64,000 nucleotides of DNA. Source: Candidatus Saccharimonadia bacterium (lineage in GTDB: Bacteria; Patescibacteriota; Saccharimonadia; UBA4664). The stretch lies in assembly GCA_038245115.1 (NCBI GenBank), contig JBBRSS010000003.1, positions 3,298 through 67,297 of the forward strand, given 5' to 3'. A model generated the notes under the pieces. The model was not told the DNA's origin and ran no database searches. It saw only the letters and a list, made by a program, of their open reading frames with translations. Position numbers and translations under genes: made by a program. Of the stretch, positions 1-64,000 are shown in pieces (positions within the stretch are counted from its first letter, which is position 1; the number at the start of each line of letters is the position of its first letter).

Positions 1-435
1 ATCGAAGAGGTCGAAGAGCGAATTGCGCCACTTGATGCGATTTTTGTTGTGGGCGGTTACACCGACTACCTCATGCACGTATTCAACAAAACCGGCTTCT
101 CGAAGTTGCTTCCAAAATTATTGGAAACCAAGGTGTTTGTCGGCAGTAGCGCAGGCTCGATGGTCGCCGGTAAGCGCATAAGTACTGAGGCCTACCAAAG
201 AATCTACGGTGAACGCGGCGACTACGACATCACAGATTACTTAGGGCTTGTAAATTTGGCCATTAAGCCACATCTGGGCTCGCCTGAATTCCCGAACAAT
301 CTGCCCGAAGTACTGGAAGAGGTGGCGAGCGGCGCGGATTTCCCGGTGTATGGCCTGCGAGACGACAGCGCTATAGTGGTCGATGGCAACGAGCAGCGGT
401 TTATCGGTAGCCAACCCTATAAAGTCAAAGGCTAG
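1..435 (+). CDS. Peptidase S51 (dipeptidase E/cyanophycinase-like) family protein, 5'-truncated at window edge
   Basis: Frame-1 translation is open from nt 1; a GSSAGSM motif resembles the S51 catalytic Ser in GxSAG; the ORF continues from upstream of the window. Confidence 0.5.
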   Translation: MEEVEERIAPLDAIFVVGGYTDYLMHVFNKTGFSKLLPKLLETKVFVGSSAGSMVAGKRISTEAYQRIYGERGDYDITDYLGLVNLAIKPHLGSPEFPNNLPEVLEEVASGADFPVYGLRDDSAIVVDGNEQRFIGSQPYKVKG

Positions 436-642
436 GGCGGTATCGCTCCGCCGAAGCGCGATAAATCGAATCTCGAGCGTCCGGGAGCAGGAATCTGGGC
501 AAGCCAAACGATATCCTGAATGAAATTCACGGCGTTGGCTTAGCTTGTGCATCCTGAGTATTCATAACCTACGATTACTAATGGGCCAAACAAGCAGCCC
601 CTGCCGTATAATGTAATTATCTAACAGAGTACAACAACAGAT

Positions 643-2484
643 ATGAAACACGTCCTGCCCTGGCTGAAACAATATTGGGGACTTACGGCGTCCATAAGTG
701 TAACTATCGTCTGTGGGGTACTTTTTTTTGGCTTTGGCCAAACTAAAGCGGCCGATTTACTGACGCTCATATTTTGCGGCATTATGGCTGCATTTTTAAC
801 TGCGGGAATAGTAAAAACCCTGCGCGAAGGTAGTATGGGGGTCGACGTTTTGGCCGTCATGGCAATTATTTCCACGCTGGCAGTGGGGGAATATTGGGCC
901 AGTTTGATTATTGTGCTGATGATGACCAGCGGCGAGGCTCTCGAGAATTATGCCGAAAGTCGAGCTCGCAGTGAGCTTACCGCCCTGCTATCGCACGCCC
1001 CCCAGATCGCCCACAAAATAACCGGGGATACTGTAACTGACGTGCCCGTGAGCACGGTGGCGGTGGGGGATCTGCTACAGGTTAAGCCCGGCGATGTTGT
1101 CCCGGTCGATTCGGTGATTGTGACCGGCCAGTCGGCTTTCGACGAATCTAGTCTAACCGGCGAAAGTTTGCCAGTGGAAAAGAGTGTTAATGATCACCTC
1201 CTGAGCGGTTCGCTCAACGGCAACAGCGTGGTCACCGTGCGTGCTCTTTCCACGGCCCACGACAGCCAGTATGAACAGATTATTGAGCTCGTGAAGGCCG
1301 CCAGCGGCTCAAAATCGCACATGGTTCGGCTGGCTGATCGTTATGCGGTGCCGTTTACCGGGATCTCGTTATTCATCGCCGGCACGGCTTGGGCGGTGTC
1401 GGGCGATCCGCTGCGATTAGCGGAAGTGCTGGTGGTGGCAACCCCTTGCCCATTATTGCTGGGTGCCCCAATTGCGCTCATTTCTGGTATGAGCCGCGCC
1501 GCCAAACACGGTATTATTATGAAGAATGGCAGTGCTCTCGAAGCCCTTGCCCGCGTGCGCACAGTGGCCTTTGATAAAACCGGCACTCTCACTCTGGGCA
1601 AGCCCACGTTGCATAAGATTCATCCCGAGCCAGGCTATACCCAGCACCAATTGCTGCAGTACTCAGCTAGTCTCGAACAGCACTCTGGGCATGTTTTGGC
1701 AAATGCCTTGGTTGAAGCTGCACGTGAGCGGCACATCGAACTTCTCGAGGCTGCGTCGCTGCGCGAGGACACCGGCACGGGGATGTATGCGGTTATTGAC
1801 GGCCAGAGTGTCTTCGTAGGTAAATTCGCAGCCCTGGCAGTGCTAAACATCAAGCCCGTCTCAGCTGCTCCCGACCACACCGCGGTCGCAGTCGCTATCG
1901 ATGGTAAATTTGCCGGATCCATCGAATTTGCCGATGAAGCCCGCGCCAACACCCCGGCTACCCTCAAGTATTTGAATCGTCTCGGTATTTCGCACACCCT
2001 CATGCTCACCGGCGATAATGAGTTCACCGCTAAGCGTATTGGCGCTAATCTTGGTATTGCCGACGTGCGAGCCAATTGTTTGCCCGCCGACAAGCTGGCT
2101 GCCATAAATTCGCTTAGCGCGCAGTTTCTACCGGTGGCCATGGTGGGCGACGGCGTCAACGATGCCCCCGTGCTCGCCGCCGCCAGTGTCGGCATCGCTA
2201 TGGGCGCCAAGGGGTCCACGGCCGCCAGCGAATCGGCCGACGTGGTTATTATGCTCGACGACATCGCCAAGGTGGCCCACGCCATTGATATCTCCCGGCG
2301 AACCATTCATATTGCCCTTCAGAGCATTCTCATTGGCATCGCCATCAGTATCGGCCTCATGCTGCTCGCCAGTACCGGCGTTATACCGGCACCCGTGGGT
2401 GCCGGACTGCAAGAGATTGTCGACGTAATCGTAATTATTAACGCTCTGCGCGCCCACCGCGGTACACTAGCTACCGTTAATTGA
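643..2484 (+). CDS. Heavy-metal translocating P-type ATPase (P1B), lacks N-terminal metal-binding domain, TM motif PCP
   Basis: DKTGTLT phosphorylation motif, GDGVNDAP hinge, TGES actuator motif; ATPCPLLLGAP in place of the usual CPC segment; multiple TM helices; TATAAT at 607-612. Confidence 0.85.
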   Translation: MKHVLPWLKQYWGLTASISVTIVCGVLFFGFGQTKAADLLTLIFCGIMAAFLTAGIVKTLREGSMGVDVLAVMAIISTLAVGEYWASLIIVLMMTSGEALENYAESRARSELTALLSHAPQIAHKITGDTVTDVPVSTVAVGDLLQVKPGDVVPVDSVIVTGQSAFDESSLTGESLPVEKSVNDHLLSGSLNGNSVVTVRALSTAHDSQYEQIIELVKAASGSKSHMVRLADRYAVPFTGISLFIAGTAWAVSGDPLRLAEVLVVATPCPLLLGAPIALISGMSRAAKHGIIMKNGSALEALARVRTVAFDKTGTLTLGKPTLHKIHPEPGYTQHQLLQYSASLEQHSGHVLANALVEAARERHIELLEAASLREDTGTGMYAVIDGQSVFVGKFAALAVLNIKPVSAAPDHTAVAVAIDGKFAGSIEFADEARANTPATLKYLNRLGISHTLMLTGDNEFTAKRIGANLGIADVRANCLPADKLAAINSLSAQFLPVAMVGDGVNDAPVLAAASVGIAMGAKGSTAASESADVVIMLDDIAKVAHAIDISRRTIHIALQSILIGIAISIGLMLLASTGVIPAPVGAGLQEIVDVIVIINALRAHRGTLATVN

Positions 2485-2487
2485 TTA

Positions 2488-2524
2488 GTGGTCGCCCCCG
2501 TTATTAACTAACGGGGGCGACCAC
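2488..2524. terminator. Bidirectional hairpin between convergent ATPase and Clp_N genes
   Basis: Inverted repeat GTGGTCGCCCCCGTTA / TAACGGGGGCGACCAC with a 5-nt loop directly after the ATPase stop. Confidence 0.5.
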
Positions 2525-2551
2525 ATGGGCGATCTGGGTGAGGCGAGTAGC

Positions 2552-3022
2552 TCAAGCTGGGGCTCCGGACCTCGAGGTGAGATGGCCTGCCTTTATGAGC
2601 TGTTCGGCGGTGATTCGCAATTCCTCCACGCCGACGCCGATGCTCTCCAGTATCTTCAGGGCGCCGACATCGGCCTTGTCGATTGCCAGCAGAGCGAGTA
2701 GGAGATGCTCTGGCTCGACAGCTTGGCTGCCCATTTCGGCAGCCATGCTGTAGGCCAACTTGAACATCAACATGCAATCGTCGGTGAACCTGATGGTCTT
2801 GAAAGCAGCCGCCTCGTAGATGTCGTCGAGCCGTCTGTTCGCCGCAACGACGGGGTCGATGTAGACGTGTCGAGCCGCTAACGCGCGGCCCGCGAGCCCT
2901 TCATCGAAGATAAGAGCCAGCAGAATGTGCTTCGTGCCGACCTTTCTGTCGCCGCGTACGCGCGCCCAGCTTTGCGCCAGAGCAATCGTCTTTTCGGTTT
3001 CCTCCGACTGACCTTCGTGCAT
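2552..3022 (-). CDS. Stand-alone Clp N-terminal (Clp_N repeat) domain protein
   Basis: Two Clp_N-type repeats (HILLALIFDE..., EPEHLLLALLAID...) in 156 aa, with no AAA+ domain. Confidence 0.7.
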   Translation of the reverse strand: MHEGQSEETEKTIALAQSWARVRGDRKVGTKHILLALIFDEGLAGRALAARHVYIDPVVAANRRLDDIYEAAAFKTIRFTDDCMLMFKLAYSMAAEMGSQAVEPEHLLLALLAIDKADVGALKILESIGVGVEELRITAEQLIKAGHLTSRSGAPA

Positions 3023-3159
3023 TGGTGCCTCCCTGAGCTAGCAATGGGGGTGTGCAGTCTGCCGGTGGCAGCGCTTGGCATATTATGGCATCGATTATAC
3101 TCAGAATCAAGAATTATTTGTTTTATAGAGCACAACCCGTATAATTGAGCGGTTACCAC

Positions 3160-3233
3160 GGCACCTTGGCGGAGTGGTTACGTAACGGTCTGCAAAACCG
3201 TGTACACGGGTTCGAGTCCCGTAGGTGCCTCCA
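3160..3233 (+). tRNA. tRNA-Cys (GCA)
   Basis: Acceptor stem GGCACCT/AGGTGCC, anticodon loop cuGCAaa, T-arm GGTTCGAGTCC, encoded CCA; TATAAT at 3141-3146. Confidence 0.85.
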
Positions 3234-3271
3234 GTTTTTATATTTTTCGGGCTCCCACGGCCCGACACCCT

Positions 3272-3357
3272 GGGCGGGTGGTGGAATGGTATACACGGGG
3301 GACTTAAAATCCCCTGGCCTCACGGTCTTGCGGGTTCGATCCCCGCCCCGCCTACCA
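3272..3357 (+). tRNA. tRNA-Leu (TAA), type II with long variable arm
   Basis: Anticodon stem GGGGA/TCCCC with loop cuTAAaa, long variable arm, T-arm GGGTTCGATCCCC, ACCA end; 86 nt. Confidence 0.8.
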
Positions 3358-3365
3358 GCAATTAT

Positions 3366-4301
3366 TTATTTGCGCGGCTGTCGCAACTTTCTCAGGCGCC
3401 GCACAATACCCCAAACCGCCAATCCCAGCAGCAACACCAGCGTCCCGCATACAATGTAGAACGTTACTCGCGGCATCAGCAGCATCCAGGCCGACACCGT
3501 CTCTTCGCGGTCCATATACTTCACGTCGGCCGTCACTTTGTACAGACCAATCGGCGCCGAAGAGGGTAGTTTGAGGTCAAATCGACGCACCGTGCCCGGC
3601 AGCACGGCCCCCTTGAAGGGTATTGCCTGGCCAACTTTACCAAACGGGCTCGCTAGCTGCGCTGTGCCTTCGGCGATAAAGTGCGTATTGCCGTCGTTGC
3701 GCATCCGCAGAGTGCCTCGTACCGGCGCTACGGCTTGATACCATGGCACTTTCAACGATTCGATGCTGCCTTTGAGCTTGAGGTCACCATTAACCGTCAG
3801 GTAAAACAAGGTTCCGATTCGCTCTACTCGCGATACAAACGCCCCGCCCTTGCCTGGCGGTGGGACTGTTTCAATGAATACAGCGCCATAGTGCCCACCC
3901 ACCGCGGCGGTTGGTGGCACGTTGATGGTGTACGCGAACGAGCCTTGAGTTCGGGATTTGACCGTAAATGTCCCTACCGGCAGCGTAAACCAGGATACCG
4001 GCGATACGTCTGCCGCCTTGCGGGCGCTCGAGAAGTCACCGAGGTAAGATTCGTCGCTTACCCGGTAGTCAGAGGCAAATATTTTGTAATGGACATCATT
4101 TTCGCCATCATTAATGACGGTAATGTCGCCGTGGTAGGTGCCAGCGGTATCGACTTTCAGATCGAGGCTGGTCGGCGACACCCCGATGCCCTGGACCGCC
4201 CCGTGCGCTGCCATCGGTACAGCCAGGGCCAAAGCCAAAACTGCACCAACGCTCAGGCGCCGCCATGCTTGCCATATTCGGCGAAACCCAGGTTTAGTCA
4301 T
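3366..4301 (-). CDS. Cell-surface protein, DUF916/DUF3324-like (CscA-like), signal peptide plus C-terminal TM anchor
   Basis: N-terminal signal (ALALAVPMAAHG), beta-rich core (VSPTSLDLKV...ITVINDGENDVHYKIF) as in DUF916, C-terminal hydrophobic helix followed by an RRLRKLRQPRK tail. Confidence 0.45.
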   Translation of the reverse strand: MTKPGFRRIWQAWRRLSVGAVLALALAVPMAAHGAVQGIGVSPTSLDLKVDTAGTYHGDITVINDGENDVHYKIFASDYRVSDESYLGDFSSARKAADVSPVSWFTLPVGTFTVKSRTQGSFAYTINVPPTAAVGGHYGAVFIETVPPPGKGGAFVSRVERIGTLFYLTVNGDLKLKGSIESLKVPWYQAVAPVRGTLRMRNDGNTHFIAEGTAQLASPFGKVGQAIPFKGAVLPGTVRRFDLKLPSSAPIGLYKVTADVKYMDREETVSAWMLLMPRVTFYIVCGTLVLLLGLAVWGIVRRLRKLRQPRK

Positions 4302-4303
4302 AA

Positions 4304-4924
4304 TTAGTTCGTGGTTATGGTGTATGTGACGGTGGTCGAGTACGCACCGATGGGCTGCGAACTGTTCACCCTAGCACTATACCAGATGGTGGTGGAGGCC
4401 GAGCCGGTACTGGACGTGGTCTTTACGGTGTAGGGCGAGCCGTTGGCGGGAATTCCCGCGTAAATGATTGCGCTCGGTGCGGCGTTGGAGATTACGGCTC
4501 CGGGTCCGGCACCAAAACTGGCCAAACTGTCCACGCGCCAACCCCAACGATTGTTGGGCAGGGTAGCAGGAGCTGCCGGAGTACCGGCACTGGTAGCGAT
4601 GGTATTTGCACCTGCGACCATGTCGGTCACAGTCGGGCTGGTTTCTTTGAGGGTCACCGTAAAGCCGGCCGTATCGTTAGTGTCGGCCGTCACGGTGTCG
4701 CTATTGGTCGATTGCTTACCAGTAGCGTCAGGGGTGATTGCACCCAGGGTTACTGTCGGCCCCGAAGAATACGAAATAATTACCGGGTTCACGGTTAGGT
4801 TAATCGTTGTATCGGTGGTTTGAGTATCGGCAGCCACCGCGAACGGCAAAGTTAACGCCACCAGGTTTATACCTAGTATCGAGACCGCCAGCGATTTATT
4901 TCGCGTAAGCTTAAGCATTACCAC
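4304..4924 (-). CDS. Secreted Thr-rich protein, WxL-domain-like (CscB/C-like)
   Basis: Signal peptide, Thr/Ser-rich core, C-terminal W-containing motifs (NNRWGWRVD, TTIWYSARV, VTYTITTN) resembling the two WxL motifs; adjacent to the DUF916-like gene, stop/start 3 nt apart. Confidence 0.4.
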   Translation of the reverse strand: MVMLKLTRNKSLAVSILGINLVALTLPFAVAADTQTTDTTINLTVNPVIISYSSGPTVTLGAITPDATGKQSTNSDTVTADTNDTAGFTVTLKETSPTVTDMVAGANTIATSAGTPAAPATLPNNRWGWRVDSLASFGAGPGAVISNAAPSAIIYAGIPANGSPYTVKTTSSTGSASTTIWYSARVNSSQPIGAYSTTVTYTITTN

Positions 4925-5039
4925 AACAATACCCGTATCAGAAGCAGAATGTCAAATCAGTTATGCCCTTGCACCTTAACCATGCGGATATCCAAGCAAT
5001 TTGGTATACTAGTTACAACCAACAACAAGGACTATATAT

Positions 5040-5597
5040 ATGTCGTCAACAATTATTATTCTTATCGTCATTGCCGTCCTGGCGGGGGCGTTGATTGCGG
5101 TCTATAACGGCCTCATAAAATCTCGGGTCCGGGTCGACGAAGCTTGGAGCGATATTACTGTCCAGCTGAAGCGTCGTTACGACCTCATTCCTAACCTAGT
5201 TAGCACAGTGAAGGGCTACGCCGCTCACGAGTCCAAGGTGTTCCAGGCGGTCACCGAGGCTCGAACCCAGGCCATGAACGCTACCGGTATCGCCCAGAAG
5301 GCCGAGACCGAGAATATGCTGGCTGATACCCTCAAAAGCCTGTTCGCCGTGTCCGAGGCCTACCCCGACCTGAAGGCAAATCAGGGCTTTCAGCAGCTAC
5401 AAGCCGAAATTACCGATACCGAAGACAAAATCCAAGCTTCGCGCCGGTTCTACAACGGTAACGTACGAGATTACAACATTAAGCTCCAGGTCTTTCCTAC
5501 CAATCTGTTGGCTGGAATGCTCGGCTTTACTCACCGCGACTTTTTTGAAGTCGGCAATCAAGCCGAAGTTGAAAAGCCTGTCGAAGTTAAATTTTAA
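5040..5597 (+). CDS. lemA: LemA family protein
   Basis: N-terminal TM helix plus the conserved LemA core (KSRVRVDEAWSDITVQLKRRYDLIPNLV...). Confidence 0.85.
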   Translation: MSSTIIILIVIAVLAGALIAVYNGLIKSRVRVDEAWSDITVQLKRRYDLIPNLVSTVKGYAAHESKVFQAVTEARTQAMNATGIAQKAETENMLADTLKSLFAVSEAYPDLKANQGFQQLQAEITDTEDKIQASRRFYNGNVRDYNIKLQVFPTNLLAGMLGFTHRDFFEVGNQAEVEKPVEVKF

Positions 5598-5609
5598 GGA
5601 GCCAATTCA

Positions 5610-6167
5610 ATGACGCTCTCACAATACAGAAGTAGTAGCAGTTGGTTGGGAGCAATCGAGCTCGGTCCGGAACTGATGACCCTCGCCGAGGAACTTCCCG
5701 CCAGCGAAGAAATGGGCCTCAGCCTGCAGCTGCGGCAGTTAATGGTGAAGCTGCCCACGGCTATCGGTGCCGACCTAGTGCTGGGCACTACAACGCGCAA
5801 AACCATATGTTTTCGCCTCCAGGCTACACTTGAACTAATCGAGCGTGTCTATCCGGCTCTAGATACCGCCGGCGTGCGGGCCGATGCGGACAACCTAGTT
5901 GAACTTATGATGTCCGACGAGCAGTTTGCGGCCGAGCCGGAGCCAGAGCCTGCGGCGCCCGCCCCCGAGGCAGAGCCCCCCGAGGTGCCGACGCTCGAAC
6001 CTTCCGACACTCAGGTACTCCCAAGTGAACCTCAAATTGCCGCGCCGATTACTCTGCCGCCAACCGAGGTAGCCCCCTCGCCGGCAGCCGATACAATTCC
6101 GGTTCTTCCGACCGTCGATCAGATAGCGCCCACCTCCGTTCCCGTATCCACCGAACCTACCCCATAG
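5610..6167 (+). CDS. Hypothetical protein with Pro/Glu/Ala-rich C-terminal half
   Basis: ORF packed between lemA and htpX; low-complexity PEPEPAAPAPEAEPPE tail. Confidence 0.4.
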   Translation: MTLSQYRSSSSWLGAIELGPELMTLAEELPASEEMGLSLQLRQLMVKLPTAIGADLVLGTTTRKTICFRLQATLELIERVYPALDTAGVRADADNLVELMMSDEQFAAEPEPEPAAPAPEAEPPEVPTLEPSDTQVLPSEPQIAAPITLPPTEVAPSPAADTIPVLPTVDQIAPTSVPVSTEPTP

Positions 6168-6174
6168 GAGAAAC

Positions 6175-7056
6175 ATGTACACTCAGATTGCGTCCAATAA
6201 GCGCCGCAGCATCTATTTGCTGATATTCTTTGTGCTGTTTGTAGGCGGCCTCGATTATCTGCTATCGCGGGCTTTTCACCAGCCGGCCGCATTTGTCCCC
6301 ATCCTTATTATCGCGATCATCTACGCCGGCATTTCCTACTTTTTTTCGGCCAAGATCGCTCTTAGTATGAGCGGCGCCAAGGAAATCCAAAAAGCCGATG
6401 CCCCGGAGCTGTACCGAATTGTGGAAAACCTCTCGATTGCCGGCGGCCTGCCTATGCCCAAGGTCTATATTGTCGACGATGCTGCCCCTAATGCCTTCGC
6501 CACCGGTCGCGACCCTGAGCACGCCGTGGTGGCCGTTACCACCGGCATATTGCCGCTGCTGAGCAAGACCGAGCTTGAGGGCGTACTGGCTCACGAACTC
6601 AGCCACGTCGGTAACTATGATATTCGGTTTATGGCCCTGGTAGTCGCGCTTGTTTCGGTGGTCTCGCTGATTGCCGACTTATTGCTCCGGCTATCGTTTT
6701 GGGGCGGGGGAGACGATGAAGAGGGCGGTAATAACCAATTATTCCTTATTCTGAGTATTGCCGGCGCTATTTTGGCTCCCCTCGTTGCCGCTATGATTCA
6801 GTTTGCCGTTTCCCGCCAACGCGAATACCTGGCCGATTCCTCTGGAGCATTACTCACCCGCTACCCCGAAGGTTTGGCCAGCGCCCTCGAAAAAATTGGC
6901 GGCGCTGACCTGCCGATGAAGCACGCCAATTCGGCTACCGCCCCGCTGTATATCTCGAACCCTCTCAAGGGCCGCAGCTTCGCCGGCCTGTTCAACACCC
7001 ACCCGCCCATGGAAGAACGCATCCGCCGCTTAAGGGAAATGGAGTCCAAACAATGA
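6175..7056 (+). CDS. htpX: Zinc metalloprotease HtpX (M48)
   Basis: HELSHV zinc-binding motif, 4 TM segments, HtpX-like length. Confidence 0.9.
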   Translation: MYTQIASNKRRSIYLLIFFVLFVGGLDYLLSRAFHQPAAFVPILIIAIIYAGISYFFSAKIALSMSGAKEIQKADAPELYRIVENLSIAGGLPMPKVYIVDDAAPNAFATGRDPEHAVVAVTTGILPLLSKTELEGVLAHELSHVGNYDIRFMALVVALVSVVSLIADLLLRLSFWGGGDDEEGGNNQLFLILSIAGAILAPLVAAMIQFAVSRQREYLADSSGALLTRYPEGLASALEKIGGADLPMKHANSATAPLYISNPLKGRSFAGLFNTHPPMEERIRRLREMESKQ

Positions 7057-7841
7057 CCAAGCCAACTCACAAACACGACCTGCCCAGCGCCTGGATTCTC
7101 TGGCGTGCTTCCTGGAAAAATTTCCGGGTCTATTGGCTGCACTATGTCAAGGTTATGGCTGTGGTTTCCCTACCGATCAACCTCCTTGGTCTCTCTACTA
7201 GCCTCGCTACAGACGCCTCACTAAACGCCTACATCTCAATCGCCGCCATCCTCATGAACGTAGCGCTCATCTGGGCCATCTTCCAAATTGAAAAGACCGG
7301 CCAGGCCCCAAGGTTATCGTCGAGTTATTATGACGGTTCGGTAGCTATTGTTCGCTATCTTCTGGTCTCCATATCGCTGGTATTGATGCTGGTTCCGGCT
7401 GCCTTTGGCGCTGCCATTTATCTTTCCAGCATTCGTGCCATCGACACCGCTAGTTCCACCCCCGAGCAGCTTCTTATAGGCTTAGTTTGCGTCCTTATTG
7501 CTTTGCCCAGCGTTTGGTTGATTGTCCGCTTTGGCCTTGCGCCTATTGTTGCTATTGTTTACGGCCTAAGCCCGTTCGCCGCTCTGCGCTACGCCCGCAG
7601 TCTCACTCTTGGCCACTTCTGGCAGACCGCTGGTCGTTACGGCATGTTAGGCTTGGGCCTCATCGCCTTGGCCGTTCCCATTGCGCTTGCGACCGCCGGC
7701 TTGTCCTTGCTCAAGCTCGGACCCCTTGCCACACTCTTTGGTCAGCTCGCTACCACCTTTACCGCCCTGCCGTTAGCTAACATATATTTGCTTCACCTTT
7801 TGCGCGGTCTTGAGCACCAATCTGTCAGTCTTGACAAATAG
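7053..7841 (+). CDS. Polytopic membrane protein, unknown function
   Basis: ATGA overlap with the htpX stop (translational coupling); 6 or more hydrophobic helices. Confidence 0.5.
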   Translation: MTKPTHKHDLPSAWILWRASWKNFRVYWLHYVKVMAVVSLPINLLGLSTSLATDASLNAYISIAAILMNVALIWAIFQIEKTGQAPRLSSSYYDGSVAIVRYLLVSISLVLMLVPAAFGAAIYLSSIRAIDTASSTPEQLLIGLVCVLIALPSVWLIVRFGLAPIVAIVYGLSPFAALRYARSLTLGHFWQTAGRYGMLGLGLIALAVPIALATAGLSLLKLGPLATLFGQLATTFTALPLANIYLLHLLRGLEHQSVSLDK

Positions 7842-7914
7842 GCGTAAGTAATACATAATAGTATTCAGTCCTGGAACACTCCGTTCCAGGCCCCGGCCGA
7901 TAGGGGAAAGTGCC

Positions 7915-8352
7915 GTGTCCAAACAAACTGTTCCAGCCATCGTTCGCAAGTATGCCGATGATGTTGCGACCTTGATGCCAAGCGATGGCATGGTCGTCAA
8001 CCGCAAGACCTCCACCGAGCCCACCTTCCGGGCGCTAACCGAACGGGTCATCACCGAAGCCTTCCCGGATCGAGGTGGGGATACCGATGTTACTGAGTGT
8101 CTCGTATTCCTCGAGGGGCTTGGCTCCAGCGTAGCTGTCGGTTCCATCTGGGATTGGTTCGGCTTCGTCTATCGTGGTGGAAATACGTACCACGCAATTC
8201 GCGCGAACCTCGAGCGGTCTTTCCTCGCGACGACGGTCGAGGCTTTGCTGTATTGCGATCCGCAGTACGCAGATCTCCAAGACGCAAACGCCGAACGCTG
8301 TCGCCTCAACGCGAATCGCCTCAGCCTACCCGCGGACGTAGTCTACGCGTAG
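7915..8352 (+). CDS. Hypothetical protein
   Basis: GTG-initiated ORF with coding-like composition, followed by a strong hairpin. Confidence 0.35.
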   Translation: MSKQTVPAIVRKYADDVATLMPSDGMVVNRKTSTEPTFRALTERVITEAFPDRGGDTDVTECLVFLEGLGSSVAVGSIWDWFGFVYRGGNTYHAIRANLERSFLATTVEALLYCDPQYADLQDANAERCRLNANRLSLPADVVYA

Positions 8353-8376
8353 CTCCGGCGCCGTCCACCCCCAGCC

Positions 8377-8416
8377 CCCGATCTCACACTCACAGCGTTG
8401 TGGGTGTGAGATCGGG
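8377..8416 (+). terminator. Strong stem-loop (18-bp stem, 1 mismatch) downstream of the 7915-8352 ORF
   Basis: CCCGATCTCACACTCACA gcgt TGTGGGTGTGAGATCGGG. Confidence 0.4.
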
Positions 8417-8482
8417 CCAAGCCCGAGTTTTCAACTCCCGAGTTGACGCCTCAGGTTAGGTATTTCCGCTATAATAGTAGTT

Positions 8483-10501
8483 ATGAATCACACCGACGCC
8501 AACGAGCGCATCCAGAAGCTTCGCACTCAGATCAACGAGTACCGTTATTACTACCATGTACTCGACGAATCCATCATGCCAGAAGCCGCCGCCGACAGCC
8601 TCAAACACGAGCTCACCCAGCTCGAAGAGCAATATCCCGACCTCATCACCCCCGACAGTCCCACCCAGCGCGTGGCCGGCGTACCCAGCTCAAAATTCGC
8701 CAAAATCACCCACACCCAGCGCATGATTAGCCTCAACGATGTCTTCGACACCGGCGAGGTCGAGGCCTGGGCCGCCCGTATCGCCAAGCTCCTTCCTGGT
8801 GAGAACATCGAATACTTTGCCGATACCAAAATGGACGGTCTGGCCTGCGCCATCACCTACCAAGACGGCGTACTCACTCAAGCCGTCACCCGTGGCGACG
8901 GTACGGTCGGGGAGGACGTCACCATCAACGTGCGCACCATCAACTCCGTCCCCCTCACGCTGCGCCGCTCCCAAGATCACCCCGAATTTCTCACCGGCCG
9001 CACCGAAATCCGCGGCGAAATCGTTATGCACAAATCCGATTTCGCCGCCCTCAACCAGGCCAACGAGGCTGCCGGCAAGCCATTATTCGCCAACCCCCGC
9101 AACCTCGCCGCCGGCACCATCCGCCAGCTCGATCCCGCCCTCGTCGCCGCCCGCCCCCTCACTTTCTACGCCTACGACCTCCTGCGCGACGATCCCGCCG
9201 ACGTGCCCACCTACGATTTCGCCTACGCCACCATCCGCGCCTTCGGCCTGCCCGCCAACCACCGCGCCACCACCTTCGCCACCATCCCCGAAGTCATGAA
9301 ATTCGTCGACTACTGGGACCAGCAGCGCCAAACCCTGCCCTTCAATACCGACGGCCTCGTCATCAAGGTCAACAACCGCGATCAATACGCCCGCCTCGGC
9401 ATCGTCGGCAAAGCCCCCCGCGGCGCCGTCGCCTTCAAATACCCCGCCGAAGAAGCCACCACCATCGTCAAAGACATCGTCATCAGCATCGGCCGCACCG
9501 GCGCCGCCACCCCCATCGCCACCTTCGATCCGGTAGTAGTCGCCGGCACCACCGTCCAACACGCCAGCCTCCACAACGCCGACGAAATCGCCCGCCTCAA
9601 CGTGCGCGTCGGTGACACCGTCATCATCTACAAGGCCGGCGACATCATCCCCAAGGTCCAAGAATCCCTGCCCAAACTCCGCCCCACCAACTCCATTCTC
9701 TTCAACATGGAGTCAGAACTCGCCCGCCAGTACCCCGAATTAGAATTTGAACGGCCCGAAGGGGAAGTAATCTACCGCGTCAAAGGTGCTACCGGTCCAT
9801 TATTCCTCAAAAAAGCCCTTGAGCATTACGCCTCCAAATCCGCCCTCGACATCGATACCCTCGGCGAGAAAAACGTCATCGCCCTCGTAGATTCCGGCTT
9901 CATCACCGACCCCGCCGACATCTATATCCTCTCCGTCGCCAACCTCCTCGGCCTCGACCGCTTCGCCGCAACATCCGCCCGCAAACTCATCGACGCCATC
10001 CACGCCAGCAAAACCCCCACCCTCCCGCGCTTCATCTACGCCCTCGGCATCCGTCACGTCGGCGAACAAACCGCCCTCGATCTGGCCGAGGCCTTCGGCA
10101 CCCTCGAAAATCTATCCCAAGCCACCCTCGACCAGCTCGAAGCCGTCGAAGGCATCGGCACCGTTGTCGCCGAATCCATCCTGGCCTGGTTATCAGACGA
10201 CGACAACCAAGACCTCCTCACCAAATTCACCCAACTCGGCGTCCAACCCCAACCCTTCACCAAAGCCACCGGCCCCCTCACCGGCGTCAATTTCGTTATC
10301 ACCGGCACATTAGAAATGGGTAGCCGCGACCAAGTCGCCGCCAAACTAGTCGCCCTCGGCGCCAAAGAGCAAAACTCCGTCACCAAAGACACCACCTACC
10401 TCATCGTCGGCGAAAATCCGGGCGGTTCTAAGTTTACTAAGGCGCAAAAACTCGGCACCAAAACTCTGGACGAGCAAGCTCTTACTGAGCTTCTAGGCTA
10501 G
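8483..10501 (+). CDS. ligA: NAD-dependent DNA ligase LigA
   Basis: KMDGLA adenylation motif, OB/Zn/HhH/BRCT order, 672 aa; TATAAT ends 7 nt before the ATG (leaderless). Confidence 0.95.
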   Translation: MNHTDANERIQKLRTQINEYRYYYHVLDESIMPEAAADSLKHELTQLEEQYPDLITPDSPTQRVAGVPSSKFAKITHTQRMISLNDVFDTGEVEAWAARIAKLLPGENIEYFADTKMDGLACAITYQDGVLTQAVTRGDGTVGEDVTINVRTINSVPLTLRRSQDHPEFLTGRTEIRGEIVMHKSDFAALNQANEAAGKPLFANPRNLAAGTIRQLDPALVAARPLTFYAYDLLRDDPADVPTYDFAYATIRAFGLPANHRATTFATIPEVMKFVDYWDQQRQTLPFNTDGLVIKVNNRDQYARLGIVGKAPRGAVAFKYPAEEATTIVKDIVISIGRTGAATPIATFDPVVVAGTTVQHASLHNADEIARLNVRVGDTVIIYKAGDIIPKVQESLPKLRPTNSILFNMESELARQYPELEFERPEGEVIYRVKGATGPLFLKKALEHYASKSALDIDTLGEKNVIALVDSGFITDPADIYILSVANLLGLDRFAATSARKLIDAIHASKTPTLPRFIYALGIRHVGEQTALDLAEAFGTLENLSQATLDQLEAVEGIGTVVAESILAWLSDDDNQDLLTKFTQLGVQPQPFTKATGPLTGVNFVITGTLEMGSRDQVAAKLVALGAKEQNSVTKDTTYLIVGENPGGSKFTKAQKLGTKTLDEQALTELLG

Positions 10502-10532
10502 GCCACAAGAAGCAATGTGCTACAATACACTC

Positions 10533-10660
10533 ACAATGCCTTCGGGCTCCGAGGACTCCACCCCAGGGGTCCGAAGTTGGTAACGGTCAGTCAGATGACA
10601 TTATCAGCGCCACAATGCCTTCGGGCTCCGAGGACTCCCCATAAGGGAGTCCGATTTTAT
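10533..10660 (+). repeat. Tandem 2x repeat of a UUCG-tetraloop hairpin element in the ligA 3' region; second copy forms an intrinsic terminator
   Basis: Perfect 27-nt direct repeat ACAATGCCTTCGGGCTCCGAGGACTCC at 10533 and 10612; each holds GCC-UUCG-GGC plus a GGACTCC.../GGRGTCC stem; the second is followed by TTTTATTT. Confidence 0.5.
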
Positions 10661-11058
10661 TTCCCGGAAGCTATTTCTTTGATCAGCCGCATTTGTATAT
10701 CTCTGAATGTAACCGGTTCCATGGTGTATAGCTTGCGCACCAGCCTTCGTCCATCGAATGCGCGTAACTGCGAAATAATTGCTGCATACATCTGCCCGTC
10801 ATGGCGGTACGAAAAATAGTATGGGTTGGCCGCTTTTACCTTGGTCGAAAGCGGGACTCCCCAAAACAGATTTGTGTCAAAGCCTCGCACAATCAGCACT
10901 GGACGTTCAAATCGGTCATTGTGGCCATCCTGCTCACGTCCAACATTCACGCCGATCGAACAATGCCAGACTTCGCGTTCGGCAAAAAATGCCCCGGCAT
11001 CAGCCTCATCCAGCCGCTTCTTTAGCGCATTCCATCCATCGAAATCTTTGCTCCACAT
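10657..11058 (-). CDS. MazF/PemK (Kid)-fold toxin-like protein, no cognate antitoxin ORF evident
   Basis: Core VWHCSIGVNVGREQDGHNDRFERPVLIVRGFDTNLFWGVPLSTKVK matches the PemK/MazF pattern (G.EQ.G.RP.L.V....VPLTS) after a 27-aa N-extension. Confidence 0.5.
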   Translation of the reverse strand: MWSKDFDGWNALKKRLDEADAGAFFAEREVWHCSIGVNVGREQDGHNDRFERPVLIVRGFDTNLFWGVPLSTKVKAANPYYFSYRHDGQMYAAIISQLRAFDGRRLVRKLYTMEPVTFRDIQMRLIKEIASGK

Positions 11059-11078
11059 AGTGATATTTTATCACAAAA
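11059..11078. promoter_or_regulatory. Perfect palindrome GTGATATTTTATCAC abutting the MazF-like start codon
   Basis: GTGATA-TTT-TATCAC at 11060-11074, immediately 5' of the ATG on the minus strand. Confidence 0.35.
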
Positions 11079-11235
11079 CCGAACAAAACAAGAACAAGTA
11101 TACGTCACCTCCATTATCACCGACACCCTCGCCACGGGCACCCTTGCGGGCCGCCGCCGCACCTAACCTTCCCGATTTCGCGCGGGCCGGGCATGTATAG
11201 CTGACTTTACATCCAGTCTGCGCTACAATGCCATC

Positions 11236-11451
11236 ATGACCCACAGCGAAACCGTTCAAAATATAGTGGCTATTCGCCGGCGCGAGTTGGGGCTAACTCA
11301 GGAGGAGCTGGCCGAACGGGTGCGGGTGACGCGGCAAACCATTATCTCCATCGAGAAGGGGAATTATGTTCCGTCGGTAATGCTGGCAATTAAATTGGCC
11401 CGCGTCTTTGGTGCGGCCGTTGAGGAGGTTTTTACGTATGAAGGCAAATAG
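11236..11451 (+). CDS. XRE-family HTH transcriptional regulator (71 aa)
   Basis: LGLTQEELAERVRVTRQTIISIEKG HTH_3 signature; CTGACT-17-TACAAT promoter with -10 ending 6 nt before the ATG. Confidence 0.7.
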   Translation: MTHSETVQNIVAIRRRELGLTQEELAERVRVTRQTIISIEKGNYVPSVMLAIKLARVFGAAVEEVFTYEGK

Positions 11452-11806
11452 GGCCAGGCTGTCTGAGTGGGCGATTGGGGCGGTGAGCGCCGTAGCCTTG
11501 CTGTTGCTCGTGGATCCTTGGGGGATGCTCATGCCCCCGGCCGTCGTAATGGCGCTCGGTGTGGCGGTGGCCGTGCTGGTGATTGGTTTTGCCATGTTCT
11601 GGTGGCGCGAGCAACCGCGCGACGAACGCGAAAGCCTGTATGCACTGCGCGCCGGCCGTGTATCGTATTTGGCCGGCGGGGCGGTATTGCTGGCCGGAGT
11701 GGTCTACCAGGCGTTTATGCACCACATCGATCCGTGGCTCCCGCTGGCGCTCGGTGCGATGATACTTACCAAATTGGTAGTCAGCGCCTGGTGGCAGCAA
11801 AAGTAA
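11438..11806 (+). CDS. Small membrane protein co-transcribed with the XRE regulator
   Basis: ATG overlaps the end of the XRE gene; 3-4 TM helices; the ORF track extends to 11408 but the RBS-less overlap start at 11438 is preferred. Confidence 0.45.
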   Translation: MKANRARLSEWAIGAVSAVALLLLVDPWGMLMPPAVVMALGVAVAVLVIGFAMFWWREQPRDERESLYALRAGRVSYLAGGAVLLAGVVYQAFMHHIDPWLPLALGAMILTKLVVSAWWQQK

Positions 11807-11861
11807 AGTTGACTTTACATTTTCCACGTCGTACATTGGGAACAATAACGAGGGAATCAAT

Positions 11862-12119
11862 ATGCAATCATCAAAAACAATCACAGCGGTCGCGGCAGTC
11901 GTAATTGTGCTCGTGCTTGGCGGAGTGGGGCTAGCCTACAAGTCGCATGCTGACCAAGTCAACGCCGACAACGTCAAAATGCAGGCCGACACCAAAATGA
12001 AGGCCGACGAGGCCGCCATGAAAGCCAAGGCCACACCTACTCCCACCGCCACCCCCGACGCCATGATGCACGAGACCTCGCCCACCCCCACCCCTGATGC
12101 CATGAAGGCCGGAAACTAA
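11862..12119 (+). CDS. Small N-terminally anchored protein, Lys/Ala/Thr-rich
   Basis: GAGGGA RBS 8 nt upstream; TM helix then low-complexity tail; promoter TTGACTTTACAT-N11-TACATT upstream. Confidence 0.4.
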   Translation: MQSSKTITAVAAVVIVLVLGGVGLAYKSHADQVNADNVKMQADTKMKADEAAMKAKATPTPTATPDAMMHETSPTPTPDAMKAGN

Positions 12120-12122
12120 CCG

Positions 12123-13826
12123 GTGGGATTGCTGCTGGCGGCCTTTGTCGCCGGCCTGCTCACGGCCCTCGCGCCCTGCGTGTTGCCGCTGCTACCGGTG
12201 ATTGTCGGCGGCTCGGTGGCCGGCAATGACCGCCGGCGCCCCTACCTCATTGTGGGCGCGCTGACGCTATCCGTCCTGGTGTTCACCCTCGCCCTCAAGG
12301 CCACCACGGCCTTGCTGGGCGTGCCGGCCGCCGTTTGGACTAGTCTGTCCGGCGGCATCCTGATCGCGCTGGGCCTGCTTACCATCTGGCCGCATACTTA
12401 CGAGCGCTTCATGGCCCGCACCGGCTGGTCGAGCTCCAGCGCCCGGCTGCTCGACGCCACCGGCCAGCGTCGCGGCTGGCTCGGCCCGGTGCTCACCGGC
12501 GCCGCACTCGGCCCAGTATTCGCCAGCTGCAGCCCCACCTTCGCGCTCATTTTGGTTACCATCTTGCCGGTTAGTTTCGGTACCGGGCTGGTCTATTTGC
12601 TGGTCTACTGCGCCGGTCTGGGGCTGTTTTTGCTCGCCCTGGCCCTCATCGGCCGCCGCCTCATCCGTCGCTTGGGCTGGGCCGTCAATCCCACCGGCTG
12701 GTTCAAACGCGGGCTGGGCGTATTATTCGTAATCATCGGGCTGGCTGTCATTACCGGCACCGATAAAACGGTTGAAAATTGGCTGCTCAGCCACCAAATT
12801 CTAGATACTACTAAGGTCGAACAGCAGCTCCTGCCCGGTCGCACCAAGGCTCCCGCAACCACCTCGGGCGGCGTCAAATTCGCCATCGCCGACCCACAGC
12901 CTGCCCCCGAGCTCACCGGCCTCACCAACTGGATCAACTCCAACCCGCTCACCCTGGCCTCCCTCAAGGGCAAAGTGGTGGTCATAGATTTCTGGACGTA
13001 TTCCTGCATCAATTGTATCCACACGCTGCCCTACGTTCAGGGCTGGTACGACAAATACCAGAAAGACGGATTGGTGGTGCTCGGCATACATGCCCCGGAG
13101 TTTGCCTTTGAGCACATTCCGGCCAATGTCGCCAAAGCCGTCAAAGACGATCATCTTACCTACCCGGTAGCGCTCGACAACGACATGGCGACTTGGCAGG
13201 CCTACAGCAACCAGTACTGGCCGGCCGAATACTTCATCGACCGCCAAGGTCGGCTGCGCCACTACAAATTCGGTGAGGGCGACTACGATCAAGATGAAAA
13301 AGTCATCCGCGCCCTCCTGTCCGAAGATGGGTCGCCGGTGGCAGGCGCTGTGAGCACTCCGGCTCCCCAAAGCCATAGCGGGGCCCAGTCGCCCGAAACC
13401 TATCTCGGCTACGAGCGCGCCTCGGGCAATGCCAACTCCGGCGGCCTCACACATAACGCCGCCCATGCCTATGCATTGCCCGGCTCACTCCAGCTCGACC
13501 AATGGGGCCTTGGCGGCTCCTGGACTGTGGGCGGCATGGACACCGCCGCCAGCGCTGGCGCCACCTTGCGCTACCGCTTTTCCGCCAAGCAGGTCTACCT
13601 GGTGATGGGCTCGGCGACCCCCGCCAAAGTCAAAGTGCTCGTCAATGGCCGCCCAGCCGCCGAGTCCGGCCTGGCCGGCGCCGACGTCTCGCCAGACAGC
13701 ACCGCCACCATTTCGGGCTCGCGGCTCTACCGGCTCGTCAAATCCAGCGCCATGCTCAACGGCGCCACTCTCGAGCTCCAGTTCGACTCAGGCATCACCG
13801 TCAACGCCTTCACTTTCGACTCGTAG
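12123..13826 (+). CDS. DipZ-like cytochrome c biogenesis protein (CcdA/DsbD TM domain fused to thioredoxin-like domain plus C-terminal domain)
   Basis: CcdA-like TM domain with two Cys (APCVLP, ASCSPTF), thioredoxin CxxC (WTYSCINC), 567 aa; GTG start. Confidence 0.75.
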   Translation: MGLLLAAFVAGLLTALAPCVLPLLPVIVGGSVAGNDRRRPYLIVGALTLSVLVFTLALKATTALLGVPAAVWTSLSGGILIALGLLTIWPHTYERFMARTGWSSSSARLLDATGQRRGWLGPVLTGAALGPVFASCSPTFALILVTILPVSFGTGLVYLLVYCAGLGLFLLALALIGRRLIRRLGWAVNPTGWFKRGLGVLFVIIGLAVITGTDKTVENWLLSHQILDTTKVEQQLLPGRTKAPATTSGGVKFAIADPQPAPELTGLTNWINSNPLTLASLKGKVVVIDFWTYSCINCIHTLPYVQGWYDKYQKDGLVVLGIHAPEFAFEHIPANVAKAVKDDHLTYPVALDNDMATWQAYSNQYWPAEYFIDRQGRLRHYKFGEGDYDQDEKVIRALLSEDGSPVAGAVSTPAPQSHSGAQSPETYLGYERASGNANSGGLTHNAAHAYALPGSLQLDQWGLGGSWTVGGMDTAASAGATLRYRFSAKQVYLVMGSATPAKVKVLVNGRPAAESGLAGADVSPDSTATISGSRLYRLVKSSAMLNGATLELQFDSGITVNAFTFDS

Positions 13827-13869
13827 GCCGTAAAATTCCCGTATCACCAAATTACCCCACCCAAAAAAC

Positions 13870-14088
13870 CTACCCCCGCCGCTCCACGTCAATCCGGTCA
13901 ACCAACTCGGTGAGCTTAGTCTTGGTGTCGGCCAGAATCGCCTTCACCTCGGCCCGCTGCTCATCGCTGCCGCCCAGCATTATCCGCTGAAACAACCGCG
14001 ATATATCGCCCAGCTCCACACTAAACTCCCGCGACCGGGCATGCAGCTGCTTGCGCTTCTCGGACCACAAATTCTTCTCAGTCGCCAT
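13870..14088 (-). CDS. Hypothetical 72-aa protein
   Basis: AGGAGG Shine-Dalgarno 7 nt upstream on the minus strand; charged helical composition. Confidence 0.4.
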   Translation of the reverse strand: MATEKNLWSEKRKQLHARSREFSVELGDISRLFQRIMLGGSDEQRAEVKAILADTKTKLTELVDRIDVERRG

Positions 14089-14103
14089 ATGCGCCTCCTG
14101 CCT

Positions 14104-14145
14104 CTAGTATAATCTCCTCATGACCGCCGACCCCCCCAGATGCGG
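14104..14145 (+). repeat. Copy A of a duplicated ~40-nt promoter/start segment
   Basis: CTAGTATAATCTCCTCATGACCGCCGACCCCCC... vs copy B CTAGATATAGTATCCTCATGACCCCCGACCCCCGC... Confidence 0.4.
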
Positions 14146-14201
14146 TTTTCGAAACCGAATTACGTGTTCGCTTTTTGTTCATAATACGATAAAATACAGA
14201 T

Positions 14202-14303
14202 ATGATTGTCTTCGTAGACGAATCCGGAATTCACCTCAAAACCGGCCACAGCGTGTTTGTGGTTGTCCAAATCGATCGCGCTTCAGGCGCTCGTTGGCTT
14301 TAA
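14202..14303 (+). pseudogene. Remnant N-terminus of a DUF3800-like protein (33 codons)
   Basis: MIVFVDESGIH...FVVVQIDRA resembles the DUF3800 start (M.IY.DESG); terminates after 33 aa in an AT-rich noncoding stretch. Confidence 0.3.
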
Positions 14304-14448
14304 AACGGCATAAAAAATACCACCCCTTGCGGAGTGGTCAGCTGGTCCGGGTAGCCCGTAGGGCTTTTCCATTCGGAATTTGTCCCCGGTAGCTCGTTAC
14401 AGGATGATACTATCATAAAACGCCAGTACCAGTAAATAACACTATCAA

Positions 14449-14491
14449 CTAGATATAGTATCCTCATGACCCCCGACCCCCGCATATACGG
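14449..14491 (+). repeat. Copy B of the duplicated promoter/start segment
   Basis: See copy A; copy B precedes a 68-aa ORF (14466-14672) of uncertain reality. Confidence 0.4.
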
Positions 14492-14845
14492 CCACATCGC
14501 GCCCTACCCCCACGGTCTCATCAACCAGGGCTCTGGCAACGCCACCGCCCGCTCCATCCAGCTCCGCCAAGGCGGCACCCTCAACGAGCCCGCCCTCTTC
14601 GAACTCTTCCGCGCCGTCATCGCGTATAATTGGGCGGCTGGCGGAAGCTCCGAATGTTCAAATAAAGCATAACCTAGCTTCTAAACCGAAAGACCTTTGA
14701 ATTATTTACATAACTATACCCTTTAGCCTTGATAAGCCCATGTGATACAACTCTAAAAAAATTAGCATAAGCGTGATAGAAATTATGAGTTTGACTAATT
14801 CGCGCCGATCACCCAAACTACAGCCATAATTCCAGGGAATCAGTT

Positions 14846-15382
14846 ATGTCATCTTATCGTCGCGCCTATACATATGCCGCCCTTCAACCTTACTTAAGCA
14901 AGCCCATCCCACTCATCCAGCTCAAATACCTCACCCGGCCCTCGCTAGCTGAGCAAAAAGCGATGGTCTTGCCGTCACCCTGCGCATTCTGTGGCCGCAC
15001 CTGGGGCGGAGTTGGATCCGGGGCGAAAGACGGTAGCTCCATCATCTGCGAGCGGTGCGCCATCAGAAACTTTCAGCTCAACGAGGGCTTCAAAACACTA
15101 ACTGCCGCCAGAGCCTACCGGCGCCGTCTCTTCGATGTGGGCTACCTGTGGTTAGAAATGCTTCTTGATGAGTACATAGCCCTCCACGAACTCAATAGCT
15201 ACGAGGACGTCTCGCCGGAAGCCTATGGCCGCATCAGTGACCTTGCCACCTTTGTAATGAATAGTTCCACAACCACCGCCCAAAAAGTTCGACTGCATAA
15301 CACCCCAGATCAAGCCATGATCGAGCAAAACCTCCGCAAGTTCATCACCCCCGCAGTGGAGCGCTTGCTTCGCCAAGGATAA
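14846..15382 (+). CDS. Hypothetical protein with Cys4 zinc-ribbon (CAFC...CERC)
   Basis: AGGGAA RBS; CxxC-x17-CxxC pair near the N-terminus; 178 aa. Confidence 0.45.
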   Translation: MSSYRRAYTYAALQPYLSKPIPLIQLKYLTRPSLAEQKAMVLPSPCAFCGRTWGGVGSGAKDGSSIICERCAIRNFQLNEGFKTLTAARAYRRRLFDVGYLWLEMLLDEYIALHELNSYEDVSPEAYGRISDLATFVMNSSTTTAQKVRLHNTPDQAMIEQNLRKFITPAVERLLRQG

Positions 15383-15569
15383 AACGTACGGCTGGCCTGA
15401 CATCCCCGGCCGATACAAGGTCAACCATGACGGAAAAATTGTTACCTTGACGCAACCCGCGAAGCTGTCCACGCCAAGCCTATCGCTGCAGAGCCCGCGT
15501 TACTACCTGCTCGAAGACATAAAACAGTCAAAGGATCTCGATGAACTTACGCAGCGGGCATTTGGGTGA
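15383..15569 (+). pseudogene. NUMOD4-like (HNH homing-endonuclease N-terminal motif) fragment without a start codon, +1 frame relative to the preceding ORF
   Basis: +1-frame translation YGWPDIPGRYKVNHDGKIVTL matches the NUMOD4 pattern W.DI.G..Y.VS..G.V.S; no ATG; ends at TGA 15567-15569. Confidence 0.25.
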
Positions 15570-15657
15570 TAGCTCCAAATCTTGCTACAACGAATTATCG
15601 CAGTAGAGCGTAGTGTGCAGTTGACAGAGAAACAAGAGCTGATACACTGTATAGGTC

Positions 15658-16224
15658 ATGAAAACCTTGAGCAACATATCGACGATCCAGTCTGGCTTCA
15701 CATTTCGCGAGGCAGTCTTCCATGACCCGGAAGGTGACGTGAACATCATTCAGGCAAAAGATATCCATGATGGGTCGATACATTTCGCCGAACTGCCAAA
15801 AGTCCAGGGTGTATCATTGCGCGCCACACGGCTTACTGGCAACATTGTGCTACTCTCAGCGCGCGGCAGCTTCCGGGCGGCGGCATGTAGCTTCGCTGAG
15901 CCAGCCGTGGCAGCATCATCCCTCTATGTTATTTGGCCTGACGATGCTCAGGCAGACCCTGAGTTTCTGTCACTCTATCTGAACAGCCCAGTGGCCCAGG
16001 CATACTTCGCTCAGAATTCAACAGGATCATCTATTAAGACACTTCTCATTGGTACGCTCCGTAACCTGCCCGTTCCCGATGTGCCACTCGATCGCCAAGC
16101 TAAGATCGTCAGATTGCGGAAGAATCAACAGCAACAGCATACTATCCTCGAGCGCCGCATCGCCATAAACCAAGCCATTCTCACAGAATTAATCACCACC
16201 GCATCACAAGGAGCCGCCGCATGA
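15658..16224 (+). CDS. hsdS: Type I R-M specificity subunit, half-size HsdS (single target-recognition domain)
   Basis: A TRD-like region plus a conserved HsdS C-terminal helix; stop overlaps the hsdM start (ATGA). Confidence 0.7.
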   Translation: MKTLSNISTIQSGFTFREAVFHDPEGDVNIIQAKDIHDGSIHFAELPKVQGVSLRATRLTGNIVLLSARGSFRAAACSFAEPAVAASSLYVIWPDDAQADPEFLSLYLNSPVAQAYFAQNSTGSSIKTLLIGTLRNLPVPDVPLDRQAKIVRLRKNQQQQHTILERRIAINQAILTELITTASQGAAA

Positions 16225-17735
16225 CCGCCAAATCCTACACCCAAGAAGAGCTCAACGGAATCCTGTGGAACGCCGCAGATTCATCCCGCACCTCTCTCGA
16301 TGGCGGGGTCTACAAAGATTACGTGCTTACCATGCTATTCTTCAAGTACCTCAGTGACTTATCGAAAAAGCAGATAGAGGTCTATCGTCAGCGATTCGCA
16401 GGTGACGTCGAGCGTATCACCAGCAAAATAAAGGCCGAGCGTTTTTACCTGCCCGTCGAAGCTACCTTCGACTACGTCTACGCCAAGAAGGAAGAAGATA
16501 ATATCGGCGAGGAGATCAACAAGGCCCTCCACCGCATTGAAGATATCAACAGGTCCAAGCTCGAAGGCGTCTTCAGTGTCGACTTCAACTCAGAATCCAC
16601 CCTCGGTAAGCTCGAGCAACGCAACAAGATGCTGCGACACCTGCTCGACGACTTCAACGGCATCGACCTGGCACATATAAATGAAGACGTCATCGGTAAC
16701 TCCTATATGTACCTCATCGAGAAGTTCGGTGCCGACGCCGGCAAGAAAGCCGGAGAATTTTTTACGGTCAAATCCGTCGCCAGCCTCGTCGCCAGGCTCG
16801 CCCAACCCAAGCCGGGCGACCGCATTTGCGACCCCGCCGTCGGCAGTGGCGGCCTGCTACTTCTGGCTGGCGCCGAAGTCGAAAAGCAGGGCTCGAACAA
16901 TTACGCGCTATATGGCCAAGAGTCCACCGGCAGCACCTACCAGCTCGCGCGTATGAACATGTTTTTGCACGGTAAAGACTCCGCCCACCTCGAATGGGGT
17001 GATACCTTGAACAACCCATTGTTCGTCGAGAACGACCGCCTCATGAAGTTCGACGTTTGTGTAGCCAATCCGCCCTTCTCACTCAAGAAATGGGGGGCCG
17101 AAAACGCCGAGAGTGATCGCTACAAGCGTTTCTGGCGCGGCATCCCGCCCAAAGACAAGGGCGACTACGCCTTCGTCACTCACATGGTAGAAACTGCCAA
17201 ACCAAAAACTGGCCGCATCGCCGTCATCGTCCCCCACGGCGTTCTTTTCCGCGGTGGTGTCGAAGGCAAAATCCGCGAAGCCTTCCTGCGCGAGAATATC
17301 ATTGATGCCGTCATTGGCCTGCCCGCCGGGCTCTTCCAGACTACCGGCATCCCCGTCGCCATCCTCGTGATCGACCGTTCCCGCGAAGTTGGCGGCGCCA
17401 ACCATAGCAAAAAAGACGTACTCTTTATTGAAGCCTCCAAGCAATTCAAGCCCGGCAAGGCCCGCAACAGCCTTAAGCCCGAGCATATCGATACCATTTT
17501 CAATACCTTCATCGCGCGCCAAGATGTCGACAAATTTGCCCACGTCGCCACCTTCGCCGAAATCCAGGAAAACGAATTCAACCTTAACATCACCCGCTAT
17601 GTTGATACCTTCGTCGAAGAGGCGGAAATCGACATCCAGGCTAACCTCAAAGAGCTCGAAGCCCTCAAGCCTGAGTTGGCTCGACTTGAAGCCCAGATGG
17701 ACGACTACCTAAAGCAGCTGGGGATTAAACCATGA
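16221..17735 (+). CDS. hsdM: Type I R-M DNA methyltransferase subunit HsdM
   Basis: N6-adenine MTase motifs: VANPPFSLKKW (motif IV) and DPAVGSGGLL (motif I); HsdM N-domain. Confidence 0.9.
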   Translation: MTAKSYTQEELNGILWNAADSSRTSLDGGVYKDYVLTMLFFKYLSDLSKKQIEVYRQRFAGDVERITSKIKAERFYLPVEATFDYVYAKKEEDNIGEEINKALHRIEDINRSKLEGVFSVDFNSESTLGKLEQRNKMLRHLLDDFNGIDLAHINEDVIGNSYMYLIEKFGADAGKKAGEFFTVKSVASLVARLAQPKPGDRICDPAVGSGGLLLLAGAEVEKQGSNNYALYGQESTGSTYQLARMNMFLHGKDSAHLEWGDTLNNPLFVENDRLMKFDVCVANPPFSLKKWGAENAESDRYKRFWRGIPPKDKGDYAFVTHMVETAKPKTGRIAVIVPHGVLFRGGVEGKIREAFLRENIIDAVIGLPAGLFQTTGIPVAILVIDRSREVGGANHSKKDVLFIEASKQFKPGKARNSLKPEHIDTIFNTFIARQDVDKFAHVATFAEIQENEFNLNITRYVDTFVEEAEIDIQANLKELEALKPELARLEAQMDDYLKQLGIKP

Positions 17736-17953
17736 GCGTCCAACCTCACGAAGGCGGCTTCCTTTTTGAGTCGACTAAACTACCAGAAACCAGCAATGTG
17801 CAAAAATTGCACGTTGCAGATTTCACCAAACGATTTGCTTACTACTGTCTGGACGCGGTTACTCGGGTTTTCCACAACCATTTCGAGGATGTCCTCGAAA
17901 TGGTATTTGTCCGCTCCAGTGCTAAAAACACCGTTGTAAGTGGCACGAAATGA
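17732..17953 (+). CDS. Small hypothetical protein translationally coupled between hsdM and the KilA-N gene
   Basis: ATGA overlaps at both ends (17732 and 17950). Confidence 0.3.
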   Translation: MSVQPHEGGFLFESTKLPETSNVQKLHVADFTKRFAYYCLDAVTRVFHNHFEDVLEMVFVRSSAKNTVVSGTK

Positions 17954-18798
17954 AAAAGATCACTGCCAAAGACGTGAGCATTTACGTTACTCAAGCACAT
18001 AATGCCGACTTCATCTCTCTCACGGATATGGCAAGATACCGGGATGAAGAACGAAGTGATTATATAATCCAAAACTGGATGCGCAATCGCAGTACCATTG
18101 AGTTCATTGGCATCTGGGAGACCATTCACAACCCTAGTTTTAAATCCATCGAATTCGATGGATTTAAAAACGAAGCCGGTTCCAATAGCTTCTCACTCAC
18201 GCCTAAGAAGTGGATCGAGACTACGAACGCAACCGGCCTGATCACCCGAAAGGGCAAGTACGGCGGCGGTACTTTTGCCCACGCCGACATTGCTCTAGAG
18301 TTTGCCGGTTGGCTTTCGCCAGAATTCAAACTATACGTAATCAAAGAATTTCAGCGCCTCAAAGATGACGAAAGTACTCGTCAGGCCCTGGGCTGGGATA
18401 CCAAGCGTACGCTGGCCAAAATCAATTACCGCATCCATACAGACGCCATCAAGCAGCATATTATTCCCGCAAAACTATCTGCCACCCAAGCAGGTATAGT
18501 TTATGCAAATGAAGCCGACGTGCTCAACAAGGCCCTATTCGGCATGACGGCCAAAGAATGGCGTACCGCTAATCCCAAACAAACTGGCAACATTCGCGAC
18601 TACGCCGAAGCCTCACAGCTTGTCTGTCTATCCAACCTTGAAAGCCTCAACGCCGAATTCATCCGCGCCGGCTACTCGCAACCAGACAGGCTCATCAAAC
18701 TCAACGAAAGCGCGATCATCCAAATGAAATCGTTGGCCCAAAACCGGGCGATCCAAGCGCTGAGTAATCTGACCGCAAAACAGGAAAGGGACAAGTAA
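17950..18798 (+). CDS. KilA-N domain DNA-binding protein embedded in the R-M operon
   Basis: FISLTDMARY...GTFAHADIALEFAGWLSPEFKLYV is the KilA-N/APSES-type signature. Confidence 0.7.
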   Translation: MKKITAKDVSIYVTQAHNADFISLTDMARYRDEERSDYIIQNWMRNRSTIEFIGIWETIHNPSFKSIEFDGFKNEAGSNSFSLTPKKWIETTNATGLITRKGKYGGGTFAHADIALEFAGWLSPEFKLYVIKEFQRLKDDESTRQALGWDTKRTLAKINYRIHTDAIKQHIIPAKLSATQAGIVYANEADVLNKALFGMTAKEWRTANPKQTGNIRDYAEASQLVCLSNLESLNAEFIRAGYSQPDRLIKLNESAIIQMKSLAQNRAIQALSNLTAKQERDK

Positions 18799-20043
18799 AT
18801 GAGTAGCCGTAAATACGTGCGGTTAAGCAGCATAGCAGATGTCCAAACCGGACCGTTCGGAAGCCTTTTTCATGAGGGTGACTATGTAGAATATGGTATG
18901 CCGATGATTACTGTCGAGAATATTAGAGACAGCAGAATTGCTCTTACGCCTGGAACGCCTATGGTTAGTATTCCAGACGCAGAAAGGTTGAAAAAGTTCG
19001 CGCTCAGAGAAGGCGATGTCGTATTTAGCCGGGTCGGTTGTGTCGACAGATCTGCACATGCAACGTTAGCGCAGCAGGGGTGGCTGTTTTCGGGTCGTTT
19101 GCTAAGGGTCAGAGCGAGACCCGGAACCGACGCCAAATTTCTCCACTATTATTTTTCTTACGAGGCCACTAAAATCCTCATTCGAAATATGGCCGTCGGC
19201 GGTACCATGGCATCCCTCAATACGGGCATCCTGAAATCATTGCCAATCCCAGATATTAAACTTGCAGAGCAAAACGGCATCGTGGGGATCCTTGAGATTT
19301 GGGATGAGGCGATCGATACTCTGACGGCAGTGATCTATGCGTATACGAGAGCGAAGAATGGCTTAGCGCAAGAATTGCTTTCGGGAGCACGGCGATTGGC
19401 CGGCTTTACAAGCAGTTGGCTGCCGGTGCGACTCGGCGAAACCACGAGTTTACTAAAAGACGGAACCCACGGCTCACATATAGACGTAAAGGACGGAATA
19501 CCCCTTCTGAGCGCGAAAGACATTGGGGACGGGCAGATCGATTTTCAAAACGAACCCCGACTAATTTCTGTTGGCGACTTCAACCACATTCACAATAAGT
19601 ACAAAATACAAGACGAAGATATCTTACTAAGTCTTGTTGGAAGTATTGGGAAGGTCGCAATTGTCGCCAACTACCATGATAATTTCACACTTCAGAGAAG
19701 CGTTGGAATTATACGATTTATCAAGCAAAACAGTCGCTTTATGTTTTATCTCTTCCGGGCTGCTAAATTTCAGAATGAACTCTCAAAAATCCAAAATAAG
19801 GGTGCTCAAGGAGGGGTCTACCTCGGGAATCTCTCTAAATTGGTACTAAACTTGCCTACGTTGCCTGAGCAGGCCGCAATCGCCAATATTCTCACTGCCT
19901 CCGATGATGAAATTGCGACGCTTATGCGAAAACTTGCACTCTTCAAGGAACAGCGCGAATATCTCCTCAACAACTTAATGAGCGGAAAAATCCGCACGCC
20001 CGAAAGCCTCAAAATACCCACCCAGGAGCCTACCCATGCATGA
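18799..20043 (+). CDS. hsdS: Type I R-M specificity subunit HsdS (two TRDs)
   Basis: Two TRDs separated by a conserved central repeat; 414 aa; start abuts the KilA-N stop; 8-nt overlap with hsdR. Confidence 0.85.
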   Translation: MSSRKYVRLSSIADVQTGPFGSLFHEGDYVEYGMPMITVENIRDSRIALTPGTPMVSIPDAERLKKFALREGDVVFSRVGCVDRSAHATLAQQGWLFSGRLLRVRARPGTDAKFLHYYFSYEATKILIRNMAVGGTMASLNTGILKSLPIPDIKLAEQNGIVGILEIWDEAIDTLTAVIYAYTRAKNGLAQELLSGARRLAGFTSSWLPVRLGETTSLLKDGTHGSHIDVKDGIPLLSAKDIGDGQIDFQNEPRLISVGDFNHIHNKYKIQDEDILLSLVGSIGKVAIVANYHDNFTLQRSVGIIRFIKQNSRFMFYLFRAAKFQNELSKIQNKGAQGGVYLGNLSKLVLNLPTLPEQAAIANILTASDDEIATLMRKLALFKEQREYLLNNLMSGKIRTPESLKIPTQEPTHA

Positions 20044-23000
20044 CATCGATTTTGACGAGGCCAAACAATCACAGCTTCCGTTTGTAGAGCTGCTGATCAA
20101 CCTCGGCTATACGTACATACCCGCAAAAGAGGTGCTGCGCCAGCGCGGCGACGATACTTCGAATTTCATCCTCAAGGATGTGGCGGCGCGCGCCCTCATG
20201 AACATCAACCAGTATGAGTATGATGACTCGCTGCACAATTTCAGTGACAAAGATGTGCACGACGCCATCGACGAGCTGGAGAACCTTCAGTTTGAAGGCC
20301 TCATCGACACGTCCAGAACCGTCTTCAATACCATTATGCCAACGCGCGGCGGCCGAACTATCAAGGTGCTACTCGACGGGAAATATGAATCCAAGAGCTT
20401 CAGGTTCATTGATTTTGACGAGCCCACCAATAATGAATTCAACGTTACGGTCGAATATCCCGCCAGCGGGAAGGGCAACATTCGCCCGGATATTGTGTGT
20501 TTCGTAAACGGGATACCCTTCGTTGTCATTGAGAACAAGAAATCCAGCGTGGATGTGGACGAGGCAATGAACCAGCTGGTGCGCAATCAGGGCGTGGATC
20601 GGTGCCCGAGGCTGTTTATCTATCCGCAGTTGCTCATTGCTACCAATGGCAAAGACATGCGCTACGGCACCACCGGCACGCCGGCTAAGTTTTATGCCAA
20701 CTGGCGCGAAAAAGATACAGCTGACACGGTTATTGAAGAGCGCGCAAAAGTGCTGATGGCTCAGCCGATCGAGCGGGGTATTTATCGGACCTTGCTATCT
20801 GATTTGAACGGCTCCGTTTTTGGGCATGCCCAAAAACTAAGTCGGGAAGTGACCGCTCAGGATCGTGCCGTGGTCGCGATGTTCGACAAAGCCCGTCTGC
20901 TTGATCTTACGAAAAACTACATTCTCTATGATGCTGGAACCAAGAAGGTCATGCGCTACCAACAGTATTTTGCCATTCACAAGATTCTAAAGCGCATTCA
21001 AAACGTGGAGCCGTCTGATGTCGGCGAACGCCGCAAAGGCGGGATCGTCTGGCACACCCAAGGCTCTGGTAAATCTCTGACGATGGTCATGTTTGTGCGG
21101 GCGTTGATCGAGGATGCGAGCATCGTGAACCCGCGAGTGATCATCGTGACCGACCGTAAGGACCTCGATCGGCAGATTAAGGGCACTTTTAACAATGCTG
21201 GGCTGAAGAAAAACGTCATTCAGGCTACTAGTGGCGAGCACCTGCTGGAGCTGATCAAGGATCGCGATAAGCGCATCATTACCACGCTCGTGCACAAGTT
21301 CCAAAGTGCCGGCCGTAATCGGGCCGACTTTGACGTGGACCACGACGCCAATATCTTTGTGCTCATCGATGAGGCCCACCGCTCGCAGGGCGGTGACGCC
21401 AATAGTGAAATGAACCTTATTATTCCCAACGCCTGTTACATCGCCTTTACGGGCACGCCTTTGCTCAAAAATGAGCGTTCGCGCGGCAAGTTTGGTGACT
21501 TTATCGACAAGTACACCATTGATGACGCCCTCGCGGATAAGATCATTTTGCCGCTGATTTATGAAGGTCGGTATGTGGACCTCAAGCAAGATAAGGATGA
21601 GATTGATCGCCTCATTGAGCGCCTTACCCAGGGCTTAAGTGATGAGCAAAAACGACAGCTCCAAAAGAATGTTCAGCAGGGGATTATTAAAGATAACCCA
21701 AAGCGGATCATAGAGATCGCCTACGACATTGAACGACACTATATAGACAAGCTCCAAGGCTCGGGCCTCAAAGCTCAGATTGTAGCGCCCTCAAAGTTCT
21801 CGGCCGTCATGATGCAGAAGTTCTTTGCCGATAGCGGCAAGGTCAACACTGCCCTAGTGATCTCCGACGAAAACGGCATCATTGCCGAAGGCGACGACCA
21901 CAAAAAAGAGGTGGATGATTATCTGAAGGATGTGAAGGAGAAATACCAGAGCCTCCTAACGTATGAAAAAGATGTTGTTTATAGCTTTGTAAATTACGAT
22001 GACAGCGTCGAGATTTTGATTGTGGTCGATAAACTTTTGACCGGCTTCGATGCGCCTCGCAACACGATCCTTTATCTGGCGCGCGAACTGACTGATCACA
22101 ACTTACTGCAGGCTATAGCTCGAGTGAACCGGCTCTATGAAAACCCTAGCTTGCCAAAGACTGCCGGGTTTATCATCGATTATTCCGAGAATGCTCAAAA
22201 TATTCACACCGCCATGCAGTTGTTCGGCAATTACGACGAAGATGACGTAAAGGGCGCGCTTGTAGACGTTAAGGACAAGATCAACGAGCTAGAAGCCGCC
22301 TACGCCGCACTCCATGATCTATTTAACGGCGTCGCTCATGATGACGAGGCCTATCTACAATTCTTGGCCGACGAGCCAACTCGCAAACAATTCGTGTTTG
22401 CGCTTAACGACTTCGTGCGGCTATTTGGCGAATCGATGACGCTTCAGGACTTCTCACTCAAATTCCCGCAGTTGCACTTGTACCGAGAGGAATGTAAGAA
22501 ATTCCTAGAGCTCCGAAAATCTGCCAATTTGCGGTACGCTGACCTCACGGATCTGCGGCCGTATAAGCTCGCGCTCATCAAAATCATGGATGACAACATC
22601 AAGGCGGACGAAGCCGAGCTGCTGACCGAGCAGATCGATATTACCAATAAAGAATTGTTTGAAAAGGCTATCGAAGAATTGGGCTCTGATAAGTCAAAAG
22701 CCGAGGCGATTGCGGCGCAAACCCAGAAAACAATCACCGAGCGACAGTCGTCCGATCCTGAGTTCTACGCACGTTTTTCAAAGCGCATTACCGAGATTAT
22801 CGATGCCATGCGCGAGAAGAAGCTGGCGGATATTGAAGCGCTTAAGCAGCTAAGACTCATTAGCGACGACGTGTTGGACAAAAAAGACGATGAGCTCCCA
22901 GAGGCCGTTGCAAAGAGCCCAGGGGCGGACATTTTATATCGTAACCTGGCTGGGAGCGTGGCGGGTATTGATGGAAATGAGTATGAACGGGCAGTGCTCG

Positions 23001-23212
23001 GGATGAATGAGGTTCTGCGGCAGGCAGCTACGGTCGACTGGTGGCGCAGCCACGAAACCAAACGGCAGATGCGCAGCAAGCTCGATGACTACCTGTACGA
23101 CGTCGTTAAAACAGAGCTGGGTGCCCAGCTTACCTATGAGCGGATTGAAAACATTATCGTGGAGGTCATGACGTTGGCTGAGCATAATCATGATGTATTT
23201 ACTCAGCAATGA
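20036..23212 (+). CDS. hsdR: Type I restriction enzyme R subunit HsdR
   Basis: N-terminal nuclease region, SF2 helicase motifs (TGSGKS Walker A, VLIDEAHRSQ DEAH box), 1058 aa. Confidence 0.9.
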   Translation: MHDIDFDEAKQSQLPFVELLINLGYTYIPAKEVLRQRGDDTSNFILKDVAARALMNINQYEYDDSLHNFSDKDVHDAIDELENLQFEGLIDTSRTVFNTIMPTRGGRTIKVLLDGKYESKSFRFIDFDEPTNNEFNVTVEYPASGKGNIRPDIVCFVNGIPFVVIENKKSSVDVDEAMNQLVRNQGVDRCPRLFIYPQLLIATNGKDMRYGTTGTPAKFYANWREKDTADTVIEERAKVLMAQPIERGIYRTLLSDLNGSVFGHAQKLSREVTAQDRAVVAMFDKARLLDLTKNYILYDAGTKKVMRYQQYFAIHKILKRIQNVEPSDVGERRKGGIVWHTQGSGKSLTMVMFVRALIEDASIVNPRVIIVTDRKDLDRQIKGTFNNAGLKKNVIQATSGEHLLELIKDRDKRIITTLVHKFQSAGRNRADFDVDHDANIFVLIDEAHRSQGGDANSEMNLIIPNACYIAFTGTPLLKNERSRGKFGDFIDKYTIDDALADKIILPLIYEGRYVDLKQDKDEIDRLIERLTQGLSDEQKRQLQKNVQQGIIKDNPKRIIEIAYDIERHYIDKLQGSGLKAQIVAPSKFSAVMMQKFFADSGKVNTALVISDENGIIAEGDDHKKEVDDYLKDVKEKYQSLLTYEKDVVYSFVNYDDSVEILIVVDKLLTGFDAPRNTILYLARELTDHNLLQAIARVNRLYENPSLPKTAGFIIDYSENAQNIHTAMQLFGNYDEDDVKGALVDVKDKINELEAAYAALHDLFNGVAHDDEAYLQFLADEPTRKQFVFALNDFVRLFGESMTLQDFSLKFPQLHLYREECKKFLELRKSANLRYADLTDLRPYKLALIKIMDDNIKADEAELLTEQIDITNKELFEKAIEELGSDKSKAEAIAAQTQKTITERQSSDPEFYARFSKRITEIIDAMREKKLADIEALKQLRLISDDVLDKKDDELPEAVAKSPGADILYRNLAGSVAGIDGNEYERAVLGMNEVLRQAATVDWWRSHETKRQMRSKLDDYLYDVVKTELGAQLTYERIENIIVEVMTLAEHNHDVFTQQ

Positions 23213-23910
23213 AACGTAATTTCCGCTATGGTGCGTACGAATATGAATACGAACTGATTTCGGAAAACCGCAAAAGCCTCAAGTTGACGGTGATGCCCAG
23301 CCTGGGCATCATTTTACGGGCTCCCGTCGACGCCGACGACCAGCGTATTAAGCGGTTTCTCGAAAAGAAATGGCGCTGGCTCGAGAAGCAACTTCAAACA
23401 TTTGAGCGCTACCACAAAAAAAGTTATGCACGCAGCTATATCTCGGGTGAAAGTTTTATGTACTTAGGCCGGCAATATGAGCTCATCGTTGCACGCGGGG
23501 AGATCGATAGTGTTGGCCTTGTGCGCGGAAAGATCCGTGTCATCACATCACTTGGAGCATCAAAACCCGAGTACACGAAAATGCTCCTGGAAAGTTGGTA
23601 CCGCAATCGCCGCAATCTCATATTCCGTGATTCCTACGTCAAATGCCTGGGTTCCTTTGATTTCGCTGCGTCACCTAAATTTCTTATTAAAGAGATGGAT
23701 AAGCGGTGGGGGAGTTATACAAACGCGGGGAATATTGTGCTTAATCCACGTCTCATTGAGGCCGATAAACGAGCCATAGAGTATGTCATCGTACACGAAT
23801 TGTGTCATGCATCTGTTCGAAATCACGGCCCGCAATTTATATCGCTCCTAAACGAAAAACTACCCAATTGGCGGGAAGTAAAAGATAGATTAGAGCTCAG
23901 GCACGGCTAG
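23209..23910 (+). CDS. YgjP/DUF45-like M48-family metallopeptidase commonly linked to hsdR
   Basis: HELCHASVRNHG HExxH motif near the C-terminus; ATGA overlap with the hsdR stop. Confidence 0.7.
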   Translation: MKRNFRYGAYEYEYELISENRKSLKLTVMPSLGIILRAPVDADDQRIKRFLEKKWRWLEKQLQTFERYHKKSYARSYISGESFMYLGRQYELIVARGEIDSVGLVRGKIRVITSLGASKPEYTKMLLESWYRNRRNLIFRDSYVKCLGSFDFAASPKFLIKEMDKRWGSYTNAGNIVLNPRLIEADKRAIEYVIVHELCHASVRNHGPQFISLLNEKLPNWREVKDRLELRHG

Positions 23911-24015
23911 ACCAATAAGTGGCCATAGTGGCTAATTCTTGGTGAAGTCGGCTCGATTTTAGTCGGCGGACCCGGCTAAACCGGCTATTTGTATACGGCC
24001 GCACTCAGCCAAAAT

Positions 24016-25059
24016 TTAGCCCCCAGTAACCGTGAAACTCCCCCCGTCACTGCCAATCGCTGATGGTGTGGCGATGGCGTGGCCGCGCCTGTTGACGAGG
24101 ACAATTTTCTGAGCACCGCTGCCGATCAGGTTTTGGGTGACACCGTTTGAGGTCGCCAGGGAGTCGGTGAAGCTCACCGAGCCAAAAACGTCGAACGGCA
24201 CCAGGCCGCCGGAGGCGTAGCTGGGGTCTTCTTGGATCCACTCGGCGCTCGATTGGGTACTGGCGTAGGTGACGGTAATCGAAAAGCTCTCGTGCTGGGT
24301 GACGTCACTGATGCTGATAAGCCACTGCGAGCCGCTCAATAGGTGAATGTCGGCGCTCATCACGTCGCCCGCGGCAACATGCATGCTGGGGATTGGCGTT
24401 TCGGGCGCCGGCAGCATCTCGTAAAACGCAATTGTGCTCGCCTGGCCGTCTTTGGTCACGGTATCGTCGGTGCCGACTTGGATGAGATCCGAGCCGGTCA
24501 CCCCGCCGATGCCAATCCAGGCCGCGTCGCCCGATTCTGATACTCCGTTGCCGCCTACGTGCGGGACTGTCCACGATCCGCTGACGCCGGTGAAATTCCC
24601 GGCGGGGGACATGTAGCCCGACCAGTTCGTCGAATAATATGCCGTGGCGGCCGGAGGGGGCGTGCCTTGACCGAGTCCGGGGGTCGGGGTTCCGCTGGGC
24701 GAAGGAATTGTCGTCGGCGCGGGGGTGGCGGCTGGGGTCACCGGCACCAGATGGCTCACTACGCTGTTGGGCGCCGGCGTTACTGGCGGCAAGGGCTTCG
24801 GCGCAATTGCCACTCGGCGCACCGGAGCTTTTGCGGGGGTGGGCTTGGGTTTGCTCGTGGGCGCCGGCGTGTGGACGGCCGGGGTGGGCGTAGCTGGCGC
24901 GGCCAGCGTGATAGCCCCGACGTGCGCCTGCATCTGCTTATGCGCACTCAGATTAGCCGCCGCCTGAATGCCAACCCCAAAACCGCCGAGGACCACTAAG
25001 GTCGCGACGAGTCCCGAACGTAAGAATGTTTTTGGCTGCTGTTTGTGTTTTTTTCTCAT
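24016..25059 (-). CDS. Membrane-anchored peptidase G1 (eqolisin/Peptidase_A4)-like protein with Pro/Thr-rich linker
   Basis: N-terminal TM; YYSTNWSGY...GNFTGVSGSWTVPHV and AAWIGIGG resemble the eqolisin SNWAGAV and W.GIDG motifs. Confidence 0.5.
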   Translation of the reverse strand: MRKKHKQQPKTFLRSGLVATLVVLGGFGVGIQAAANLSAHKQMQAHVGAITLAAPATPTPAVHTPAPTSKPKPTPAKAPVRRVAIAPKPLPPVTPAPNSVVSHLVPVTPAATPAPTTIPSPSGTPTPGLGQGTPPPAATAYYSTNWSGYMSPAGNFTGVSGSWTVPHVGGNGVSESGDAAWIGIGGVTGSDLIQVGTDDTVTKDGQASTIAFYEMLPAPETPIPSMHVAAGDVMSADIHLLSGSQWLISISDVTQHESFSITVTYASTQSSAEWIQEDPSYASGGLVPFDVFGSVSFTDSLATSNGVTQNLIGSGAQKIVLVNRRGHAIATPSAIGSDGGSFTVTGG

Positions 25060-25709
25060 GCCGTGGCTTTTTTACGGTAGGGGATGTTTACTTATGGTTA
25101 ATATATTACCATAACCGTTATGTAGAGTAGAAATTTTCTATTCACCCAAGACGAGGTCTTAGCCTTGATTCAATTGATCAGAATAGGTAAAGTATATAAA
25201 TTCTTTCACAACCAATTTAACGCAGAGCTAATTGGGCACGCGCTCGCGCCTAGCTAGCTCTCCGTTACTGCTACGGGAGCATTCCTGGCCCTCAGATCTG
25301 CCAAGCGGGCCAAACCACGAGAAGGGAAATACCTTGCCACAAGACGATAGCGGCGTGAAGGTCACTCGCTACCAGCCGTTCAGAGAGCCCCAGTCTCGAC
25401 CCCCCCGCTCGAAACCCGCCGACGACGGCGACCAAGCCAAGGTTCCGGGTTCCGATCCTTTCAAGGTCAAGTTCGACACCGGAGCGTCCACGAGAGCTGG
25501 GTTCTGACCGGCTCCCAGCACAAGCAGTAGCGGAAGCTCACCCGCCCCGGGCGGCCCGTCGACAATTCGTCGACTAGGCTGCCTGGGGTGCTTTCATTTC
25601 GCTCTTCCCATCTCGCCGCGCGGAGGTGTTCGCTCATGACCAAATTCGGCGCATAATATACGTATTAACGAGGTATTGCGCAATGGCACACAAAGGAGAC
25701 ACTGGGTTT

Positions 25710-25862
25710 ATGGGCGGGGGATGGTTGTTGGGATTTATTGGCGCCTTAATCTATTTTCTACAGCACGCTAGCTCGTTTTGGGTGGGCGTGGTCGGAATTC
25801 TTAAAGCTATTGTGTGGCCGGCCTATCTGGTTTACCACTTATTCTCGTTCCTACATATCTAA
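25710..25862 (+). CDS. Small membrane protein (50 aa)
   Basis: AAAGGAGA RBS 10 nt upstream; two hydrophobic helices. Confidence 0.35.
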   Translation: MGGGWLLGFIGALIYFLQHASSFWVGVVGILKAIVWPAYLVYHLFSFLHI

Positions 25863-25877
25863 CGCAAATACGCTAAC

Positions 25878-26273
25878 TTATTTATCGCCCTCAAGCACGG
25901 CCAAAATGTTACCGGCCGGGTCTTTGAACCAAGCAATATCCGGACCCATACCAGTGGTTTTGCCGCGCGCAACGCCTTTGGCATCGGTCTTCATTTGCCC
26001 GTCGTAGTGCTCAAACTTCACACCCTTCGCACTCAATCCGTCTACGGCTTCGTCAATATTCTCTACTGCAAAATTCAGCACCGTATATTCGGCCGGTACG
26101 TGGTTGTTTTTCGGATAAATCATCACTTCGCCGCCACCCTTGAGATGCAGATTTAGCATGCCCATAGCGTTGTCGTCGGACACGTTTACTCCGAGGGTTT
26201 CCGCATAAAATGTCTTGGCTGCTGCGATATCATCCACCGAAAAACCGCTGAAGGCTGGTGTATCTTTAAACAT
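25878..26273 (-). CDS. VOC (glyoxalase/bleomycin-resistance) family protein
   Basis: beta-alpha-beta-beta-beta VOC-like sequence; GGGAG RBS supports the MFKDTPAF start (the ORF track extends to 26300). Confidence 0.65.
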
Positions 26274-26381
26274 TGTCATTCTCCCGTTAGGTGAACGCAT
26301 TATAGCCCACTGCCAAGCCTAAATTGCAAGGACTATTAGTCCAAAATTTTCTCAAAAAGAGCTGCTCTTATTGATCCGGCG

Positions 26382-26693
26382 CTAGACTGCCGAGACACCC
26401 CAGGTGCGCAGCTGGTCAACGATTGTGGATAACGAGTGGCCCTTATCGGTCAGGCAGTACATCGGGTGCGCCTCGCCGGCACTGCAATCGCGCTTAAGCA
26501 CACCATCGTGTTCGAGTTCCTTGAGCCTGATGGCCAGAGTGCGCGGCGAAATGCCCTCCAGAGAGCGTTCAAGCTCGCCAAAGCGACGGGGTTTATCGAG
26601 TAAATCCCGAATTATCAGCAATGTCCACTTGGCTCCAATGATTTCGAGAGCCTTGGTGATGCCGCAACTTTTAGTTTTTTCGACTGCATACAT
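26382..26693 (-). CDS. HxlR-family winged-helix transcriptional regulator
   Basis: IIGAKWTLLIIRDL...RFGELERSLEGISPRTLAIRLKELEHDGVL is the HxlR signature. Confidence 0.8.
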   Translation of the reverse strand: MYAVEKTKSCGITKALEIIGAKWTLLIIRDLLDKPRRFGELERSLEGISPRTLAIRLKELEHDGVLKRDCSAGEAHPMYCLTDKGHSLSTIVDQLRTWGVSAV

Positions 26694-26716
26694 GCAGGCA
26701 TTATAGCACTTTACTT

Positions 26717-26738
26717 AGTATAGTAAAATCGCTATACT
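26717..26738. promoter_or_regulatory. Inverted repeat AGTATAG-N8-CTATACT in the HxlR/FMN-reductase divergent intergenic region, flanked by a TTATAGCA direct repeat
   Basis: Seen directly in sequence; candidate HxlR operator. Confidence 0.3.
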
Positions 26739-26767
26739 CTTTATAGCAATAACCATATGGGGAATAG

Positions 26768-27360
26768 ATGAAAATACAGATCGTGATAGGAAGTACGCGC
26801 ACCGGCCGCATTGCCGAGCGAGTCGCTAAATGGGTGGCGAATTCCGCTACCGGGCAGCCGAATTTCGAGGTCGAATTGGTTGATTTGGCCAATTATGACA
26901 TGCCATATTTCGACGAAGCTATCAGTCCGCAGTTCAACCGCGATCGTCAGCCTAGCCAGCGGTTAAGCAGTTCTTGGATAAGGTTTCTGAGGCGGATGGT
27001 TACGTAATTGTGACCCCGGAATACAACTATTCGGTTCCCGCTGTGCTCAAGAATGCGCTCGATAACTTGGCCTTTGAAATGGCCAAAAAACCCGTCGCTA
27101 TAGTTTCTTACGGCAGCGTGGGTGGGGCCCGGGCCGCCGAGCATCTCAAGACCATCTTGTTTGCGGTGAAGGCCGTGACGGTCCCAATGGCGCTGGCCGT
27201 AATTGGACCCCAGTCCATCGTTGATGCCGATGGCAATTTTACCGGTGACACTTCGAGTCCATACGGCCCAGATAAGCGTTTAATGATTTTGCTGGGTGAA
27301 CTGGCTTGGTACGCGAACACTCTCAAAGCTGGCCGTGAAACTCCCGCCGGCGTTAAATAA
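26768..27360 (+). pseudogene. NAD(P)H-dependent FMN reductase (flavodoxin-like), frameshifted
   Basis: The N-terminal part (MKIQIVIGSTRTGRIAERV...) and C-terminal part (...PAVKQFLDKVSEADGYVIVTPEYNYSVPAVLKNALD) lie in different frames; the switch is near 26950-26960, where TAG interrupts the second frame. Confidence 0.6.
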
Positions 27361-27424
27361 CGCGACTACTGCCCTCACAGCCTCAATACTTGGCACGGGC
27401 GCAACCTCACCGTATACTGGTGGC

Positions 27425-27715
27425 ATGTCAAACATTGGTGTCACAGAGGTTGAGCGCGTCGCAAAGTTGGCGCGCATTGGTTTGAGCCCGGAAGAAGCTT
27501 CCCGCTTGTCGGTTGAGCTGGGCCAAATCGTGGGCTTTGTCGAACAACTTGCCGGCGTAGACGTGGAGGGGGTTGCCCCCACCGACCAGGTTACCGGTCT
27601 GGTCGACGTCTGGCGCGAAGACGTGGTAGTGCCTAGCCTGCCGCGCGAGGAATTGCTCGCCAACGCGCCCGCCCAGCAAGACGGCTACATTGTGGTTAAA
27701 CGGGTGCTGGGTTAA
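27425..27715 (+). CDS. gatC: Glutamyl/aspartyl-tRNA amidotransferase subunit C
   Basis: MSNIGVTEVERVAKLARIGLSPEEASRL is a GatC-like start; ~96 aa; precedes gatA with stop/start overlap. Confidence 0.8.
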   Translation: MSNIGVTEVERVAKLARIGLSPEEASRLSVELGQIVGFVEQLAGVDVEGVAPTDQVTGLVDVWREDVVVPSLPREELLANAPAQQDGYIVVKRVLG

Positions 27716-29148
27716 TGGATCTCAAGCGCCCCATTGCCGATCTGGTCGCCGAAGTTCGCGCCGGTAAACTCACCGCAACTGGTCTGGTGGCGGCCAGTTT
27801 GGCGCGCATTGCCGCCACCGACTCGTATCACGCCTTGCTCGAGCTTAATCCTCAGGCCGCTCACGACGCCGAGGTGGTGGACGCGCGAATAGCCGCCGGC
27901 GAGGATTTACCGCTGGCCGGCATCCCCTTTATTGCCAAGGACAACTTTCTAACAGCAGACACCCACACCACGGCCGCCAGTAACATTTTGAAGCCGTTTC
28001 GGGCGCCCTACGAGGGCCCGGCCATTAGTCGCCTCAAGGCCGCCGGCGCCGTGCTGGTCGCCAAGGCCAACCTGGACGCCTTTGCTCACGGTTCCTCCAC
28101 CGAAAACTCGGATTTTGGCCCCACCAAGAACCCCGTTGACCCCACTAAGGTCCCCGGAGGCAGTTCGGGTGGTTCGGCGGCGGCCGTGGCCCTCGGCCAG
28201 GCTTGCTTTGCCGTGGGTACCGACACCGGCGGCTCCATCCGTCTGCCTGCCAGCTATTGCGGCGTCGTAGGCCTCAAGCCCACCTATGGCCTCATCCCTC
28301 GCACCGGAGTAGTGGCCATGGGCAGCTCCACCGACGTTATCGGCCCGCTCACCAATAGCGTTGCCGATTCGGCCCTGGTGCTCGACGTGCTAGCTGGTCG
28401 TGATGCTTCCGACGCCACCAGTATTGAGCGCGACCCGAAGACTTACGTCACTAGCAGTGGCGACCTCGCCGGCACTCGCATCGGCCTCATCAAAGAGTAT
28501 CTCGGCGCCGGACTCGACTCGCAGATCAAAGATCAGATCCTTGCCATGGTGGACCGTCTCGAAGCCCGCGGCGCCAAAGTCGAAGAGGTAAGCCTGCCCG
28601 CCACCGAATTGGCCCTCGCCGCCTACTACATCCTCGTACCGGCCGAAGTCTCGAGCAACTTGGCTCGCTACGACGGCGTGCGCTACGGTCACAGCGCGGC
28701 GGGCGCTACCGATCTGGAACAAACCTATCGCCTCAGCCGCGAAGAAGGCTTCGGTGCCGAGGCCAAACGCCGCATCATTATCGGCACCTACGTGCTCTCG
28801 AGTGGCTACTACGACGCTTACTACAAGCGAGCACAAAAAGTCCGCACCAAGCTAGTCGAAGAATTCACGGCTGCCTTTGATAAGTATGATCTACTCCTCG
28901 GGCCTACCGCCCCCACCCCGGCCTTTGATCTTGGCGCCAACTCTCAGGACCCGCTGGCGATGTATCTCAACGACGTCATGACTGTCGCCGTCAACCTCGT
29001 CGGTGTGCCCGCCATCTCAATCCCACTCGGCACCGTTGATAAACTCCCGGTCGGTTTGCAGCTCATTGCCCCTCAACGCGCCGAACGAAATCTATTTGCC
29101 GCCGCCACCGCTGCTGAGGCCATCATTGGCGATTGGAGAGCGCGTTAA
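27715..29148 (+). CDS. gatA: Glutamyl/aspartyl-tRNA amidotransferase subunit A (amidase signature)
   Basis: Amidase signature region (GGSSGGSAAAVA, GTDTGGSIR); 477 aa. Confidence 0.95.
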   Translation: MDLKRPIADLVAEVRAGKLTATGLVAASLARIAATDSYHALLELNPQAAHDAEVVDARIAAGEDLPLAGIPFIAKDNFLTADTHTTAASNILKPFRAPYEGPAISRLKAAGAVLVAKANLDAFAHGSSTENSDFGPTKNPVDPTKVPGGSSGGSAAAVALGQACFAVGTDTGGSIRLPASYCGVVGLKPTYGLIPRTGVVAMGSSTDVIGPLTNSVADSALVLDVLAGRDASDATSIERDPKTYVTSSGDLAGTRIGLIKEYLGAGLDSQIKDQILAMVDRLEARGAKVEEVSLPATELALAAYYILVPAEVSSNLARYDGVRYGHSAAGATDLEQTYRLSREEGFGAEAKRRIIIGTYVLSSGYYDAYYKRAQKVRTKLVEEFTAAFDKYDLLLGPTAPTPAFDLGANSQDPLAMYLNDVMTVAVNLVGVPAISIPLGTVDKLPVGLQLIAPQRAERNLFAAATAAEAIIGDWRAR

Positions 29149-29600
29149 TGTTTGCCTACCTGATTATTATCTTGGTTGGCGCTCTCATTTTATACGCCGT
29201 CGTCGAGAGCGGCAGTCGTAAGGGCAAGGGTCGCCGCAACACCCGTCCCGTGGCTTCCTCGCGCGGCTACCGCGGTGCTATCGATCAGTCCGAAATCAAA
29301 GCGCGTTGGGCGACCATTATGGCTACCTCCGGCACCGGCGCCAGCGGCCTCAAAAGCTCCCTTAACGAGGCCGATAAGCTCCTGGACCACGTCATGAAGC
29401 AAGCCGGCTATTCCGGCGAAAAAATGGCCGAACGTCTCAAGTTGGCCGGTCCTCGTTTCACCGATAATAACGCCGTTTGGCGCGCCCATAAACTCCGCAA
29501 CGCCCTTGCCCACGAAATCGGCTTCGACCTCGTGCCCAGCCAGGTCAAACAGGCCCTGCACGACTTCGAACAAGCCCTCAAAGATTTGCAGGCACTATAG
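29148..29600 (+). CDS. Membrane-anchored protein with C-terminal Rx4H (HEPN-like) motif
   Basis: TAATG overlap with the gatA stop; N-terminal TM helix; AHKLRNALAHEIGF contains R-x4-H as in HEPN/HepT-type RNase motifs (inference). Confidence 0.4.
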   Translation: MFAYLIIILVGALILYAVVESGSRKGKGRRNTRPVASSRGYRGAIDQSEIKARWATIMATSGTGASGLKSSLNEADKLLDHVMKQAGYSGEKMAERLKLAGPRFTDNNAVWRAHKLRNALAHEIGFDLVPSQVKQALHDFEQALKDLQAL

Positions 29601-30074
29601 ATGAGTAAAGTTATTGAACCCGGCGAAAAACACTATACGGCTGGGGCCGTTGTGATTAGCGACTCGCTTCCCGCCAAAGCTCTACTGCTCCACCATCTCA
29701 AATTAGATTACTGGCTACCTCCGGGCGGGCATCAGGAGTCTCATGAAAACCCCGCGGAGACCGCTGTCCGCGAGACACTGGAAGAAACCGGTATTGATAT
29801 CAGTACGTACATTGCGCCGACCAAGCCATTCGATGGACGCGTCAAGACTCTGCCTCCAGCCGATTATTTCCTTGAGGAGTCTATTCCCGCCTACGGCGAT
29901 CAATCAGCTCATTACCACCTCGACCAGATTTACGTCGTGAAGGTCCCCGAACAAGTGGTTCAGCTTGAAGCCGCTAAAGCCCACGACATCGGTTGGTTTA
30001 CCCTCGAAGAAACCGAAAAGCTCAACACTTTCGACAATGTCCACATGATTTTACGCAAGGAATTAGCAGCATGA
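29601..30074 (+). CDS. NUDIX hydrolase
   Basis: Nudix box GGHQESHENPAETAVRETLEETGI (G-x5-E-x7-REUxEExGU). Confidence 0.8.
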   Translation: MSKVIEPGEKHYTAGAVVISDSLPAKALLLHHLKLDYWLPPGGHQESHENPAETAVRETLEETGIDISTYIAPTKPFDGRVKTLPPADYFLEESIPAYGDQSAHYHLDQIYVVKVPEQVVQLEAAKAHDIGWFTLEETEKLNTFDNVHMILRKELAA

Positions 30075-30631
30075 ATCCCAAGATCAAATTGGCTCATCCA
30101 TACACGTACGGCAAGGGCTACATCATGCTCGATGTCCAGCTCACGGGCTTGCCCAGTACTCTGGAGTTAACGGGAACTACATACCAGGTAACGCCGGAGC
30201 TTCATTGCAGTCTGATAGCGACCAAAAAAATTGTCCCCCAGTTGGCAGAACTTGAAGGTATTTCCGCAACCGAGGCCGAGACCAAGGTCACTCAGCTCGC
30301 TTCCCAGATTATCAACGATATCAACCCATCCCTTCGCATTATCGGTCCAGAATTGCGTATCGCCGATCAGCCCGAACGAGACCGACGGACTATTGTGGTA
30401 ATGACAGAAGTAACCGGCCTAGCAGAGGTATTCCGTCGTCTGAATGAACAACTACCCTTAAACGTGCCTACCCAAACCACTCACATTGCCCTTTATGCGC
30501 TTAACGGGCTGCCCATCGGTATTACCAGTGCAAGTGAGCTCGCGGAATGGACTCGGCCATTAACCCACGAAGAGTCTGCTCAGTTTAACCGGCAGATCGA
30601 CGTAGGAAATATATTTGGAGTTCAGCTATGA
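30071..30631 (+). CDS. Hypothetical protein (possible 2H-phosphoesterase-like H-x-S/T-x motifs)
   Basis: ATGA overlaps on both sides; LHCSL near residue 45 and HIAL near residue 148 loosely recall the two 2H motifs (weak). Confidence 0.35.
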   Translation: MNPKIKLAHPYTYGKGYIMLDVQLTGLPSTLELTGTTYQVTPELHCSLIATKKIVPQLAELEGISATEAETKVTQLASQIINDINPSLRIIGPELRIADQPERDRRTIVVMTEVTGLAEVFRRLNEQLPLNVPTQTTHIALYALNGLPIGITSASELAEWTRPLTHEESAQFNRQIDVGNIFGVQL

Positions 30632-31284
30632 ATCCCGATCTTCGCGAAAAACTAGATAAATATCTCGATGAGGACTCCGACTTTCGCCAGGTCTATGACT
30701 ACACGAAGCAGCGCTTTGATGCCGCCCCGCATCTCACGGGACACAATTTCGAACATGCGCGACGCGATACTATCAACTCAATAGCAATCGGCGAACCCGA
30801 AGGTGCCGATATGACAATCGTTTTGTGCTCTGCCGTGATGCACGATATTGGTTTTCTGTATGGCGCTCATCGCAGCGTTCATGGCGAGATTGGTGCAGAA
30901 AAACTATCCGAGTTTCTAAATGATGGTGGGATCGATCTGGAGTCCGCGAAGTTGGAGCGGATTGCCGAATGTATTCGCACACACAAGGGTGTTACTCACG
31001 GCATATCTCCGGTTAGTCTGGAGGCAAAGGTTGTCGCCGACGCCGACCTGCTCGATAAATTCGGCCCCGTTGGGCTCTATCAGACCATCTTATCATTTGG
31101 GGAATTGGGCTTTGTACCTCAGGATGTTATCAGACGTATGTTTGGCCGTACTCACCTGCAGTTTGAGACATCGACCGGGACTAGCCTGGGATCAGGCTTA
31201 CAATCATATAATCAGGAGTTCGCCGAGTCGCTCGAGCGAGCCTATGCGCCATATGGCTTTGATGTACCGAAGGAGAAAGTATGA
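30628..31284 (+). CDS. HD-domain phosphohydrolase
   Basis: H...HD...H...D pattern (HNFEHARRD, VMHDIGF, DADLLDKFG); overlaps neighbours by 4 nt. Confidence 0.75.
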   Translation: MNPDLREKLDKYLDEDSDFRQVYDYTKQRFDAAPHLTGHNFEHARRDTINSIAIGEPEGADMTIVLCSAVMHDIGFLYGAHRSVHGEIGAEKLSEFLNDGGIDLESAKLERIAECIRTHKGVTHGISPVSLEAKVVADADLLDKFGPVGLYQTILSFGELGFVPQDVIRRMFGRTHLQFETSTGTSLGSGLQSYNQEFAESLERAYAPYGFDVPKEKV

Positions 31285-32735
31285 ACCCCGAACTCCGAGC
31301 CAAATACGAAGTTGTCATTGGTATCGAATGCCACGTACAGCTGGCCACAAAGTCCAAGCTGTTCTGTGCCTGCGATAATGATTCGCGCGATGCTGAGCCC
31401 AACACGCACGTTTGCCCCATCTGTTTCGGCATGCCGGGTACGCTGCCGGTGCTCAACAAGCGCGCCGTGGAGCTAGCCCTGCGCATGGGTCTGGCGCTGA
31501 ACGCCGAATACCCCGACAATCTCCACACCAAATTCGACCGCAAAAACTACTTCTACCCCGACTCGCCTAAGGGCTATCAAATTACTCAGTTCGACGAGCC
31601 CATTGTGCCTGGCGGGCACGTGGAATTCCCGTTAGATGGCGAGCTTAAGCGTGTTGGAATAACCCGTGCGCACCTCGAGGGCGACGCCGGCAAGCTGACT
31701 CATCCCGACAACAAAGACTACTCTCTTGTCGACCTCAACCGCGCCGAAACACCCTTGCTCGAAATAGTCTCCGAGCCCGATATGCGCAGCTCCGCCGAAG
31801 CCAAGGCTTACGCCAAAGAACTATTTAACTTGGCGCGCTACGCCGACGTCAGTGATGCCAACCTGTACTACGGTAATATGCGTTTCGACGTTAACGTAAG
31901 CGTCATGGAAAAAGGCTCCACAACGTTTGGTACCCGCTCCGAAACCAAGAATCTCAACAGTTTTCAGTCCATCGAAAAATCTATCGAGTATGAAACCCGT
32001 CGTCAGATCGTGGCCGTCGAAAACGGCGAACGCATCCGCCAAGAAACCCGTGGCTGGAACGAGGCAAAAGGGGAGACCTACTCCATGCGCTCCAAAGAGG
32101 ACGCCGATGAATACCGCTACTTCCCCGAACCCGACCTGCCGCCACTCGTAATCACCCGCGCCATGGTCGAAGAACAACGCAACGAACTTGGGCTACTCCC
32201 CGCCGACTTGCGCTCCGAGCTTACTGCCGCTGGTCTGCCGGTCGCGGAGGCCCAGGTCCTCGTGGCCGATCCCGACGCCGCCATCTTCTGGCACCACGTC
32301 GTGAACCTCGACCCCCAACAGGCCCGCTTTGCCTTCACCTGGCTCATCGGCGACCGCGTGAAGCTGGCCGACACCACCGCTACCACTATTACCGCCAGTG
32401 CCCTCGACCCGGCCGCCCTCGTTGGCACCGGCCAGATGCTCGCCGGCGGCAAGCTCAGCTCATCCAACGCCAAAGCCCTCCTGGCCGACCTCTGGCTGGC
32501 CGCCGCCGACCCGCTGGTACGCGCCACGGAGCTGGGGCTACTTCAGCAATCCGACGCCGCCGAGCTGGGCAAGATAGTCGACGAAGTTATCGCAGCCAAC
32601 CCCCAGGCCGTAGCAGACTATAAGGCCGGCAACGCCCGCGCCTTCGGTGCCCTCGTAGGCCAATCCATGAAAGCCACCCAGGGCAAGGGCAACCCTCCCG
32701 TAATCAACCAGCTTCTCAAGGACCGCCTTGACTAG
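31281..32735 (+). CDS. gatB: Glutamyl/aspartyl-tRNA amidotransferase subunit B
   Basis: VIGIECHVQL start, GatB/YqeY C-terminal domain, 484 aa. Confidence 0.95.
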   Translation: MNPELRAKYEVVIGIECHVQLATKSKLFCACDNDSRDAEPNTHVCPICFGMPGTLPVLNKRAVELALRMGLALNAEYPDNLHTKFDRKNYFYPDSPKGYQITQFDEPIVPGGHVEFPLDGELKRVGITRAHLEGDAGKLTHPDNKDYSLVDLNRAETPLLEIVSEPDMRSSAEAKAYAKELFNLARYADVSDANLYYGNMRFDVNVSVMEKGSTTFGTRSETKNLNSFQSIEKSIEYETRRQIVAVENGERIRQETRGWNEAKGETYSMRSKEDADEYRYFPEPDLPPLVITRAMVEEQRNELGLLPADLRSELTAAGLPVAEAQVLVADPDAAIFWHHVVNLDPQQARFAFTWLIGDRVKLADTTATTITASALDPAALVGTGQMLAGGKLSSSNAKALLADLWLAAADPLVRATELGLLQQSDAAELGKIVDEVIAANPQAVADYKAGNARAFGALVGQSMKATQGKGNPPVINQLLKDRLD

Positions 32736-32788
32736 TTCGTAGCCAGTTTTTCCCCGTTCTAAAACGTGCTAAACTAAGGTTAAGCATT

Positions 32789-33445
32789 ATGGCTTTATTT
32801 GAACTAAATACTACTTTCGTAGACCATATCTTAAATATTGGTAAGGGCCTTCAGGCCGACTTGCCAGTCTTTATGTTTGACCTGCTCGTGGGCATTTTAG
32901 TGATTCGGATATCAGTTCGTGTATTACGAACCGTGCTCAAGCTCACGCACATCCAGATTGGGCTGCGCTATGTTCTGACCTCGATAATCGAAACATTCTT
33001 GTGGATATTCCTAAGCATAACCCTCTTGAACGAGCTCGGTTTCAAGGATGTTTTGCTGCCCTTTGCCGGCTCGATTGCCTTTATCGGCTTCGCTATGGCC
33101 GCTGGTGGCTCAACCCTGCTGTCCGACATTATCGCCGCCATTTTCCTGGCCCGAGATCATGATTTCAACGTTGGTGATGAGGTAATTGTCGGCGAACCGG
33201 TGGCCCAGGGGGTTATCGAGCGTATGGATGCCCGCCGCACCCGACTACGCGACAAAAAAGGCCGGCTGCATGTAATCCCCAACTCGTTGGTCGAGCGCAA
33301 GGAGTGGGTGGTAGTTTCGCGCAGTAGCGAAATAACCGTCATGGCAAAGGCTGCCAATACCGCCAAGCGGCTTGGCACCAAAGCGTTAGAAAAACGCCCA
33401 ACATTTTCCGCAAAGAAGAAGCAGCTTCGTAATAATGAACAATAG
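32789..33445 (+). CDS. Small-conductance mechanosensitive channel (MscS family)
   Basis: 3 TM helices then the MscS beta-domain (DHDFNVGDEVIVGEPVAQGVIERMDARRTRLRDKKGRLHVIPNS). Confidence 0.75.
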   Translation: MALFELNTTFVDHILNIGKGLQADLPVFMFDLLVGILVIRISVRVLRTVLKLTHIQIGLRYVLTSIIETFLWIFLSITLLNELGFKDVLLPFAGSIAFIGFAMAAGGSTLLSDIIAAIFLARDHDFNVGDEVIVGEPVAQGVIERMDARRTRLRDKKGRLHVIPNSLVERKEWVVVSRSSEITVMAKAANTAKRLGTKALEKRPTFSAKKKQLRNNEQ

Positions 33446-33510
33446 CCACCCGGTTTACGGGCTGTATGATTGGAATGTATTATAAGAACAATTAACAACG
33501 AGCGTCCACG

Positions 33511-33774
33511 ATGAACAATGTTGAATTTGCCCTAGTTGTCCTACTGAGTGTAGGGTTTTTGATTCTCATTGTCCTCAGCATCATTCTGGTGAGTTTAATG
33601 CTGGCGATTATGAAAAATATTAAGCGCATATCGGAGCGAGCTGAATCTGCTACCGAAAACGTTGCCGGCATCGCAGAGACTATTAGCCGTAACCTAGCGC
33701 CTCTGGCAGCCTCAGGGATACTGGGTATGGTGGTAAAAAAGTTTACGGGTAAACGCAAATCGAAAGGAAACTAA
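33511..33774 (+). CDS. Small membrane protein (DUF948-like)
   Basis: N-terminal TM helix plus a coiled C-terminus; precedes a YtxH-like gene as in Firmicute stress loci. Confidence 0.4.
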   Translation: MNNVEFALVVLLSVGFLILIVLSIILVSLMLAIMKNIKRISERAESATENVAGIAETISRNLAPLAASGILGMVVKKFTGKRKSKGN

Positions 33775-33777
33775 TTA

Positions 33778-34284
33778 ATGGCTCACGCTAGTAAAGAAGA
33801 AGGGATTAGTAGTATGAAGAAAGTATCATTTTTGAAGGGCACAGTCATTGGAGCAATCGCCGGGGCCTTGGCCGGAATCTTGTTGGCGCCCAAAAGCGGC
33901 AAAGAGACTCAGGATGACATCAAGCGCAAAGTAAAAGGTACTTACGAGGACATTCAGCGTCGGCTTGAGACCATGAGCAGTGAAGTGTCTGGCCGCGTTG
34001 ACAATCTTAAGGAAGCTGCCAAAGATCTCAAGGGCGAGGCCCGCGAAGAGAGTCAAGAGCTCATTCACCGTGCCGAAGTACTGAAGCAAGACCTGCAAAT
34101 TTCCGCTACCAACCTCGCCAAAAGTGGTGCTCAAACCAAAGACGTCGCAGTGAAGCAGGTAAAGCAGCTGTTGAACGAGGGTGCCTCTGTGATGACCGAG
34201 CTCGAGCGAGTGACCCGCCAGTTGGCCGGATCAGCCAAGACTAAGGTTCAGGATGCTGCTACCAACGACGGCAAAGATAGCTAA
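33778..34284 (+). CDS. YtxH-domain protein
   Basis: GAIAGALAGILLAPKSGKETQDDIKRKV is the YtxH signature; an alternative start is M13 at 33814. Confidence 0.55.
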   Translation: MAHASKEEGISSMKKVSFLKGTVIGAIAGALAGILLAPKSGKETQDDIKRKVKGTYEDIQRRLETMSSEVSGRVDNLKEAAKDLKGEAREESQELIHRAEVLKQDLQISATNLAKSGAQTKDVAVKQVKQLLNEGASVMTELERVTRQLAGSAKTKVQDAATNDGKDS

Positions 34285-34578
34285 ATGATTCAGTCTCGGC
34301 CCGATGCAAATGCCAAACGCAGCGGCGTTAACTACGAGCGTCTAGGTAAGGCCGTGGAAGATGCGCTGATATTGGACTATATTTACGTCTTACACAGCAC
34401 TAAGCGCCAGATCTGGAGCTCGTTCGTCCGCGGCTTGTTTGCGGGTATGGGGGGTGTTTTGGGGGCTACACTGGGGATTGCTGCTCTGGTGGCCATCCTT
34501 CAGGTCTTCGGCGGCACTCCTGTGATTGGCCAGTTCTTCAAGGATGTCGGCCAAACCATCGAAAATCGAAGCCACTAG
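34285..34578 (+). CDS. Small membrane protein, unknown function
   Basis: Start abuts the YtxH stop; a C-terminal hydrophobic helix pair. Confidence 0.4.
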   Translation: MIQSRPDANAKRSGVNYERLGKAVEDALILDYIYVLHSTKRQIWSSFVRGLFAGMGGVLGATLGIAALVAILQVFGGTPVIGQFFKDVGQTIENRSH

Positions 34579-34655
34579 AGGTCGTTAAAATCTAGCGTAG
34601 CGCCTATGCTACGATGGTATGTATCAGATAGTGCTTGAGGGGAGTTTGTTAACGC

Positions 34656-37600
34656 GTGGCTGAGTTTGTCCACCTGCATAATCATAGTCACTACAGCCTT
34701 CTCGACGGGCTGCAGAAAGTTCCTGGCATGCTCGACCGCGTACAGGAACTGGGCATGGACGCGGCGGCGCTCACCGATCACGGAACATTGTCGGGTGCCA
34801 TTGAGTTCTACAAAGAGGCCAAAAAGCGCGATATCAAGCCAATAATTGGCGTGGAAACTTACGTGGCTCCACGCGGGCACCTCGATAAGGCCGGCCGCCA
34901 AGACGCCAACCCGTACCATCTTGTTTTGCTGGCCTACAACAACGTCGGTTATCACAATCTCATGAAACTCGTTACCATCGCTCAGCTCGATGGCTACTAC
35001 TATAAGCCGCGCATCGACCGCGAGCTCATTGCTCAGTATCATGAGGGGTTAATCGCGCTTTCTGGCTGCGCCGGTGGTGAGGTGGCCAGCAACATCCGCA
35101 GCGGCAATCTGGCCGAGGCTGAGGCGGTGGTGCGGTGGTATCACGAGACCTTCGGTGAGGGCAATTATTATCTCGAGCTCCAAGATCACGCTCATCAGTG
35201 GGACGAGCAGCGCGTGATCAACGAGGCCAAGATCGAGCTTTCGAAAATTACCGGGGTTGGCATGGTGGTCACGGCCGACTCGCACTACTCCCGCCACGAG
35301 GACCGCGAGGCACACGAAATTCTACTCTGTGTACAAACCGGCAAAACTATCACCGATACCAACCGCATGACCATGGACATGGACCTGTACGTGTCCGACC
35401 CGAAGGACGTCAAAAAGCGCTGGAGCCATCTGCCCGAAGTCTATGAGAATACCGTCAAAATTGCTGAGCGCTGCGACATTGAGATTGAGCTCGGGCGTAT
35501 TCTAATTCCGACCTTCCCCATACCGGAGGAGGGCCTGAGCGAACGCGATTATCTGCACCGGCTTTGTTGGCAGGGGCTGGCCTGGCGTTATGGCGGCATT
35601 GCCAAGGAAGACATCGCCCACATTACGCAAATTAAGGCTAAATCCCTAGTCGACAAGCCGGTCTCCGAGCGGCTCGAATATGAGCTGGAAGTTATCGGGC
35701 GCATGGGCTATGACGGCTACTTTTTGATTGTGTCGGATTTTATTAACTGGGGAAAGAACCAGGGCATAATTTTTGGTCCGGGGCGGGGGAGCGCGGCCGG
35801 TTCCATTGTGGCCTACGCTATGAACATTACCGATCTCGACCCTCTTAAATATGAGCTGCTGTTTGAGCGTTTCCTTAATCCGGATCGCATCAGCATGCCG
35901 GATATCGATATCGACATCCAGGATACGCGCCGCGGCGAAGTTATCGATTATGTAACCGAAAAGTACGGTCAGGAACGCGTGGCGCAGATCATTACCTTTG
36001 GCACCATGGCCGCGCGTAACGCCGTGCGCGATACTGGCCGCGCCTTGGGCTACAGCTACGCCGAGGTCGACGCCATCGCCAAACTGGTGCCGCAACCGGT
36101 CCAAGGGCGTCACATCCCGTTGGCGGTCGCGGTCGGGTTAAAGGCCGGCAAGAACGCCGAACAGCGCCCCGACCCGGATCTGGTCAAAGAATACACCGGC
36201 AATCAGCGTACCCGCGAGCTCATCAATCTGGCGATACGTCTCGAAGGCACTATTCGGTCCAACGGCGTCCACGCAGCCGGGGTAGTTATCGCGCCCGAAC
36301 CCATCGTGAACTTCGCCCCTCTCCAACGTGCTCAAAAGGGCGGGCTCGCCACCCAATATTCCATGAATCCGGTCGAGGAGCTAGGCCTGCTCAAAATGGA
36401 CTTTTTGGGCCTGTCCAACCTCACCGTTATCAATAATGCCCTGCGCATTGTCAAAAAAGTTTACGGCCAGGCGATCGATATCGCCGACATCCCACTGGAC
36501 GATTCCAAAACCTTCGAGCTTTTGGCGGCCGGTGACACTACCGGAGTTTTCCAACTGGAATCGGCTGGCATGAAGCGCTATTTGCGCGAACTCCAGCCCA
36601 CCGCTTTCGACGACATTATCGCCATGGTCGCGCTTTACCGTCCGGGTCCGATGCAGTGGATCGAAGACTTCATCAATCGCAAGCACGGCGTCACACCCAT
36701 CACTTACGTCCACCCTGCCATGGAAAACTCGCTCAAAAGCACCTATGGCGTACTCGTATATCAAGAGCAGGTCATGCAAATTTCCAAGGAAATGTCCGGC
36801 TTCACCGGCGGCGAGGCCGACACCCTCCGCAAAGCCATCGGCAAGAAAAATGTCGCTATGATGCAGAAGATGAAAACCAAATTTATTGCCGGCGCCATGA
36901 AAAACGAGGGCGCCGAGCAGAAAATGATGGAAGAGTTTTGGGGTAACCTCGAAGACTTCGCCGCCTATTGCTTCAACAAGAGCCACGCTGCCTGCTACGG
37001 CCTCATTGCCTACCAAACCGCCTACCTCAAAGCTCATTTTCCGGGCGCCTACATGGCCGCCTTGCTCACCAGCGACTTCGGCAATATCGACCGCATTGCC
37101 ATCGAGGTGGCCGAGTGCCAGCGCATGGGCATGAAAGTGCTCCCGCCCGACGTCAACGAATCGTTCCTGGAGTTTGCCGTGGTCAAAGGTACCAATAATA
37201 TTCGCTTCGGACTGTCCGCCATCAAAAATATTGGTACCGGTCCCATCGAGACCATCCTGGCGGCGCGTGACGCGGGCGGGCCATTTACCAGTATCGAAGA
37301 TTTCGCCAAACGCGTGAACTCAAGGGAGTGCAACAAAAAGGTTTGGGAATCGCTCGCCAAGTGCGGCGCCTTTGACAATCTCATCAAGGGTGATCGCGGT
37401 TTGTTGCTGCACAACATCGAAACCGTTACGGCCTACGCCAATAAAGCCCAGAAAAACGCCCTTTCGGGTCAGATCGACATTTTTGGCTCCCTCGGCGCCG
37501 AGGAGAATCTGCCGGGACTAGGCTTTGAGCCGGCACCACATCCGACATCTTCTCGTGAGCAGCTCGCTTGGGAAAAGGAGCTGTTGGGCTTATATCTGTC

Positions 37601-38276
37601 GCACCACCCCCTCGATGAGTATGCCGGCTATCTGGCCGATATGAGTGTGTCGATCGACAGCATTACTTCCGGCTCCGACGGCAAGCTAGTGCGCGTTGGC
37701 GGCCTCATTACTACCGTACGCAAAATCCTCACCAAAAAGGGCGACTCCATGGCCTTCGTCGGTCTCGAAGACAAAACCGGCCTCACCGAACTCATTGTTT
37801 TCCCCAAAGCCTACGAAAAATCTCCGGAGGTTTACGAAGTCGATAACATCATCATGGTCACCGGCAAGGTTTCAGCCAAGGACCGTGAAGGCCGCCTCAC
37901 CGGCGATCCTAAGTTAATGGTCGACTCCGCCAAAATTATCAACTACGAAGCTGCTACCAGCCACGTCTCGTCGCACCCCGCCGCCTCTCGTGCTGAGCCC
38001 ACTAAGCCCCCGGCACCAACCCGCGCAGCCGTCACTAGCCTCCCCGACACTGGTGACCATGTTTTGCTGCAGCTGTCCGACCTGTCCGACCAAAATTTGC
38101 TCCGCGCTATCAAAGAAGTCCTCAGCGCCAACGTTGGGCCATCCGAGATTTACATTCTGGTAGGGGATGACGACCCCAAAAAGATCAGATTGCCCTTCAA
38201 GGTGGCCGTCACCACCGAGCTAATAAGTAGCCTTGGCGACCTCGTGGGGCCCGACCAAGTAATTCATTCTACATAA
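34656..38276 (+). CDS. dnaE: DNA polymerase III alpha subunit
   Basis: PHP domain HLHNHSHYSLLDG, polymerase core, OB fold, 1206 aa; GTG start with GAGGGGAG RBS. Confidence 0.95.
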   Translation: MAEFVHLHNHSHYSLLDGLQKVPGMLDRVQELGMDAAALTDHGTLSGAIEFYKEAKKRDIKPIIGVETYVAPRGHLDKAGRQDANPYHLVLLAYNNVGYHNLMKLVTIAQLDGYYYKPRIDRELIAQYHEGLIALSGCAGGEVASNIRSGNLAEAEAVVRWYHETFGEGNYYLELQDHAHQWDEQRVINEAKIELSKITGVGMVVTADSHYSRHEDREAHEILLCVQTGKTITDTNRMTMDMDLYVSDPKDVKKRWSHLPEVYENTVKIAERCDIEIELGRILIPTFPIPEEGLSERDYLHRLCWQGLAWRYGGIAKEDIAHITQIKAKSLVDKPVSERLEYELEVIGRMGYDGYFLIVSDFINWGKNQGIIFGPGRGSAAGSIVAYAMNITDLDPLKYELLFERFLNPDRISMPDIDIDIQDTRRGEVIDYVTEKYGQERVAQIITFGTMAARNAVRDTGRALGYSYAEVDAIAKLVPQPVQGRHIPLAVAVGLKAGKNAEQRPDPDLVKEYTGNQRTRELINLAIRLEGTIRSNGVHAAGVVIAPEPIVNFAPLQRAQKGGLATQYSMNPVEELGLLKMDFLGLSNLTVINNALRIVKKVYGQAIDIADIPLDDSKTFELLAAGDTTGVFQLESAGMKRYLRELQPTAFDDIIAMVALYRPGPMQWIEDFINRKHGVTPITYVHPAMENSLKSTYGVLVYQEQVMQISKEMSGFTGGEADTLRKAIGKKNVAMMQKMKTKFIAGAMKNEGAEQKMMEEFWGNLEDFAAYCFNKSHAACYGLIAYQTAYLKAHFPGAYMAALLTSDFGNIDRIAIEVAECQRMGMKVLPPDVNESFLEFAVVKGTNNIRFGLSAIKNIGTGPIETILAARDAGGPFTSIEDFAKRVNSRECNKKVWESLAKCGAFDNLIKGDRGLLLHNIETVTAYANKAQKNALSGQIDIFGSLGAEENLPGLGFEPAPHPTSSREQLAWEKELLGLYLSHHPLDEYAGYLADMSVSIDSITSGSDGKLVRVGGLITTVRKILTKKGDSMAFVGLEDKTGLTELIVFPKAYEKSPEVYEVDNIIMVTGKVSAKDREGRLTGDPKLMVDSAKIINYEAATSHVSSHPAASRAEPTKPPAPTRAAVTSLPDTGDHVLLQLSDLSDQNLLRAIKEVLSANVGPSEIYILVGDDDPKKIRLPFKVAVTTELISSLGDLVGPDQVIHST

Positions 38277-38318
38277 GCTATTGCTCGTCACGCACAGATA
38301 TGATAAAGTACCGAAGTT

Positions 38319-38945
38319 ATGGAAGCTATTCGCCAACTCGAACAAAACTATCTCAAGCCTGCTCTGCCCCAACTGCAGACCGGTGATACTATCCGTGTGC
38401 ACCAACTCATCAAGGAAGGTGCTAAACAGCGTATCCAGGTTTTTGAGGGCGTGCTGATCCGCCGTCACCGTATGAACGAGGTTACGGCTTGTATCACGGT
38501 TCGCCGTATTGCTTCCGGAGTCGGGGTCGAAAAGACCTTCCTTCTCCACTCGCCCAACGTCTCTAAGATTGAGATCCTTCGCCGCGCCAAGGTCCGCCGC
38601 AACTTCCTCTCCTTCCTGCGCGAACGCCGCGGCAAGTCCGCTCGTCTCAAGGAAGTTTCTTTCGACAAAGCCGGTGCCAACGATGTATCCGTGCCCGAGG
38701 CGGCTCCAGTCGCCGACGAACTAATTGAGACCGATGTTACTGATGTGATTTCGCCCGATGATGCCCTTGATGGCGCCGTTGCGCTCGCTGACGTCGAAAA
38801 AGCTGAGAACCAAGTTGCCGCTAGCGAAGATACCCCGGGCGCCGACGTCGCCGGCGACTCCGCTCCCGACGAGCAGCAAGCCCCGGCCGATGAGACCCAG
38901 CAGGGTCTCGACAAAGCTGAAGCTGGCGAAGCTAAGGCTCTTTAG
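38319..38945 (+). CDS. rplS: 50S ribosomal protein L19 with ~90-aa acidic C-terminal extension
   Basis: The first ~115 aa align to L19 (RVHQLIKEGAKQRIQVFEGVLIRRH...SPNVSKIEILRRAKVRR); an Asp/Glu/Ala-rich tail follows. Confidence 0.9.
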   Translation: MEAIRQLEQNYLKPALPQLQTGDTIRVHQLIKEGAKQRIQVFEGVLIRRHRMNEVTACITVRRIASGVGVEKTFLLHSPNVSKIEILRRAKVRRNFLSFLRERRGKSARLKEVSFDKAGANDVSVPEAAPVADELIETDVTDVISPDDALDGAVALADVEKAENQVAASEDTPGADVAGDSAPDEQQAPADETQQGLDKAEAGEAKAL

Positions 38946-38973
38946 TCCCGCAGTTACTCGAATATCAAAACTA

Positions 38974-38998
38974 GGCACCGCAAGGTGTCTTTTCTGTT
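38974..38998 (+). terminator. Rho-independent terminator after rplS
   Basis: GGCACC-GCAA(GNRA)-GGTGTC stem-loop followed by TTTTCTGTT. Confidence 0.55.
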
Positions 38999-39205
38999 AT
39001 GAATGAAACAGAGGCCATTTTAGCCTATACAAATCCAAGCTTCCTTTCTCTTCGAGAGGGGGCCATCGTGAGGATTCCGGGTAGAGAGGTGGTCGCGCAT
39101 GTATGCAATTTTAACTCATATATGGTATAAAAATGCATACGGTCTCGGTTGGATAAAGCTCCGGGTGTGATAAATTTCGTCTAAGTAACGTGCTAAAGTA
39201 CTGCC

Positions 39206-39829
39206 ATGCCAAATATTCCGACAACATACTCGAGTGCCATTCTATCTTCCCGTTTGCCAGGTCAGATCGTAGTGGGCATCGATGAGGTCGGACGCGGCGC
39301 CTGGGCCGGGCCGTTACTGGTGGGTGCTGTTGCATTTGCCGCTACCGTCCCGGAGGGCGTCACCGATAGCAAATTACTTTCCGCCAATCGCCGGGTATAC
39401 CTCTTGCGCCACATTAAAACTGCCGCCCTCGGCATCGGGTTGGGCTGGGTATCATCATTTGAGATAGATCAGATTGGACTCGGACCGGCTCTCAAACTGG
39501 GCTCCGAGCGCGCCGTTGCGGCCCTTGAATGTGATTTCGATCTAATAATTATCGATGGCACCATCAATTTCTTGCCCGAGCATAACGTCATTACTCTCCC
39601 GAAGGCTGACCTGCTGGTGCCCGAGGTGGCCGCAGCCTCAATTGTGGCTAAGGTCGCCCGGGACGCCTATATGCATCGCCTCCATGCCCAAGACCCGCGT
39701 TTCGGTTTCGACCGCCACGTCGGTTATGGCACCGCGCTGCACGCCCGCCAGCTTACCGAATTTGGCCCAAGCCCGCAGCATCGCCGAAGCTTTAAGCCGG
39801 TCCGGGAGGCCAGCCATGTCCACGGTTGA
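39206..39829 (+). CDS. rnhB: Ribonuclease HII
   Basis: VVGIDEVGRGAWAGPLLVGAV catalytic DEDD N-terminal motif. Confidence 0.85.
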   Translation: MPNIPTTYSSAILSSRLPGQIVVGIDEVGRGAWAGPLLVGAVAFAATVPEGVTDSKLLSANRRVYLLRHIKTAALGIGLGWVSSFEIDQIGLGPALKLGSERAVAALECDFDLIIIDGTINFLPEHNVITLPKADLLVPEVAAASIVAKVARDAYMHRLHAQDPRFGFDRHVGYGTALHARQLTEFGPSPQHRRSFKPVREASHVHG

Positions 39830-40169
39830 AATCGGCCGGGCGGCTGAGCAGTTAGCAGCCGAATACCTCGAGGCCGCCAGCTATCAGATTATCAGTCGCA
39901 ACTGGCGTAACCGCTGGTGCGAAATTGACATTGTGGCCAGCCGCGGTCAACAGATTCATATTGTAGAAGTAAAATATCGTGCCAATACGGCTTACGGCTA
40001 CGCCGCCGAATACATTAGCCATAATAAATCCGCCCGCCTCATTCGCTCGGCCAGCGCCTGGCGTCAAGCCAATCGTCACACCGGGCCCTACCAAATCGAC
40101 GTAATTACCGTCGAAGGCTCTTTGGCTCAGCCCCAGATCGAGCACCTAGAGAATGTTTTAGGCGCCTAG
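39816..40169 (+). CDS. yraN: YraN-family (UPF0102) endonuclease
   Basis: GRAAEQLAAEYLEAASYQIISRNWR...EIDIVA is the YraN signature; GGGAGG RBS; 14-nt overlap with rnhB. Confidence 0.7.
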   Translation: MSTVEIGRAAEQLAAEYLEAASYQIISRNWRNRWCEIDIVASRGQQIHIVEVKYRANTAYGYAAEYISHNKSARLIRSASAWRQANRHTGPYQIDVITVEGSLAQPQIEHLENVLGA

Positions 40170-42797
40170 TTTTGTGGATTTTTCCCAGGTATCGAGAAAA
40201 CTCGCCACGTCGGCGATGTCGCGCTCGGCCCAATCCGCCTTTAGCTCCACCGCCTCCACCGCCTGAGCCGCTGGTCGTTTGAGTGCCGGGTGGGGATGAC
40301 TGGCGAAGAAGTCGCCGATTTCCTTCGCCTTCTCGTGCGTGGCAAATCCGCCCGCAGCGTACAGCGGGAAGTGCTCGAGCATATGCCCACCGGCCCCGTA
40401 ACGCTTGAGCCACAGTTCCCAATTATCCTGCACCCACTGCCACGCCTGGTCACGCCCGTCACGATTGCGCAGGCTCCACGCCAGAATGATATAGATATCG
40501 CCGGAGCGCACCTCGGGTGTCAAGGCAAATTCCAGATAGCGCGCAATTAATTCCGGCTTCCGGAAGCGTCCCAGCGCACCCAGCAGGCTAATCTTCACCT
40601 GCGGCACCGTCTCTTTGCGGTACAGCTCCAAAATTGCTTCAAATTCCTCGACGCCGCCATGACGGGCGGCAGCGTACAGTATTGCCCCGCGTAAGTCGGG
40701 ATCCACCTCGCCGCCAGCTATATATTGGCCGAACCGTCGCTTGGCCTCGGCCGTCACCGCTTCGTTATCGAACCGTACCGCTTGCTGCAGCACTACCGGG
40801 CGCATCAGGGTATCAAAGGATGTTTCGCCGTCTTGGCGCTTCCAGCCGAGGCGCTTCACGTTGGGTTCTATCAGCCACCCGCCGAATCCTTCCAGTCGGC
40901 CCCGCAAAGCGTCGTCCTCCGTGATCGCGATTAAACTGCCCAAGCCGCCGCCAACCGCGTTCCAGACTACATAATTCGGCTCGCTGCGCAGCGCCGCCGT
41001 TAGCTTCAGTGCCACGCTCGATGACGTGTGTCCGGCTTCGGTGGTGGCCAGTACGTCGCTCACTATCCCGTAACGATCCGTAGCCGCCAAGGTCAGGGTT
41101 TCCAGCGGCGGTGTTAGGGCGGCAATCATTGGCGAGGTGTACATGGTTCGAAACACCGACGTCTGGCCGGGGTTGGGCTTAAACCAATCCGAGTTCATCA
41201 GCTCCATCGGCAGATCCTCGCCGGCTGCTTCGAGCAGCTTCGGCTCGGTCTCGCCTCCGCCCGCCAATACTACGCTAAACGGCACCGGCCACAGTTGGCC
41301 CGCCTCGGCCTTCTTGGCCTCCCGTGGCGAGCTGTAGAACCGTGACTGAGTCACCTGGCCGTCATCAAAGCCAATCAGCGGGTAGCCCGGTTGGCTCGTC
41401 CAGGCCGACATTACTTCGTCCACCGGCTTGCCCGAGGCTTTGCCCTGAGCCGTCCACAGATCGTGTGTTACGCTGTTGCCGTAGGCGTGCGCCGCCAGAT
41501 AATCATGCAGGCCGCTGCGGAAATCCTCGGCTCCCAAGTAATGATGGAGCATATTGAGCACACTGGCACCCTTGGCATAAGAAATTGCGTCAAAAATTTC
41601 ATCGAGCGAACGGGGATCGTCCACTTCCACCTGGATAGGGTGCGTATTAGCCAAGCTATCCATCTCTAGCGCTTGCGAAAACTCTTCCTGAATAAAGCTC
41701 GTCCAGATTTCCCATTCGGGAAATAGCTTGTCCATCGCCAGGCTGGCCACCCAGGTCGCAAAGCCTTCATTTAGCCATAAATCGCTCCACCAAGCCATAG
41801 TCACCAAGTTGCCGAACCATTGGTGGGCTAGCTCGTGTGCCACTACCTCAGCCACGCGCTGCTTGTTACCCAGCGAGGTTTGGGTTGGATCCAGTAGTAA
41901 GGCGGTCTCACGGTAGGTTACCAATCCCCAGTTCTCCATGGCCCCGGCCGCGAAGTCCGGCAGTGCTAGCATGTCTAGCTTGGGCAGGGGATAGGGGATA
42001 CCAAAATACTCATCGAAGAACGACAACGTCCGCACCCCCACATCCAGCGCAAATTCCAGCTGATCGGTCTGGCCGGGAGTTGCCAGTACCCCCACCATTA
42101 CACCCTCGGGCGTCGCCCGTTCGACCCGCTCAAAATCGCCCACCACGTACGCCACCAGATACGTGCTCATTTTTGGCGTCGGCGCAAAAGTCACGGTCTT
42201 TCGCGCCCCAGCCGACTCTTCCTTGAGTACATTGGTGTTGGCTACGGCCGTTAGCTCGCTCGGCACCGTCAGGCTCACCTCAAATACCGCCTTGGCCGCC
42301 GGCTCGTCGATACACACAAACCCTCCGCGAGCGTGCGCCGGCTCAAATTGCGTCGTCGCAATCCAGCGCTGCTGGCCGTTGTGTTTGTAGCCGCTGCGGT
42401 AAAATCCGTGCAAATTATCGCCCAGCACGCCGCTAAATTTCAGCTCTAGTTCATGATCCCCGGCAGTTACTTCGTCCGCAAAACTAACCGTAACAGTCTG
42501 ATCATCGACGTTCATTGTTGCACTCGTCGCCGTAGCTCCACCGGTCAGCTTAGCTCCCGAAACTTCCAGCCCCGTCGCATGGAATATCAGTTCGCGCGAG
42601 GGCTCCACCAGATTAAACCCAACCTTCTCATCGCCCGAGAACCTAAACCCTTCCATATCAACATCAATATCCAATACATACCGCTCGGGAATAATTTGGT
42701 CGAGCAACCTTGCAACTTTAGCCATCGAAACCTCACGCATTACCAATTCAGTATACTTTATAGGCGGCCCCAAAATTGCATCAACCATAATCTTCAT
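40158..42797 (-). CDS. pepN: Aminopeptidase N (M1 family)
   Basis: GAMEN-type motif (AGAMENWG) and HELAHQWFGNLVTMAWWSDLWLNEG zinc-binding motif; 879 aa. Confidence 0.9.
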   Translation of the reverse strand: MKIMVDAILGPPIKYTELVMREVSMAKVARLLDQIIPERYVLDIDVDMEGFRFSGDEKVGFNLVEPSRELIFHATGLEVSGAKLTGGATATSATMNVDDQTVTVSFADEVTAGDHELELKFSGVLGDNLHGFYRSGYKHNGQQRWIATTQFEPAHARGGFVCIDEPAAKAVFEVSLTVPSELTAVANTNVLKEESAGARKTVTFAPTPKMSTYLVAYVVGDFERVERATPEGVMVGVLATPGQTDQLEFALDVGVRTLSFFDEYFGIPYPLPKLDMLALPDFAAGAMENWGLVTYRETALLLDPTQTSLGNKQRVAEVVAHELAHQWFGNLVTMAWWSDLWLNEGFATWVASLAMDKLFPEWEIWTSFIQEEFSQALEMDSLANTHPIQVEVDDPRSLDEIFDAISYAKGASVLNMLHHYLGAEDFRSGLHDYLAAHAYGNSVTHDLWTAQGKASGKPVDEVMSAWTSQPGYPLIGFDDGQVTQSRFYSSPREAKKAEAGQLWPVPFSVVLAGGGETEPKLLEAAGEDLPMELMNSDWFKPNPGQTSVFRTMYTSPMIAALTPPLETLTLAATDRYGIVSDVLATTEAGHTSSSVALKLTAALRSEPNYVVWNAVGGGLGSLIAITEDDALRGRLEGFGGWLIEPNVKRLGWKRQDGETSFDTLMRPVVLQQAVRFDNEAVTAEAKRRFGQYIAGGEVDPDLRGAILYAAARHGGVEEFEAILELYRKETVPQVKISLLGALGRFRKPELIARYLEFALTPEVRSGDIYIILAWSLRNRDGRDQAWQWVQDNWELWLKRYGAGGHMLEHFPLYAAGGFATHEKAKEIGDFFASHPHPALKRPAAQAVEAVELKADWAERDIADVASFLDTWEKSTKLGA

Positions 42798-42876
42798 TTA
42801 TAATTACCGCATCGTCGGCCTCCTGGCCGGCCATTTTATACCACAACTTAATAACAACAGAATAGGAGCGCAAACC

Positions 42877-44139
42877 ATGCAAACCAATTTTTTAGCCGCC
42901 ATTAACCTAATCGCCGAGGAAAAGAATCTTCCCCGCGATATTATTATTGAAACCGTCCAGGCCGCCCTGGCCGCCGCCTACAAGAAGGATTATTCCGACA
43001 AAGACCAAGAGGCCCGCGCCGAGCTCGACGAAGAGACCGGTGAAGTTCACATTTATGAGTCCAAGGTCGTAGTGCCCGATGGCGAAGTCGAGAACGAATT
43101 TCTCCAAATCGGCCTCACCGACGCCAAAAAGATCGATAAGAAGGCTGTTGTGCGCGCCGCCGACCTCGAAAATGAGATTGAACCCTATACGGTCGAGATG
43201 GAAGCTCACCCCGAAGACTTCGGCCGTGTAGCTGCCCAGACCGCCAAGCAGGTCATTATCCAGCGCCTCCGCGAAGCCGAGCGCGAAATCGTCTTCACTG
43301 AATACAAGGACAAAGAGGGCCTCGTGCTCAACGGTAGCGTCCAGCGCGTCGAAGGCAGCATGGCCTACGTTGATCTCGGCAAAGCCACCGGCGTCCTGTT
43401 TGCCTCCGAGCAAATCCCTGGTGAGCGTTACTATACCGGCCAGCGCCTCAAGGTGTATGTGGTGCGGGTCGAGCAGACCGCCCGCGGACCGCAGATCGTC
43501 CTCAGTCGCGCCCATTCGAGCATGGTCAAACACTTGTTTGAGCTCGAAGTACCCGAAATCGAAGCCGGGAGCGTCGAGATTGTCGGCATCGCCCGTGAAG
43601 CCGGTATCCGCTCCAAAGTCGCCGTGCAAAGCAATGCCGCCGGCGTTGACGCCGTCGGAACCTTCGTTGGCGGCCGCGGCAGCCGCGTGCAGGCCGTTAT
43701 GAGCGACCTCGGTGAGGAGAAAATCGACATCATCCCATACGCCGAAGATGCTGAAACCTTCATTGCCAATGCGCTGTCTCCTACCAAGGTAGTTAGCGTT
43801 ACTCTGAACGAGGTCGACAAGAAGGCCGTAGTTCGTGTCCCCGAAGACCAACTGTCGCTGGCTATCGGCAAGCAAGGCCAGAACGTACGCCTGGCCGCCA
43901 AACTGACCGGCTGGAACATCGACATCATTTCGGCCGACGAATCACGGGTTGAAGCTGCCGAAGCCGCTGCCGCCGCCGAAGCCGCCGCCGACGACAAGGC
44001 CGACATCGAAAGCTCGCTCATCGATGCCATCAACGCTCAGGCCGAAACTGACCCCAGCGCCGGCATCGACCCCGCGATGGACGAAGAGGCCACCGATGGC
44101 CAAACCGATGTCCTGGCCGGCCGCGAGTCCAACGACTAG
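42877..44139 (+). CDS. nusA: Transcription termination/antitermination factor NusA
   Basis: NusA N-domain, S1, two KH domains, acidic C-terminus; AGGAG RBS. Confidence 0.9.
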
Positions 44140-44367
44140 ACCGCCTGCGAATATCCGCCGACAACGCAGCGCCGACTACGCCCCCATGTATTTATGCAAG
44201 GGGGCGTCGTTGAGTGGGCGCACAATGATTTGCATGTACTTTTAAGGGGAAGATCATGGGTCTCCTCCTAGTCTCGAGCCGTAATCGGACCACGTTGCCC
44301 ATATACCGTTATCAATCCGAATTATCGAGTATGCGCAGTAATTTTGAGCATGCGCATTTCAATACCT

Positions 44368-44433
44368 TTCTAAAGTTTAGAAAACATTTTCGAATTTGAA
44401 CTCAAAAAAATTGCGAAATTCTAAATATTAGAA
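44368..44433. promoter_or_regulatory. Two palindromic operator-like sites TTCTAAA-G-TTTAGAA (44368-44382) and TTCTAA-ATAT-TAGAA (44419-44433) upstream of the PadR-like gene
   Basis: Perfect inverted repeats sharing the half-site TTCTAA; the second overlaps the likely -10 region 13 nt before the ATG. Confidence 0.4.
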
Positions 44434-44445
44434 TACCCTGCATAA

Positions 44446-44766
44446 ATGAATGTCCCAAAGTCGATTCGAATCGCCAGGTCAAAACAAACGCCGTTAAGTT
44501 ATGAGCGAATAGCCATATTAATGGCCGTTGCCGACGGGCCCATCGACAAGGCCCGCATTGCCGAAAAAGTCCTCGGAGACTCGGTCGGTGACATAGCGAT
44601 AAAAGTCAGCACGATATACTACCTTATAAGTAAATTAACTAATGAGGGCTATATCCAGGCATCAGGTTCATATACATTAACCGACAAAGGTTACCGCACC
44701 CTCCATTCCGAGCTCAACCGCATCAACCAACAGCGCCTAATTCTCAAACAAAGGCTCCATATCTAA
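44446..44766 (+). CDS. PadR-like winged-helix transcriptional regulator
   Basis: ILMAVADGPIDKARIAEKV...STIYYLISKLTNEGYIQASGSYTLTDKGYRTL matches PadR wHTH architecture; located in an AT-rich intergenic island. Confidence 0.5.
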   Translation: MNVPKSIRIARSKQTPLSYERIAILMAVADGPIDKARIAEKVLGDSVGDIAIKVSTIYYLISKLTNEGYIQASGSYTLTDKGYRTLHSELNRINQQRLILKQRLHI

Positions 44767-44771
44767 ACAAA

Positions 44772-44798
44772 TTAGCACTCCCTTGCATGGAGTGCTAA
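44772..44798. promoter_or_regulatory. CIRCE element (HrcA operator) overlapping the clpC promoter
   Basis: TTAGCACTC-N9-GAGTGCTAA exact consensus; spacer contains TTGCAT (-35), 16 nt before TATACT (-10). Confidence 0.6.
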
Positions 44799-44901
44799 TA
44801 ATGATATACTAAGTCATATCTCAACGTCGATTCGTGACCTTTCCTGTATCGCTTGACCGTCCGTATCGAAGGTGGGAGGGTAAGAGAAAGGACACCAACC
44901 A

Positions 44902-47433
44902 ATGGCCGATTTTAGTTCACAATTCGACCGGTTCACCGAGAATGCCAAGCATAGTCTCGAGAACGCTGAAGCTATTGCGACGCAAATGGGCTCGAGTTAT
45001 GTCGGAACAGAGCACATTTTGCTCGGAGTGTTGCAGCAAGAAACATCAATTGGGGCCAAAATTCTCAAAAATATTGGTGTAACTTTCGAGAAAGCCCAGC
45101 TGGTACTTAGCTTTTCGCAACAGATGGCGGGTGGCGGCTACAAGGGCGCATCCGAAACCGCTAAGCGCACACTCACTTATAGTCTTCGAGTAGCTAAGGA
45201 GTTCGGGCAGCCATATTGCGGTACCGAACACATTCTGTTCGCAATTTTAAGCGAGAAAAGCGCCCGGGCTATTAGTCTGCTCAAAAATGATCTTCAGATT
45301 GACCCCGCTCTCATCCGCGGTGAGCTCGAAAACTACCTGGGCAACCAACAATACTTCTACGCCGACGAAGAGCGTACCGGAACTCGTAATGGCAAAGCCG
45401 GCAACGGTGCCAAGTCCAAGACGCCGGCTCTCGATCACTTTGGTATCGATCTCACGGCCAAGGCAGATGAGAATAAGCTTGATCCCATGGTAGGCCGTGA
45501 ATCACAAATTAGCCGCGTAATAGCCATTCTTGGCCGCCGCAGCAAGAATAATCCCGTACTAATTGGTGAACCGGGCGTTGGCAAAACTGCCATTGCCGAA
45601 GGTCTTGCCCAGCGCATTGTGGCCGAAGAAGTGCCGGAAATGCTGCTGCGTAAACGCCTAGTAATGCTAGATCTGGCATCGGTCATCGCCGGCACCAAGT
45701 ACCGCGGTGAGTTCGAAGAGCGCCTCAAGAAGATTCTTGACGAGGCCAAGGCCAGCCCCGAGATCATCCTGTTTATCGATGAACTCCATACGGTAGTAGG
45801 GGCCGGGGCCGCCGAAGGTGCTATAGATGCAGCTAATATTCTTAAGCCCGCCTTGTCGCGTGGCGATATTCAGGTTATTGGGGCTACCACCCTCGACGAG
45901 TACCGCAAGCACATTGAAAAAGATGCTGCACTCGAACGACGTTTCCAGCCGGTGCAGGTGCCCGAAACAACGCCCGAAGAAACTATCGAAGTGCTCAAGG
46001 GTTTACGGCCGCGCTACGAGGAGCACCACCACGTTGAGATTACCGATGAGGCTATTGAAGCCGCCGGTAAACTCGCCAAACGTTATGTCGCTGACCGTTT
46101 CTTGCCCGATAAAGCCATCGACCTCATCGACGAGGCCGCCAGCCTCGCCCGCATTAAGCGCGGCGGTTCCAGTAAGGCGCTTCGTAATCTGCAAAAACAA
46201 GTTACCGAAATCCGCGATGACATCGAAAATGCTGTGTTTGACCAAGACTTCGAGTTGGCCGCCCGCCTCAAGACCCGCGAAAGTGTCATCCAGAATCGTT
46301 TGGCCTCGCTCAAGCTCAAGGAAGGCGCCGCCGATTCCGCCGTGCGCATTTACGCCGAAGATATCGCTCAGGTTGTGTCGCTCATGACTGGCATTCCCAT
46401 GACCCGACTTATAAAAACTGAGGTTGATAGCCTGCTCAAGCTCGAAGAATCTCTCGGGCGCCGGGTCGTTGGTCAAACTGAGGCAATTGAGGCCATCGGC
46501 CGTAGTATTCGCCGCTCGCGCACCGGCATCAGCGACGGCCGTCGTCCCATCGGGTCATTTATGTTCCTCGGACCCACGGGTGTCGGTAAAACTGAGCTGG
46601 CTCGCATGCTGTCGGAAGAGCTGTTCCATGATCGCGATGCGATGATCAAAATCGATATGTCCGAGTTTATGGAGCGCCACAATGTCTCGCGCCTGGTCGG
46701 TGCTCCCGCCGGTTATGTTGGCTACGAGGAGGGTGGTCAGCTCACCGAGCAAGTCCGCCGTAAGCCCTACTCGTTGATCCTCTTTGATGAAATCGAAAAG
46801 GCCCATCCGGATGTCTTCAACCTCCTCCTCCAGGTTCTCGAAGACGGTTACGTGGCCGATGCCAAGGGCCGCCGCGTTGATTTTCGCAATACGGTGATCA
46901 TAATGACTTCCAACATCGGCGCTTCGGATATGCACAAAGAAGTCGAGCTGGGCTTTCACACTGAGACCCCCGGCCAAGAGAAGCAGCTCGAAGCCGCCCA
47001 CGCCAAGATCAAGATCAAAGTCCTCGAAGATCTGAAAAGGCAGTTCCGCCCCGAGTTCCTGAATCGCATCGATGCCACCTTGGTGTTCAAAACCCTTAGC
47101 CAAAACGATATCAAGAAGATCCTGGCTATTCAGTTGGCCGATCTCCAGAAGCGTCTCGATGACCAAGAGATTAAGCTGCGAGTTACGCCGTCGGCGCGAG
47201 CCTTGCTCATGGAGCGCGGCTACGATATGAAGCAGGGCGCCAGGCCGATGCGCCGGGCCATTCAGGACCTGCTCGAAGACCCGCTGGCTACAGGCATGCT
47301 GGAGAACCGGTTTAAAGCCGGGGATAGCATCACCGCTACCAGGCGCAACGACCAGATTCATCTTTCGACTGCCCACCATACTAAGTTTGAGGCTGATCTG
47401 GGTGAGCTAGAGGCCCCCACTCCTGCCGAGTAA
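44902..47433 (+). CDS. clpC: ATP-dependent Clp protease ATP-binding subunit ClpC (class I Clp/Hsp100)
   Basis: Two Clp_N repeats, two AAA+ modules ([16 protein letters not shown] Walker A), ClpB/D2-small domain; 843 aa. Confidence 0.9.
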
Positions 47434-47477
47434 GGCCGTATTCGCTTTTTGTTCGGTCTATGGTAAACTAACTTCAT

Positions 47478-48824
47478 ATGGCTAAAGTTTCAACTAAATT
47501 TGTTTGCCAAACCTGCGCCTCAAGCTATAGCCGTTGGATGGGTAAATGCGAGCAATGCGGCGCCTGGAATTCTTTGGTGGAGGAAGCCGCCCCGGTGTCC
47601 TCGGGCGGCTTCGGTAAGTCCAAGCCCGCTACCGCTCTCAAGCCCACAACGCTTTCCGCTGTGGCGGTTGAGCGCCTCCCCAGGGTGCCGAGTGGCATAC
47701 CCGAGGTCGATCAAGTCCTCGGCGGTGGTATCGTTCCCGGCTCGGTCATTCTGCTGTCCGGCGACCCCGGTATCGGCAAGAGCACGTTAGTCCTACAGAT
47801 TGCCGCCGCCCTCGCCCTCGGGGAGCGAGTTTTGTATGTCAGCGGCGAAGAGAGCACGGCCCAGATTCGTTTGCGTGCCGAGCGTCTCGGTCTCGCGGGC
47901 AGCGGGCTCGAATTGCTCGCCGATACCAATGTCGATGCCATTACTGCCACTATTGAGCACAACCCCTACCGACTGGTCATTATCGACTCAATTCAAACTA
48001 TGGCCGTCGAAGCTCTTACCGGTTCACCCGGAACTGTTGGTCAAATTACCGCCAGCGCCCAAGTGCTCCAGGCGGTGGCCAAGCGCCGCGGCCCTGCTAT
48101 TCTCATCATCGGTCATGTCACCAAGGAGGGCAATATTGCCGGGCCCAAAATCCTTGAGCATCTGGTTGATGTAGTACTCTATCTCGAAGGCGAACGTTAT
48201 GGAGCCTTCAAGGCCCTGCGCGGCATTAAAAACCGTTTTGGCTCTACCAGCGAAGTCGGCATCTTCGAAATGGGCGAACATGGCCTGGTGCCCGTGGCAA
48301 ATCCGTCTGAGGCTTTGCTGGCCGAACGCCGCCCCGGGCCTGGCTCGGTGGTGTTGGCAACCATGGAGGGCACGCGCCCGCTCCTGGTTGAAGTTCAAGC
48401 TTTGGTGTCGCCGACTTCGTTTGGCTACCCCAAGCGAACAGCTGTTGGTTTTGACCTGAACCGACTTAATCTTTTAGTAGCCGTACTCTCAAAACGCGCC
48501 GGCCTCAATTTGAGTTCGTCTGATATTTATGTTAATGTAGTTGGCGGGTTGCGGGTCACTGAGCCGGCCGCCGATTTAGCCATTATTTTATCTGTTGCTT
48601 CGGCATTCTCAGACACGCAAATACCGAACGGACTCGTCACTTTTGGCGAAGTTGGCCTCAGTGGTGAGGTTAGGTCTGTCAGTCAGGCTGGCCGACGGGT
48701 CGCTGAGGCGACTAAGCTCGGATACAGGTTAGCCATTGGTCCAAAGTATGGGGCCGTAACCGGCATGAAGGGCGTTTCCGATGTAGCGGCTGCAGTGAAG
48801 CTGCTCTCAACAGCACATCAATAA
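47478..48824 (+). CDS. radA: DNA repair protein RadA/Sms
   Basis: C4 zinc finger CQTCASSYSRWMGKCEQCGAW, RecA-like Walker A GDPGIGKST, KNRFG motif, Lon-like C-domain. Confidence 0.95.
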   Translation: MAKVSTKFVCQTCASSYSRWMGKCEQCGAWNSLVEEAAPVSSGGFGKSKPATALKPTTLSAVAVERLPRVPSGIPEVDQVLGGGIVPGSVILLSGDPGIGKSTLVLQIAAALALGERVLYVSGEESTAQIRLRAERLGLAGSGLELLADTNVDAITATIEHNPYRLVIIDSIQTMAVEALTGSPGTVGQITASAQVLQAVAKRRGPAILIIGHVTKEGNIAGPKILEHLVDVVLYLEGERYGAFKALRGIKNRFGSTSEVGIFEMGEHGLVPVANPSEALLAERRPGPGSVVLATMEGTRPLLVEVQALVSPTSFGYPKRTAVGFDLNRLNLLVAVLSKRAGLNLSSSDIYVNVVGGLRVTEPAADLAIILSVASAFSDTQIPNGLVTFGEVGLSGEVRSVSQAGRRVAEATKLGYRLAIGPKYGAVTGMKGVSDVAAAVKLLSTAHQ

Positions 48825-48845
48825 ATCACAAGGACTTATTTTTTT

Positions 48846-50162
48846 ATGACCGATACTATCTCATTATCGTTGGCTATCGTCGGCGTTCTAATATTCTTTC
48901 TCGGGGTGCTCCGCTTGCGCCACGTTTCTATTCAGGGCTTAGTCTTTGGATTAACTGGCGCCATCATTGGTCTATTACTTGGCGCCTTGGCAAGCGTGCC
49001 CTTGAGCAAGCTACCGGCACCTTTCGGCAATATTATGCCTCTAGGTGTGACCGTAATTCTGACATTCGTGATGATGGGGGTGATGAATGCCCGACAGGCG
49101 GCACTACTGGCAATGATGCCCTTCCTCGACGTCAAAAGGGCTGACCCCTCCGCTCAGTCCGCCGAAGCTACGGCCGCCGCCGTTAGTACCTCACAGATGC
49201 CGCAGATCCTCGTTGATACGTCGGTTATTATCGACGGCCGAATTGCCGATATTGCTACCGCAGGGTTTGTGCCAGGCCGCCTGTCTGTGCCTCGTTTCGT
49301 GCTGGCCGAGCTGCAAAACATCGCCGATTCGGACGATGCTATGCGCCGCGGCCGTGGCCGCCGTGGCCTCGACGTTCTCAATACTCTGCGCGAACTTCCG
49401 GATGTTGAAATTACCATAATTGAGGATGACGCCCCCACGGTAAAAGAAGTTGACGCTAAGTTGGTCGCCCTGGCCCAGCGTTTCGGATGTAACGTCCTCA
49501 CGACCGACTACAACCTCAACCGTGTCGCCCAAATCCAGGGTGTGCGCGTACTCAATGTTAATGAATTATCAAATGCTATTCGCCCGGTAGTATTGCCCGG
49601 CGAGGAGCTATTAGTGCGGGTCGTTCAGCCCGGTAAGGAGCGTAATCAAGGGGTTGGCTATCTCGCCGACGGCACGATGATCGTGGTAGATAATGGCGAT
49701 AAATTACTGGGCCAAGAAGTGCTTACCGAGGTCACTCGGGTGTTTCAGACTGTTGCCGGCAAGATGATCTTCGCTGTTCCGCGTCAAAGTCTCGGAAATT
49801 CTGGCAACCGTTCGGACGGCCCCAAAAAGGGCCCGCAGGCGTCTGCTCCAGATAGAACCTCACCAGACAAGAACACACCCGACAAGACTCCTGATGCTCC
49901 GGCTTCCGCTCAACCCACGAATGGACCCGCTACCGATCTAGCCTCCAAGCCCGCCGGTGAACCCGGTTCGTCCCGCCGATTTGGCCGCGGCCGAGGCGGC
50001 AAACGCTCCCAGCATCACTCTGAGACTAGCGGATCCGGATCTGATCAGCGCCAGTCACCCAGCGGCGCTATCGAGGAGCGCATGGTGGTTGCTAATAACC
50101 ACACCGCCTCCGGCCACCCTCACCCCCGCGCCGATAAGCCCGTTGATCCCCGCTCAAACTAA
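48846..50162 (+). CDS. PIN/TRAM-domain membrane protein (YacL-like) with long disordered C-terminal tail
   Basis: N-terminal TM helices, PIN domain (ILVDTSVIIDGRI...), TRAM domain, then a ~130-aa Pro/Ser/Gly-rich tail; follows radA as in Firmicutes. Confidence 0.7.
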   Translation: MTDTISLSLAIVGVLIFFLGVLRLRHVSIQGLVFGLTGAIIGLLLGALASVPLSKLPAPFGNIMPLGVTVILTFVMMGVMNARQAALLAMMPFLDVKRADPSAQSAEATAAAVSTSQMPQILVDTSVIIDGRIADIATAGFVPGRLSVPRFVLAELQNIADSDDAMRRGRGRRGLDVLNTLRELPDVEITIIEDDAPTVKEVDAKLVALAQRFGCNVLTTDYNLNRVAQIQGVRVLNVNELSNAIRPVVLPGEELLVRVVQPGKERNQGVGYLADGTMIVVDNGDKLLGQEVLTEVTRVFQTVAGKMIFAVPRQSLGNSGNRSDGPKKGPQASAPDRTSPDKNTPDKTPDAPASAQPTNGPATDLASKPAGEPGSSRRFGRGRGGKRSQHHSETSGSGSDQRQSPSGAIEERMVVANNHTASGHPHPRADKPVDPRSN

Positions 50163-50206
50163 GTCTCGTCCGAACGGCCAACCGTAAGTCTGTCGTTATC
50201 CGTGTG

Positions 50207-53146
50207 CTATTTAGTAAAGCTCAGGTGGGTAGTCTCGCCGCCAATATCAGATCGAATGTACCAAATGTGATCGCCGGTACTTATTCCGCTGACTGACTTT
50301 GCAATACCGCTGGTTGTCGCCTTCAAGATGTCGTCAACGTACAGGCTGTAGCTGCCTGCTCCCGGGTCGACAGACCAAGCAAAATTGATTGGCCCCGAGC
50401 CCACTACGGCACCATCGGCCGGGAACACACCCTTAAAGCTCGACGCGCTCCCGCCGATATTTGTTACTGTTACCGCCTGATCGTCGCTCCCCTGGTATAG
50501 CCCGGCGTCGGTCACCACGGCCTTAAACGTATGGCTGCCGGTAGTTGTTGGCGAGTAGGACACTGGGTATGAGCCCGAGCCGTCAATCACCTGAGTCGAA
50601 ATAATCTGATCGTCAAAGTAAACCTCAAGCTTGTTGGACGTAAAGGTGCCCGATGTCACTTTGACGTTAAAGCTGTACGGCCCGCCGCCTGTAGCCCCCG
50701 CAATTGCCACTACCGGCTTCACGTCATCGCAATGATGCACATTATCAGTTCCACTCGGCAAGTCGCCGCCGCTGGTCGAGTATCCTGCCCGCTGCAACGC
50801 CACCAGCCAGTTCTGGAATTGGCTGGGGTTCTCGGTCTTGGTAATCTCGGGCAATATAGCACTTGAGTACACCGTGTTTTTTGCCAGCTCCGGTGTACAT
50901 TCAGTTGCCAGCAGACCTGATACCTTGTCAACTTGAGCGCTCTTACCACCAAACGAGCCCATTGGCGTGTACCAGCTGGGGAAGATGTCGACAGTGGAGT
51001 TCTTCGTGCCAGCCGATACGCTGCGCCCCGTGGTTTTATCTAGAGTTATAGTTTTTATGGTCGACGGTTTAGCGAATGCATCATTCGGTGTGCCGTTTTG
51101 TACCGCATTCATAAACGTTCTCCAGATAGGCGCAGCAATGTTGGCGGCCGCACCGCTCATGGGGCTGTTGTCATTATTTCCTACCCACACTCCGCCAACA
51201 ACATCGGGGGTAAATCCCATAGTCCAGGCGTCGTTAAAATGCTCCGTAGTGCCGGTCTTTACACCCGCATGCACACATCCGGTGGCTCTGTTGTTTGAGC
51301 AAACATTTCGCAGTGATAGTGAGTCACCAAAGACATATTGCTTGGCACTGGTATCGCTCAGAACATCCGCCATCAGTCCGGCCACCTCTGAGCTCAGTGC
51401 TTGCTTGGGCTTCTTGGGCTTAGTATTATCTTCGAGAATATTGCCTTTTTGGTCTTTCAGCAGCAAAATTGGCGTCTGCTCGTAGTGGAGTCCACCGTTG
51501 GCGAACGACTCATAGGCATTGGCCATCTCGTTAAGTTGGACCCCGCCGGTACCCAATACCAGCGACAGGCCATATTCGCTCGCCGGCTTGTTAAGCGTAC
51601 TAATACCTAGAGCTTGGGCCGTCTGGAGCGAGCTTGAAATGCCTGCCATCGCCAGCGCCTTCACCGCGGGTACGTTAAGTGATCCCGCCAAGGCCTGTCT
51701 CACGGTGATGATGCCGTAGTTCTTGTTGCCAAAGTTTTGCGGTTTGTAAGGAGTGGCATCGGTGCCAAAATTGGTCGGCACATCATATATCGTGGTGCCG
51801 GGTCCATAGGTTGGACAATCGCGGGTTTTTGCACACGCGGCGTCCTTATTTTTTCCGAAGAGGGTCGAGTACACGATTGGTTTAAAGCTCGAACCTGGCT
51901 GACGCTGGGCTGTCGCCACATTTACCTGGCCTCCTACCGGATCGTTAAAGTTTTGCGAGCCGATCATTGCCAAGATGTGACCCGATTTTGGATCCGTTGA
52001 GACCAGGGCGGCATTAGACCCGCCGAGCGACCGGACATTCTTCATATTGTTCTGGATAGCATCATAGGCGGCAATCTGCTTGTCGTAATCCAGCGTAGTA
52101 CGAACATTCAAGCCGCCTTCCGTAACGGTTGAGGTGCCATACTTACTTTCCAGATAGTCCTGAGCGTAGAGCACGAAGTGCGCTAGTCGGGGGTCGAGGT
52201 TAGCGTAAAGGTTCTGAATCTGCGAAATTTTAGCAGCGTCCGAGAGGTCGGCCACCTTCCATTTGGCGGCATCTGCTTCGGCCTGAGTCACGTATTTCTG
52301 CTCCGCCATCAGGTCGAGTACAATGTGCTGCCGGTCAATTAGCTGTGGCTGGTGAGCCCCAAACGGCGAAAAGTACGACGGCGCGTTTAGAATGGACGCC
52401 AACAGTGCCGACTGGCTGAGAGTCAGGTTCTTGGCACAGTGTTGGTCGCGGTCAGCTTTGTCGATGTCCTGCGGGAAGAACGTCTTGCAGGCGCTCTCTA
52501 TCCCGTAGGCCCGGTTGCCGTATGGTATTTCATTTAAATATAGCGTGAGAATATCGTTTTTGGAGTAGAACTGACCAATTTCAATCGACAAGATTAATTC
52601 TTTAATCTTGCGCGATATGCTTCGATCGGTGGGATCCAACAATGCGTTCTTCACGTATTGTTGGGTAATAGTGGAGCCGCCTTGGCGCCTTCCTTTGGTC
52701 AAGTCCACGAAGGCCGCGCGCAAGTAGCCCACGAAACTAAACGATCCGTGCCGATAGAAATCTTTGTCCTCAATGGCAATGGTGGCCTGCTTGGCCACGG
52801 CCGGGATCTGGTCAAACGCCACAATACTGCGATTTTGATCCCCGTAGAGCTCGTAGATCAGCTTATTGCCCGTTGAGTCATAAAACTTGGTTGTTTGCGC
52901 GGTTACGCGGGCGTTAATTTTTCCCGGCGTCGGCAGATCTTTGGCGAACCACAAAAAGACCAAAAATACGAACAACAAACCTGCACCAGCCAGCTTGGCA
53001 ACCCGTTTGGCGCCGTCTCGGCTCAGCCAGTAGGAGCGGAAGTTCCGCGGCGAGAAAGACATTAAAAAACGTTTGAAACTGCCCTTAGTACGCGAGCTAA
53101 AATCTTGCGAAGGCCGGGCAGGCTTACGGACATGTCGTTTGGGCAT
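50207..53146 (-). CDS. Class A penicillin-binding protein (PBP1A; transglycosylase plus transpeptidase) with ~230-aa C-terminal extension
   Basis: GT51 motifs (IAIEDKDFYRHGSF, GGSTITQQYVKN), transpeptidase SxxK/SxN/KTG, N-terminal cytoplasmic tail plus TM; extra beta-rich C-terminal domain. Confidence 0.9.
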   Translation of the reverse strand: MPKRHVRKPARPSQDFSSRTKGSFKRFLMSFSPRNFRSYWLSRDGAKRVAKLAGAGLLFVFLVFLWFAKDLPTPGKINARVTAQTTKFYDSTGNKLIYELYGDQNRSIVAFDQIPAVAKQATIAIEDKDFYRHGSFSFVGYLRAAFVDLTKGRRQGGSTITQQYVKNALLDPTDRSISRKIKELILSIEIGQFYSKNDILTLYLNEIPYGNRAYGIESACKTFFPQDIDKADRDQHCAKNLTLSQSALLASILNAPSYFSPFGAHQPQLIDRQHIVLDLMAEQKYVTQAEADAAKWKVADLSDAAKISQIQNLYANLDPRLAHFVLYAQDYLESKYGTSTVTEGGLNVRTTLDYDKQIAAYDAIQNNMKNVRSLGGSNAALVSTDPKSGHILAMIGSQNFNDPVGGQVNVATAQRQPGSSFKPIVYSTLFGKNKDAACAKTRDCPTYGPGTTIYDVPTNFGTDATPYKPQNFGNKNYGIITVRQALAGSLNVPAVKALAMAGISSSLQTAQALGISTLNKPASEYGLSLVLGTGGVQLNEMANAYESFANGGLHYEQTPILLLKDQKGNILEDNTKPKKPKQALSSEVAGLMADVLSDTSAKQYVFGDSLSLRNVCSNNRATGCVHAGVKTGTTEHFNDAWTMGFTPDVVGGVWVGNNDNSPMSGAAANIAAPIWRTFMNAVQNGTPNDAFAKPSTIKTITLDKTTGRSVSAGTKNSTVDIFPSWYTPMGSFGGKSAQVDKVSGLLATECTPELAKNTVYSSAILPEITKTENPSQFQNWLVALQRAGYSTSGGDLPSGTDNVHHCDDVKPVVAIAGATGGGPYSFNVKVTSGTFTSNKLEVYFDDQIISTQVIDGSGSYPVSYSPTTTGSHTFKAVVTDAGLYQGSDDQAVTVTNIGGSASSFKGVFPADGAVVGSGPINFAWSVDPGAGSYSLYVDDILKATTSGIAKSVSGISTGDHIWYIRSDIGGETTHLSFTK

Positions 53147-53212
53147 AGTTGTTGGGCACCTATAGAATAATTACTTACGCATTATATCACTGCTTCGGAC
53201 TATAATGAGCTT

Positions 53213-53671
53213 ATGCTTTTAACGAACCATACCCTCACCGGCGTCCTTCTCGGACTGACAATCGACGATTATGCGGTTCTTGCTCCGGTGAGTGTAGCTT
53301 CACATCTGGTGCTGGATATGACGCCGCATTTTGGTCACCCCTCGATGAAGGATGGCTTTAGAGGTAAGCCCTTCATATTGTTGGGATCTTTCGACTTCGC
53401 TGTATCGTGCATCGTTACCGCCGCCACCTGCATCGCAATGCCTCAGCGCACCGGGCACATTTTGGTGGGTGTCATCGGCGCGGACTTGCCCGACTTAACC
53501 TACATCCCGATAGTCATTTTCGGGTATAAATCAATGTACAAGATCCCGGGTTACCGTGCCATGATTAGTTTTTTGGCGCGCATTCAGTGGTACGAGCACC
53601 CGCCCGGTCTCATTACCGAGTTCTTTTGGGCGGCCTTAATGCTTACATTGATATCCACCCGGCTCGGCTAG
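53213..53671 (+). CDS. Membrane protein, DUF457/YdjM-like putative metal-dependent hydrolase
   Basis: Start MLLTNHTLTGVLLGL... and conserved His residues resemble membrane-bound LexA-regulon hydrolases (weak). Confidence 0.35.
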   Translation: MLLTNHTLTGVLLGLTIDDYAVLAPVSVASHLVLDMTPHFGHPSMKDGFRGKPFILLGSFDFAVSCIVTAATCIAMPQRTGHILVGVIGADLPDLTYIPIVIFGYKSMYKIPGYRAMISFLARIQWYEHPPGLITEFFWAALMLTLISTRLG

Positions 53672-53701
53672 TCGCAAACTTCGTGATAAACTACCTCCCA
53701 T

Positions 53702-54874
53702 ATGGACGAATTACTTACTCGCGGTGTTGATCAGATAATAGGCCAGTTAGAACTGGAGCAGGCGCTGGCCAGCGGCCGGCATTTGCGCATTAAGTTTGGC
53801 GTTGACCCTACCCGACCCGACTTGCATATCGGCCATGCTGTCGCTTTGCGCAAACTCCGCCAGTTTCAGGATATGGGGCACACGGTTATCTTTTTGATCG
53901 GTGATTACACCACCAAAATTGGTGATCCGTCCGGTAAATCCAAAACCCGCCCCATGCTCACCGACGAAGAGATCGCGAATCACGTTACAACCTATCTCGA
54001 TCAGGTCGGCCTCATTTTGGACGTCAAAAAGGCCGAAATTCGGTATAACTCCGAGTGGCTCAGTAAATTAACTTTTGCCGACCTCATTAGCCTCGCCTCC
54101 AATGTCAGTGTTGCTCAAACCATCGAGCGCGAGGATTTCAAAAACCGGCTCGAATCTGGTCAAGAATTGGCCCTGCATGAAATTCTCTACCCGCTGATGC
54201 AGGCCTACGACTCCGTGGCCCTCGAGGCGGATCTGGAATTTGGCGGCAATGATCAGCTCTTCAATCTGATGGCCGGTCGCGCCCTGCAAAAGAAGCTCGG
54301 TCAAAAGCCGCAGATTGTCTTTACCTGTGAGCTGCTTGTCGGCCTCGACGGCGTTAAAAAAATGAGCAAGAGCCTCGACAATTACGTTGGCATTACCGAT
54401 ACTCCCCTCGATATGTATGGCAAAATTATGAGCCTGCCCGACAACATGATTGCTTCTTACTACCGACTTACTACCGAGATTGAGCTTGAAGTCATCGATG
54501 AACTCGTCAAAACTCTGGCCGGCGGCGCCAACCCGCGCGATTCCAAGGCCTCGCTGGCCCGCGAGACCGTCCGTATTTATCACGGCGACAAAGCTGCACT
54601 CAAAGCTGAAGCCGATTGGAATTCAACTTATCGCGATAAGCAGGGGCCGGTAGCCGAACAGATCGAGGAAATTAAGTTGAGCGGCAAAGACAATGTTCTC
54701 ATAGACTTTTTAGTGTCGGCCGAAATTATTTCGTCACGTACCGAAGTTCGTCGGCTCATAAGCTCAAATGGTATTAAGGTTGACGATCAACCCGTTACCG
54801 ATGAGAACCAAGCGTTAACAGGGGGAGAAATGATTCAGGTAGGGAAGCGCCGCTTCTTTAAGCTCAAAAAATGA
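53702..54874 (+). CDS. tyrS: Tyrosine--tRNA ligase
   Basis: Class I HIGH (DLHIGH) and KMSKS motifs plus a C-terminal S4 domain; 390 aa. Confidence 0.85.
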   Translation: MDELLTRGVDQIIGQLELEQALASGRHLRIKFGVDPTRPDLHIGHAVALRKLRQFQDMGHTVIFLIGDYTTKIGDPSGKSKTRPMLTDEEIANHVTTYLDQVGLILDVKKAEIRYNSEWLSKLTFADLISLASNVSVAQTIEREDFKNRLESGQELALHEILYPLMQAYDSVALEADLEFGGNDQLFNLMAGRALQKKLGQKPQIVFTCELLVGLDGVKKMSKSLDNYVGITDTPLDMYGKIMSLPDNMIASYYRLTTEIELEVIDELVKTLAGGANPRDSKASLARETVRIYHGDKAALKAEADWNSTYRDKQGPVAEQIEEIKLSGKDNVLIDFLVSAEIISSRTEVRRLISSNGIKVDDQPVTDENQALTGGEMIQVGKRRFFKLKK

Positions 54875-56922
54875 ATCACGACTGGCAGCAACGCCCCATC
54901 GGCTCCATCAAGGGGGTCGGGGCTCAGATGGAGCTTAAACTTGCTCGGTTGGGTATTGCCACCGCCGGAGATTTAATTCATCATTTTCCGCGGCGCTACG
55001 ATGATTTTTCAAAAATTATTCCTATTCGACTGATGCGCCCCGGTAATGTCACTTTCCGCGGCGAAGTGGAGCGCGTGTCCAGCCGTTATGCCAGAGGCCG
55101 CAAGCTACACCTCACCGAAGCCATTATTTCTGATGGTACCGGCACCGTGAAGGCCATTTGGTTCAATCAGCCCTATTTGGCAAAATCTATTCCTACCGGC
55201 ACCCCGGTGCTGGTAAGCGGTCAAATCAAGTTTGTTAATAATGATCTTGCACTCCAATCGCCGGCAATTGAGGCGATTACGCCCGGCAAAATATCCAAGG
55301 ATACTGCTCGTATCGTGCCGGTGTACCCCGAAACCGAGGGGCTGTCGAGTAAACAGCTACGCGGTCTGGTACAAGAAATGCTGCCGTTGGCCGCAACCGT
55401 TAGCGAGACGCTGCCGGATGAAGTGCTGGCTTCGGCCAAGTTAATGCCGCTGCCCAAAGCGCTGCGCGAGATCCACTTCCCGGCTTCGCAGGCTTCGCTT
55501 ACCAAGGCTCGTCACCGACTGGCTTTTGAAGAGCTGTGGTATTTAATACTTACCAGCCTCGTCATAAAGCACGAAATAAAGACCGAAACTGCCCCCGAAG
55601 TGCCGTTTAGCGTCGATGGCGCCAAGGAGTTTGTGGGGGCACTCGATTTTGAGCTCACTCCGGCCCAAAAGCGCGCCGCCTGGGAGATATTCCAGGATAT
55701 GGGCTCGGCCAGCCCCATGAACCGCCTGCTGGAGGGCGACGTGGGCTCGGGTAAAACCGTTGTGGCCACTATGGCGGCATTTATGGCTATGCGTAGCGAT
55801 TATCAGGCCGCTCTAATGGTTCCCACGGAGATCCTCGCCCGCCAACACGCCGCCGCCCTTACGCCCCTGCTCGATCGCCTCGGCCTCGAACTGGTTGTGG
55901 TGCTCGGCAAGCAGTCCGCCGCCGAACGCGCCCTAGCGGTTGCTCGCATCAAGGCCGGCGGCCCGTTACTGGTCATCGGCACCCAGGCCTTGCTCGGCGA
56001 ATCTGTCGCCATGCCCGACCTCGGCCTGGTTATTATCGACGAACAGCACCGCTTCGGCGTGGGCCAACGTTTAGCCCTAAAGGCCAAGGCCGGCCGCTTG
56101 CCGCACCTGCTCTCGATGACCGCCACCCCCATCCCGCGCACCCTTCAGCTCACGGTCTACGGCGAACTCGATATCTCGATCATCGAGGGCCTCCCGCCCG
56201 GCCGCCAGCCCATTACCACTCGCGTGCTCGACGCCAAGGGCCGCGAGGGAGCCTATCACCTCATCAACGCGCAGATTGACGCCGGCCGGCAGGCCTTTGT
56301 GGTTTGCCCGCTCATCGACGATTCCCCCGAGCTGGCCTTTAAGAGTGTCTCGTCCGAATTCGACCGTCTCTCCCGGGGCCCCTTCAAGCACCGCCGTCTG
56401 GGCCTGCTCCACGGCCGCCTTACTACCCCGGAAAAACAAGACGTCATGGATAAATTTGCGGCCGGCGAGCTCGATATCCTCGTGGCCACCAGCGTTATTG
56501 AGGTCGGCATCGACATCCCCAACGCCACCGTCATGCTGGTCGAAGGCGCCGAACGCTTTGGTTTGGCGGCGCTCCACCAGCTACGCGGCCGCATCGGCCG
56601 CGGCGCTCACGCCTCGCACTGCTTCCTGGTAGCCGAGTCCAAAGCCCCGGGTACCCTCGAGCGCCTCAAGGCCCTCGAAAAGTCCCAGGACGGCTTCCGC
56701 CTGGCCCAAATTGACCTAGAACTTCGCGGCCCCGGCGAAATCTACGGCCGCCGCCAACACGGCGCCCTCGATGTCCAGCTGGCCGACACCACCGACGCCA
56801 AACTTCTCTCGGCGGTCCGCAATGAAGCCCTAAAATTCCTCACTGACCCCGCAGCTATGGTAAAATACCCTCAAGTGGCGGCCAAAGTGAACGCCCTCAA
56901 AGCCGTAACCTCACTGGATTAG
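54871..56922 (+). CDS. recG: ATP-dependent DNA helicase RecG
   Basis: Wedge domain, SF2 helicase motifs (GDVGSGKT, DEQHRFGV), 683 aa; ATGA overlap with tyrS. Confidence 0.9.
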   Translation: MNHDWQQRPIGSIKGVGAQMELKLARLGIATAGDLIHHFPRRYDDFSKIIPIRLMRPGNVTFRGEVERVSSRYARGRKLHLTEAIISDGTGTVKAIWFNQPYLAKSIPTGTPVLVSGQIKFVNNDLALQSPAIEAITPGKISKDTARIVPVYPETEGLSSKQLRGLVQEMLPLAATVSETLPDEVLASAKLMPLPKALREIHFPASQASLTKARHRLAFEELWYLILTSLVIKHEIKTETAPEVPFSVDGAKEFVGALDFELTPAQKRAAWEIFQDMGSASPMNRLLEGDVGSGKTVVATMAAFMAMRSDYQAALMVPTEILARQHAAALTPLLDRLGLELVVVLGKQSAAERALAVARIKAGGPLLVIGTQALLGESVAMPDLGLVIIDEQHRFGVGQRLALKAKAGRLPHLLSMTATPIPRTLQLTVYGELDISIIEGLPPGRQPITTRVLDAKGREGAYHLINAQIDAGRQAFVVCPLIDDSPELAFKSVSSEFDRLSRGPFKHRRLGLLHGRLTTPEKQDVMDKFAAGELDILVATSVIEVGIDIPNATVMLVEGAERFGLAALHQLRGRIGRGAHASHCFLVAESKAPGTLERLKALEKSQDGFRLAQIDLELRGPGEIYGRRQHGALDVQLADTTDAKLLSAVRNEALKFLTDPAAMVKYPQVAAKVNALKAVTSLD

Positions 56923-56929
56923 AGTCAAC

Positions 56930-57781
56930 ATGTACGCAGGATTTGTAACCCCCAAGCGGGTGATTAAGAAAACTGGCATCCACCAGCGATTAGATGTGGC
57001 CGCCTACAAAATGATTGCGCATTATTTGCCGGATGAAGCGTTTCCGAACATTAAGGACATTTTGAGTTTTGAGGGATACAACGGACCCGACGGGCTTAAA
57101 TCAAAGATTGGACTCCATCCCAAAGGTAGTCGTCCGGATGACAACGACACCCATAACCCCAGTCACCTCTACGACCCGGTTACCGATACCGGTGAGGTTC
57201 CGATGCATATCCAAAACCATTACAACGGCCTCGTGAAGTGTCTAATTGAGGCCGATATGGTTCGGGCGTCATTTGAAGCCGCCTGGGTAGCTCACTACAT
57301 CGGTGACGGCCTCACTCCGGCTCATCATTACCCCCTCGAAGATAAGATCGCCGAAGCTGCTTCCAAGGCCAGTAAAGATCTCACGGACGGTCGGTTTGTT
57401 AAATTTTCTGGCCAGATCAAGAAAAACTGGGACATCTGGGGTGCTAAAGGTCATATGAGTACCCATCAAAACTTTGAAATGGGTATCGCCTTTGCGTTAC
57501 TGATATTCCCAATTAGGGCTCAATTTACTGACATTGAGCTCGGTCGGGCTCGTAGCATTGGGCCTGTGGAATACTTCAAGAATGAGGCGCGCGAAGTCGC
57601 CGACCTCGATCTCTACCAGAGATTTTATAAAGAGGGGTGGAATAGCGATATCGCTACTATCATCAAAAAAGTGTTAGCTCCGCAGGCGGCCCGCACCATC
57701 GGTATTATTTGGCTATTAGCTTTGCTTGAGGCCGGTGAACGCTTAGCTACCGAGCCGACCGCCACGCCAACAACCGTATGA
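56930..57781 (+). CDS. Zinc-dependent phospholipase C / S1-P1 nuclease-superfamily-like protein
   Basis: PSHLYDPVTDTG and AHYIGDGLTPAHH resemble the PLC motifs HFYDPD and HYLGDxxQPMH. Confidence 0.45.
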   Translation: MYAGFVTPKRVIKKTGIHQRLDVAAYKMIAHYLPDEAFPNIKDILSFEGYNGPDGLKSKIGLHPKGSRPDDNDTHNPSHLYDPVTDTGEVPMHIQNHYNGLVKCLIEADMVRASFEAAWVAHYIGDGLTPAHHYPLEDKIAEAASKASKDLTDGRFVKFSGQIKKNWDIWGAKGHMSTHQNFEMGIAFALLIFPIRAQFTDIELGRARSIGPVEYFKNEAREVADLDLYQRFYKEGWNSDIATIIKKVLAPQAARTIGIIWLLALLEAGERLATEPTATPTTV

Positions 57782-58320
57782 GGATAATCGCCGGGGATCT
57801 GGGCGGCCGCCCTTTCGAGCAGCCCAAAACCCGCAGTGTGCGGCCGATGTCCGATAAGGTCCGGGCGGCCTTATTTGACGTCGTCGGCCCCATCTCCGGA
57901 CTGGCCGTGCTCGACGCCTACGCCGGCTCCGGTGCCGCCGGTTTTGAGGCCGCCAGTCGCGGCGCTATCCTCGTCGACGCCATCGAAAACAACCCCCGCG
58001 TCGCCAAAACCATCCAACAAAACGCCCGCCTGCTGGGCCTCGATTGGGGCTACGTGCTCTACCAAATTAGTGTCGAAACCTGGCTCGCCTCGCCGCACCA
58101 GCAAGATAACCGCTCGCGCTACGGCCTCATCATCGCCGACCCGCCCTACGCCCACCTCGAACCCGACATTATCGAGCGTCTGGCCGATTTCCTGACCCCC
58201 GGCGGTGTTTTGGCCCTGTCTCACAGTAGCAAGACGGCGCCACCAGTGTTAAAATCAATCGAGCTTGCGGTCGCCAAGACCTACGGCGATACCGCTCTGA
58301 GCTTCTACAAAAGAGCATAA
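57778..58320 (+). CDS. rsmD: 16S rRNA (guanine966-N2)-methyltransferase RsmD
   Basis: DAYAGSGAAGFEA SAM motif and IADPPY catalytic motif; ATGA overlap with the upstream gene. Confidence 0.8.
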   Translation: MRIIAGDLGGRPFEQPKTRSVRPMSDKVRAALFDVVGPISGLAVLDAYAGSGAAGFEAASRGAILVDAIENNPRVAKTIQQNARLLGLDWGYVLYQISVETWLASPHQQDNRSRYGLIIADPPYAHLEPDIIERLADFLTPGGVLALSHSSKTAPPVLKSIELAVAKTYGDTALSFYKRA

Positions 58321-58330
58321 ATACACCCAT

Positions 58331-58416
58331 GCGGATGTGGTGGAATGGTAGACACGCTAGCCTTAGGAGCTAGTGGGGGCAACCCCGTGAAGGTTCAAGT
58401 CCTTTCATCCGCACCA
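58331..58416 (+). tRNA. tRNA-Leu (TAG), type II
   Basis: Acceptor GCGGATG/CATCCGC, anticodon stem CTAGC/GCTAG with loop cuTAGga, long variable arm, T-arm GGTTCAAGTCC, ACCA; 86 nt. Confidence 0.85.
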
Positions 58417-59954
58417 GGCATTATTTCGCCCGCTTTTATTAGGCTGGCAAACGGTTCGTTCCAGACATAATCCACTACTTTTGCGTTATCTACACGAAGG
58501 TTCAAAAACAAAATCCGGCAGAGAGTATCCTTTTCGACGGCAGAACCGGCTTTCATCCTTTCCGAAGCCATTTTAACGACGTTCAAGAATTCGTCGCGGC
58601 CCAGCTTGATTTGTCGCGGGTTGGCAATCTTTTTCTCCATCTCTAGTACTTGCGCCTCGAGGTCCCCTCGACGAACGGCTAGGTCGTTAATGAAGTCGTT
58701 GTTGACCGTGAAGGCGGTTGTGTCCCTATCCATGCGGCCGAGGTTGCGGCTGCGCTCATTAATGTCACGGGTCATGCTTGTAATGGCGGCCCGTCGGCTG
58801 ATTATCTCGGTCCTCATCTCAGCCACCTTCTCATCGGTGAAGCTGTCGATTTGGGCACTGTACACGTCGTATACGGTGTCCGAGAGCCGCATGCCGTCAA
58901 GAACGCCATATATGGAATTGAAGACATTACGCGCCCGTAGGGAGCGTGGAGTGCGGGTACACAACTTATTGTCGCAGCGATAGGATAAAACGTAGGTACC
59001 GCCTCCGGTCCTGTTCTTACCGACGAGCATGTATTTACGGTCGTTGCATACTGCACAGAACACTAAACCACGGAGGGGGTAAAACGCCGAGCGCTTCGTG
59101 GGGGAGGTGTCTTTTTTCCGACCATAGCCAATGACGCTGACATTTTCGTAGGTCTCCTCTGTAATTATAGGGACAAAGTTGTATATTTCGCGCAGGTCCA
59201 CAGCATGCCCGGCCTGGGCCAACTTTCCGTAATAAAAGGGGTCCTTGAACATAACGGCCAGGCTGTTCTTCGTTGGCCGGATTGCGCGGCGGTAGCGACC
59301 TTTAGTCGTCCGCTGGTACCCGGAGTCCTCTAGAAACTTTGCGATGGCAGCAAGTGTTTCGCCGGCTTCGCGTTTTACCCACGCCTGCTGGATTAATTTG
59401 AAATTGTTGTTTTGCGTGTAGAGGCCGGTCATCTCATCGCGGTCATACCCCCATTTCGGTGAGCCGGATGATTTTCCCTCACGGAAGTTACCATCTACCC
59501 CTCGTGAAACCTTGTCAGATAAATCGTCGGAGAAGTGTTTCGATAACACGAACAAGAAGCCGAGCAGCAGCTTCCCGTTGGCATCATTTGTGAACTGGTG
59601 ACTATGTAGGCGTATATCCTGTAGGACATTAGTATCGAGCAGGCTCATGATGACCCCGCTCTCCTGCGCATTGCGACTCAACCGGTCCGGATGCCAGCAC
59701 AAGATGGCATCATACTTACCTGCTTTTATCTCCGCCACCATTTTGTCGAAGCCTGGCCGCTGGTCGGCAAACTTAGCCGACTTGGTCTCTCGTATCTCGG
59801 CCACGATACGCAGACCAAGGCGCTCGGCTAAATCGCGACATTCACGTACCTGGTCCGGGATAGAGCGGATTTGGCGTTTTTCATCCTCGGTGGACTTTCT
59901 AGCATAAAGTACGTACCGAAGTTTAGTTAGGTCAGTCGGTTCTTGGCTTAGCAT
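58395..59954 (-). CDS. Large serine recombinase (resolvase N-domain, recombinase domain, zinc ribbon)
   Basis: YVLYARKSTEDE catalytic Ser motif, recombinase domain, Cys-rich ribbon (CAVCNDRKY...YRCDNKLC); the 3' end overlaps the tRNA-Leu 3' end by 22 nt. Confidence 0.85.
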   Translation of the reverse strand: MLSQEPTDLTKLRYVLYARKSTEDEKRQIRSIPDQVRECRDLAERLGLRIVAEIRETKSAKFADQRPGFDKMVAEIKAGKYDAILCWHPDRLSRNAQESGVIMSLLDTNVLQDIRLHSHQFTNDANGKLLLGFLFVLSKHFSDDLSDKVSRGVDGNFREGKSSGSPKWGYDRDEMTGLYTQNNNFKLIQQAWVKREAGETLAAIAKFLEDSGYQRTTKGRYRRAIRPTKNSLAVMFKDPFYYGKLAQAGHAVDLREIYNFVPIITEETYENVSVIGYGRKKDTSPTKRSAFYPLRGLVFCAVCNDRKYMLVGKNRTGGGTYVLSYRCDNKLCTRTPRSLRARNVFNSIYGVLDGMRLSDTVYDVYSAQIDSFTDEKVAEMRTEIISRRAAITSMTRDINERSRNLGRMDRDTTAFTVNNDFINDLAVRRGDLEAQVLEMEKKIANPRQIKLGRDEFLNVVKMASERMKAGSAVEKDTLCRILFLNLRVDNAKVVDYVWNEPFASLIKAGEIMPGADERT

Positions 59955-60430
59955 TGAGACATTCTACACCATACCTACAATTTTATGCGCCCGCCGCTGT
60001 TATCGGTGATGGATGTTTCATTTAGACGGGTCTCGGTAGGGGAGGGCTTTATTGCCGAAATTGCTTCTACGAGTTCATATAACCGACGATTTACCGCATC
60101 GGGCCGACCGCGCACATATTCATCCTGCTTTTGCCTACGCTTGGCCTGCATGTGCCCCAGCTCCCCGCATGCGCCGCCTTATTGCGGCGCGTTAATCATT
60201 CCGATGCGGTAAACAAAAAAGCCAATCAAAAAATACCAGTAGGGGCTGACATTATCGGAGTGGCCTTAACGCGGGCCATGAGACCTATCGCGCGATAGGC
60301 TCCCAGATGCTGAGCAGATTACAGATATTCATTAATTGACCTTGACGCTTTCCCGGAATGGGCGGGTCGAATTGCTTGGAACGTTTCAAGCAGTCAATGA
60401 GTATGATGGATTTTCAAGCTTACGGATTAA

Positions 60431-60799
60431 TTATATTTCGCTGGGCTTATCTGTCAAACCCTCGGAACTTTTCCCAGCATAGATAGGCGATGGAAGCGGT
60501 CCATAGTCGGTGGTTAAGTCGAGTTTGGTTCCATAGCCATATTTTGCGAGGAGGTCGATAGCCTTAAGGTCTCCCTCCAGTGCGCGCACAATCAGTGTCG
60601 CAACGATTGCCCGTATCGGCGCGCCCTTAAAACGGCTCCCGTCGTTGAATGTCAGCTTAAATCCGTCGTCTGCCAGCATTTCCTGTATCCACGTACTTAA
60701 ATGCTTTGTACCGCGCGGCTTGCCGGAAGGGTTACCAGACACGCCGGACTTCCATTGCGACTTTACGAGATGTGATGTTTTGGGAGTTAGGTTCGCCAT
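60431..60799 (-). CDS. DUF5681-like protein (phage/plasmid-associated)
   Basis: SGNPSGKPRGTKH resembles the DUF5681 GNPAGRPKG motif. Confidence 0.35.
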   Translation of the reverse strand: MANLTPKTSHLVKSQWKSGVSGNPSGKPRGTKHLSTWIQEMLADDGFKLTFNDGSRFKGAPIRAIVATLIVRALEGDLKAIDLLAKYGYGTKLDLTTDYGPLPSPIYAGKSSEGLTDKPSEI

Positions 60800-60825
60800 T
60801 GCCTGATTTATGCCTGTTATGGCTA

Positions 60826-61263
60826 TTATACCCGGCCAGGTATTCCGCGAAGGTAAGTGCTGGCTTCCAGGTAGCGGCGGTGGCGCGCTTTGTCCTTCTC
60901 CGTCGGGTTGGATAGGCGGCCGAGGTTCATGTTGTCGGCAAGGTCGGCTAGCTTAATGCGCGTCGCCTGGGCGTTCGTGCCGATGTTGTGTACGTAATCC
61001 ATGTAGGGGACTGCTTTAGCGTGCGTAAGGAGGGCCAAGACCTGAGCGCCGGTTTCTGATAAGCCCTCGGCTTGGAGGTCGGCCAGTGTAAAGGCCGTAT
61101 CCTCAACAATGTCGTGCAGAAGGGCGATTATACGGTCATCGGGGTCGGTGAGGCTCAGTGCGACTCTCAGCGGGTGTAGGATGTATGGCTGACCGCCTTT
61201 GTCCACCTGGCCGCGATGGGCTTGGGCGGCGATGGTTAGCCCGCGTTCAAAGTCTAGCGTCAT
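60826..61263 (-). CDS. Small alarmone hydrolase (RelA/SpoT-type HD domain, (p)ppGpp pyrophosphohydrolase-like)
   Basis: AHRGQVDKGGQPYILHPLRVA...LLHDIVEDT matches the SpoT/Mesh1 HD N-terminal signature; 145 aa single domain. Confidence 0.6.
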   Translation of the reverse strand: MTLDFERGLTIAAQAHRGQVDKGGQPYILHPLRVALSLTDPDDRIIALLHDIVEDTAFTLADLQAEGLSETGAQVLALLTHAKAVPYMDYVHNIGTNAQATRIKLADLADNMNLGRLSNPTEKDKARHRRYLEASTYLRGIPGRV

Positions 61264-61667
61264 TCTTTCGCCTCACGGGCGACGACTTCGGCCCTGGACT
61301 TGGCGTAGTCCCATGCTGAAAACTCCACAATGCCGCCGTTTGGAGTCTCATCAATGATAAATGGGTCTTCGCCGTACTGAGTGTATGAGGCGTATAGCTG
61401 CTCTGCCGTTATGCCAGCAGCAAATGGACCTGTGAATGAGCGGTCTACAATTTCCTGGCAAACACGGACAGCCTCAGCGTATGAGTCATACGTGCCCTTT
61501 TTGTACCGCTCACTCTCATCCATGAAGTGGTAATTATCATCAACTTCAACTGTGTACTGACCGGCCCCGGCGCTGGTCTTCGGTTTTGGCAAAGCCGCCG
61601 CCAATATTTTGCTTATCTGGCTCGGCGTTTTGCCTTTAGTTGAGATGAGGGCGATTAGTCGTTTCAT
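61260..61667 (-). CDS. Hypothetical protein
   Basis: ATGA overlap with the downstream SAH gene; 135 aa. Confidence 0.35.
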   Translation of the reverse strand: MKRLIALISTKGKTPSQISKILAAALPKPKTSAGAGQYTVEVDDNYHFMDESERYKKGTYDSYAEAVRVCQEIVDRSFTGPFAAGITAEQLYASYTQYGEDPFIIDETPNGGIVEFSAWDYAKSRAEVVAREAKE

Positions 61668-61812
61668 TGTATATATCTCCTTCCGGTGAGCACGAAAATG
61701 CGGCTCACTTCAAATTAATGAAGTAGCCGCAATGGACGCCGTAATTGGCCGCTGTCCTACATTCATACTATAGCATGAATAGCGAAGTACTGCAAATTAC
61801 TGACAGGGCATC

Positions 61813-62160
61813 TTACCAAAGGTTAAGTAGATTTACTGCGACAATGGCCATAACAATCGGGAAAAGAAAATCTATTATCGAAGTGACGGTGAATAGACTT
61901 AAAACCAAAACGTTATTTGTATCTGGAACGCGCTTATATTTTTGGATGCGTACCCAAAAAAGGGGTATAGAAAGTATCGAAATGACAAATACCCCAGGCA
62001 AGATTAGTAGGAAGATGTCGAGCATAGGGTGGTTATGGGCGATAAAGCTCCAGATTATCCCGGCAATCAACCACCATCCGATAGTGTTTTTGGCATAGCG
62101 ACTTGCAGACTCGTTAAACCAATCCCGGTGGATACCCATAATTATGTCTGGTTGTGACAT
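61813..62160 (-). CDS. Small membrane protein
   Basis: 3 hydrophobic helices, 115 aa. Confidence 0.35.
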   Translation of the reverse strand: MSQPDIIMGIHRDWFNESASRYAKNTIGWWLIAGIIWSFIAHNHPMLDIFLLILPGVFVISILSIPLFWVRIQKYKRVPDTNNVLVLSLFTVTSIIDFLFPIVMAIVAVNLLNLW

Positions 62161-62263
62161 TGAAAAAGCCTAAACGTAATTTCGCTAAACATAGCCTAAA
62201 TAAGTTCATAATGCAAACATTTGTTAGTGTTGCTTACAAAAGGCGACAAATACGCTTAGTTTT

Positions 62264-62491
62264 ATGGATGCTAGGCGAGAAAACAAAATACTTGATGAAG
62301 TTGGAAGTCGCCTGGCTTTGGCCCGTAAAGACAAGCAAATGTCCCAAGAGGAACTTGCGGCTAAAACGGGCCTAGATAGAGTAGCCATTGGATACATTGA
62401 GCAAGGTAGGCGGCGGCCGACGTTAACTACCATCATCCGACTCAGTCGCGGTCTCGGCGTCAGCCTGGAAAAGCTATTTACCGGGCTGTAG
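62264..62491 (+). CDS. XRE-family HTH regulator
   Basis: MSQEELAAKTGLDRVAIGYIEQGRRRPTLTTIIRLSRGL HTH_3 motif. Confidence 0.7.
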   Translation: MDARRENKILDEVGSRLALARKDKQMSQEELAAKTGLDRVAIGYIEQGRRRPTLTTIIRLSRGLGVSLEKLFTGL

Positions 62492-63160
62492 CTATTCGCT
62501 GTTGAGCGGGAAAGTGAGTCCTTGGTGATTATTCTTAACGTTACCCACATCACGGTGTACCTCGTGACGCTTCATCGGCTGGTCGTACGGGTCTAAGAGG
62601 AGCTGCAGTTCGCCCGGTTCGGTTTTCGGGTCTAGCCAGTGTGCCTCTTCATCGCGGTCTAATATAACTGGCATACGGTCATGTATGTCCTCAAGGGTGG
62701 AGTTCGGCTTAGTTGTTATTATGGTATAGCTCTTATGGGCCACACCGGCACTGTCGTACCACACGTCGTAAAGCCCGGCGAAGCTGAATAGCGCGCGGTT
62801 TTGAAGCTGAAAGTAGTAAGGCTGTTTGAATGTTTCCCGCTTTTGCCACTCATAAAAACCGGATGCAGGTATCAACGCCCGACGCTTTTTATATGGACCT
62901 CGGTAAAGTGGCTTTTCAGCTAATGTCTCAGCCCTGGCGTTGATACTGGTAAATGCGGGCTTGAACTCCTTCGACCACGATGGCACCAACCCCCACGTCA
63001 TAAGCTCTACCCCCTCAGCTGTGGCCACCGGCATACTTTGCGTAGGGGCGACATTATAATTGGCTTTCATGTCACGCTCAAACTTCTCGTCCATTTCAAG
63101 CTGCGAGTAGTAGTCCATGAGGACTTTGCCATTTACGACGATGCTGTATCTTCCGCACAT
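62492..63160 (-). CDS. SOS-response-associated peptidase (SRAP/YedK, DUF159)
   Basis: N-terminal MCGRY with catalytic Cys2; 222 aa. Confidence 0.8.
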   Translation of the reverse strand: MCGRYSIVVNGKVLMDYYSQLEMDEKFERDMKANYNVAPTQSMPVATAEGVELMTWGLVPSWSKEFKPAFTSINARAETLAEKPLYRGPYKKRRALIPASGFYEWQKRETFKQPYYFQLQNRALFSFAGLYDVWYDSAGVAHKSYTIITTKPNSTLEDIHDRMPVILDRDEEAHWLDPKTEPGELQLLLDPYDQPMKRHEVHRDVGNVKNNHQGLTFPLNSE

Positions 63161-63164
63161 GTGT

Positions 63165-63389
63165 TTAGGGTATCACGCGGAGCAGGTGGTCTAGCGAAAC
63201 TTTCAATTTCTGAGCAATAGCGCAGGCCAGGTAGAGCTGGAGGTTGGTATTGCTGCCGCGCTCTATGGCCATTATTTCATCCGCAGATATGCCAAGATGC
63301 CTGCCCAGCCCGGCCGGAGTCCACTTTTGCTCGATACGTAGGGACTTCATATTTTTGCCAAACCGCACAAGGTCCTGGCTGTAGGCCAT
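63165..63389 (-). CDS. XRE-family HTH regulator
   Basis: HTH_3-like (TPAGLGRHLGISADEIMAIERG). Confidence 0.6.
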   Translation of the reverse strand: MAYSQDLVRFGKNMKSLRIEQKWTPAGLGRHLGISADEIMAIERGSNTNLQLYLACAIAQKLKVSLDHLLRVIP

Positions 63390-63595
63390 TAAAGCAGTTC
63401 CAGGATATTCATATCGAGTGCGTCGGCTATTCGTTGTGCTTCAAAGACCGTGGCGACCCGCGTACCGCGTTCAATGGCTAGAAGGTAGTCGACACTCATC
63501 CCGACTTCCGACGCAAGCTGTGATGGCTCGCGGTGCGCAAGCTGGCGATAGTGCTGGATATGCAGCCCGAAGCTCTCTTTTGACAGTTGTCTCAT
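63389..63595 (-). CDS. XRE-family HTH regulator
   Basis: HTH_3-like (SQLASEVGMSVDYLLAIERG); overlaps the previous gene by 1 nt. Confidence 0.6.
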   Translation of the reverse strand: MRQLSKESFGLHIQHYRQLAHREPSQLASEVGMSVDYLLAIERGTRVATVFEAQRIADALDMNILELL

Positions 63596-63665
63596 AGATT
63601 ATCCCCCTGATTATGTAGAAGATAATACATCAAAACCGAACAATAACCATACACAATTAAGGAGA

Positions 63666-63959
63666 CTACGTAGTTGTTGAGTATGTACGCTGAAAAGTGT
63701 TTTCGACGAGGCGGACTTTTTGGTCAGTCCGATATCTCCACAGCGAGTCCGACTCTGGTACGCGCTCGACCATTTCAGAGTCGAGGCGTAGTGAGACAAC
63801 GTCAGTGATGCCGTCGGCAGAGGGCTTACTCGCAACTACGGCAAGGAAGCTTGAGGCCCCGGGGTTACGGTTCTTTGGGTCAGCGGCAGTATCAATGAGC
63901 TTTTGTACGGGTATCGCTTCATACCAGGAAAATTGGACGCGCTTTCCGGGCTCGAGCAT
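63666..63959 (-). CDS. Hypothetical protein
   Basis: 97-aa ORF with coding-like composition inside the island. Confidence 0.3.
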   Translation of the reverse strand: MLEPGKRVQFSWYEAIPVQKLIDTAADPKNRNPGASSFLAVVASKPSADGITDVVSLRLDSEMVERVPESDSLWRYRTDQKVRLVENTFQRTYSTTT

Positions 63960-64000
63960 CTGTATTGCATTTTCATCGCCCGCGTGCGCGTATGGTATTC

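Follow-up and report, generated by a model that had tools for sequence, protein, structure and literature searches.

A stand-alone two-gene operon in Saccharimonadia encoding homologues of the Pam pilus chaperone and of the C-terminal domain of Pam pilins

The locus and its inheritance

Two adjacent genes lie on the minus strand of the DNA studied here (hereafter the window, 64,000 nucleotides from a Candidatus Saccharimonadia bacterium), in open reading frames of 206 codons at 4304..4924 and 311 codons at 3366..4301, exactly where a preliminary description of this DNA had placed them. We call them the pilin gene and the chaperone gene, on evidence given below. They are translationally coupled, with a gap of 2 nt between the stop codon of the pilin gene and the ATG of the chaperone gene, which is the downstream member. 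Homologues of the small protein begin with MLKL and are about 204 residues long, and the protein recorded for this contig has exactly the 204-residue form, so that the ATG at 4918 is most likely the true start, rather than the GTG at 4924; all pilin residue numbers here nonetheless refer to the 206-residue frame. Homologues were found for both products (108 for the small protein and 46 for the 311-residue protein, with E-values down to 1e-108 and 1e-205, respectively), and the genes are adjacent and in the same order at four further loci (L001, L005, L006 and L008); both are therefore real genes and not chance reading frames. The features of the locus are collected in Table 1. The promoter-like site listed there would yield a nearly leaderless mRNA, and such consensus matches were no more numerous than expected from shuffled sequence.

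Table 1. Coordinates of the features of the locus (window positions)
Feature	Position	Strand	Remarks
Pilin gene	4304..4918	-	204 aa from ATG 4918; stop 4304-4306; alternative GTG 4924 gives 206 aa
Pilin signal peptide	4832..4918	-	Residues 3-31, MLKLTRNKSLAVSILGINLVALTLPFAVA; hydropathy, low-pLDDT N-terminus, position conserved among relatives (alignment A2)
Mature-pilin N-terminal extension	4763..4831	-	Residues 32-54, ADTQTTDTTINLTVNPVIISYSS; conserved among relatives (alignment A2)
Ig-like pilin domain	4307..4762	-	Residues 55-206; homologous to strand-accepting Pam C-terminal domain
Membrane-anchored chaperone gene	3366..4301	-	311 aa; stop 3366-3368
Chaperone signal peptide	4200..4301	-	About residues 1-34; helix 6-27, hydropathy
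Chaperone Ig-like domain 1	3786..4196	-	About residues 36-172; DUF916/WxLIP_PGBD-like; strands 39-170
Chaperone Ig-like domain 2	3474..3776	-	About residues 176-276; strands 178-275
C-terminal transmembrane helix of chaperone	3402..3467	-	Residues 279-300, VTFYIVCGTLVLLLGLAVWGIV; hydropathy, model helix, conserved in family alignment A1
Chaperone basic cytoplasmic tail	3369..3401	-	RRLRKLRQPRK; basic tails conserved in family alignment A1
tRNA-Cys(gca) and tRNA-Leu(taa)	3160..3357	+	Convergent with operon; conserved flanking marker, not a component of the system
Promoter-like TTGACA-18-TATTGT	4926..4955	-	Directly upstream of pilin start; consensus match

The tRNA-Leu(taa) gene reported earlier beside the pair is indeed there, at 3272-3357(+) and 8 nt from the stop codon of the chaperone gene, with tRNA-Cys(gca) at 3160-3233; the identical two tRNAs flank the pair at L006 and L008. 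The neighbors in the window are these tRNAs and genes for a Clp_N protein, LemA and HtpX. A context consisting of a P-type ATPase, tRNA-Cys, tRNA-Leu(taa), the pair, LemA, HtpX and LigA is common to a relative whose chaperone is 45% identical and to UBA6017, which was the one genome found in a related-locus search with a single protein. The closest relatives all belong to the Saccharimonadia or the Patescibacteria, no integrase is adjacent, and neither gene has a paralogue within the 64-kb window. Because of the synteny and the typical GC content (GC and GC3 of the pair deviate by no more than 0.5 sd from those of the genes of the window), we consider the pair to have been inherited vertically. 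The preliminary description had offered lateral acquisition as one explanation for a cell-surface module next to a tRNA gene; the synteny, which includes both tRNAs, and the typical composition lead us to reject it.

The membrane-anchored protein

The 311-residue protein had been described as having a signal peptide, a C-terminal membrane anchor and a basic tail, and hydropathy and an AF2 model (pLDDT 91.9) bear this out. A hydrophobic signal-like helix at residues 6-27 is followed by two beta-sandwich domains and by a helix at 278-307 that contains a hydrophobic stretch of 22 residues; with its basic tail, the protein has a pI of 9.96. The signal peptide cleavage site was read by eye at about G34/A35. 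Domain 1 holds an invariant GGHY motif (G135, G136, H137, Y138), and domain 2 has invariant N202, H207 and R239 in the motifs NxGNxH and VLPGTxRRF.

The same description compared this protein to the DUF916/DUF3324 (CscA) proteins of Firmicutes. The likeness is evident in fold, as the WxLIP of E. faecium ranked first in a Foldseek search of the PDB with the model (9i1y/9i25; 9i1y_A at E=1.5e-11), followed by RbmA and then by the chaperones CfaA, CsuC, FimC, Caf1M and PapD. It is evident in profile comparison as well: hhalign aligned the family (A1) with ten annotated Firmicute "DUF916 and DUF3324" proteins over 230 columns (residues 29-266, both domains; probability 97.7%, E=2e-12), and EfmWxLIP1 was the top match of the family profile among PDB sequences, at E=0.03 over domain 1. 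It does not extend to Pfam matches in the window itself. The profiles PF13731, PF06030 and PF11797, which had been proposed as a check, were all absent from a scan of both window proteins in which no Pfam family matched at E<=1. Across the family, PF06030 is weakly matched (E<=1) in 24 of 34 members and its cut-off is passed only by a protein designated P0041 (33 versus 27.3 bits), and PF11797 is missing from the 25 most widely matched families (E<=1) that were listed for each of the two chaperone alignments. An N-terminal motif conserved in WxLIPs, NQIDKxxxYFDLK (PMC10599100), is also absent from the 311-residue protein, which has only SLDLK (residues 45-49) at the equivalent place.

[quoted passage not shown] PamC and PamD (WP_260763277.1 and WP_260763284.1 in M. 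amalyticus, where PamT is WP_260763289.1) are PapD/FimC-like chaperones with a C-terminal transmembrane helix (10.64898/2026.03.03.709456). P0041, a distant homologue of the 311-residue protein (phmmer E=7e-13), is encoded in a pam operon (L002) in the order PamT (308 bits), two Pam pilins (88 and 155 bits), P0041 itself and PamR (404 bits), with ATP synthase nearby; its assignment to the PamD position was made by gene order only. The family of the window chaperone aligned with that of P0041 over 271 columns, including the transmembrane helix (hhalign probability 100%, E=4.4e-58). The canonical pam-operon chaperones are DUF916-positive in 26 of 26 cases, whereas the window chaperone falls below the Pfam DUF916 thresholds. 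By sequence, the DUF916/WxLIP family includes the canonical Pam chaperones, and the 311-residue protein is a distant WxLIP/CscA homologue that is much closer to the chaperone of pam operons. The chaperone family has 21,091 representatives.

Gene neighborhoods tie the chaperone family to pilins in three independent contexts in which it co-occurs with Pam_pilin_C proteins. At L005 the pair has three two-domain Pam-like pilins and a chaperone paralogue as neighbors, and at L007 a Pam_pilin_C protein is followed by a chaperone homologue. For at least 19 chaperone homologues, the longest contig has the same size as that of a pilin homologue. The pair in the window is outside any pam operon, in a context of housekeeping genes and tRNAs rather than ATP synthase genes, and no match to PamT, PamR or a further Pam pilin was found among the few other window ORFs scanned.

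The small protein

The small protein fits its first description as a Thr-rich secreted protein: a signal-like hydrophobic stretch lies at its N-terminus (cleavage at about A31/A32, read by eye), Thr makes up 18.6% of its residues overall and 20.6% of the mature part, and Cys is absent. It is rich in Thr and Ser, carries the W-containing motifs NRWGWRVD and TIWYSARV, and ends in GAYSTTVTYTITTN. These motifs had suggested a WxL-like (CscB/C) protein. The WxL domain is a C-terminal domain of 160-190 aa with two Trp-x-Leu motifs on adjacent strands (PMC9772566). In our alignments the corresponding positions of the small protein read G-F-T-V (87-90) and T-Y-T-I (200-203), neither of them W-x-L, and WGWRV (127-131) is a separate conserved element that does not fall at a WxL-motif position. 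A tyrosine in place of tryptophan had been noted in the last motif; some annotated WxL proteins also have Y at WxL-motif positions, and this is a matter of resemblance only.

Profile methods gave no more than that. PF13731 matched none of 38 homologues of the small protein at E<=10. An HMM built from ten annotated small WxL proteins scored the window protein at 4.4 bits and its family at -1.6 on average, against -2.7 +/- 2.5 for shuffled sequences. Alignment of the family with WxL proteins by hhalign gave E=0.06 with four of them and E=0.0045, at a probability of 7.8%, with ten; the C-terminal domains of Pam pilins aligned with WxL proteins at E=0.26. The fold matches listed for the small protein contain no WxL chain. 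The Pfam scan, hhalign and the comparison of HMM scores with shuffles together lead us to reject membership in the WxL family, leaving a resemblance at the level of motifs.

The preliminary description had named a match to pilin or adhesin families as the result that would speak against a WxL protein, and the small protein does match a pilin family, through the C-terminal domain of Pam pilins. The model NF058581 (CPR_Pam_pilin_C) aligns with residues 55-205 over profile positions 3-146 of 148 at E=1.2e-5, with a score of 25.4 bits that is under the curated cut-off of 55 bits, and 19 of the 38 relatives match it as well (best E=3.2e-7). By hhalign, the family (A2) aligned with the C-terminal domains of pam-cluster pilins (A4) over 147 columns (probability 96.7%, E=3.8e-10). 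An HMM of those domains scored the window protein at 28.4 bits and the family at 25.4 on average, against -8.4 +/- 3.3, and at most 10.3, for shuffles. The structural comparison that had been proposed, which returned a WxLIP for the larger protein, gave for the pilin model the chaperone-usher pilins CfaB, FimA, CsuA/B and FimG as top Foldseek matches, while a search of PDB sequences with the pilin profile returned chance matches only, such as SDR and GAPDH. To judge from these profile comparisons, the small protein is a homologue of the Pam pilin C-terminal domain, and it resembles the pilins of chaperone-usher systems.

It is not a complete Pam pilin of the known kinds. Ahead of the C-terminal domain the mature protein has no more than about 23 residues, without the N-terminal domain of the PamA/B/E architecture, and NF058579 (the equivalog for the tip pilin PamT) had no match in the small protein and does not appear in the list of families matched by the 38 relatives. 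Those residues, the N-terminal extension, alternate in hydrophobicity, were modeled with a pLDDT of about 92 at residues 41-54, and directly precede the Pam_pilin_C match, at the place where the two-domain Pam pilins have their linker (STLSLTVDN..., ASIINITARV...). We propose that the extension is a donor strand. From its position it would be equivalent to the Pam linker, an equivalence that neither BLASTP nor hhalign showed. The last strand of the pilin domain carries the invariant residues G193, Y195, Y201 and T202.

Comparison with known systems

The locus shares most with the Pam pilus. Both occur in Saccharimonadia, within the same group at the phylum level, and neither has an usher. The window chaperone has the signal peptide, the two-domain PapD-like fold and the C-terminal transmembrane helix of the Pam chaperones, and both window proteins have homologous counterparts in the pam operon: the chaperone itself and the strand-accepting domain of the pilins. 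They differ in that the window pilin is without the nine-strand N-terminal domain found in PamA, PamB and PamE, is not PamT, retains a short strand at its N-terminus and contains no cysteines, and in that the window locus is a stand-alone operon of two genes amid housekeeping genes, not grouped with ATP synthase, PamT or PamR. The preliminary description had allowed for a divergent variant of the Csc system; it was right about the divergence, but among described systems the CPR Pam pilus, and not Csc, comes closest.

For the WxL/WxLIP clusters of the Lactobacillales and Bacillales we relied on two papers (PMC10599100 and PMC9772566) and on the structures 9i1y and 9i25, the latter of a WxLIP bound to a long WxL protein. 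The anchored protein of these clusters has the same plan of signal peptide, two Ig-like domains, transmembrane helix and basic tail, the small secreted partner is of similar size and is encoded before the anchored protein (small WxL and then WxLIP in 5 of 5 annotated Firmicute clusters in which a small WxL gene directly precedes a WxLIP gene), and two conserved strands are alike at the motif level, natural W-to-Y variants included. In addition, AF2 predicts that a WxLIP strand inserts into WxL (PMC10599100). The window pair differs in its phylum, in having no detectable WxL domain, in the absence from its chaperone of a PF11797 match and of NQIDKxxxYFDLK, and in having no LPXTG partner at the locus and one small protein rather than at least two WxL proteins, so that the definition of a WxL gene cluster by Hassan and Williamson (at least one WxLIP and at least two WxL proteins in a span of a few genes, frequently accompanied by an LPXTG protein) does not describe it. 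Moreover, the presumed function of WxL proteins is peptidoglycan binding and not polymerization.

The chaperone-usher pili of Gram-negative bacteria share with the window pair the fold of the chaperone, which is like that of PapD, FimC and CsuC. Their chaperones are soluble, however, whereas that of the window is membrane-anchored, and the window proteins match none of their Pfam families by sequence. No usher gene adjoins the pair, whose neighbors are tRNAs and LemA, and CPR bacteria are known to lack a classical outer membrane. [quoted passage not shown]

Proposed function and alternatives

Based on these comparisons, the pair is probably a vertically inherited operon for a chaperone-pilin module of the Pam pilus type, reduced to a minimum and working without an usher. 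Both products would be exported by Sec, their signal peptides being visible in the sequence and cleavage being presumed. Sequence and model suggest that the 311-residue protein is then held in the cytoplasmic membrane by its C-terminal helix, with the tail inside and the Ig-like domains facing outward. By homology, the ectodomain of this chaperone would capture the newly exported pilin and lend a strand to its incomplete Ig fold (donor-strand complementation), and the N-terminal strand of one pilin may then, again by homology, take the place of the strand that the chaperone had lent to the following subunit (donor-strand exchange). The product could be either a thin homopolymeric fiber or a specialized segment or adaptor of a Pam pilus encoded elsewhere in the genome. 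By analogy with the Pam pili of Ca. Mycosynbacter amalyticus, its likely role is surface contact with a host bacterium. Polymerization of the Pam pilins has been seen by cryo-EM. Weighing against this reading are the pilin's score under the NCBIfam cut-off, the position of the pair outside a pam operon, and the Pam mechanism itself, which is known from a preprint and built in part on models (10.64898/2026.03.03.709456).

We considered the possibility that the small protein does not polymerize at all and instead forms a static complex of the WxL/WxLIP kind, bound one-to-one to the anchored protein or attached to the cell wall, as a surface platform of the sort proposed for the Firmicute Csc/WxL clusters. 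The 311-residue protein has its best fold match in a WxLIP and is homologous to WxLIP over both domains, the genes form a one-to-one pair in the small-WxL/WxLIP order, and some Firmicute clusters are simple pairs as well. The strand insertion predicted for WxLIP and WxL (PMC10599100) would suit such a complex, as would the hhalign P-value of 0.0045 for the N-terminal half of the small protein against WxL and the paired motifs GFTVTLK and GWTLTAK, and YSTTVTYTI and YTTTIVWNL (YESKLTYSI in a pXO1 protein annotated as WxL). Yet no member of the small-protein family matches the Pfam WxL model, the WxL-HMM scores are within those of shuffled controls, and the listed fold matches include no WxL chain. 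The small protein is instead homologous to the C-terminal domain of pilins that polymerize, and its conserved N-terminal strand sits where the Pam pilins have a donated linker. We therefore regard a static complex as unlikely, while giving it more weight than the other alternatives.

It is considerably less probable that the two Ig-like surface proteins are unrelated, such as an adhesin next to an anchored receptor or enzyme-like protein, and that their likeness to pilus components amounts to a shared beta-sandwich fold. Homology at the profile level, beyond the fold, ties each of them to the matching component of pam operons; their adjacency and translational coupling are strictly conserved, and three independent contexts have the chaperone family alongside Pam_pilin_C proteins. 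Lateral transfer of a Csc/WxL module from Firmicutes, with insertion at a tRNA gene, is effectively refuted. The pair does adjoin tRNA-Leu(taa), and Firmicute plasmids commonly carry proteins of the DUF916 type, but the context is conserved in the relative with 45% identity and in UBA6017, GC and GC3 are typical, there is no integrase next to the pair, the nearest relatives all come from the Saccharimonadia or the Patescibacteria, and the chaperone family is far nearer to the CPR pam chaperones (E=4e-58) than to the Firmicute WxLIPs (E=2e-12).

Implications

Pam pili were described in 2026 as a CPR-specific filament for reaching host bacteria (10.64898/2026.03.03.709456). As a minimal chaperone-pilin module, the pair would represent a conserved, pared-down form of that machinery, with one single-domain pilin and its own anchored chaperone, carried by about a hundred Saccharimonadia sequence clusters whose members are called "hypothetical" under current family models. 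It would also offer a simple system for testing donor-strand assembly without an usher.

The membership of Pam chaperones in the DUF916/WxLIP family, along with the fold match, links the Pam and WxLIP literatures, which do not cite each other. We would tentatively suggest, as a possibility that we do not favor at present, that the Csc/WxL-WxLIP clusters, the Pam pili of the CPR and the chaperone-usher pili of diderms are branches of one ancient superfamily based on donor-strand complementation. If so, the two-gene module would be its minimal usher-less form in monoderms, with the order and topology of the small-WxL/WxLIP pairs found on Firmicute plasmids, and WxL domains would be pilin-type domains that have diverged, F or Y standing here in the place of W. 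WxL proteins would then be held, and perhaps polymerized, by strand complementation and not only by binding to peptidoglycan, and, if the link between the two families holds, the WxLIP/CscA proteins of Firmicute WxL clusters could be assembly chaperones.

Two coupled genes in a conserved setting

The two neighbouring minus-strand genes of the preliminary description are present with every element that it described, the start of the first being moved. Homologues of its product, the small protein or pilin, start at MLKL and the record for this contig is a 204-aa form, so the true start is most likely the ATG at 4918. Because only 2 nt lie between the stop codon of this gene and the ATG of the next, which encodes the large protein or chaperone, the pair is almost certainly co-transcribed and translationally coupled. 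Upstream of the pilin gene there is a single promoter-like site, a consensus match of chance frequency; it ends 8 nt 5' of the ATG, so that the pilin mRNA would have little or no leader. Both ORFs are genuine genes: homologues number 46 for the 311-aa protein and 108 for the small protein, almost all of them in metagenome bins of Saccharimonadia or Patescibacteria, and the nearest GTDB genome is Patescibacteria bacterium UBA6017 (85% identity).

Features of the gene pair, its surroundings and other parts of the window
Feature	Position	Strand	Remarks
Small-protein (pilin) ORF	4304..4924	minus	206 aa counted from GTG
Large-protein (chaperone) ORF	3366..4301	minus	311 aa
tRNA-Leu(taa)	3272-3357	plus	convergent with the pair
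tRNA-Cys(gca)	3160-3233	plus	convergent with the pair
Promoter-like site	4916-4955		
Region resembling a type I restriction-modification system	15658-23910		
Low-GC segments	18799-20043; 23209-23910		GC 0.47, under the window mean of 0.55
Secreted Peptidase_A4 family protein	24016-25059		113.6 bits; GC 0.63, unusually high for the window
Probable mobile element	58331 to about 63200		
tRNA-Leu(tag)	58331-58416	plus	overlapped by 3' end of recombinase gene
Large serine recombinase gene	58395-59954	minus	Resolvase (78 bits) and Recombinase domains

The position next to a tRNA gene was part of what had suggested lateral acquisition, a reading not supported by synteny, composition and the lack of an adjacent integrase. 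The comparison locus L006, whose chaperone shares 45% identity with the 311-aa protein, has the order of the window (LigA, x, HtpX, x, LemA, pilin, chaperone, tRNA-Leu(taa), tRNA-Cys(gca), P-type ATPase), and the same two tRNAs, Leu(taa) and Cys(gca), stand beside the pair in UBA6017. GC and GC3 of both genes are at most 0.5 sd from those of the window's genes, and no integrase is adjacent to the pair. The tRNA adjacency is ancestral synteny.

Elsewhere in the window, the recombinase gene is followed by genes for DUF5681, an HD_4 protein and an SRAP peptidase, and this region is probably a mobile element integrated at tRNA-Leu(tag). Judged solely by the sizes and sequences of its ORFs (one of 504 aa, one of 1058 aa and two that are specificity-like), the region at 15658-23910 resembles a type I restriction-modification system.

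Kinship of the large protein

The 311-aa protein carries the signal peptide, C-terminal membrane anchor and basic tail originally ascribed to it, in sequence (N-terminal signal-like helix, 22-residue hydrophobic stretch at 279-300, tail RRLRKLRQPRK, pI ~10) and in the AlphaFold2 model on the family alignment, which is confident (pLDDT 91.9) and comprises a signal helix, two beta-sandwich domains (strands at 39-170 and at 178-275) and, at the C-terminus, a long helix. By itself it matched no Pfam or NCBIfam model. Weak matches to PF06030 (DUF916, now WxLIP_PGBD) were found in 24 of 34 family members, and one distant member, P0041, exceeds the gathering score (33 vs 27.3 bits). Among all PDB sequences the best match of the family profile is E. 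faecium WxLIP1 (E=0.03), while a Foldseek search of the PDB with the model placed solved E. faecium WxLIP on top (9i1y, 9i25; E=1.5e-11), ahead of RbmA and then the chaperone-usher chaperones CfaA, CsuC, FimC, Caf1M, FaeE and PapD. Against ten genuine "DUF916 and DUF3324 domain-containing" proteins that annotated Firmicute plasmids encode, hhalign aligned the family over residues 29-266, that is, both domains (prob 97.7%, E=2e-12). Together, these PF06030, PDB, fold and hhalign results indicate that the remote relationship to CscA/WxLIP is real. The proposed DUF916/DUF3324 (CscA)-like core is therefore upheld as homology over both domains, but the protein falls below Pfam thresholds and PF11797 had no match among the families listed in the Pfam scans. 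The WxLIP motif NQIDKxxxYFDLK is also absent.

A closer relative than the Firmicute WxLIP is the chaperone of the Pam pilus. In a preprint of June 2026, filaments of Ca. Mycosynbacter amalyticus, a parasite from the Saccharimonadia, were solved and the system was named the Pam pilus; the pilins PamA and PamB, each of two domains, form the polymer by donating a linker strand into the neighbour's C-terminal Ig-like domain. Further products of the operon are PamE, PamT (a single-domain tip pilin), an anchored RbmA-like PamR, and PamC and PamD, two PapD/FimC-like chaperones with an unusual C-terminal TM helix, and an usher is absent (10.64898/2026.03.03.709456). P0041 is encoded in exactly such an operon (locus L002, 6083-11905), which reads PamT (308 bits, cut-off 240), two Pam pilins (88 and 155, cut-off 55), P0041 and PamR (404, cut-off 300), with ATP-synthase genes nearby. 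Since this agrees with the accession order PamT-PamA-PamE-PamD-PamR of the preprint (10.64898/2026.03.03.709456), we infer from gene order only that P0041 occupies the PamD position. The 311-aa and P0041 families can be aligned across 271 columns, the TM helix among them (hhalign prob 100%, E=4.4e-58), and PF06030 matched all 26 sampled P0041-family members, which are chaperones of canonical Saccharimonadales pam operons; the 311-aa protein, the WxLIPs of Firmicutes and the chaperones of canonical pam operons therefore form one superfamily. It is very large: at E<=1e-3, the 311-aa family profile finds 21,091 representative proteins.

Several P0041-family members bear the NCBI name [quoted passage not shown], and neither WxL nor DUF916 is mentioned in the preprint (10.64898/2026.03.03.709456). 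Work on Pam and work on WxL/WxLIP seem to have been published without reference to each other.

A Pam-type pilin domain in the small protein

The small protein is Thr-rich and secreted, as first described: Thr makes up 18.6% (20.6% of the mature part), Cys is absent, and an N-terminal hydrophobic signal-like segment is followed by a chain ending ...TIWYSARVNSSQPIGAYSTTVTYTITTN. Its sole curated-library match is NF058581, "CPR_Pam_pilin_C" (E=1.2e-5; 25.4 bits, under the 55-bit cut-off), over residues 55-205 and 144 of 148 profile positions; 19 of 38 relatives match too. Against a Pam pilin reference alignment of seven linker-plus-C-terminal-domain segments from Pam clusters, hhalign of the small-protein family gave prob 96.7% (E=3.8e-10), and the Pam C-terminal-domain HMM scored the protein at 28.4 bits, composition-preserving shuffles giving -8.4 +/- 3.3 (maximum 10.3).

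Tests of membership of the WxL family did not place the small protein there. The profile check proposed for it came out negative, neither window protein matching Pfam and PF13731 (WxL) matching no member of the small-protein family even at E<=10. Ten annotated small WxL proteins aligned with the N-terminal half only (hhalign prob 7.8%, E=0.0045), a WxL HMM scored the family no better than shuffles, and no WxL chain is among the fold matches listed. What remains is a motif-level resemblance, seen in the N-terminal strand (TTINLTVNPVIISYS; WxL proteins TTATVKVNSGGIKIS), the first conserved strand (GFTVTLK; GWTLTAK) and the last (YSTTVTYTI; YTTTIVWNL). "Y replacing W" is thus a fair description of the sequence but not a sign of family membership.

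Among annotated Firmicute clusters (plasmid loci L009, L011, L013 and L015, including B. anthracis pXO1), a small WxL gene lies directly upstream of the WxLIP gene, and some contain nothing but that pair, to which an LPXTG gene may be added. In the pXO1 protein that is annotated as WxL, the last conserved strand reads YESKLTYSI, with LTYSI in place of the second WxL motif.

The small protein lacks the N-terminal beta-sandwich of PamA/B/E. PamT was ruled out as an identity because NF058579 does not match. Upstream of the C-terminal domain there are only ~23 mature residues, ADTQTTDTTINLTVNPVIISYSS, conserved, rich in alternating hydrophobic residues and placed with high confidence in the model. 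They occupy the place of the donated linker in two-domain pilins (STLSLTVDN..., ASIINITARV...), an equivalence to which BLASTP and hhalign lend no statistical support. The pilin is more conserved than the chaperone (e.g. 63% vs 45% identity in the L006 genome), which fits a structural subunit.

So does the comparison locus L005, where the pair has as neighbours a paralogous chaperone (hhalign E=1.7e-21) and three Pam-like pilins of two domains each; for this reason we keep open an accessory subunit with its own chaperone. There (34-16897 of an 829-kb Saccharimonadia contig) the pair is flanked on one side by a 2281-aa protein and on the other by a divergent Pam-like cluster, which comprises three 361-377-aa pilins that match Pam_pilin_C weakly, a Laminin_G_3 protein and the 312-aa paralogous chaperone.

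A distinct variant of the Pam system

Homology, fold, topology and pairing of the two proteins are established here; the functional account is computational throughout and leans partly on a preprint. In the mechanism that we favour, Sec would export both proteins, the anchored chaperone would take up the pilin on the outer side of the cytoplasmic membrane by donor-strand complementation, and the N-terminal strand would then link subunits by donor-strand exchange, with no usher involved. The product would be a thin homopolymer or else a specialised segment within the Pam pilus, with a likely role in host contact.

The locus is homologous to the Pam chaperone-pilin system and would work like it. 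It differs in its single-domain pilin carrying an N-terminal strand, in the chaperone dedicated to that pilin and in being a stand-alone two-gene operon; both proteins score under the current family cut-offs, so both genes are annotated hypothetical. A divergent variant was thus rightly suspected, but it is a variant of the Pam system, related to WxL/WxLIP through the chaperone only and resembling chaperone-usher systems in fold only. More speculatively, and in our judgement rather unlikely, WxL clusters, Pam pili and chaperone-usher pili may form one donor-strand superfamily, of which the window pair would be the minimal monoderm form.

Follow-up and report, generated by a model that had tools for sequence, protein, structure and literature searches.

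Results and discussion

The toxin gene and its product

The window analyzed here is a 64,000-nt stretch of a Candidatus Saccharimonadia genome, and the locus of interest consists of a MazF-type toxin gene, two predicted small RNA (sRNA) genes that converge on its 3' end and a divergent XRE/HTH gene (Table 1).

Table 1. Features of the toxin locus and the basis on which each was assigned
Feature	Position	Strand	Basis or remark
sRNA copy 1, extended -10 box TGCTACAAT	10518..10526	plus	sequence, promoter scoring
sRNA copy 1, distal	10532..10578	plus	28-nt repeat, R2 match, folding
sRNA copy 2, promoter (TTGGTA-16 nt-CATTAT)	10577..10604	plus	promoter scoring
sRNA copy 2, toxin-proximal	10611..10662	plus	covariance model, terminator call, folding
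Toxin gene, 133-aa MazF/PemK-family endoribonuclease (predicted)	10657..11058	minus	ORF, Pfam, AF2, Foldseek
Inverted repeat GTGATA-TTT-TATCAC (6+3+6)	11060..11074		overlaps -10 box and first transcribed bases
Toxin promoter, extended -10 box TGATAAAAT	11065..11073	minus	sequence
XRE/HTH ORF, 71 aa	11236-11451	divergent from toxin	ORF list

The toxin ORF is intact, begins with ATG and contains the motifs that the original prediction had quoted from it. The Kid/MazF core claimed for its product is borne out by several comparisons. The protein scores 28.1 bits (E 2.5e-6) with the PemK_toxin profile PF02452, whose cut-off is 23.1; the match spans residues 37-127 and profile positions 8-107 of 109, and PF02452 is carried by 85 of 87 homologues; residues 4-109 also match phrog_9567, described as 'MazF-like growth inhibitor' (E 3.5e-15). 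The AF2 model (pLDDT 90.1, pTM 0.85) has the SH3-like barrel fold of MazF/Kid, and its best Foldseek matches are the MazF proteins of S. aureus, B. subtilis, M. tuberculosis and E. coli (TM 0.66-0.79). All of the top 50 PDB matches (E about 1e-6, TM 0.6-0.8) are chains of MazF or of MazF-family mRNA interferases (YdcE/EndoA, MoxT). A direct PDB sequence search with the single toxin protein returned only noise, whereas the profile search succeeded: the profile alignment with B. subtilis MazF 4mdx (E 2e-8) places R52-P53 of the toxin, invariant in the subfamily, on R25-P26 and its PL(T/S) motif, S71-T72 in the window toxin, on T48. R25 and T48 are the catalytic residues of the B. subtilis enzyme. 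Sequence and modelled structure thus identify the gene as a genuine MazF/PemK-family endoribonuclease gene with the catalytic Arg and Ser/Thr in place and with predicted activity. None of the PADLOC defence-system models or NCBIfam models match the toxin, and the ToxN/AbiQ family is absent from its Pfam matches.

The protein is ordered as an N-terminal helix (KDFDGWNxxKK), the MazF barrel and a C-terminal helix. Since the Pfam match begins at residue 37, about 25 residues lie ahead of the core, where the original prediction had counted a 27-residue extension; this segment is helical (residues 6-18 in the AF2 model) and is kept throughout the subfamily: K4 and W9 never vary, and F6, D7, N10 and K13 are conserved at 90% or above. 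The original suggestion that the extension might act as an internal inhibitory domain found no support in these comparisons. MazF/PemK toxins are the standard example of a type II toxin, and annotation pipelines assign the entire clade to that type. Members were found in 328 or more species genomes; most are from Patescibacteria/CPR, and others from Deinococcota, Chloroflexota and Campylobacterota plasmids. Among the IMG/VR viral contigs there were no relatives, and the only phage records with relatives are Campylobacter CJIE4-type prophages and phages.

The toxin promoter and the inverted repeat

Because the -10 box of the toxin ends just 6 nt upstream of the ATG, the toxin mRNA is probably leaderless. 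No Shine-Dalgarno sequence precedes the window toxin; an SD-like motif was found in only 9 of 80 relatives, and in many of them a TAnnnT hexamer ends 6-8 nt upstream of the ATG. The divergent XRE gene has the same layout, its TACAAT ending 6 nt upstream of its ATG.

The sequence abutting the toxin start codon had been described as a perfect palindrome resembling an operator, a description that we could not uphold. The reverse complement of GTGATATTTTATCAC is GTGATAAAATATCAC, and the element is an inverted repeat with arms of 6 bp and a spacer of 3 nt, not a self-complementary sequence. Repeats of this 6+3+6 form occur 22 times in the window, where shuffles give 15.4 +/- 3.8, and among the relatives this one recurs only at locus L010, being absent from the closest of them (L007). 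We rejected it as an operator, since it lacks true palindromic symmetry, occurs at least as often as chance predicts and is not conserved.

Search for a protein antitoxin

According to the original prediction, neither flank of the toxin carries a small partner ORF. This holds for a conserved partner, but the divergent XRE/HTH ORF does lie 177 bp from the toxin start. Among the 80 related genome loci, no conserved small protein ORF was found beside the toxin, upstream or downstream, and the absence of a protein antitoxin thus extends to all of them. An all-against-all BLAST of 122 toxin-flanking ORFs revealed no real family; the sole downstream ORF cluster is a translation of the sRNA itself. 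The annotated neighbours are unrelated housekeeping or R-M genes, and the adjacent co-transcribed protein antitoxin gene expected of a type II system was not found as a conserved neighbour at the 80 loci.

We consider it highly improbable that a protein antitoxin exists, whether the XRE/HTH gene (HigA- or MqsA-like) or an unlinked gene. XRE-type antitoxins are already known, the ORF is near the toxin start and it gives weak, sub-threshold matches to HipB/HigA-type antitoxin models; against this, an XRE homologue is present in only 1 of 86 toxin loci, there about 800 bp from the toxin, the closest relative has hsdM in the XRE position, the XRE gene overlaps a membrane-protein gene with which it appears to form an operon, and no ORF family recurs beside the toxin. 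The XRE gene was rejected as the antitoxin because it is not conserved.

Tandem small RNA genes in the window

Just 3' of the toxin ORF lies an exact 28-nt direct repeat (10532-10559 and 10611-10638), which occurs at only these two sites within the window (0 expected) and which the original prediction did not mention. No tRNA or tmRNA was found at the repeat. Its two units begin two tandem sRNA gene copies on the strand opposite the toxin.

The 5' half of copy 2 comprises the tail CACAAU, a P1 hairpin (GCC-UUCG-GGC) and the linker UCCGA, and its 3' half a P2 intrinsic terminator (GGACUCCC-CAUAA-GGGAGUCC) followed by GAUUUUAUUU. The terminator was called at 10632-10652, and the 3' end of the copy overlaps the toxin stop codon (10657-10659). 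Copy 2 matches our covariance models R1 (62.1 bits, E 4e-21) and R2 (59.9 bits, E 8e-19), and its minimum free energy fold consists of the P1 and P2 hairpins (-19.9 kcal/mol, z -2.6). Copy 1 shares the 28-nt 5' part and continues with P2 GGACUCC-ACCCCA-GGGGUCC, which includes a G-U pair; it has no U-tract and a weaker R2 match (46.9 bits, E 7e-14). A transcript of both copies folds with z -3.97, and the sequence suggests that transcripts of copy 1 probably read on into copy 2. The -10 box of copy 1 begins 17 nt past the ligA stop codon, and the terminator in the window is predicted to end the ligA transcript as well. The promoter of copy 2 ends 6 nt ahead of the RNA start. Both sRNA promoters of the window fall below the family norm and were not called by a strict consensus promoter scan, which counts against reading the RNA as an antitoxin.

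Rfam searches returned only a spurious snoRNA match in window positions 10400-11300 with E up to 10, no match at the sRNA genes over the whole window at the gathering threshold, and no match at the sRNA positions of 17 related loci. The sRNA gene, whose conservation is described below, is listed in no RNA database searched (Rfam).

Conservation of the small RNA

The R2 model finds the convergent sRNA at the toxin 3' end in 69 of the 80 genome loci, and 9-10 of the remaining 11 have the same layout of promoter, ACAAAU tail, P1 and P2. With these variants included, the sRNA is present in about 78 of 80, or about 97% of toxin loci. Without exception, the 82 R2 matches over 673 kb are antisense to the toxin. 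What had been taken for a solitary gene therefore appears to be half of a conserved two-gene module. MAFFT/RNAalifold misaligned P2 when the sRNA classes were mixed, and covariance models were used instead. In the resulting alignment the share of paired cells is 95.5%; shuffles reach 73.7% and slid controls 44-68%. Double-sided changes number 133, compared with 37.6 in shuffles. Since G-U/U-G pairs number 30 and A-C/C-A pairs 1, the transcribed strand is fixed. Across the family the promoter is close to consensus: TTGACA is matched at five or more of its six positions in 63 of 82 genes and TATAAT at four or more of six in 75 of 82, with a spacing of 16-19 nt.

The primary sequence is also strongly kept in P1 (GGCUUCGGCC), in the linker (UCCGA in 41 of 82) and in the 5' tail, whose ACAAAU type persists where the P1 sequence changes. 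Such conservation is superfluous for a cis-antisense RNA and hints at recognition by a protein. It suits a type III-like scheme, somewhat unlikely in our judgement, in which the sRNA would itself bind the MazF-fold protein and neutralize it, acting as a pseudo-substrate or decoy, and its convergent position would be incidental or serve only to couple expression. MazF proteins bind single-stranded RNA, the subfamily-specific N-terminal helix coincides with the RNA partner, and intact orphan sRNA genes away from toxins would suit a trans-acting RNA. The tandem sRNA copies in the window and in L009, L032, L035 and L047 point the same way, as do the differing sRNA classes carried by the tandem paralogous modules of L038 and L076. 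Most loci have a single sRNA copy. The scheme is weakened by the observation that across phyla only the convergent 3' overlap survives and the RNA sequence does not, and by the layout of known type III systems, in which a repeat array lies upstream on the same strand, with a terminator, in a shared transcript; here the sRNA is downstream, on the opposite strand and under its own promoters. Direct toxin binding is the main rival to antisense pairing.

Association of the small RNA with the toxin

Where a locus has two or three toxin paralogues (L038, L076), one sRNA follows each toxin. In metagenome sequences a 19-nt core of the sRNA was accompanied by a convergent toxin at 52 of 77 assessable sites; about 10 of the 25 sites without one are chance matches inside coding sequence, and the toxin is present at about 80% of the genuine sRNA sites. 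Decayed toxin genes with an intact sRNA occur (L093, L150, L128) and intact toxins without the sRNA are almost never seen, an asymmetry like that of an antitoxin.

Some genuine sRNA copies have no MazF gene beside them. Those at L124 and L171 directly follow rpoC; others follow a complete pair of the HicAB or YafQ type, or a PIN or NYN gene. These sites count against reading the RNA as an antitoxin. Together with the terminator that would also serve ligA and with a conserved toxin N-extension that has no assigned role, they are what one would expect if the sRNA were unrelated to toxin control and were instead an sRNA in its own right or a terminator/insulator cassette found throughout the lineage, next to a solitary MazF that is domesticated or held in check by its own N-extension. 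We regard this as quite unlikely, given the fixed position and orientation at nearly all toxin loci, the separate copy for each paralogue, the high share of sRNA sites with a toxin, a consensus promoter and conserved 5' hairpin that a plain terminator does not need, and the fact that Epsilonproteobacteria keep the same architecture with a different sequence.

Another reading, which we think unlikely, would make the clade a novel type of toxin-antitoxin system, a hybrid of types I and III in which the sRNA would neutralize the RNase protein through its 5' tail, UUCG hairpin and UCCGA linker and would also be antisense to the mRNA. Because the cassette also lies beside HicA, YafQ, PIN and NYN genes, the same portable RNA might in that case serve other RNase toxins.

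A proposed model of antisense control

From the sequences we infer that the sRNA is expressed, that it neutralizes the toxin and that base pairing is its means. The explanation that we favour, to which we give roughly even credence, is a two-gene toxin-antitoxin module in which the convergent sRNA serves as the antitoxin and works through antisense pairing, in a type I-like manner. An RNA antitoxin was one of three guesses in the original prediction, and the comparative evidence points to it. The toxin would probably be translated from a leaderless mRNA made from the extended -10 promoter. Toward the toxin gene, an sRNA of about 50 nt would be made family-wide from its own sigma-70 promoter and would end at an intrinsic terminator abutting or overlapping the toxin stop codon, in the window in copy 2 only. 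Since this hairpin has no U-tract in the toxin direction, the toxin mRNA should run through the sRNA gene, and the read-through mRNA would carry the exact complement of the sRNA in its 3' end. Most likely, the sRNA pairs with this 3' end and the toxin is thereby kept off; by analogy with txpA/RatA and bsrG/SR4, the duplex would lead to RNase III cleavage and mRNA decay. In roughly one quarter of the 80 genome loci the ORF of the toxin extends across the sRNA gene, and pairing there would cover the toxin stop codon. A few loci (L004, L069) have a separate toxin terminator ahead of the sRNA, which counts against antisense pairing.

We also looked for a second, trans pairing site between the 5' part of the sRNA and the toxin coding region, and found equal duplex energies for cognate and non-cognate combinations (-18.23 and -18.25 kcal/mol, p 0.49). 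An 8-nt match of this kind in the window is probably due to chance.

If the sRNA is an antitoxin, hundreds of "orphan" CPR MazF genes would be complete modules, RNA antitoxins would reach the MazF family proper, and type I-like control would extend beyond small membrane peptides and narrow lineages. The sRNA covariance model is a ready tool to re-annotate such loci.

Comparison with known systems

With the type II systems MazEF, PemIK and Kis-Kid the locus shares the Pfam family, the fold and the aligned catalytic Arg and Thr/Ser of the toxin. It differs from them in lacking both a conserved protein antitoxin, of the MazE/PemI type or any other, and a co-transcribed gene upstream, and in having an extra N-terminal helix, a probably leaderless mRNA and a convergent RNA gene as partner.

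The B. subtilis pairs txpA/RatA, bsrG/SR4 and bsrE/SR5 are type I systems with convergent antisense RNAs that overlap the toxin transcripts at the 3' end; in txpA/RatA and bsrG/SR4 the duplex is cleaved by RNase III and the mRNA decays. As in these pairs, the RNA gene described here runs toward the toxin gene from a promoter of its own and would yield an RNA complementary to the 3' region of the toxin mRNA, and at the DNA level it overlaps the toxin gene as a type I antisense RNA gene does. The usual type I toxin, that of the txpA/RatA type included, is a small hydrophobic membrane peptide, whereas the toxin here is a 133-aa soluble protein of the MazF fold and a predicted RNase. RNAs of the txpA/RatA type are 100-220 nt long and lineage-restricted, whereas the one described here is about 50 nt and has a conserved sequence in several phyla.

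ToxN of the type III system ToxIN has a Kid/MazF-like fold, and like ToxIN, CptIN and TenpIN the locus joins a candidate RNA antitoxin to an endoribonuclease toxin. The window toxin matches PemK, however, and its RNA does not come from a tandem repeat array preceding the toxin on its own strand, nor is there a terminator-controlled shared transcript. SymE/SymR and RalR/RalA are type I modules with nuclease toxins and provide precedents for a nuclease toxin related to type II components under an antisense RNA. The toxins of these modules have folds other than that of the window toxin, AbrB-like in SymE, and SymR overlaps the 5' end and ribosome-binding site of its target, whereas the overlap here is at the 3' end.

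Homologues on plasmids of Campylobacterota

The homologues on Campylobacter pVir and on Helicobacter and Nitratiruptor plasmids have unrelated AT-rich sequence at the toxin 3' end and keep a convergent -10 box, hairpins and a terminator at the toxin stop codon. On this sequence comparison, the convergent arrangement outlasts the sRNA sequence. These plasmids make the proposed control testable in cultured organisms.

The pVir homologue (WP_011117588.1, pVir 30630-31034) is a 134-aa protein with a PemK match (E 8e-8) and the N-terminal motif FDEWNxxKK, and its stop codon is abutted by a convergent promoter, hairpins and a terminator. Plasmid pVir of C. jejuni is also the home of cjrA/cjpT, for which Shen et al. 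(2016, Mol Microbiol 101:909) is reportedly the source study. That pVir carries a homologue of the window toxin with a convergent element resembling an RNA gene makes a link to cjpT conceivable, if putative. In two papers cjrA/cjpT figures as a type I system whose antitoxin is an antisense RNA (PMC10470494, PMC7826846). If cjpT is the PemK-like gene of pVir, there is already one experimental case of the antisense mechanism, and even then the family-wide sRNA would remain undescribed. Pfam scans of the other pVir ORFs revealed no type II pair. The other antisense RNA of pVir, Cjpv2, lies at a different place, opposite a small hydrophobic ORF.

Toxin family and fold

The toxin ORF of the window is intact and carries the motifs from which the original prediction assigned it to the MazF/PemK family. 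This assignment was borne out by a profile search, in which the Pfam model PemK_toxin matched residues 37-127 with 28.1 bits (curated cut-off 23.1), and by structure prediction. AlphaFold2, run with an alignment of 37 homologues, gave a model (pLDDT 90.1, pTM 0.85) with a helix at residues 6-18, a beta-barrel and a C-terminal helix at 115-131; its top Foldseek matches in the PDB were all MazF-family chains (E ~1e-6, TM 0.6-0.8), from S. aureus, B. subtilis (YdcE/EndoA), B. cereus, B. anthracis (MoxT), M. tuberculosis (MazF-mt1 and -mt9) and E. coli. Searches of NCBIfam, PADLOC and, with the single sequence, the PDB returned no match. A profile search of PDB sequences aligned R52-P53 of the toxin with R25-P26 of B. 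subtilis MazF, and the PL(T/S) motif of the family with its T48; R25 and T48 are catalytic residues. By profile, predicted fold and these catalytic residues the toxin belongs to the PemK/MazF family, and it is very probably an active endoribonuclease.

The database search yielded 87 homologues of 81-211 aa (mostly 127-211), nearly all from metagenomes and several labelled Patescibacteria. In the alignment of 37 of them K4, W9, W31, G36, N38, E42, G45, R52, P53 and R105 are invariant, and F6, D7, N10 and K13 are at least 90% conserved; the N-terminus KDFDGWNxxKK is therefore a hallmark of the subfamily and no accident of a single gene. PHROGs family 9567, "MazF-like growth inhibitor", covers residues 4-109, the N-terminal extension included.

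Toxin promoter

The 15-mer GTGATATTTTATCAC, one base from the start codon, had been described as a perfect palindrome, but its reverse complement is GTGATAAAATATCAC, which makes it an inverted repeat whose 6-bp arms flank a 3-nt spacer. The window holds 22 repeats of this geometry (15.4 +/- 3.8 in shuffles), and among 80 relatives the repeat recurs only in L010, being absent from the closest relative (57% identity) and the rest. The minus strand reads TGTGATAAAATATCACTATG at this point and contains an extended -10 box (TG-A-TAAAAT) that ends 6 nt ahead of the ATG, with no Shine-Dalgarno sequence upstream. A TAnnnT hexamer ends 6-8 nt before the ATG in many of the 80 relatives (for example L010, L014, L018, L032, L035, L041, L048, L066, L067, L072, L074, L076 and L083), and only 9 of them have a Shine-Dalgarno-like motif. 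The neighboring XRE gene, with the promoter CTGACT-17 nt-TACAAT ending 6 nt upstream of its ATG, also looks leaderless for that reason. On this evidence the toxin mRNA is probably leaderless. The "palindrome" consists for the most part of the -10 box and the earliest bases of the transcript, a promoter feature without special significance.

Search for a protein partner

One genome per species was scanned, and relatives turned up in 328 stretches; 80 loci were fetched, mostly from Saccharibacteria and Parcubacteria-group MAGs, with Trueperaceae, Chloroflexia, Rickettsiales, Rhizobium and Gammaproteobacteria as minority labels. Same-strand ORFs of at least 35 aa abutting the toxin upstream or downstream were collected, and the 122 of at most 135 aa were compared all-against-all. 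No ORF family recurred among these 122 at the 80 loci, and the sole downstream cluster was the translated small RNA element described below. The statement that no small ORF lies on either side is inexact for the window, where an XRE/HTH ORF lies 177 bp from the toxin. An XRE homologue was found at one of 86 toxin loci, ~800 bp from the toxin. The XRE gene and the membrane-protein ORF overlapping its 3' end look like an independent two-gene unit. The called genes around one toxin locus bear no relation to those around another; they include ligA with an island holding type I R-M and ThsB-TIR genes, an ABC-transporter operon, radA and genes of the pentose-phosphate pathway.

At the closest relative, L001, the toxin-RNA pair is also convergent with ligA, and type I R-M genes (HsdR, HsdS, HsdM) and a ThsB-TIR gene stand where the window has the XRE and membrane-protein genes; apparently the module lies next to a variable island. 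At L213 the start of a family member overlaps the stop of the upstream gene, which looks like an insertion into an ABC-transporter operon. The L214 contig carries a second PemK gene that, with the ORF ahead of it, resembles a classical MazEF pair, so a single genome can hold both kinds of MazF module.

Features of the window and of related or RNA-bearing loci
Feature	Location	Strand	Remarks
Window
ligA	8483-10501	same direction as small RNA	
28-nt direct repeat	10532-10559, 10611-10638		CACAATGCCTTCGGGCTCCGAGGACTCC, exact; just beyond toxin stop codon
R2 match, RNA copy 1	10532-10578	+	46.9 bits, E 7e-14
R2 match, RNA copy 2	10611-10660	+	59.9 bits, E 8e-19
5' tail, RNA copy 2	10612-10619	+	ACAAUGCC
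Terminator, RNA copy 2	10632-10652	+	GGACTCCCCATAAGGGAGTCC then GATTTTATTT; called independently
Toxin ORF	10657-11058	-	133 aa, ATG start
Complement of 5' tail	10970-10977		GGCAUUGU; codons W31-H32-C33
15-mer	11060-11074		
Putative two-gene unit	11201-11806	+	XRE and membrane-protein ORFs
XRE/HTH ORF	11236-11451	+	71 aa; opposite to toxin
Membrane-protein ORF	11408-11806	+	132 aa; weak SLATT-like matches
Rfam DUF3800-II RNA motif	14336-14400	-	61.2 bits (gathering score 43.2); ~3.3 kb from toxin locus
Other loci
L001, closest relative	1-5912		57% identity
L213, family member and flanking permease genes	3892-6574		164 aa; between two ABC-transporter permease genes, same strand
L214, second PemK gene with ORF ahead	9037-9539		115 aa, ordinary-looking; 53-aa ORF ahead
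L124, RNA	8802-8852		directly abuts rpoC stop codon; no toxin gene
L171, RNA	686-740		directly abuts rpoC stop codon; no toxin gene
L146, RNA	4042-4095		convergent to HicA; HicB upstream
L136, RNA	12745-12799		convergent to YafQ-like toxin gene with 87-aa upstream ORF
L122, RNA	4061-4112		convergent to PIN gene
L111, RNA	7347-7402		convergent to NYN gene
L088 (pVir), Cjpv2 region	25150-25720	-	intergenic; small, very hydrophobic minus-strand ORFs, 54 and 71 aa; absent from RefSeq annotation

A convergent small RNA gene

The 28-nt repeat has no third occurrence in the window, and none is expected by chance. The odd C-terminal tails of longer toxin homologues (GVLGGRSH, ESPRIPKEL and similar) proved to be the same nucleotide motif in translation, which suggested that it is widespread. 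When the 3' flanks of all toxin loci were aligned on the strand opposite to the toxin, a constant order appeared: TTGACA, ~17 nt, a (TG)nTATAAT-like hexamer, ~7 nt, a 5' tail that is often ACAAAU, a short hairpin P1 (in most cases GGC-UUCG-GCC), UC or UCCGA as linker, a hairpin P2 that is rich in GC and varies in sequence, and a U-tract with its end at the toxin stop codon or overlapping it.

Two covariance models of this RNA were built, R1 on 24 sequences and R2 on 63. R2 gave 82 matches (E up to 0.05; 673 kb, both strands), every one on the strand antisense to the toxin, and those in the table are its only matches in the window. The toxin is hence not the orphan it was predicted to be, as 69 of the 80 genome loci have an R2 match directly at the toxin 3' end; of the other 11, 9-10 keep the architecture with a diverged P1, such as ACAAAUUGCC-ACUA-GGCA. 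Alignment cells of the helices are paired in 95.5% of cases (73.7% in shuffles, 44-68% with the partner slid), and 133 are changed on both sides (37.6 in shuffles). The helices contain 30 G-U/U-G pairs versus one A-C/C-A, which is expected only if the RNA is transcribed from the strand antisense to the toxin. Of the 82 matches, 63 have at least 5/6 of TTGACA, 75 at least 4/6 of TATAAT and 34 the TG extension. No Rfam family matched the RNA in the window or at 17 other loci.

The window promoters, TTGGTA-16-CATTAT and TGCTACAAT, are below the family norm in strength. Copy 2 folds into P1 and P2 (-19.9 kcal/mol). Because copy 1 has no U-tract, its transcript probably extends into copy 2, whose terminator also ends the ligA transcript, since ligA runs in the same direction.

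Linkage of toxin and small RNA

Toxin paralogues each have their own RNA: one locus (L038) has three toxins and three RNAs, another (L076) two and two. The reverse search, in which metagenomes were scanned for the RNA's 19-nt core TGGCTTCGGCCTCCGAGRA, gave 81 sites at 80 loci, with a convergent toxin homologue in the expected place at 52, a contig end at 4 and no toxin homologue at 25. About 10 of these 25 are chance matches within GC-rich coding sequence, with no covariance-model match or a weak one (at most 25 bits), and three (L093, L150, L128) are toxin remnants or pseudogenes, with an internal deletion or frameshift beside an intact RNA gene; in L093 an 82-aa ORF keeps the KPFDKWNDIKK start and the C-terminal helix, the barrel being gone. 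The remainder are genuine RNAs elsewhere, some beside no ORF. The copies that abut rpoC are full-scoring with consensus promoters, and those beside other RNase-type toxins could represent a portable cassette or the replacement of a lost MazF gene.

Altogether a toxin accompanies ~80% of genuine RNA sites and an RNA ~97% of toxin loci. That an intact toxin without the RNA is rare and the RNA without toxin is tolerated is the asymmetry expected of an antitoxin. It is highly likely that the RNA is a real gene with a functional tie to the toxin, and we consider it probable that the RNA is the antitoxin.

Relatives in Epsilonproteobacteria

Comparison by tblastn located toxin homologues on 44 plasmids of Campylobacter, Helicobacter and Nitratiruptor, pVir of C. 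jejuni 81-176 included, and in prophages and phages of the CJIE4 type from Campylobacter; no homologue turned up among the viral contigs of IMG/VR. The pVir homologue, WP_011117588.1, shares the motif FDEWNxxKK and matches PemK (E 8e-8). Each of the four epsilonproteobacterial loci inspected has, antisense to the toxin, a box that reads TATAAT or TACAAT, two or three hairpins and a terminator directly against the toxin stop codon, without a conserved upstream ORF and in a sequence unrelated to the RNA of the CPR loci. Over the longest distance it is therefore the arrangement that is conserved, not the sequence.

Proposed mode of action

Read in the toxin direction, P2 comes after an A-run and leads into CUCGGAG... 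instead of U's, and should consequently not terminate the toxin transcript. The toxin mRNA would read through P2 and carry the complete complement of the RNA at its 3' end. At roughly one in four of the 80 genome loci the toxin ORF extends through the RNA gene, so the toxin stop codon would sit inside the duplex. The read-through complement, the position of the stop codon and the conservation at the level of arrangement favor a type I-like mechanism in which the RNA would act in cis as antisense on the toxin mRNA 3' end. Pairing may then lead to RNase III cleavage and decay of the mRNA, as 3'-end pairing does in txpA/RatA and bsrG/SR4. If the RNA is the antitoxin, we give such antisense action an even chance.

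The RNA might instead bind a protein directly, as type III antitoxins do, the toxin being a plausible candidate; we regard this as less likely than antisense action. The sequence of P1, of the linker and of the 5' tail is conserved beyond what antisense needs, orphan copies occur away from the toxin, and tandem paralogous toxin modules bear different RNA classes; these observations argue that cis-antisense is not the whole story, and they agree with recognition of the RNA by a protein. Binding of a protein agrees less well with the conservation, over the longest distance, of the convergent arrangement and not of the RNA sequence.

No further site of pairing was found within the coding region of the toxin (cognate -18.23 versus non-cognate -18.25 kcal/mol, p 0.49). 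The 5' tail of copy 2 is complementary to a site in the toxin coding region of the window, and the window comes 3rd among 62 in the duplex test; the family as a whole shows no signal, so this match is probably due to chance.

Comparison with known systems

The module lacks the protein antitoxin that defines type II. It differs from type III in gene order and strand and has no repeat array. An antisense RNA gene overlapping the toxin gene agrees with type I as defined at the DNA level, whereas the usual type I toxin is a small membrane peptide and that of the module a predicted RNase; SymE and RalR are precedents for nucleases as type I toxins. As a toxin-antitoxin module it would combine toxin and antitoxin in an unexpected way. 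The predicted RNA gene is conserved and undescribed, and accompanies a MazF clade over hundreds of genomes and several phyla.

In our literature search neither MazF of Patescibacteria nor PemK toxins paired with an RNA antitoxin came up. The sole candidate for a precedent is cjrA/cjpT on pVir, which two papers (PMC10470494 and PMC7826846) class as type I, its antitoxin being an antisense RNA; cjpT may or may not be the PemK-like gene. A further published antisense RNA of pVir, Cjpv2, lies at 25.2-25.4 kb opposite small hydrophobic ORFs, and the hydrophobic ORFs that we located in this region are a possible classical type I toxin.

What the first reader, a model, noticed from the sequence alone, without database searches (positions are those of the whole stretch)
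14100..23910. Type I R-M island with half-hsdS, KilA-N insert, second hsdS, hsdR and YgjP-like peptidase; AT-rich decayed leader region
Gene order is half-size hsdS (one TRD) - hsdM - 73-aa ORF - KilA-N protein - full hsdS - hsdR - DUF45/M48 peptidase, all translationally coupled (ATGA overlaps). Two S genes imply two possible specificities or a homodimeric half-S. A KilA-N DNA-binding protein between M and S parallels the placement of accessory genes such as prrC or rhuM in other Type I loci. The locus is preceded by a ~750-bp AT-rich stretch that stands out against the ~57% GC background; it carries a DUF3800 start fragment, a duplicated start region and, 3' of the zinc-ribbon ORF, a NUMOD4-like fragment, which suggests horizontal acquisition and erosion of neighbouring defence or mobile genes.
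Basis: partly seen in the sequence, partly recalled or inferred. Interest (0 to 1): 0.5.

Follow-up and report, generated by a model that had tools for sequence, protein, structure and literature searches.

The report
Restriction operon with palindrome-bearing passenger genes
An intact, horizontally acquired Type I restriction-modification operon in a Saccharimonadia (CPR) genome carries passenger genes, and two of them contain a perfect ~30-bp DNA palindrome written in-frame into the protein code, which is kept across bacteria, archaea and phages even at the cost of changing amino acids.

Summary
The gene order is real: half-size hsdS, hsdM, 73-aa ORF, KilA-N, full hsdS, hsdR, YgjP peptidase. 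All are stop/start coupled. The half-S is not a pseudogene. It belongs to a large family of ~190-aa proteins, and five related loci share the frame half-S, hsdM, variable cargo, hsdS, hsdR, YgjP. The cargo slot holds Bro-N, DUF4145, TIR, DUF3800 or KilA-N. The KilA-N protein matches PADLOC candidate PDC-S22 over its full length; that family is an untested candidate. The 73-aa ORF is a 5' remnant of a Bro-N gene. A 15-kb block (about 10.46-25.64 kb) is absent from a close relative. The DUF3800 fragment is backed by an intact DUF3800-II RNA. The NUMOD4 fragment and a distinct 750-bp AT-rich leader are not supported.

The unexpected part lies inside the passengers. KilA-N holds a perfect 32-bp palindrome (18138-18169) and orf73 a 28-bp one (17877-17904). 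Across about 170 KilA-N homologues the arms covary, and synonymous variation collapses only there. The same element occurs on its own in phage genomes that lack the gene. What recognises it is unknown. My best guess is an operator or hairpin bound by a protein.

The parts
10460..25640 (.). Strain-specific block between ligA and gatCAB. It is absent from a close relative that has 93% GatB identity.
   Evidence: blastn of L302 against the window: L302 5535 corresponds to window 10457, and L302 5624 to window 25643.
14108..14491 (+). Two copies of a 38-nt 'start region' (14108-14145 and 14454-14491), 84% identical.
   Evidence: the repeat finder family D2.
14202..14300 (+). 33-codon ORF MIVFVDESGIH..., probably the 5' remnant of a DUF3800 gene.
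   Evidence: Translation. The N-terminal match to the L093 DUF3800 protein is weak and there is no Pfam hit. The assignment rests on the adjacent DUF3800-II RNA.
14309..14400 (-). DUF3800-II RNA (14336-14400) followed by a terminator-like hairpin and T-run (14338-14309).
   Evidence: Rfam RF02961, 61.2 bits, gathering score 43.2, E 6.6e-11, full length. Terminator scan.
14846..15382 (+). 178-aa CxxC...CxxC ORF of unknown family, preceded by a 36% GC stretch (14650-14850).
   Evidence: ORF list. No hit in Pfam, NCBIfam, PADLOC or PHROGs. GC content.
15621..15648 (+). Best sigma-70-like promoter match of the region (TTGACA-16-TACACT with TG), 10 nt upstream of the half-S start codon.
   Evidence: Consensus scan, 10 of 12 matches. 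This is a consensus match only.
15658..16224 (+). Half-size HsdS: one TRD plus one C-terminal coiled-coil helix.
   Evidence: Methylase_S 30.5 bits. PADLOC Specificity_I. Conserved ~190-aa family. PDB Esub1 8VSR, E 2e-5.
16221..17735 (+). HsdM methyltransferase.
   Evidence: N6_Mtase 322 bits and HsdM_N. TIGR00497 above its cut-off. PDB 7VRU, E 5e-90.
17732..17953 (+). orf73: truncated 5' remnant of a Bro-N gene. It stays in frame and is coupled at both ends by ATGA overlaps.
   Evidence: 31% identity over 72 aa to the N-terminus of the L090 Bro-N protein, E 8e-8. 57% identity to the equivalent 65-aa ORF after hsdM in L090. No Pfam hit.
17877..17904 (.). Bro-N-type in-frame palindrome ACCATTTCGAGGATGTCCTCGAAATGGT, which encodes NHFEDVLEMV.
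   Evidence: Perfect 13-nt arms. A 35-nt block is invariant between orf73, the L090/L089 orf65 and the full Bro-N genes. Pairs 2-14 (all but the outermost and the central pair) are 97-100% Watson-Crick in 72 Bro-N homologues, with a covarying outer pair.
17950..18798 (+). KilA-N protein of the PADLOC PDC-S22 family: KilA-N domain at residues 16-138 plus a helical C-terminal domain.
   Evidence: PF04383 69.6 bits. PDC-S22 E 2.6e-129, full length. phrog_2657. More than 8000 homologues.
18138..18169 (.). Perfect 32-bp in-frame palindrome TTTTAAATCCATCGAA|TTCGATGGATTTAAAA, which encodes FKSIEFDGFK (aa 64-73).
   Evidence: the repeat finder I3. Covariation in 81 sequences: 95.9% paired, 8 of 16 pairs changed on both sides, 0 of 500 shuffles reach this. 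Synonymous entropy collapses only at codons 63-73.
18799..20043 (+). Full-length HsdS with two TRDs.
   Evidence: Methylase_S, two stretches. PADLOC Specificity_I E 1e-50.
20036..23212 (+). HsdR restriction/translocase subunit.
   Evidence: HSDR_N, SWI2_SNF2, ResIII and T1R_D3. TIGR00348 468 bits.
23209..23910 (+). YgjP-like (DUF45) / SprT-like zinc metallopeptidase, coupled to hsdR.
   Evidence: PF01863 171 bits. Found in the same position in L012, L089, L090 and L091.

Best explanation
The locus is an intact, horizontally acquired Type I restriction-modification operon in a Candidatus Saccharimonadia chromosome.

It belongs to a lineage with a fixed frame: a half-size HsdS first, translationally coupled to hsdM; then a slot that accepts foreign passenger genes; then a full-length hsdS, hsdR and a coupled YgjP-type zinc peptidase. 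M2S1 would methylate, and R2M2S1 would cut unmodified DNA at the bipartite site read by the full S (established for Type I systems, not shown here). The half-S most likely dimerises through its single helix to imitate a full S. That would give the same HsdM a second, symmetric specificity (inferred).

In this genome the slot holds two things. One is the remnant of an older Bro-N passenger (orf73), kept in frame as a translational bridge. The other is a newer passenger, a KilA-N DNA-binding protein of the PDC-S22 candidate-defence family. It has no promoter of its own and is expressed from the operon.

Both passenger ORFs contain an in-frame ~30-bp perfect palindrome, and selection holds it at the nucleotide level. 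I think these are cis-acting elements recognised by a protein, as a symmetric duplex site that can also fold into a 14-bp hairpin. The most likely reader is the DNA-binding protein encoded by the same gene. An operator inside the reading frame would give a promoter-less, mobile gene a form of self-regulation that works wherever it lands. The stand-alone copies in phage genomes could be what such proteins target in trans.

My confidence by step:
- R-M operon and cargo slot: about 0.9.
- Palindromes under direct nucleotide-level selection: about 0.85.
- Recognition by their own protein, with autoregulation: about 0.3.
For: R-M frame. All domains are present and intact. The genes are stop/start coupled.

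The same frame occurs in L012, L089, L090, L091 and L093 with different cargo. That cargo is two Bro-N genes plus an AAA_15 ATPase, with KilA-N between S and R; Bro-N plus DUF4145; ThsB_TIR plus a 138-aa ORF; or DUF3800 plus its RNA.

Half-S. There are 407 clusters at E<=1e-10, and nearly all of the best 150 are half-size, 180-230 aa. Residues are conserved across 9 homologues. Divergence from L090 is M 93%, R 83%, half-S 56%, full S 30%, which is the pattern expected of a specificity subunit. The nearest solved structure, Esub1, is a homodimer of a TRD-like head plus a helix that superposes on a full S.

Acquisition. A 15.2-kb block is absent from the syntenic relative L302, and its GC content is lower than that of the flanks.

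KilA-N as passenger. It matches PDC-S22 over its full length. Homologues share 57-72% identity across bacteria and archaea. They are found in Type I operons, in PLD-SNF2 helicase/Eco57I-type methylase operons, in Tn3 elements, and in prophage and satellite lysogeny modules next to the integrase.

orf73. It resembles the Bro-N N-terminus and has a counterpart at the same position in L090.

KilA-N palindrome.
- Covariation, including pairs that change amino acids: P/G, H/V, S/G, L/Q, G/A.
- Synonymous entropy is 0.85-0.95 of the maximum along the gene and 0-0.3 at codons 63-73.
- It is present in viral copies, with further compensatory variants.
- Arms of at least 12 perfect bp occur at the same codon in 45 of 80 genes. 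Against this, about 40 palindromes of that size are scattered over 1.19 Mb of flanks.

Bro-N palindrome. H58, F59, E60, L63 and E64 each use a single codon in 72 sequences, and the outer pair covaries C-G with T-A, changing V to I.

Sequence-specific recognition. The blocks TTTAAA and TCGAATTCGA are exact in at least 70 non-coding or foreign-context copies in viral contigs, where coding cannot explain them. They are also present in at least 20 complete phage genomes. In phage LR1 the element lies just upstream of a promoter-like box next to the integrase gene.

Need for a self-encoded or universal reader. Archaeal copies keep the palindrome.
Against: - No methylome or activity data exist, so two specificities are unproven.
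- Esub1, the solved half-S-like protein, did not clearly bind HsdM in vitro (PMC11754733).
- A simple duplex operator does not require the five variable arm positions to be complementary, yet they are: 4.4 of 5 in coding copies.
- In some viral copies the four central bases lose symmetry while the stems stay paired, which fits a stem-loop better than a duplex site.
- G.U and A.C mismatches are about equal (35 against 26 once the K/R column is removed), so the strand and the type of nucleic acid are undetermined.
- KilA-N-bearing loci have no second copy nearby.
- Phages that carry the free element lack this KilA-N family, so own-protein recognition is not established.
- The KilA-N domain was modelled poorly (pLDDT below 50). 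The only fold match, DdrC, is weak.
- PDC-S22 is a guilt-by-embedding candidate with no published phenotype that I could find.
Confidence: 0.6

Rival explanations
1. The palindromes act as RNA hairpins in the mRNA (a 14-bp stem with a 4-nt loop). They would control mRNA stability, processing or ribosome transit, and so limit expression of a potentially toxic DNA-binding protein.
For: The arms covary. The central four bases can be AAUU, AUUU or UUUU while the stems stay intact. R73 is always AGA or AGG, which keeps a U.G pair. Predicted hairpin energy is -16 kcal/mol. Free copies often start at or just after a stop codon inside operons.
Against: Synonymous changes that would give G.U pairs are not used: K65 AAG and F69 TTT are absent from the 81 genome copies, and F69 TTT appears only in a few viral copies. 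There is no overall excess of G.U over A.C. Archaea, most of which lack RNase III, keep the element. Many intergenic copies have exact sequence blocks but poorly complementary arms. There is no Rfam family and no U-tract.
Confidence: 0.25
2. The palindromes are recombination linkers or small mobile palindromic elements. These would be conserved ~30-bp segments at module boundaries where diverged phage and cargo genes exchange parts, and they would be propagated by that exchange.
For: - orf73 and the L090 orf65 are Bro-N 5' fragments that end 50-60 nt after the palindrome.
- L073 holds an isolated palindrome fragment.
- The exact Bro-type 26-mer occurs in unrelated ORFs and intergenic DNA.
- The KilA-type element sits at gene boundaries in many phages, next to varied genes.
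- The cargo slot differs between otherwise near-identical operons.
Against: A linker needs sequence identity, not symmetry, so covarying arms are unexplained. In KilA-N genes the element is not at a domain boundary and is present in essentially every member. There is only one copy per phage genome. No transposase or recombinase is consistently linked.
Confidence: 0.15
3. The palindromes have no function. Once formed, a quasi-palindrome would be kept perfect by template-switch 'correction' during replication, so that a change in one arm is copied to the other.
For: This would produce apparent covariation without selection. The amino-acid positions involved are tolerant of change.
Against: It does not explain the fixed outer and central blocks or the sharp ends. 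It also does not explain persistence in about 170 sequences from many phyla while the rest of the gene is saturated at synonymous sites. Nor does it explain independent conservation in non-coding phage contexts.
Confidence: 0.07
4. The half-size HsdS is not a specificity subunit of this enzyme. It is a homodimeric DNA-binding regulator, like a controller protein, that sets the timing or level of operon expression.
For: It is the first gene, directly behind the best promoter match. The closest solved relative, Esub1, is a homodimer that did not clearly bind HsdM and was interpreted as regulator-like. Its TRD is less variable than those of the full S: 56% against 30% identity.
Against: It is always translationally coupled to hsdM and retains the S-type C-terminal helix that contacts M. 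It diverges much faster than M and R, as specificity subunits do. Truncated S subunits are known to work as dimers in Type I enzymes (my own knowledge: EcoDXXI and EcoR124I truncation studies).
Confidence: 0.2
5. The short hsdS is a truncated pseudogene and the locus is decaying.
For: Neighbouring genes are eroded (DUF3800 and Bro-N remnants). The homologous locus L089 has a broken hsdS and hsdR.
Against: The length is conserved at 180-230 aa in hundreds of clusters. Columns are invariant across 9 homologues. All seven ORFs in this window are intact and coupled.
Confidence: 0.03

Closest known systems
Type I R-M systems with embedded accessory genes (PrrC, RhuM-type, Abi genes) and the 'guilt-by-embedding' candidates of Payne et al. 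(bioRxiv 10.1101/2024.01.29.577857), specifically PADLOC PDC-S22
   Same: A foreign gene sits between hsd genes on the same strand. The KilA-N protein matches the PDC-S22 model end to end (E 2.6e-129).
   Different: PDC-S22 has no reported phenotype or mechanism. Most family members are not embedded at all: about 10 of 71 in GTDB genomes lie next to R-M or helicase-methylase genes. The internal palindrome has not been described in anything I could find.
Half-size HsdS proteins: engineered EcoDXXI/EcoR124I truncations that act as dimers (my own knowledge) and Esub1 of S. pyogenes (PDB 8VSQ/8VSR, PMC11754733)
   Same: One TRD plus one coiled-coil helix, about 190 aa. Esub1 is the best PDB hit and forms a homodimer that mimics a full S.
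   Different: Here the half-S is the first gene of a complete Type I operon that also encodes a full S, and this pairing is conserved in five related loci. Esub1 is encoded away from hsd genes and its binding to HsdM was not shown.
Phase-variable hsdS loci (for example the pneumococcal ivr/SpnD39III locus and the Mycoplasma and Bacteroides shufflons)
   Same: More than one hsdS-type gene per locus, one of them partial.
   Different: There are no inverted or direct repeats shared by the two S genes and no recombinase in the operon. The half-S is a complete, separately translated gene.
Palindromic sites that lie inside the gene of the protein that binds them, such as parS within spo0J/parB (my own knowledge), and APSES-type sites with a CGA core (SCB CNCGAAA and the Xbp1 CTCGA site; recalled from memory, a lead only)
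   Same: A symmetric DNA site inside a coding sequence. The half-sites CTCGAAA (Bro-N type) and TCGAA (KilA-N type) resemble the sites of fungal APSES domains, which are related to KilA-N.
   Different: parS does not covary and does not force amino-acid changes. No binding has been shown here. The elements also exist in genomes that lack the gene.
DUF3800-associated RNA motifs (Weinberg et al. 2017, PMC5737381)
   Same: The DUF3800-II RNA with its terminator lies next to a DUF3800 start and convergent with it, as DUF3800-IX does in L093.
   Different: The partner ORF is reduced to 33 codons. The function of these RNAs is unknown.

Membership tests
Type I restriction-modification system | HsdM with an HsdM_N domain and an N6-adenine methyltransferase domain | tested here: met
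   PF12161 70.9 bits and PF02384 322 bits. TIGR00497 scores 257.8, above its cut-off of 242.75.
Type I restriction-modification system | HsdS with two target recognition domains separated by conserved helices | tested here: met
   Two Methylase_S stretches in 414 aa. PADLOC Specificity_I models are covered end to end.
Type I restriction-modification system | HsdR with an N-terminal nuclease domain and an SF2 translocase | tested here: met
   HSDR_N, SWI2_SNF2, ResIII and T1R_D3. TIGR00348 scores 468 against a cut-off of 284.55.
Type I restriction-modification system | Methylation of a bipartite site and ATP-dependent cleavage of unmodified DNA | not testable with these tools
   This needs a methylome or biochemistry.
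Half-size HsdS (Esub1-like) | A single TRD followed by one dimerisation (coiled-coil) helix, about 190 aa | tested here: met
   Methylase_S covers residues 2-159, followed by a helical tail. Nearly all of the best 150 relatives are 180-230 aa. 8VSR matches at E 2e-5.
Half-size HsdS (Esub1-like) | Homodimerisation and assembly with HsdM | not testable with these tools
   Inferred only, from operon coupling in six loci.
PADLOC PDC-S22 (phage defence candidate) | Full-length match to the PDC-S22 profile | tested here: met
   E 2.6e-129; residues 2-273 align to profile positions 5-275 of 281.
PADLOC PDC-S22 (phage defence candidate) | Protection against phage | not testable with these tools
   I found no experimental report.
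KilA-N domain (PF04383) | Score above the Pfam gathering threshold | tested here: met
   69.6 bits against 23.8.
Bro-N domain (PF02498), for orf73 | Score above the Pfam gathering threshold | tested here: not met
   No Pfam hit. The only evidence is a pairwise match to the N-terminal 72 aa of a genuine Bro-N protein, E 8e-8, so I call it a remnant and not a member.
Phase-variable hsdS shufflon | Repeats shared by the hsdS copies, plus a site-specific recombinase | tested here: not met
   No such repeats in 13500-25500, and no recombinase in the block.
DUF3800-II RNA (RF02961) | Score above the Rfam gathering threshold, next to a DUF3800 gene | tested here: inconclusive
   The RNA scores 61.2 bits against 43.2. 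The partner gene is only a 33-codon fragment with no significant match.
NUMOD4 (claimed fragment at 15384-15566) | Match to the NUMOD4 profile | tested here: not met
   The only hit is DUF7011 at E 0.065.
Intrinsic terminator (for the two palindromes) | A GC-rich stem followed by a U-run | tested here: not met
   The terminator scan does not report them. The stems end in UUUAAAA, or in GGU followed by a mixed sequence.
Any Rfam family (for the two palindromes) | A covariance-model match | tested here: not met
   Nothing at 17877-17904 or 18138-18169, even at E<=1.

The most novel reading that the evidence does not exclude
The in-frame palindromes are a previously undescribed class of autonomous cis-elements, shared between cargo genes of defence loci and temperate phage genomes. 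The KilA-N (PDC-S22) and Bro-N proteins would recognise them. The copy written into the protein's own reading frame would give a promoter-less mobile gene self-regulation that does not depend on context. The free copies in phage genomes would be the targets through which these proteins interfere with, or are exploited by, phages. The genetic code of residues 64-73 would then be subordinate to a DNA or RNA structure across bacteria, archaea and viruses.
Probability: 0.2. Interest if true: 0.85.

Novelty: new variant of a known kind. Interest (0 to 1): 0.62.

Why it matters
The R-M operon alone is a tidy example of a Type I lineage with a built-in cargo slot and a conserved half-size S. It offers a direct test of whether one methyltransferase serves two specificity subunits.

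The palindromes matter more. They show a nucleic-acid element overriding protein sequence in two very widespread families of phage-type DNA-binding proteins, and the same element stands alone in phage genomes. If a protein reads it, the untested defence candidate PDC-S22 gains a concrete, testable target. It would also suggest how promoter-less genes embedded in foreign operons regulate themselves. If the element is a recombination linker, it would help explain the domain and cassette shuffling typical of Bro/KilA genes and of defence islands.

Tried and rejected
- Shufflon or phase variation: no repeats between the S genes.
- tRNA-linked integration: no tRNA within 10 kb of the block.
- Rfam match for the palindromes: none.
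- Terminator role for the palindromes: not reported by the scan.
- Extra operator copies near KilA-N genes: one copy per locus only.
- Strand test by G.U against A.C: no clear asymmetry once the K/R column is removed.
- Fold of the KilA-N protein: the N-terminal domain was modelled at pLDDT below 50, and only a weak DdrC match was found for the helical C-terminus. There is no sequence relative in the PDB.
- Close relatives of the L090 Bro-N gene in viral contigs: none.
- Palindrome in a different KilA family (Javan588 'KilA protein') or in the L012 Bro-N genes: none.
- Exact look-up of the window's own contig: not on record, and cluster names were empty.
- Literature on KilA-N plus palindrome, or on KilA-N embedded in Type I loci: nothing found.
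- DUF45 linkage to Type I systems in the literature: nothing useful, so that link rests on my own four loci.

Full report
**1. What is at the coordinates**

- half-size HsdS, 15658-16224, 188 aa, one Methylase_S domain
- HsdM, 16221-17735
- a 73-aa ORF, 17732-17953
- a KilA-N protein, 17950-18798
- full HsdS, 18799-20043, two TRDs
- HsdR, 20036-23212
- a YgjP-like/SprT-like zinc peptidase, 23209-23910

Pfam, NCBIfam and PADLOC agree on these assignments. The junctions are ATGA overlaps at four boundaries, TAAATG at KilA-N/hsdS, and an 8-nt overlap at hsdS/hsdR. The best promoter-like match in the region (TTGACA-16-TACACT with an upstream TG) ends 10 nt before the half-S start codon. This is a consensus match only.

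**2. Where it sits**

GatB is 82-93% identical to Candidatus Saccharimonadia MAGs. The surrounding genes are chromosomal: ligA, gatCAB, dnaE, clpB, recG.

In a close relative (L302, GatB 93%) the ligA...gatC interval is syntenic, but window 10.46-25.64 kb is replaced by about 90 bp. The acquired or variable block is therefore about 15.2 kb, larger than the 9.8 kb of the finding. The operon is about 50% GC, against 60-68% for the genes around it.

The '750-bp AT-rich leader' is 48.9% GC, no different from the operon. Only 14650-14850 (36% GC) stands out, and the window average is 54.5%, not 57%.

**3. The upstream debris**

The duplicated start region is real.

The 33-codon ORF MIVFVDESG... (14202-14300) cannot be assigned by profile. 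However, an intact DUF3800-II RNA (RF02961, 61.2 bits against a gathering score of 43.2) with its own terminator lies just 3' of it and convergent with it. In L093 a complete DUF3800 gene and a DUF3800-IX RNA have the same arrangement, and they sit in the hsdM-hsdS cargo slot of a related operon. I read the window fragment as a DUF3800 module that lost most of its ORF. The function of these RNAs is unknown (PMC5737381).

The NUMOD4 claim has no support. The 178-aa CxxC ORF matches nothing.

**4. The half-size S is a gene, and the operon frame is a lineage**

Word-based search found eight homologues. One is a 104-aa fragment and the other seven are 186-207 aa. An exhaustive HMMER search found 407 clusters at E<=1e-10, and nearly all of the best 150 are half-size, 180-230 aa. 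Nine sequences share invariant columns across the TRD and the helix.

Every homologue whose contig I could read, and L012, begins the same frame; L093's contig ends soon after its cargo, before any hsdS, hsdR or YgjP. The frame is half-S, hsdM, [cargo], hsdS, hsdR, YgjP. The cargo differs:

| Locus | Cargo between hsdM and hsdS |
|---|---|
| L089, L090 | Bro-N + DUF4145 |
| L091 | ThsB-type TIR + a 138-aa ORF |
| L093 | DUF3800 + RNA |
| L012 | two Bro-N genes + an AAA_15/21 ATPase, with the KilA-N gene between hsdS and hsdR instead |

Between the window and L090 the identities are HsdM 93%, HsdR 83%, YgjP 69%, half-S 56% and full HsdS 30%. The half-S therefore evolves like a specificity determinant, though more slowly than a swappable full S.

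Its best solved relative is Esub1 of S. pyogenes (8VSQ/8VSR, E 2e-5). Esub1 is a homodimer of a TRD-like head and a helix that superposes on a full S. Its authors could not show HsdM binding and favoured a regulator role (PMC11754733).

There are no repeats between the two S genes and no recombinase in the operon, so this is not a shufflon.

My reading is that the half-S dimer supplies a second, symmetric specificity to the same HsdM (inferred). A regulator role is the main rival.

**5. The KilA-N passenger**

The protein matches PADLOC PDC-S22 over its full length (E 2.6e-129) and phrog_2657. PDC families are 'phage defence candidates' found by guilt-by-embedding in BREX, DISARM and Type I loci (bioRxiv 10.1101/2024.01.29.577857). 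I found no functional test.

The family is very large and is 57-72% identical across CPR bacteria, many other phyla and several archaeal lineages.

In 71-73 representative genomes, only a minority of copies are embedded:
- about 7 lie behind a PLD + SNF2 helicase gene, and in 2-3 of these loci an Eco57I/MmeI-type methylase gene lies directly downstream
- 3 lie behind hsdM
- 3 lie next to Tn3 transposase or resolvase
- the rest lie among housekeeping genes

In Staphylococcus phage EW and in Streptococcus satellites the gene lies between the repressor/ImmA genes and the integrase.

So this is a promiscuous single-gene module, not an integral R-M component.

The structure prediction gave a confident helical C-terminal domain but no usable model of the KilA-N domain. 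The only fold match, DdrC, is weak.

**6. The 73-aa ORF**

orf73 has a counterpart at the same place in L090: a 65-aa ORF with ATGA overlaps at both ends and 57% identity over 42 aa. It also aligns with the first 72 residues of the full Bro-N protein of that locus (31% identity, E 8e-8).

It is best read as the 5' remnant of a former Bro-N passenger. It has been kept open and coupled, so that translation runs through from hsdM to the next gene.

**7. The unexpected feature: in-frame palindromes**

*The observation.* repeat finder reported a perfect 16+16 palindrome with no spacer at 18138-18169, inside the KilA-N gene. The only other palindrome of that size in the 64-kb window is GC-rich and lies just past the end of the 643-2484 ORF.

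*Conservation and covariation.* The same element sits at the same codons (F64...K73) in nearly all of 80 homologues from unrelated phyla, and the arms covary:

| 5' arm / 3' arm | Amino acids |
|---|---|
| AAACACATCGAA / TTCGATGTGTTT | H...V |
| AAACCCGTCGAA / TTCGACGGGTTT | P...G |
| AATTCCATCGAA / TTCGATGGAATT | NS...GI |
| AAACTGGTCGAA / TTCGACCAGTTT | L...Q |
| AATGTTACTGAA / TTCAGTAACATT | NVT...SNI |

On an 81-sequence alignment, 95.9% of cells are paired. Eight of 16 pairs change on both sides (124 cells). None of 500 shuffles reaches the observed values for percentage paired, cells changed on both sides, or covariation score. Sliding the partner drops pairing to 67% or less.

*Synonymous sites.* Codon entropy is 0.85-0.95 of its maximum along the whole gene but 0-0.3 at codons 63-73. 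K65 is always AAA, E68 always GAA, F69 always TTC and F72 always TTT.

*Background rate.* Arms of at least 12 perfect bp occur at this position in 45 of 80 genes. Against this, about 40 such palindromes are scattered over 1.19 Mb of flanking DNA.

*The second palindrome.* orf73 has a palindrome at 17877-17904, ACCATTTCGAGGATGTCCTCGAAATGGT. A 35-nt block containing it is invariant between orf73, the L090/L089 orf65 and the full Bro-N genes, while the flanks are diverged.

In 72 Bro-N homologues from metagenomes the 30-bp palindrome GACCATTTCGAGGAT|ATCCTCGAAATGGTC (DHFEDILEMV) is almost invariant at the nucleotide level; L63 is always CTC. The outer pair covaries C-G with T-A, which changes V to I.

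*Shared geometry.* Both palindromes are centred on a codon boundary and on a 6-bp symmetric core (GAATTC, GATATC). Both contain TCGA, and both lie 170-220 nt into the ORF.

**8. The element also exists on its own**

- 50 are inside KilA-N-family ORFs.
- 70 are not. Most of those are intergenic, and the element often starts at or just after the TAA stop of the upstream gene.
- No KilA-N homologue lies in the fetched flanks of those 70.
- Neighbouring genes are varied.

Complementarity of the five free arm positions averages 4.4 of 5 in coding copies and about 3.0 of 5 in the others. Chance would give 1.25.

In annotated complete genomes the element occurs once per genome in at least 20 temperate Firmicutes phages that lack this KilA-N family:
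- Lactobacillus phage LR1: between the integrase and the next gene, just upstream of a promoter-like box
- S. pyogenes prophages: after a small ORF and before the scaffold gene
- Staphylococcus phages DW2 and SP197: at the stop codon of dut

The exact Bro-type 26-mer is likewise found in eight viral contigs, in unrelated ORFs or intergenic DNA.

**9. What the palindromes are**

*Shown.* Selection acts on the nucleotides, not on the peptide, and the element is autonomous.

*Not shown.* What reads it.

*For a stem-loop:*
- The arms covary.
- In some viral copies the four central bases become ATTT or TTTT while the stems stay paired.

*For a sequence-specific duplex site:*
- The TTTAAA and TCGAATTCGA blocks are exact in non-coding copies whose arms pair poorly.
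- Wobble-generating synonymous codons are avoided.
- The half-sites resemble those of APSES domains, which are relatives of KilA-N (from memory; a lead only).

*Strand.* G.U and A.C mismatches are about equal, so the strand, and whether RNA or DNA is involved, is open.

I favour a protein-recognised symmetric site or hairpin that gives a promoter-less mobile gene self-regulation, with the free phage copies as targets in trans (about 0.3). The rivals are an mRNA hairpin (about 0.25), a recombination linker or mobile palindrome (about 0.15), and non-adaptive self-correction (under 0.1).

**10. Verdict**

By itself it is a new member, or a modest variant, of a known kind.

What raises the interest is the pair of code-overriding palindromes inside the passenger genes and their stand-alone copies in phage genomes. 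I could not find them described.

Noticed in passing
L073:9616-9645: An isolated, imperfect copy of the KilA-N palindrome (peptide FNVIEFDWFK). It lies in a short fragment about 650 bp downstream of the intact KilA-N gene and is followed by a terminator-like hairpin. It looks like the relic of a second copy.
   Followed up: partly
L175:5105-5130, L178:517-542, L181:11467-11492: The exact Bro-type palindrome, encoding HHFEDILEMV, lies inside an unrelated 123-129-aa viral ORF. In L174, L176 and L177 it is intergenic, and in L176 it sits between two other hairpins.
   Followed up: partly
L031, L033, L044, L049, L050, L055 (KilA-N gene at about 10000-10800): KilA-N homologues are tightly coupled (gaps of 5 nt or less) behind a ~1100-aa PLD (NgoFVII-type) + SNF2 helicase gene. 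In L033, L049 and L050 a 3.4-4.2-kb gene follows directly downstream, and 2-3 of the downstream neighbours score as Eco57I/MmeI-type methylase. This is a second kind of host operon for this passenger.
   Followed up: partly
L093:5230-5935: A complete DUF3800 gene with a convergent DUF3800-IX RNA occupies the hsdM-hsdS cargo slot of a related operon. This suggests that DUF3800 plus its RNA is itself a defence-type cassette.
   Followed up: partly
window 30081-31281: About 1.2 kb between the NUDIX gene and gatB is absent from the close relative L302. It overlaps the ORFs at 29993-30631 and 30628-31284.
   Followed up: no
window 58331-59954: A large serine recombinase (XisF/CcrB-like, 519 aa, minus strand) lies directly next to tRNA-Leu(tag). 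This may be the edge of another integrated element.
   Followed up: no
window 2488-2524: The only other perfect 16-bp-arm palindrome in the window (GTGGTCGCCCCCGTTA...TAACGGGGGCGACCAC, 5-nt loop). It is GC-rich and lies between convergent genes, so it is probably a bidirectional terminator.
   Followed up: no
L089:13764-18165: In the complete 1.32-Mb genome CP064960 the homologous operon has hsdS split into two ORFs (168 and 250 aa) and hsdR split into two (347 and 723 aa). Half-S, hsdM, Bro-N and YgjP stay intact, so the restriction half is decaying while the methylation half is kept.
   Followed up: no
L386:1501-1530 (Staphylococcus phage DW2) and phage SP197: The KilA-type palindrome begins at the stop codon of the phage dUTPase gene (dut). 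In one copy of the DW2 record that gene is annotated as a putative SaPIbov1 derepressor.
   Followed up: partly
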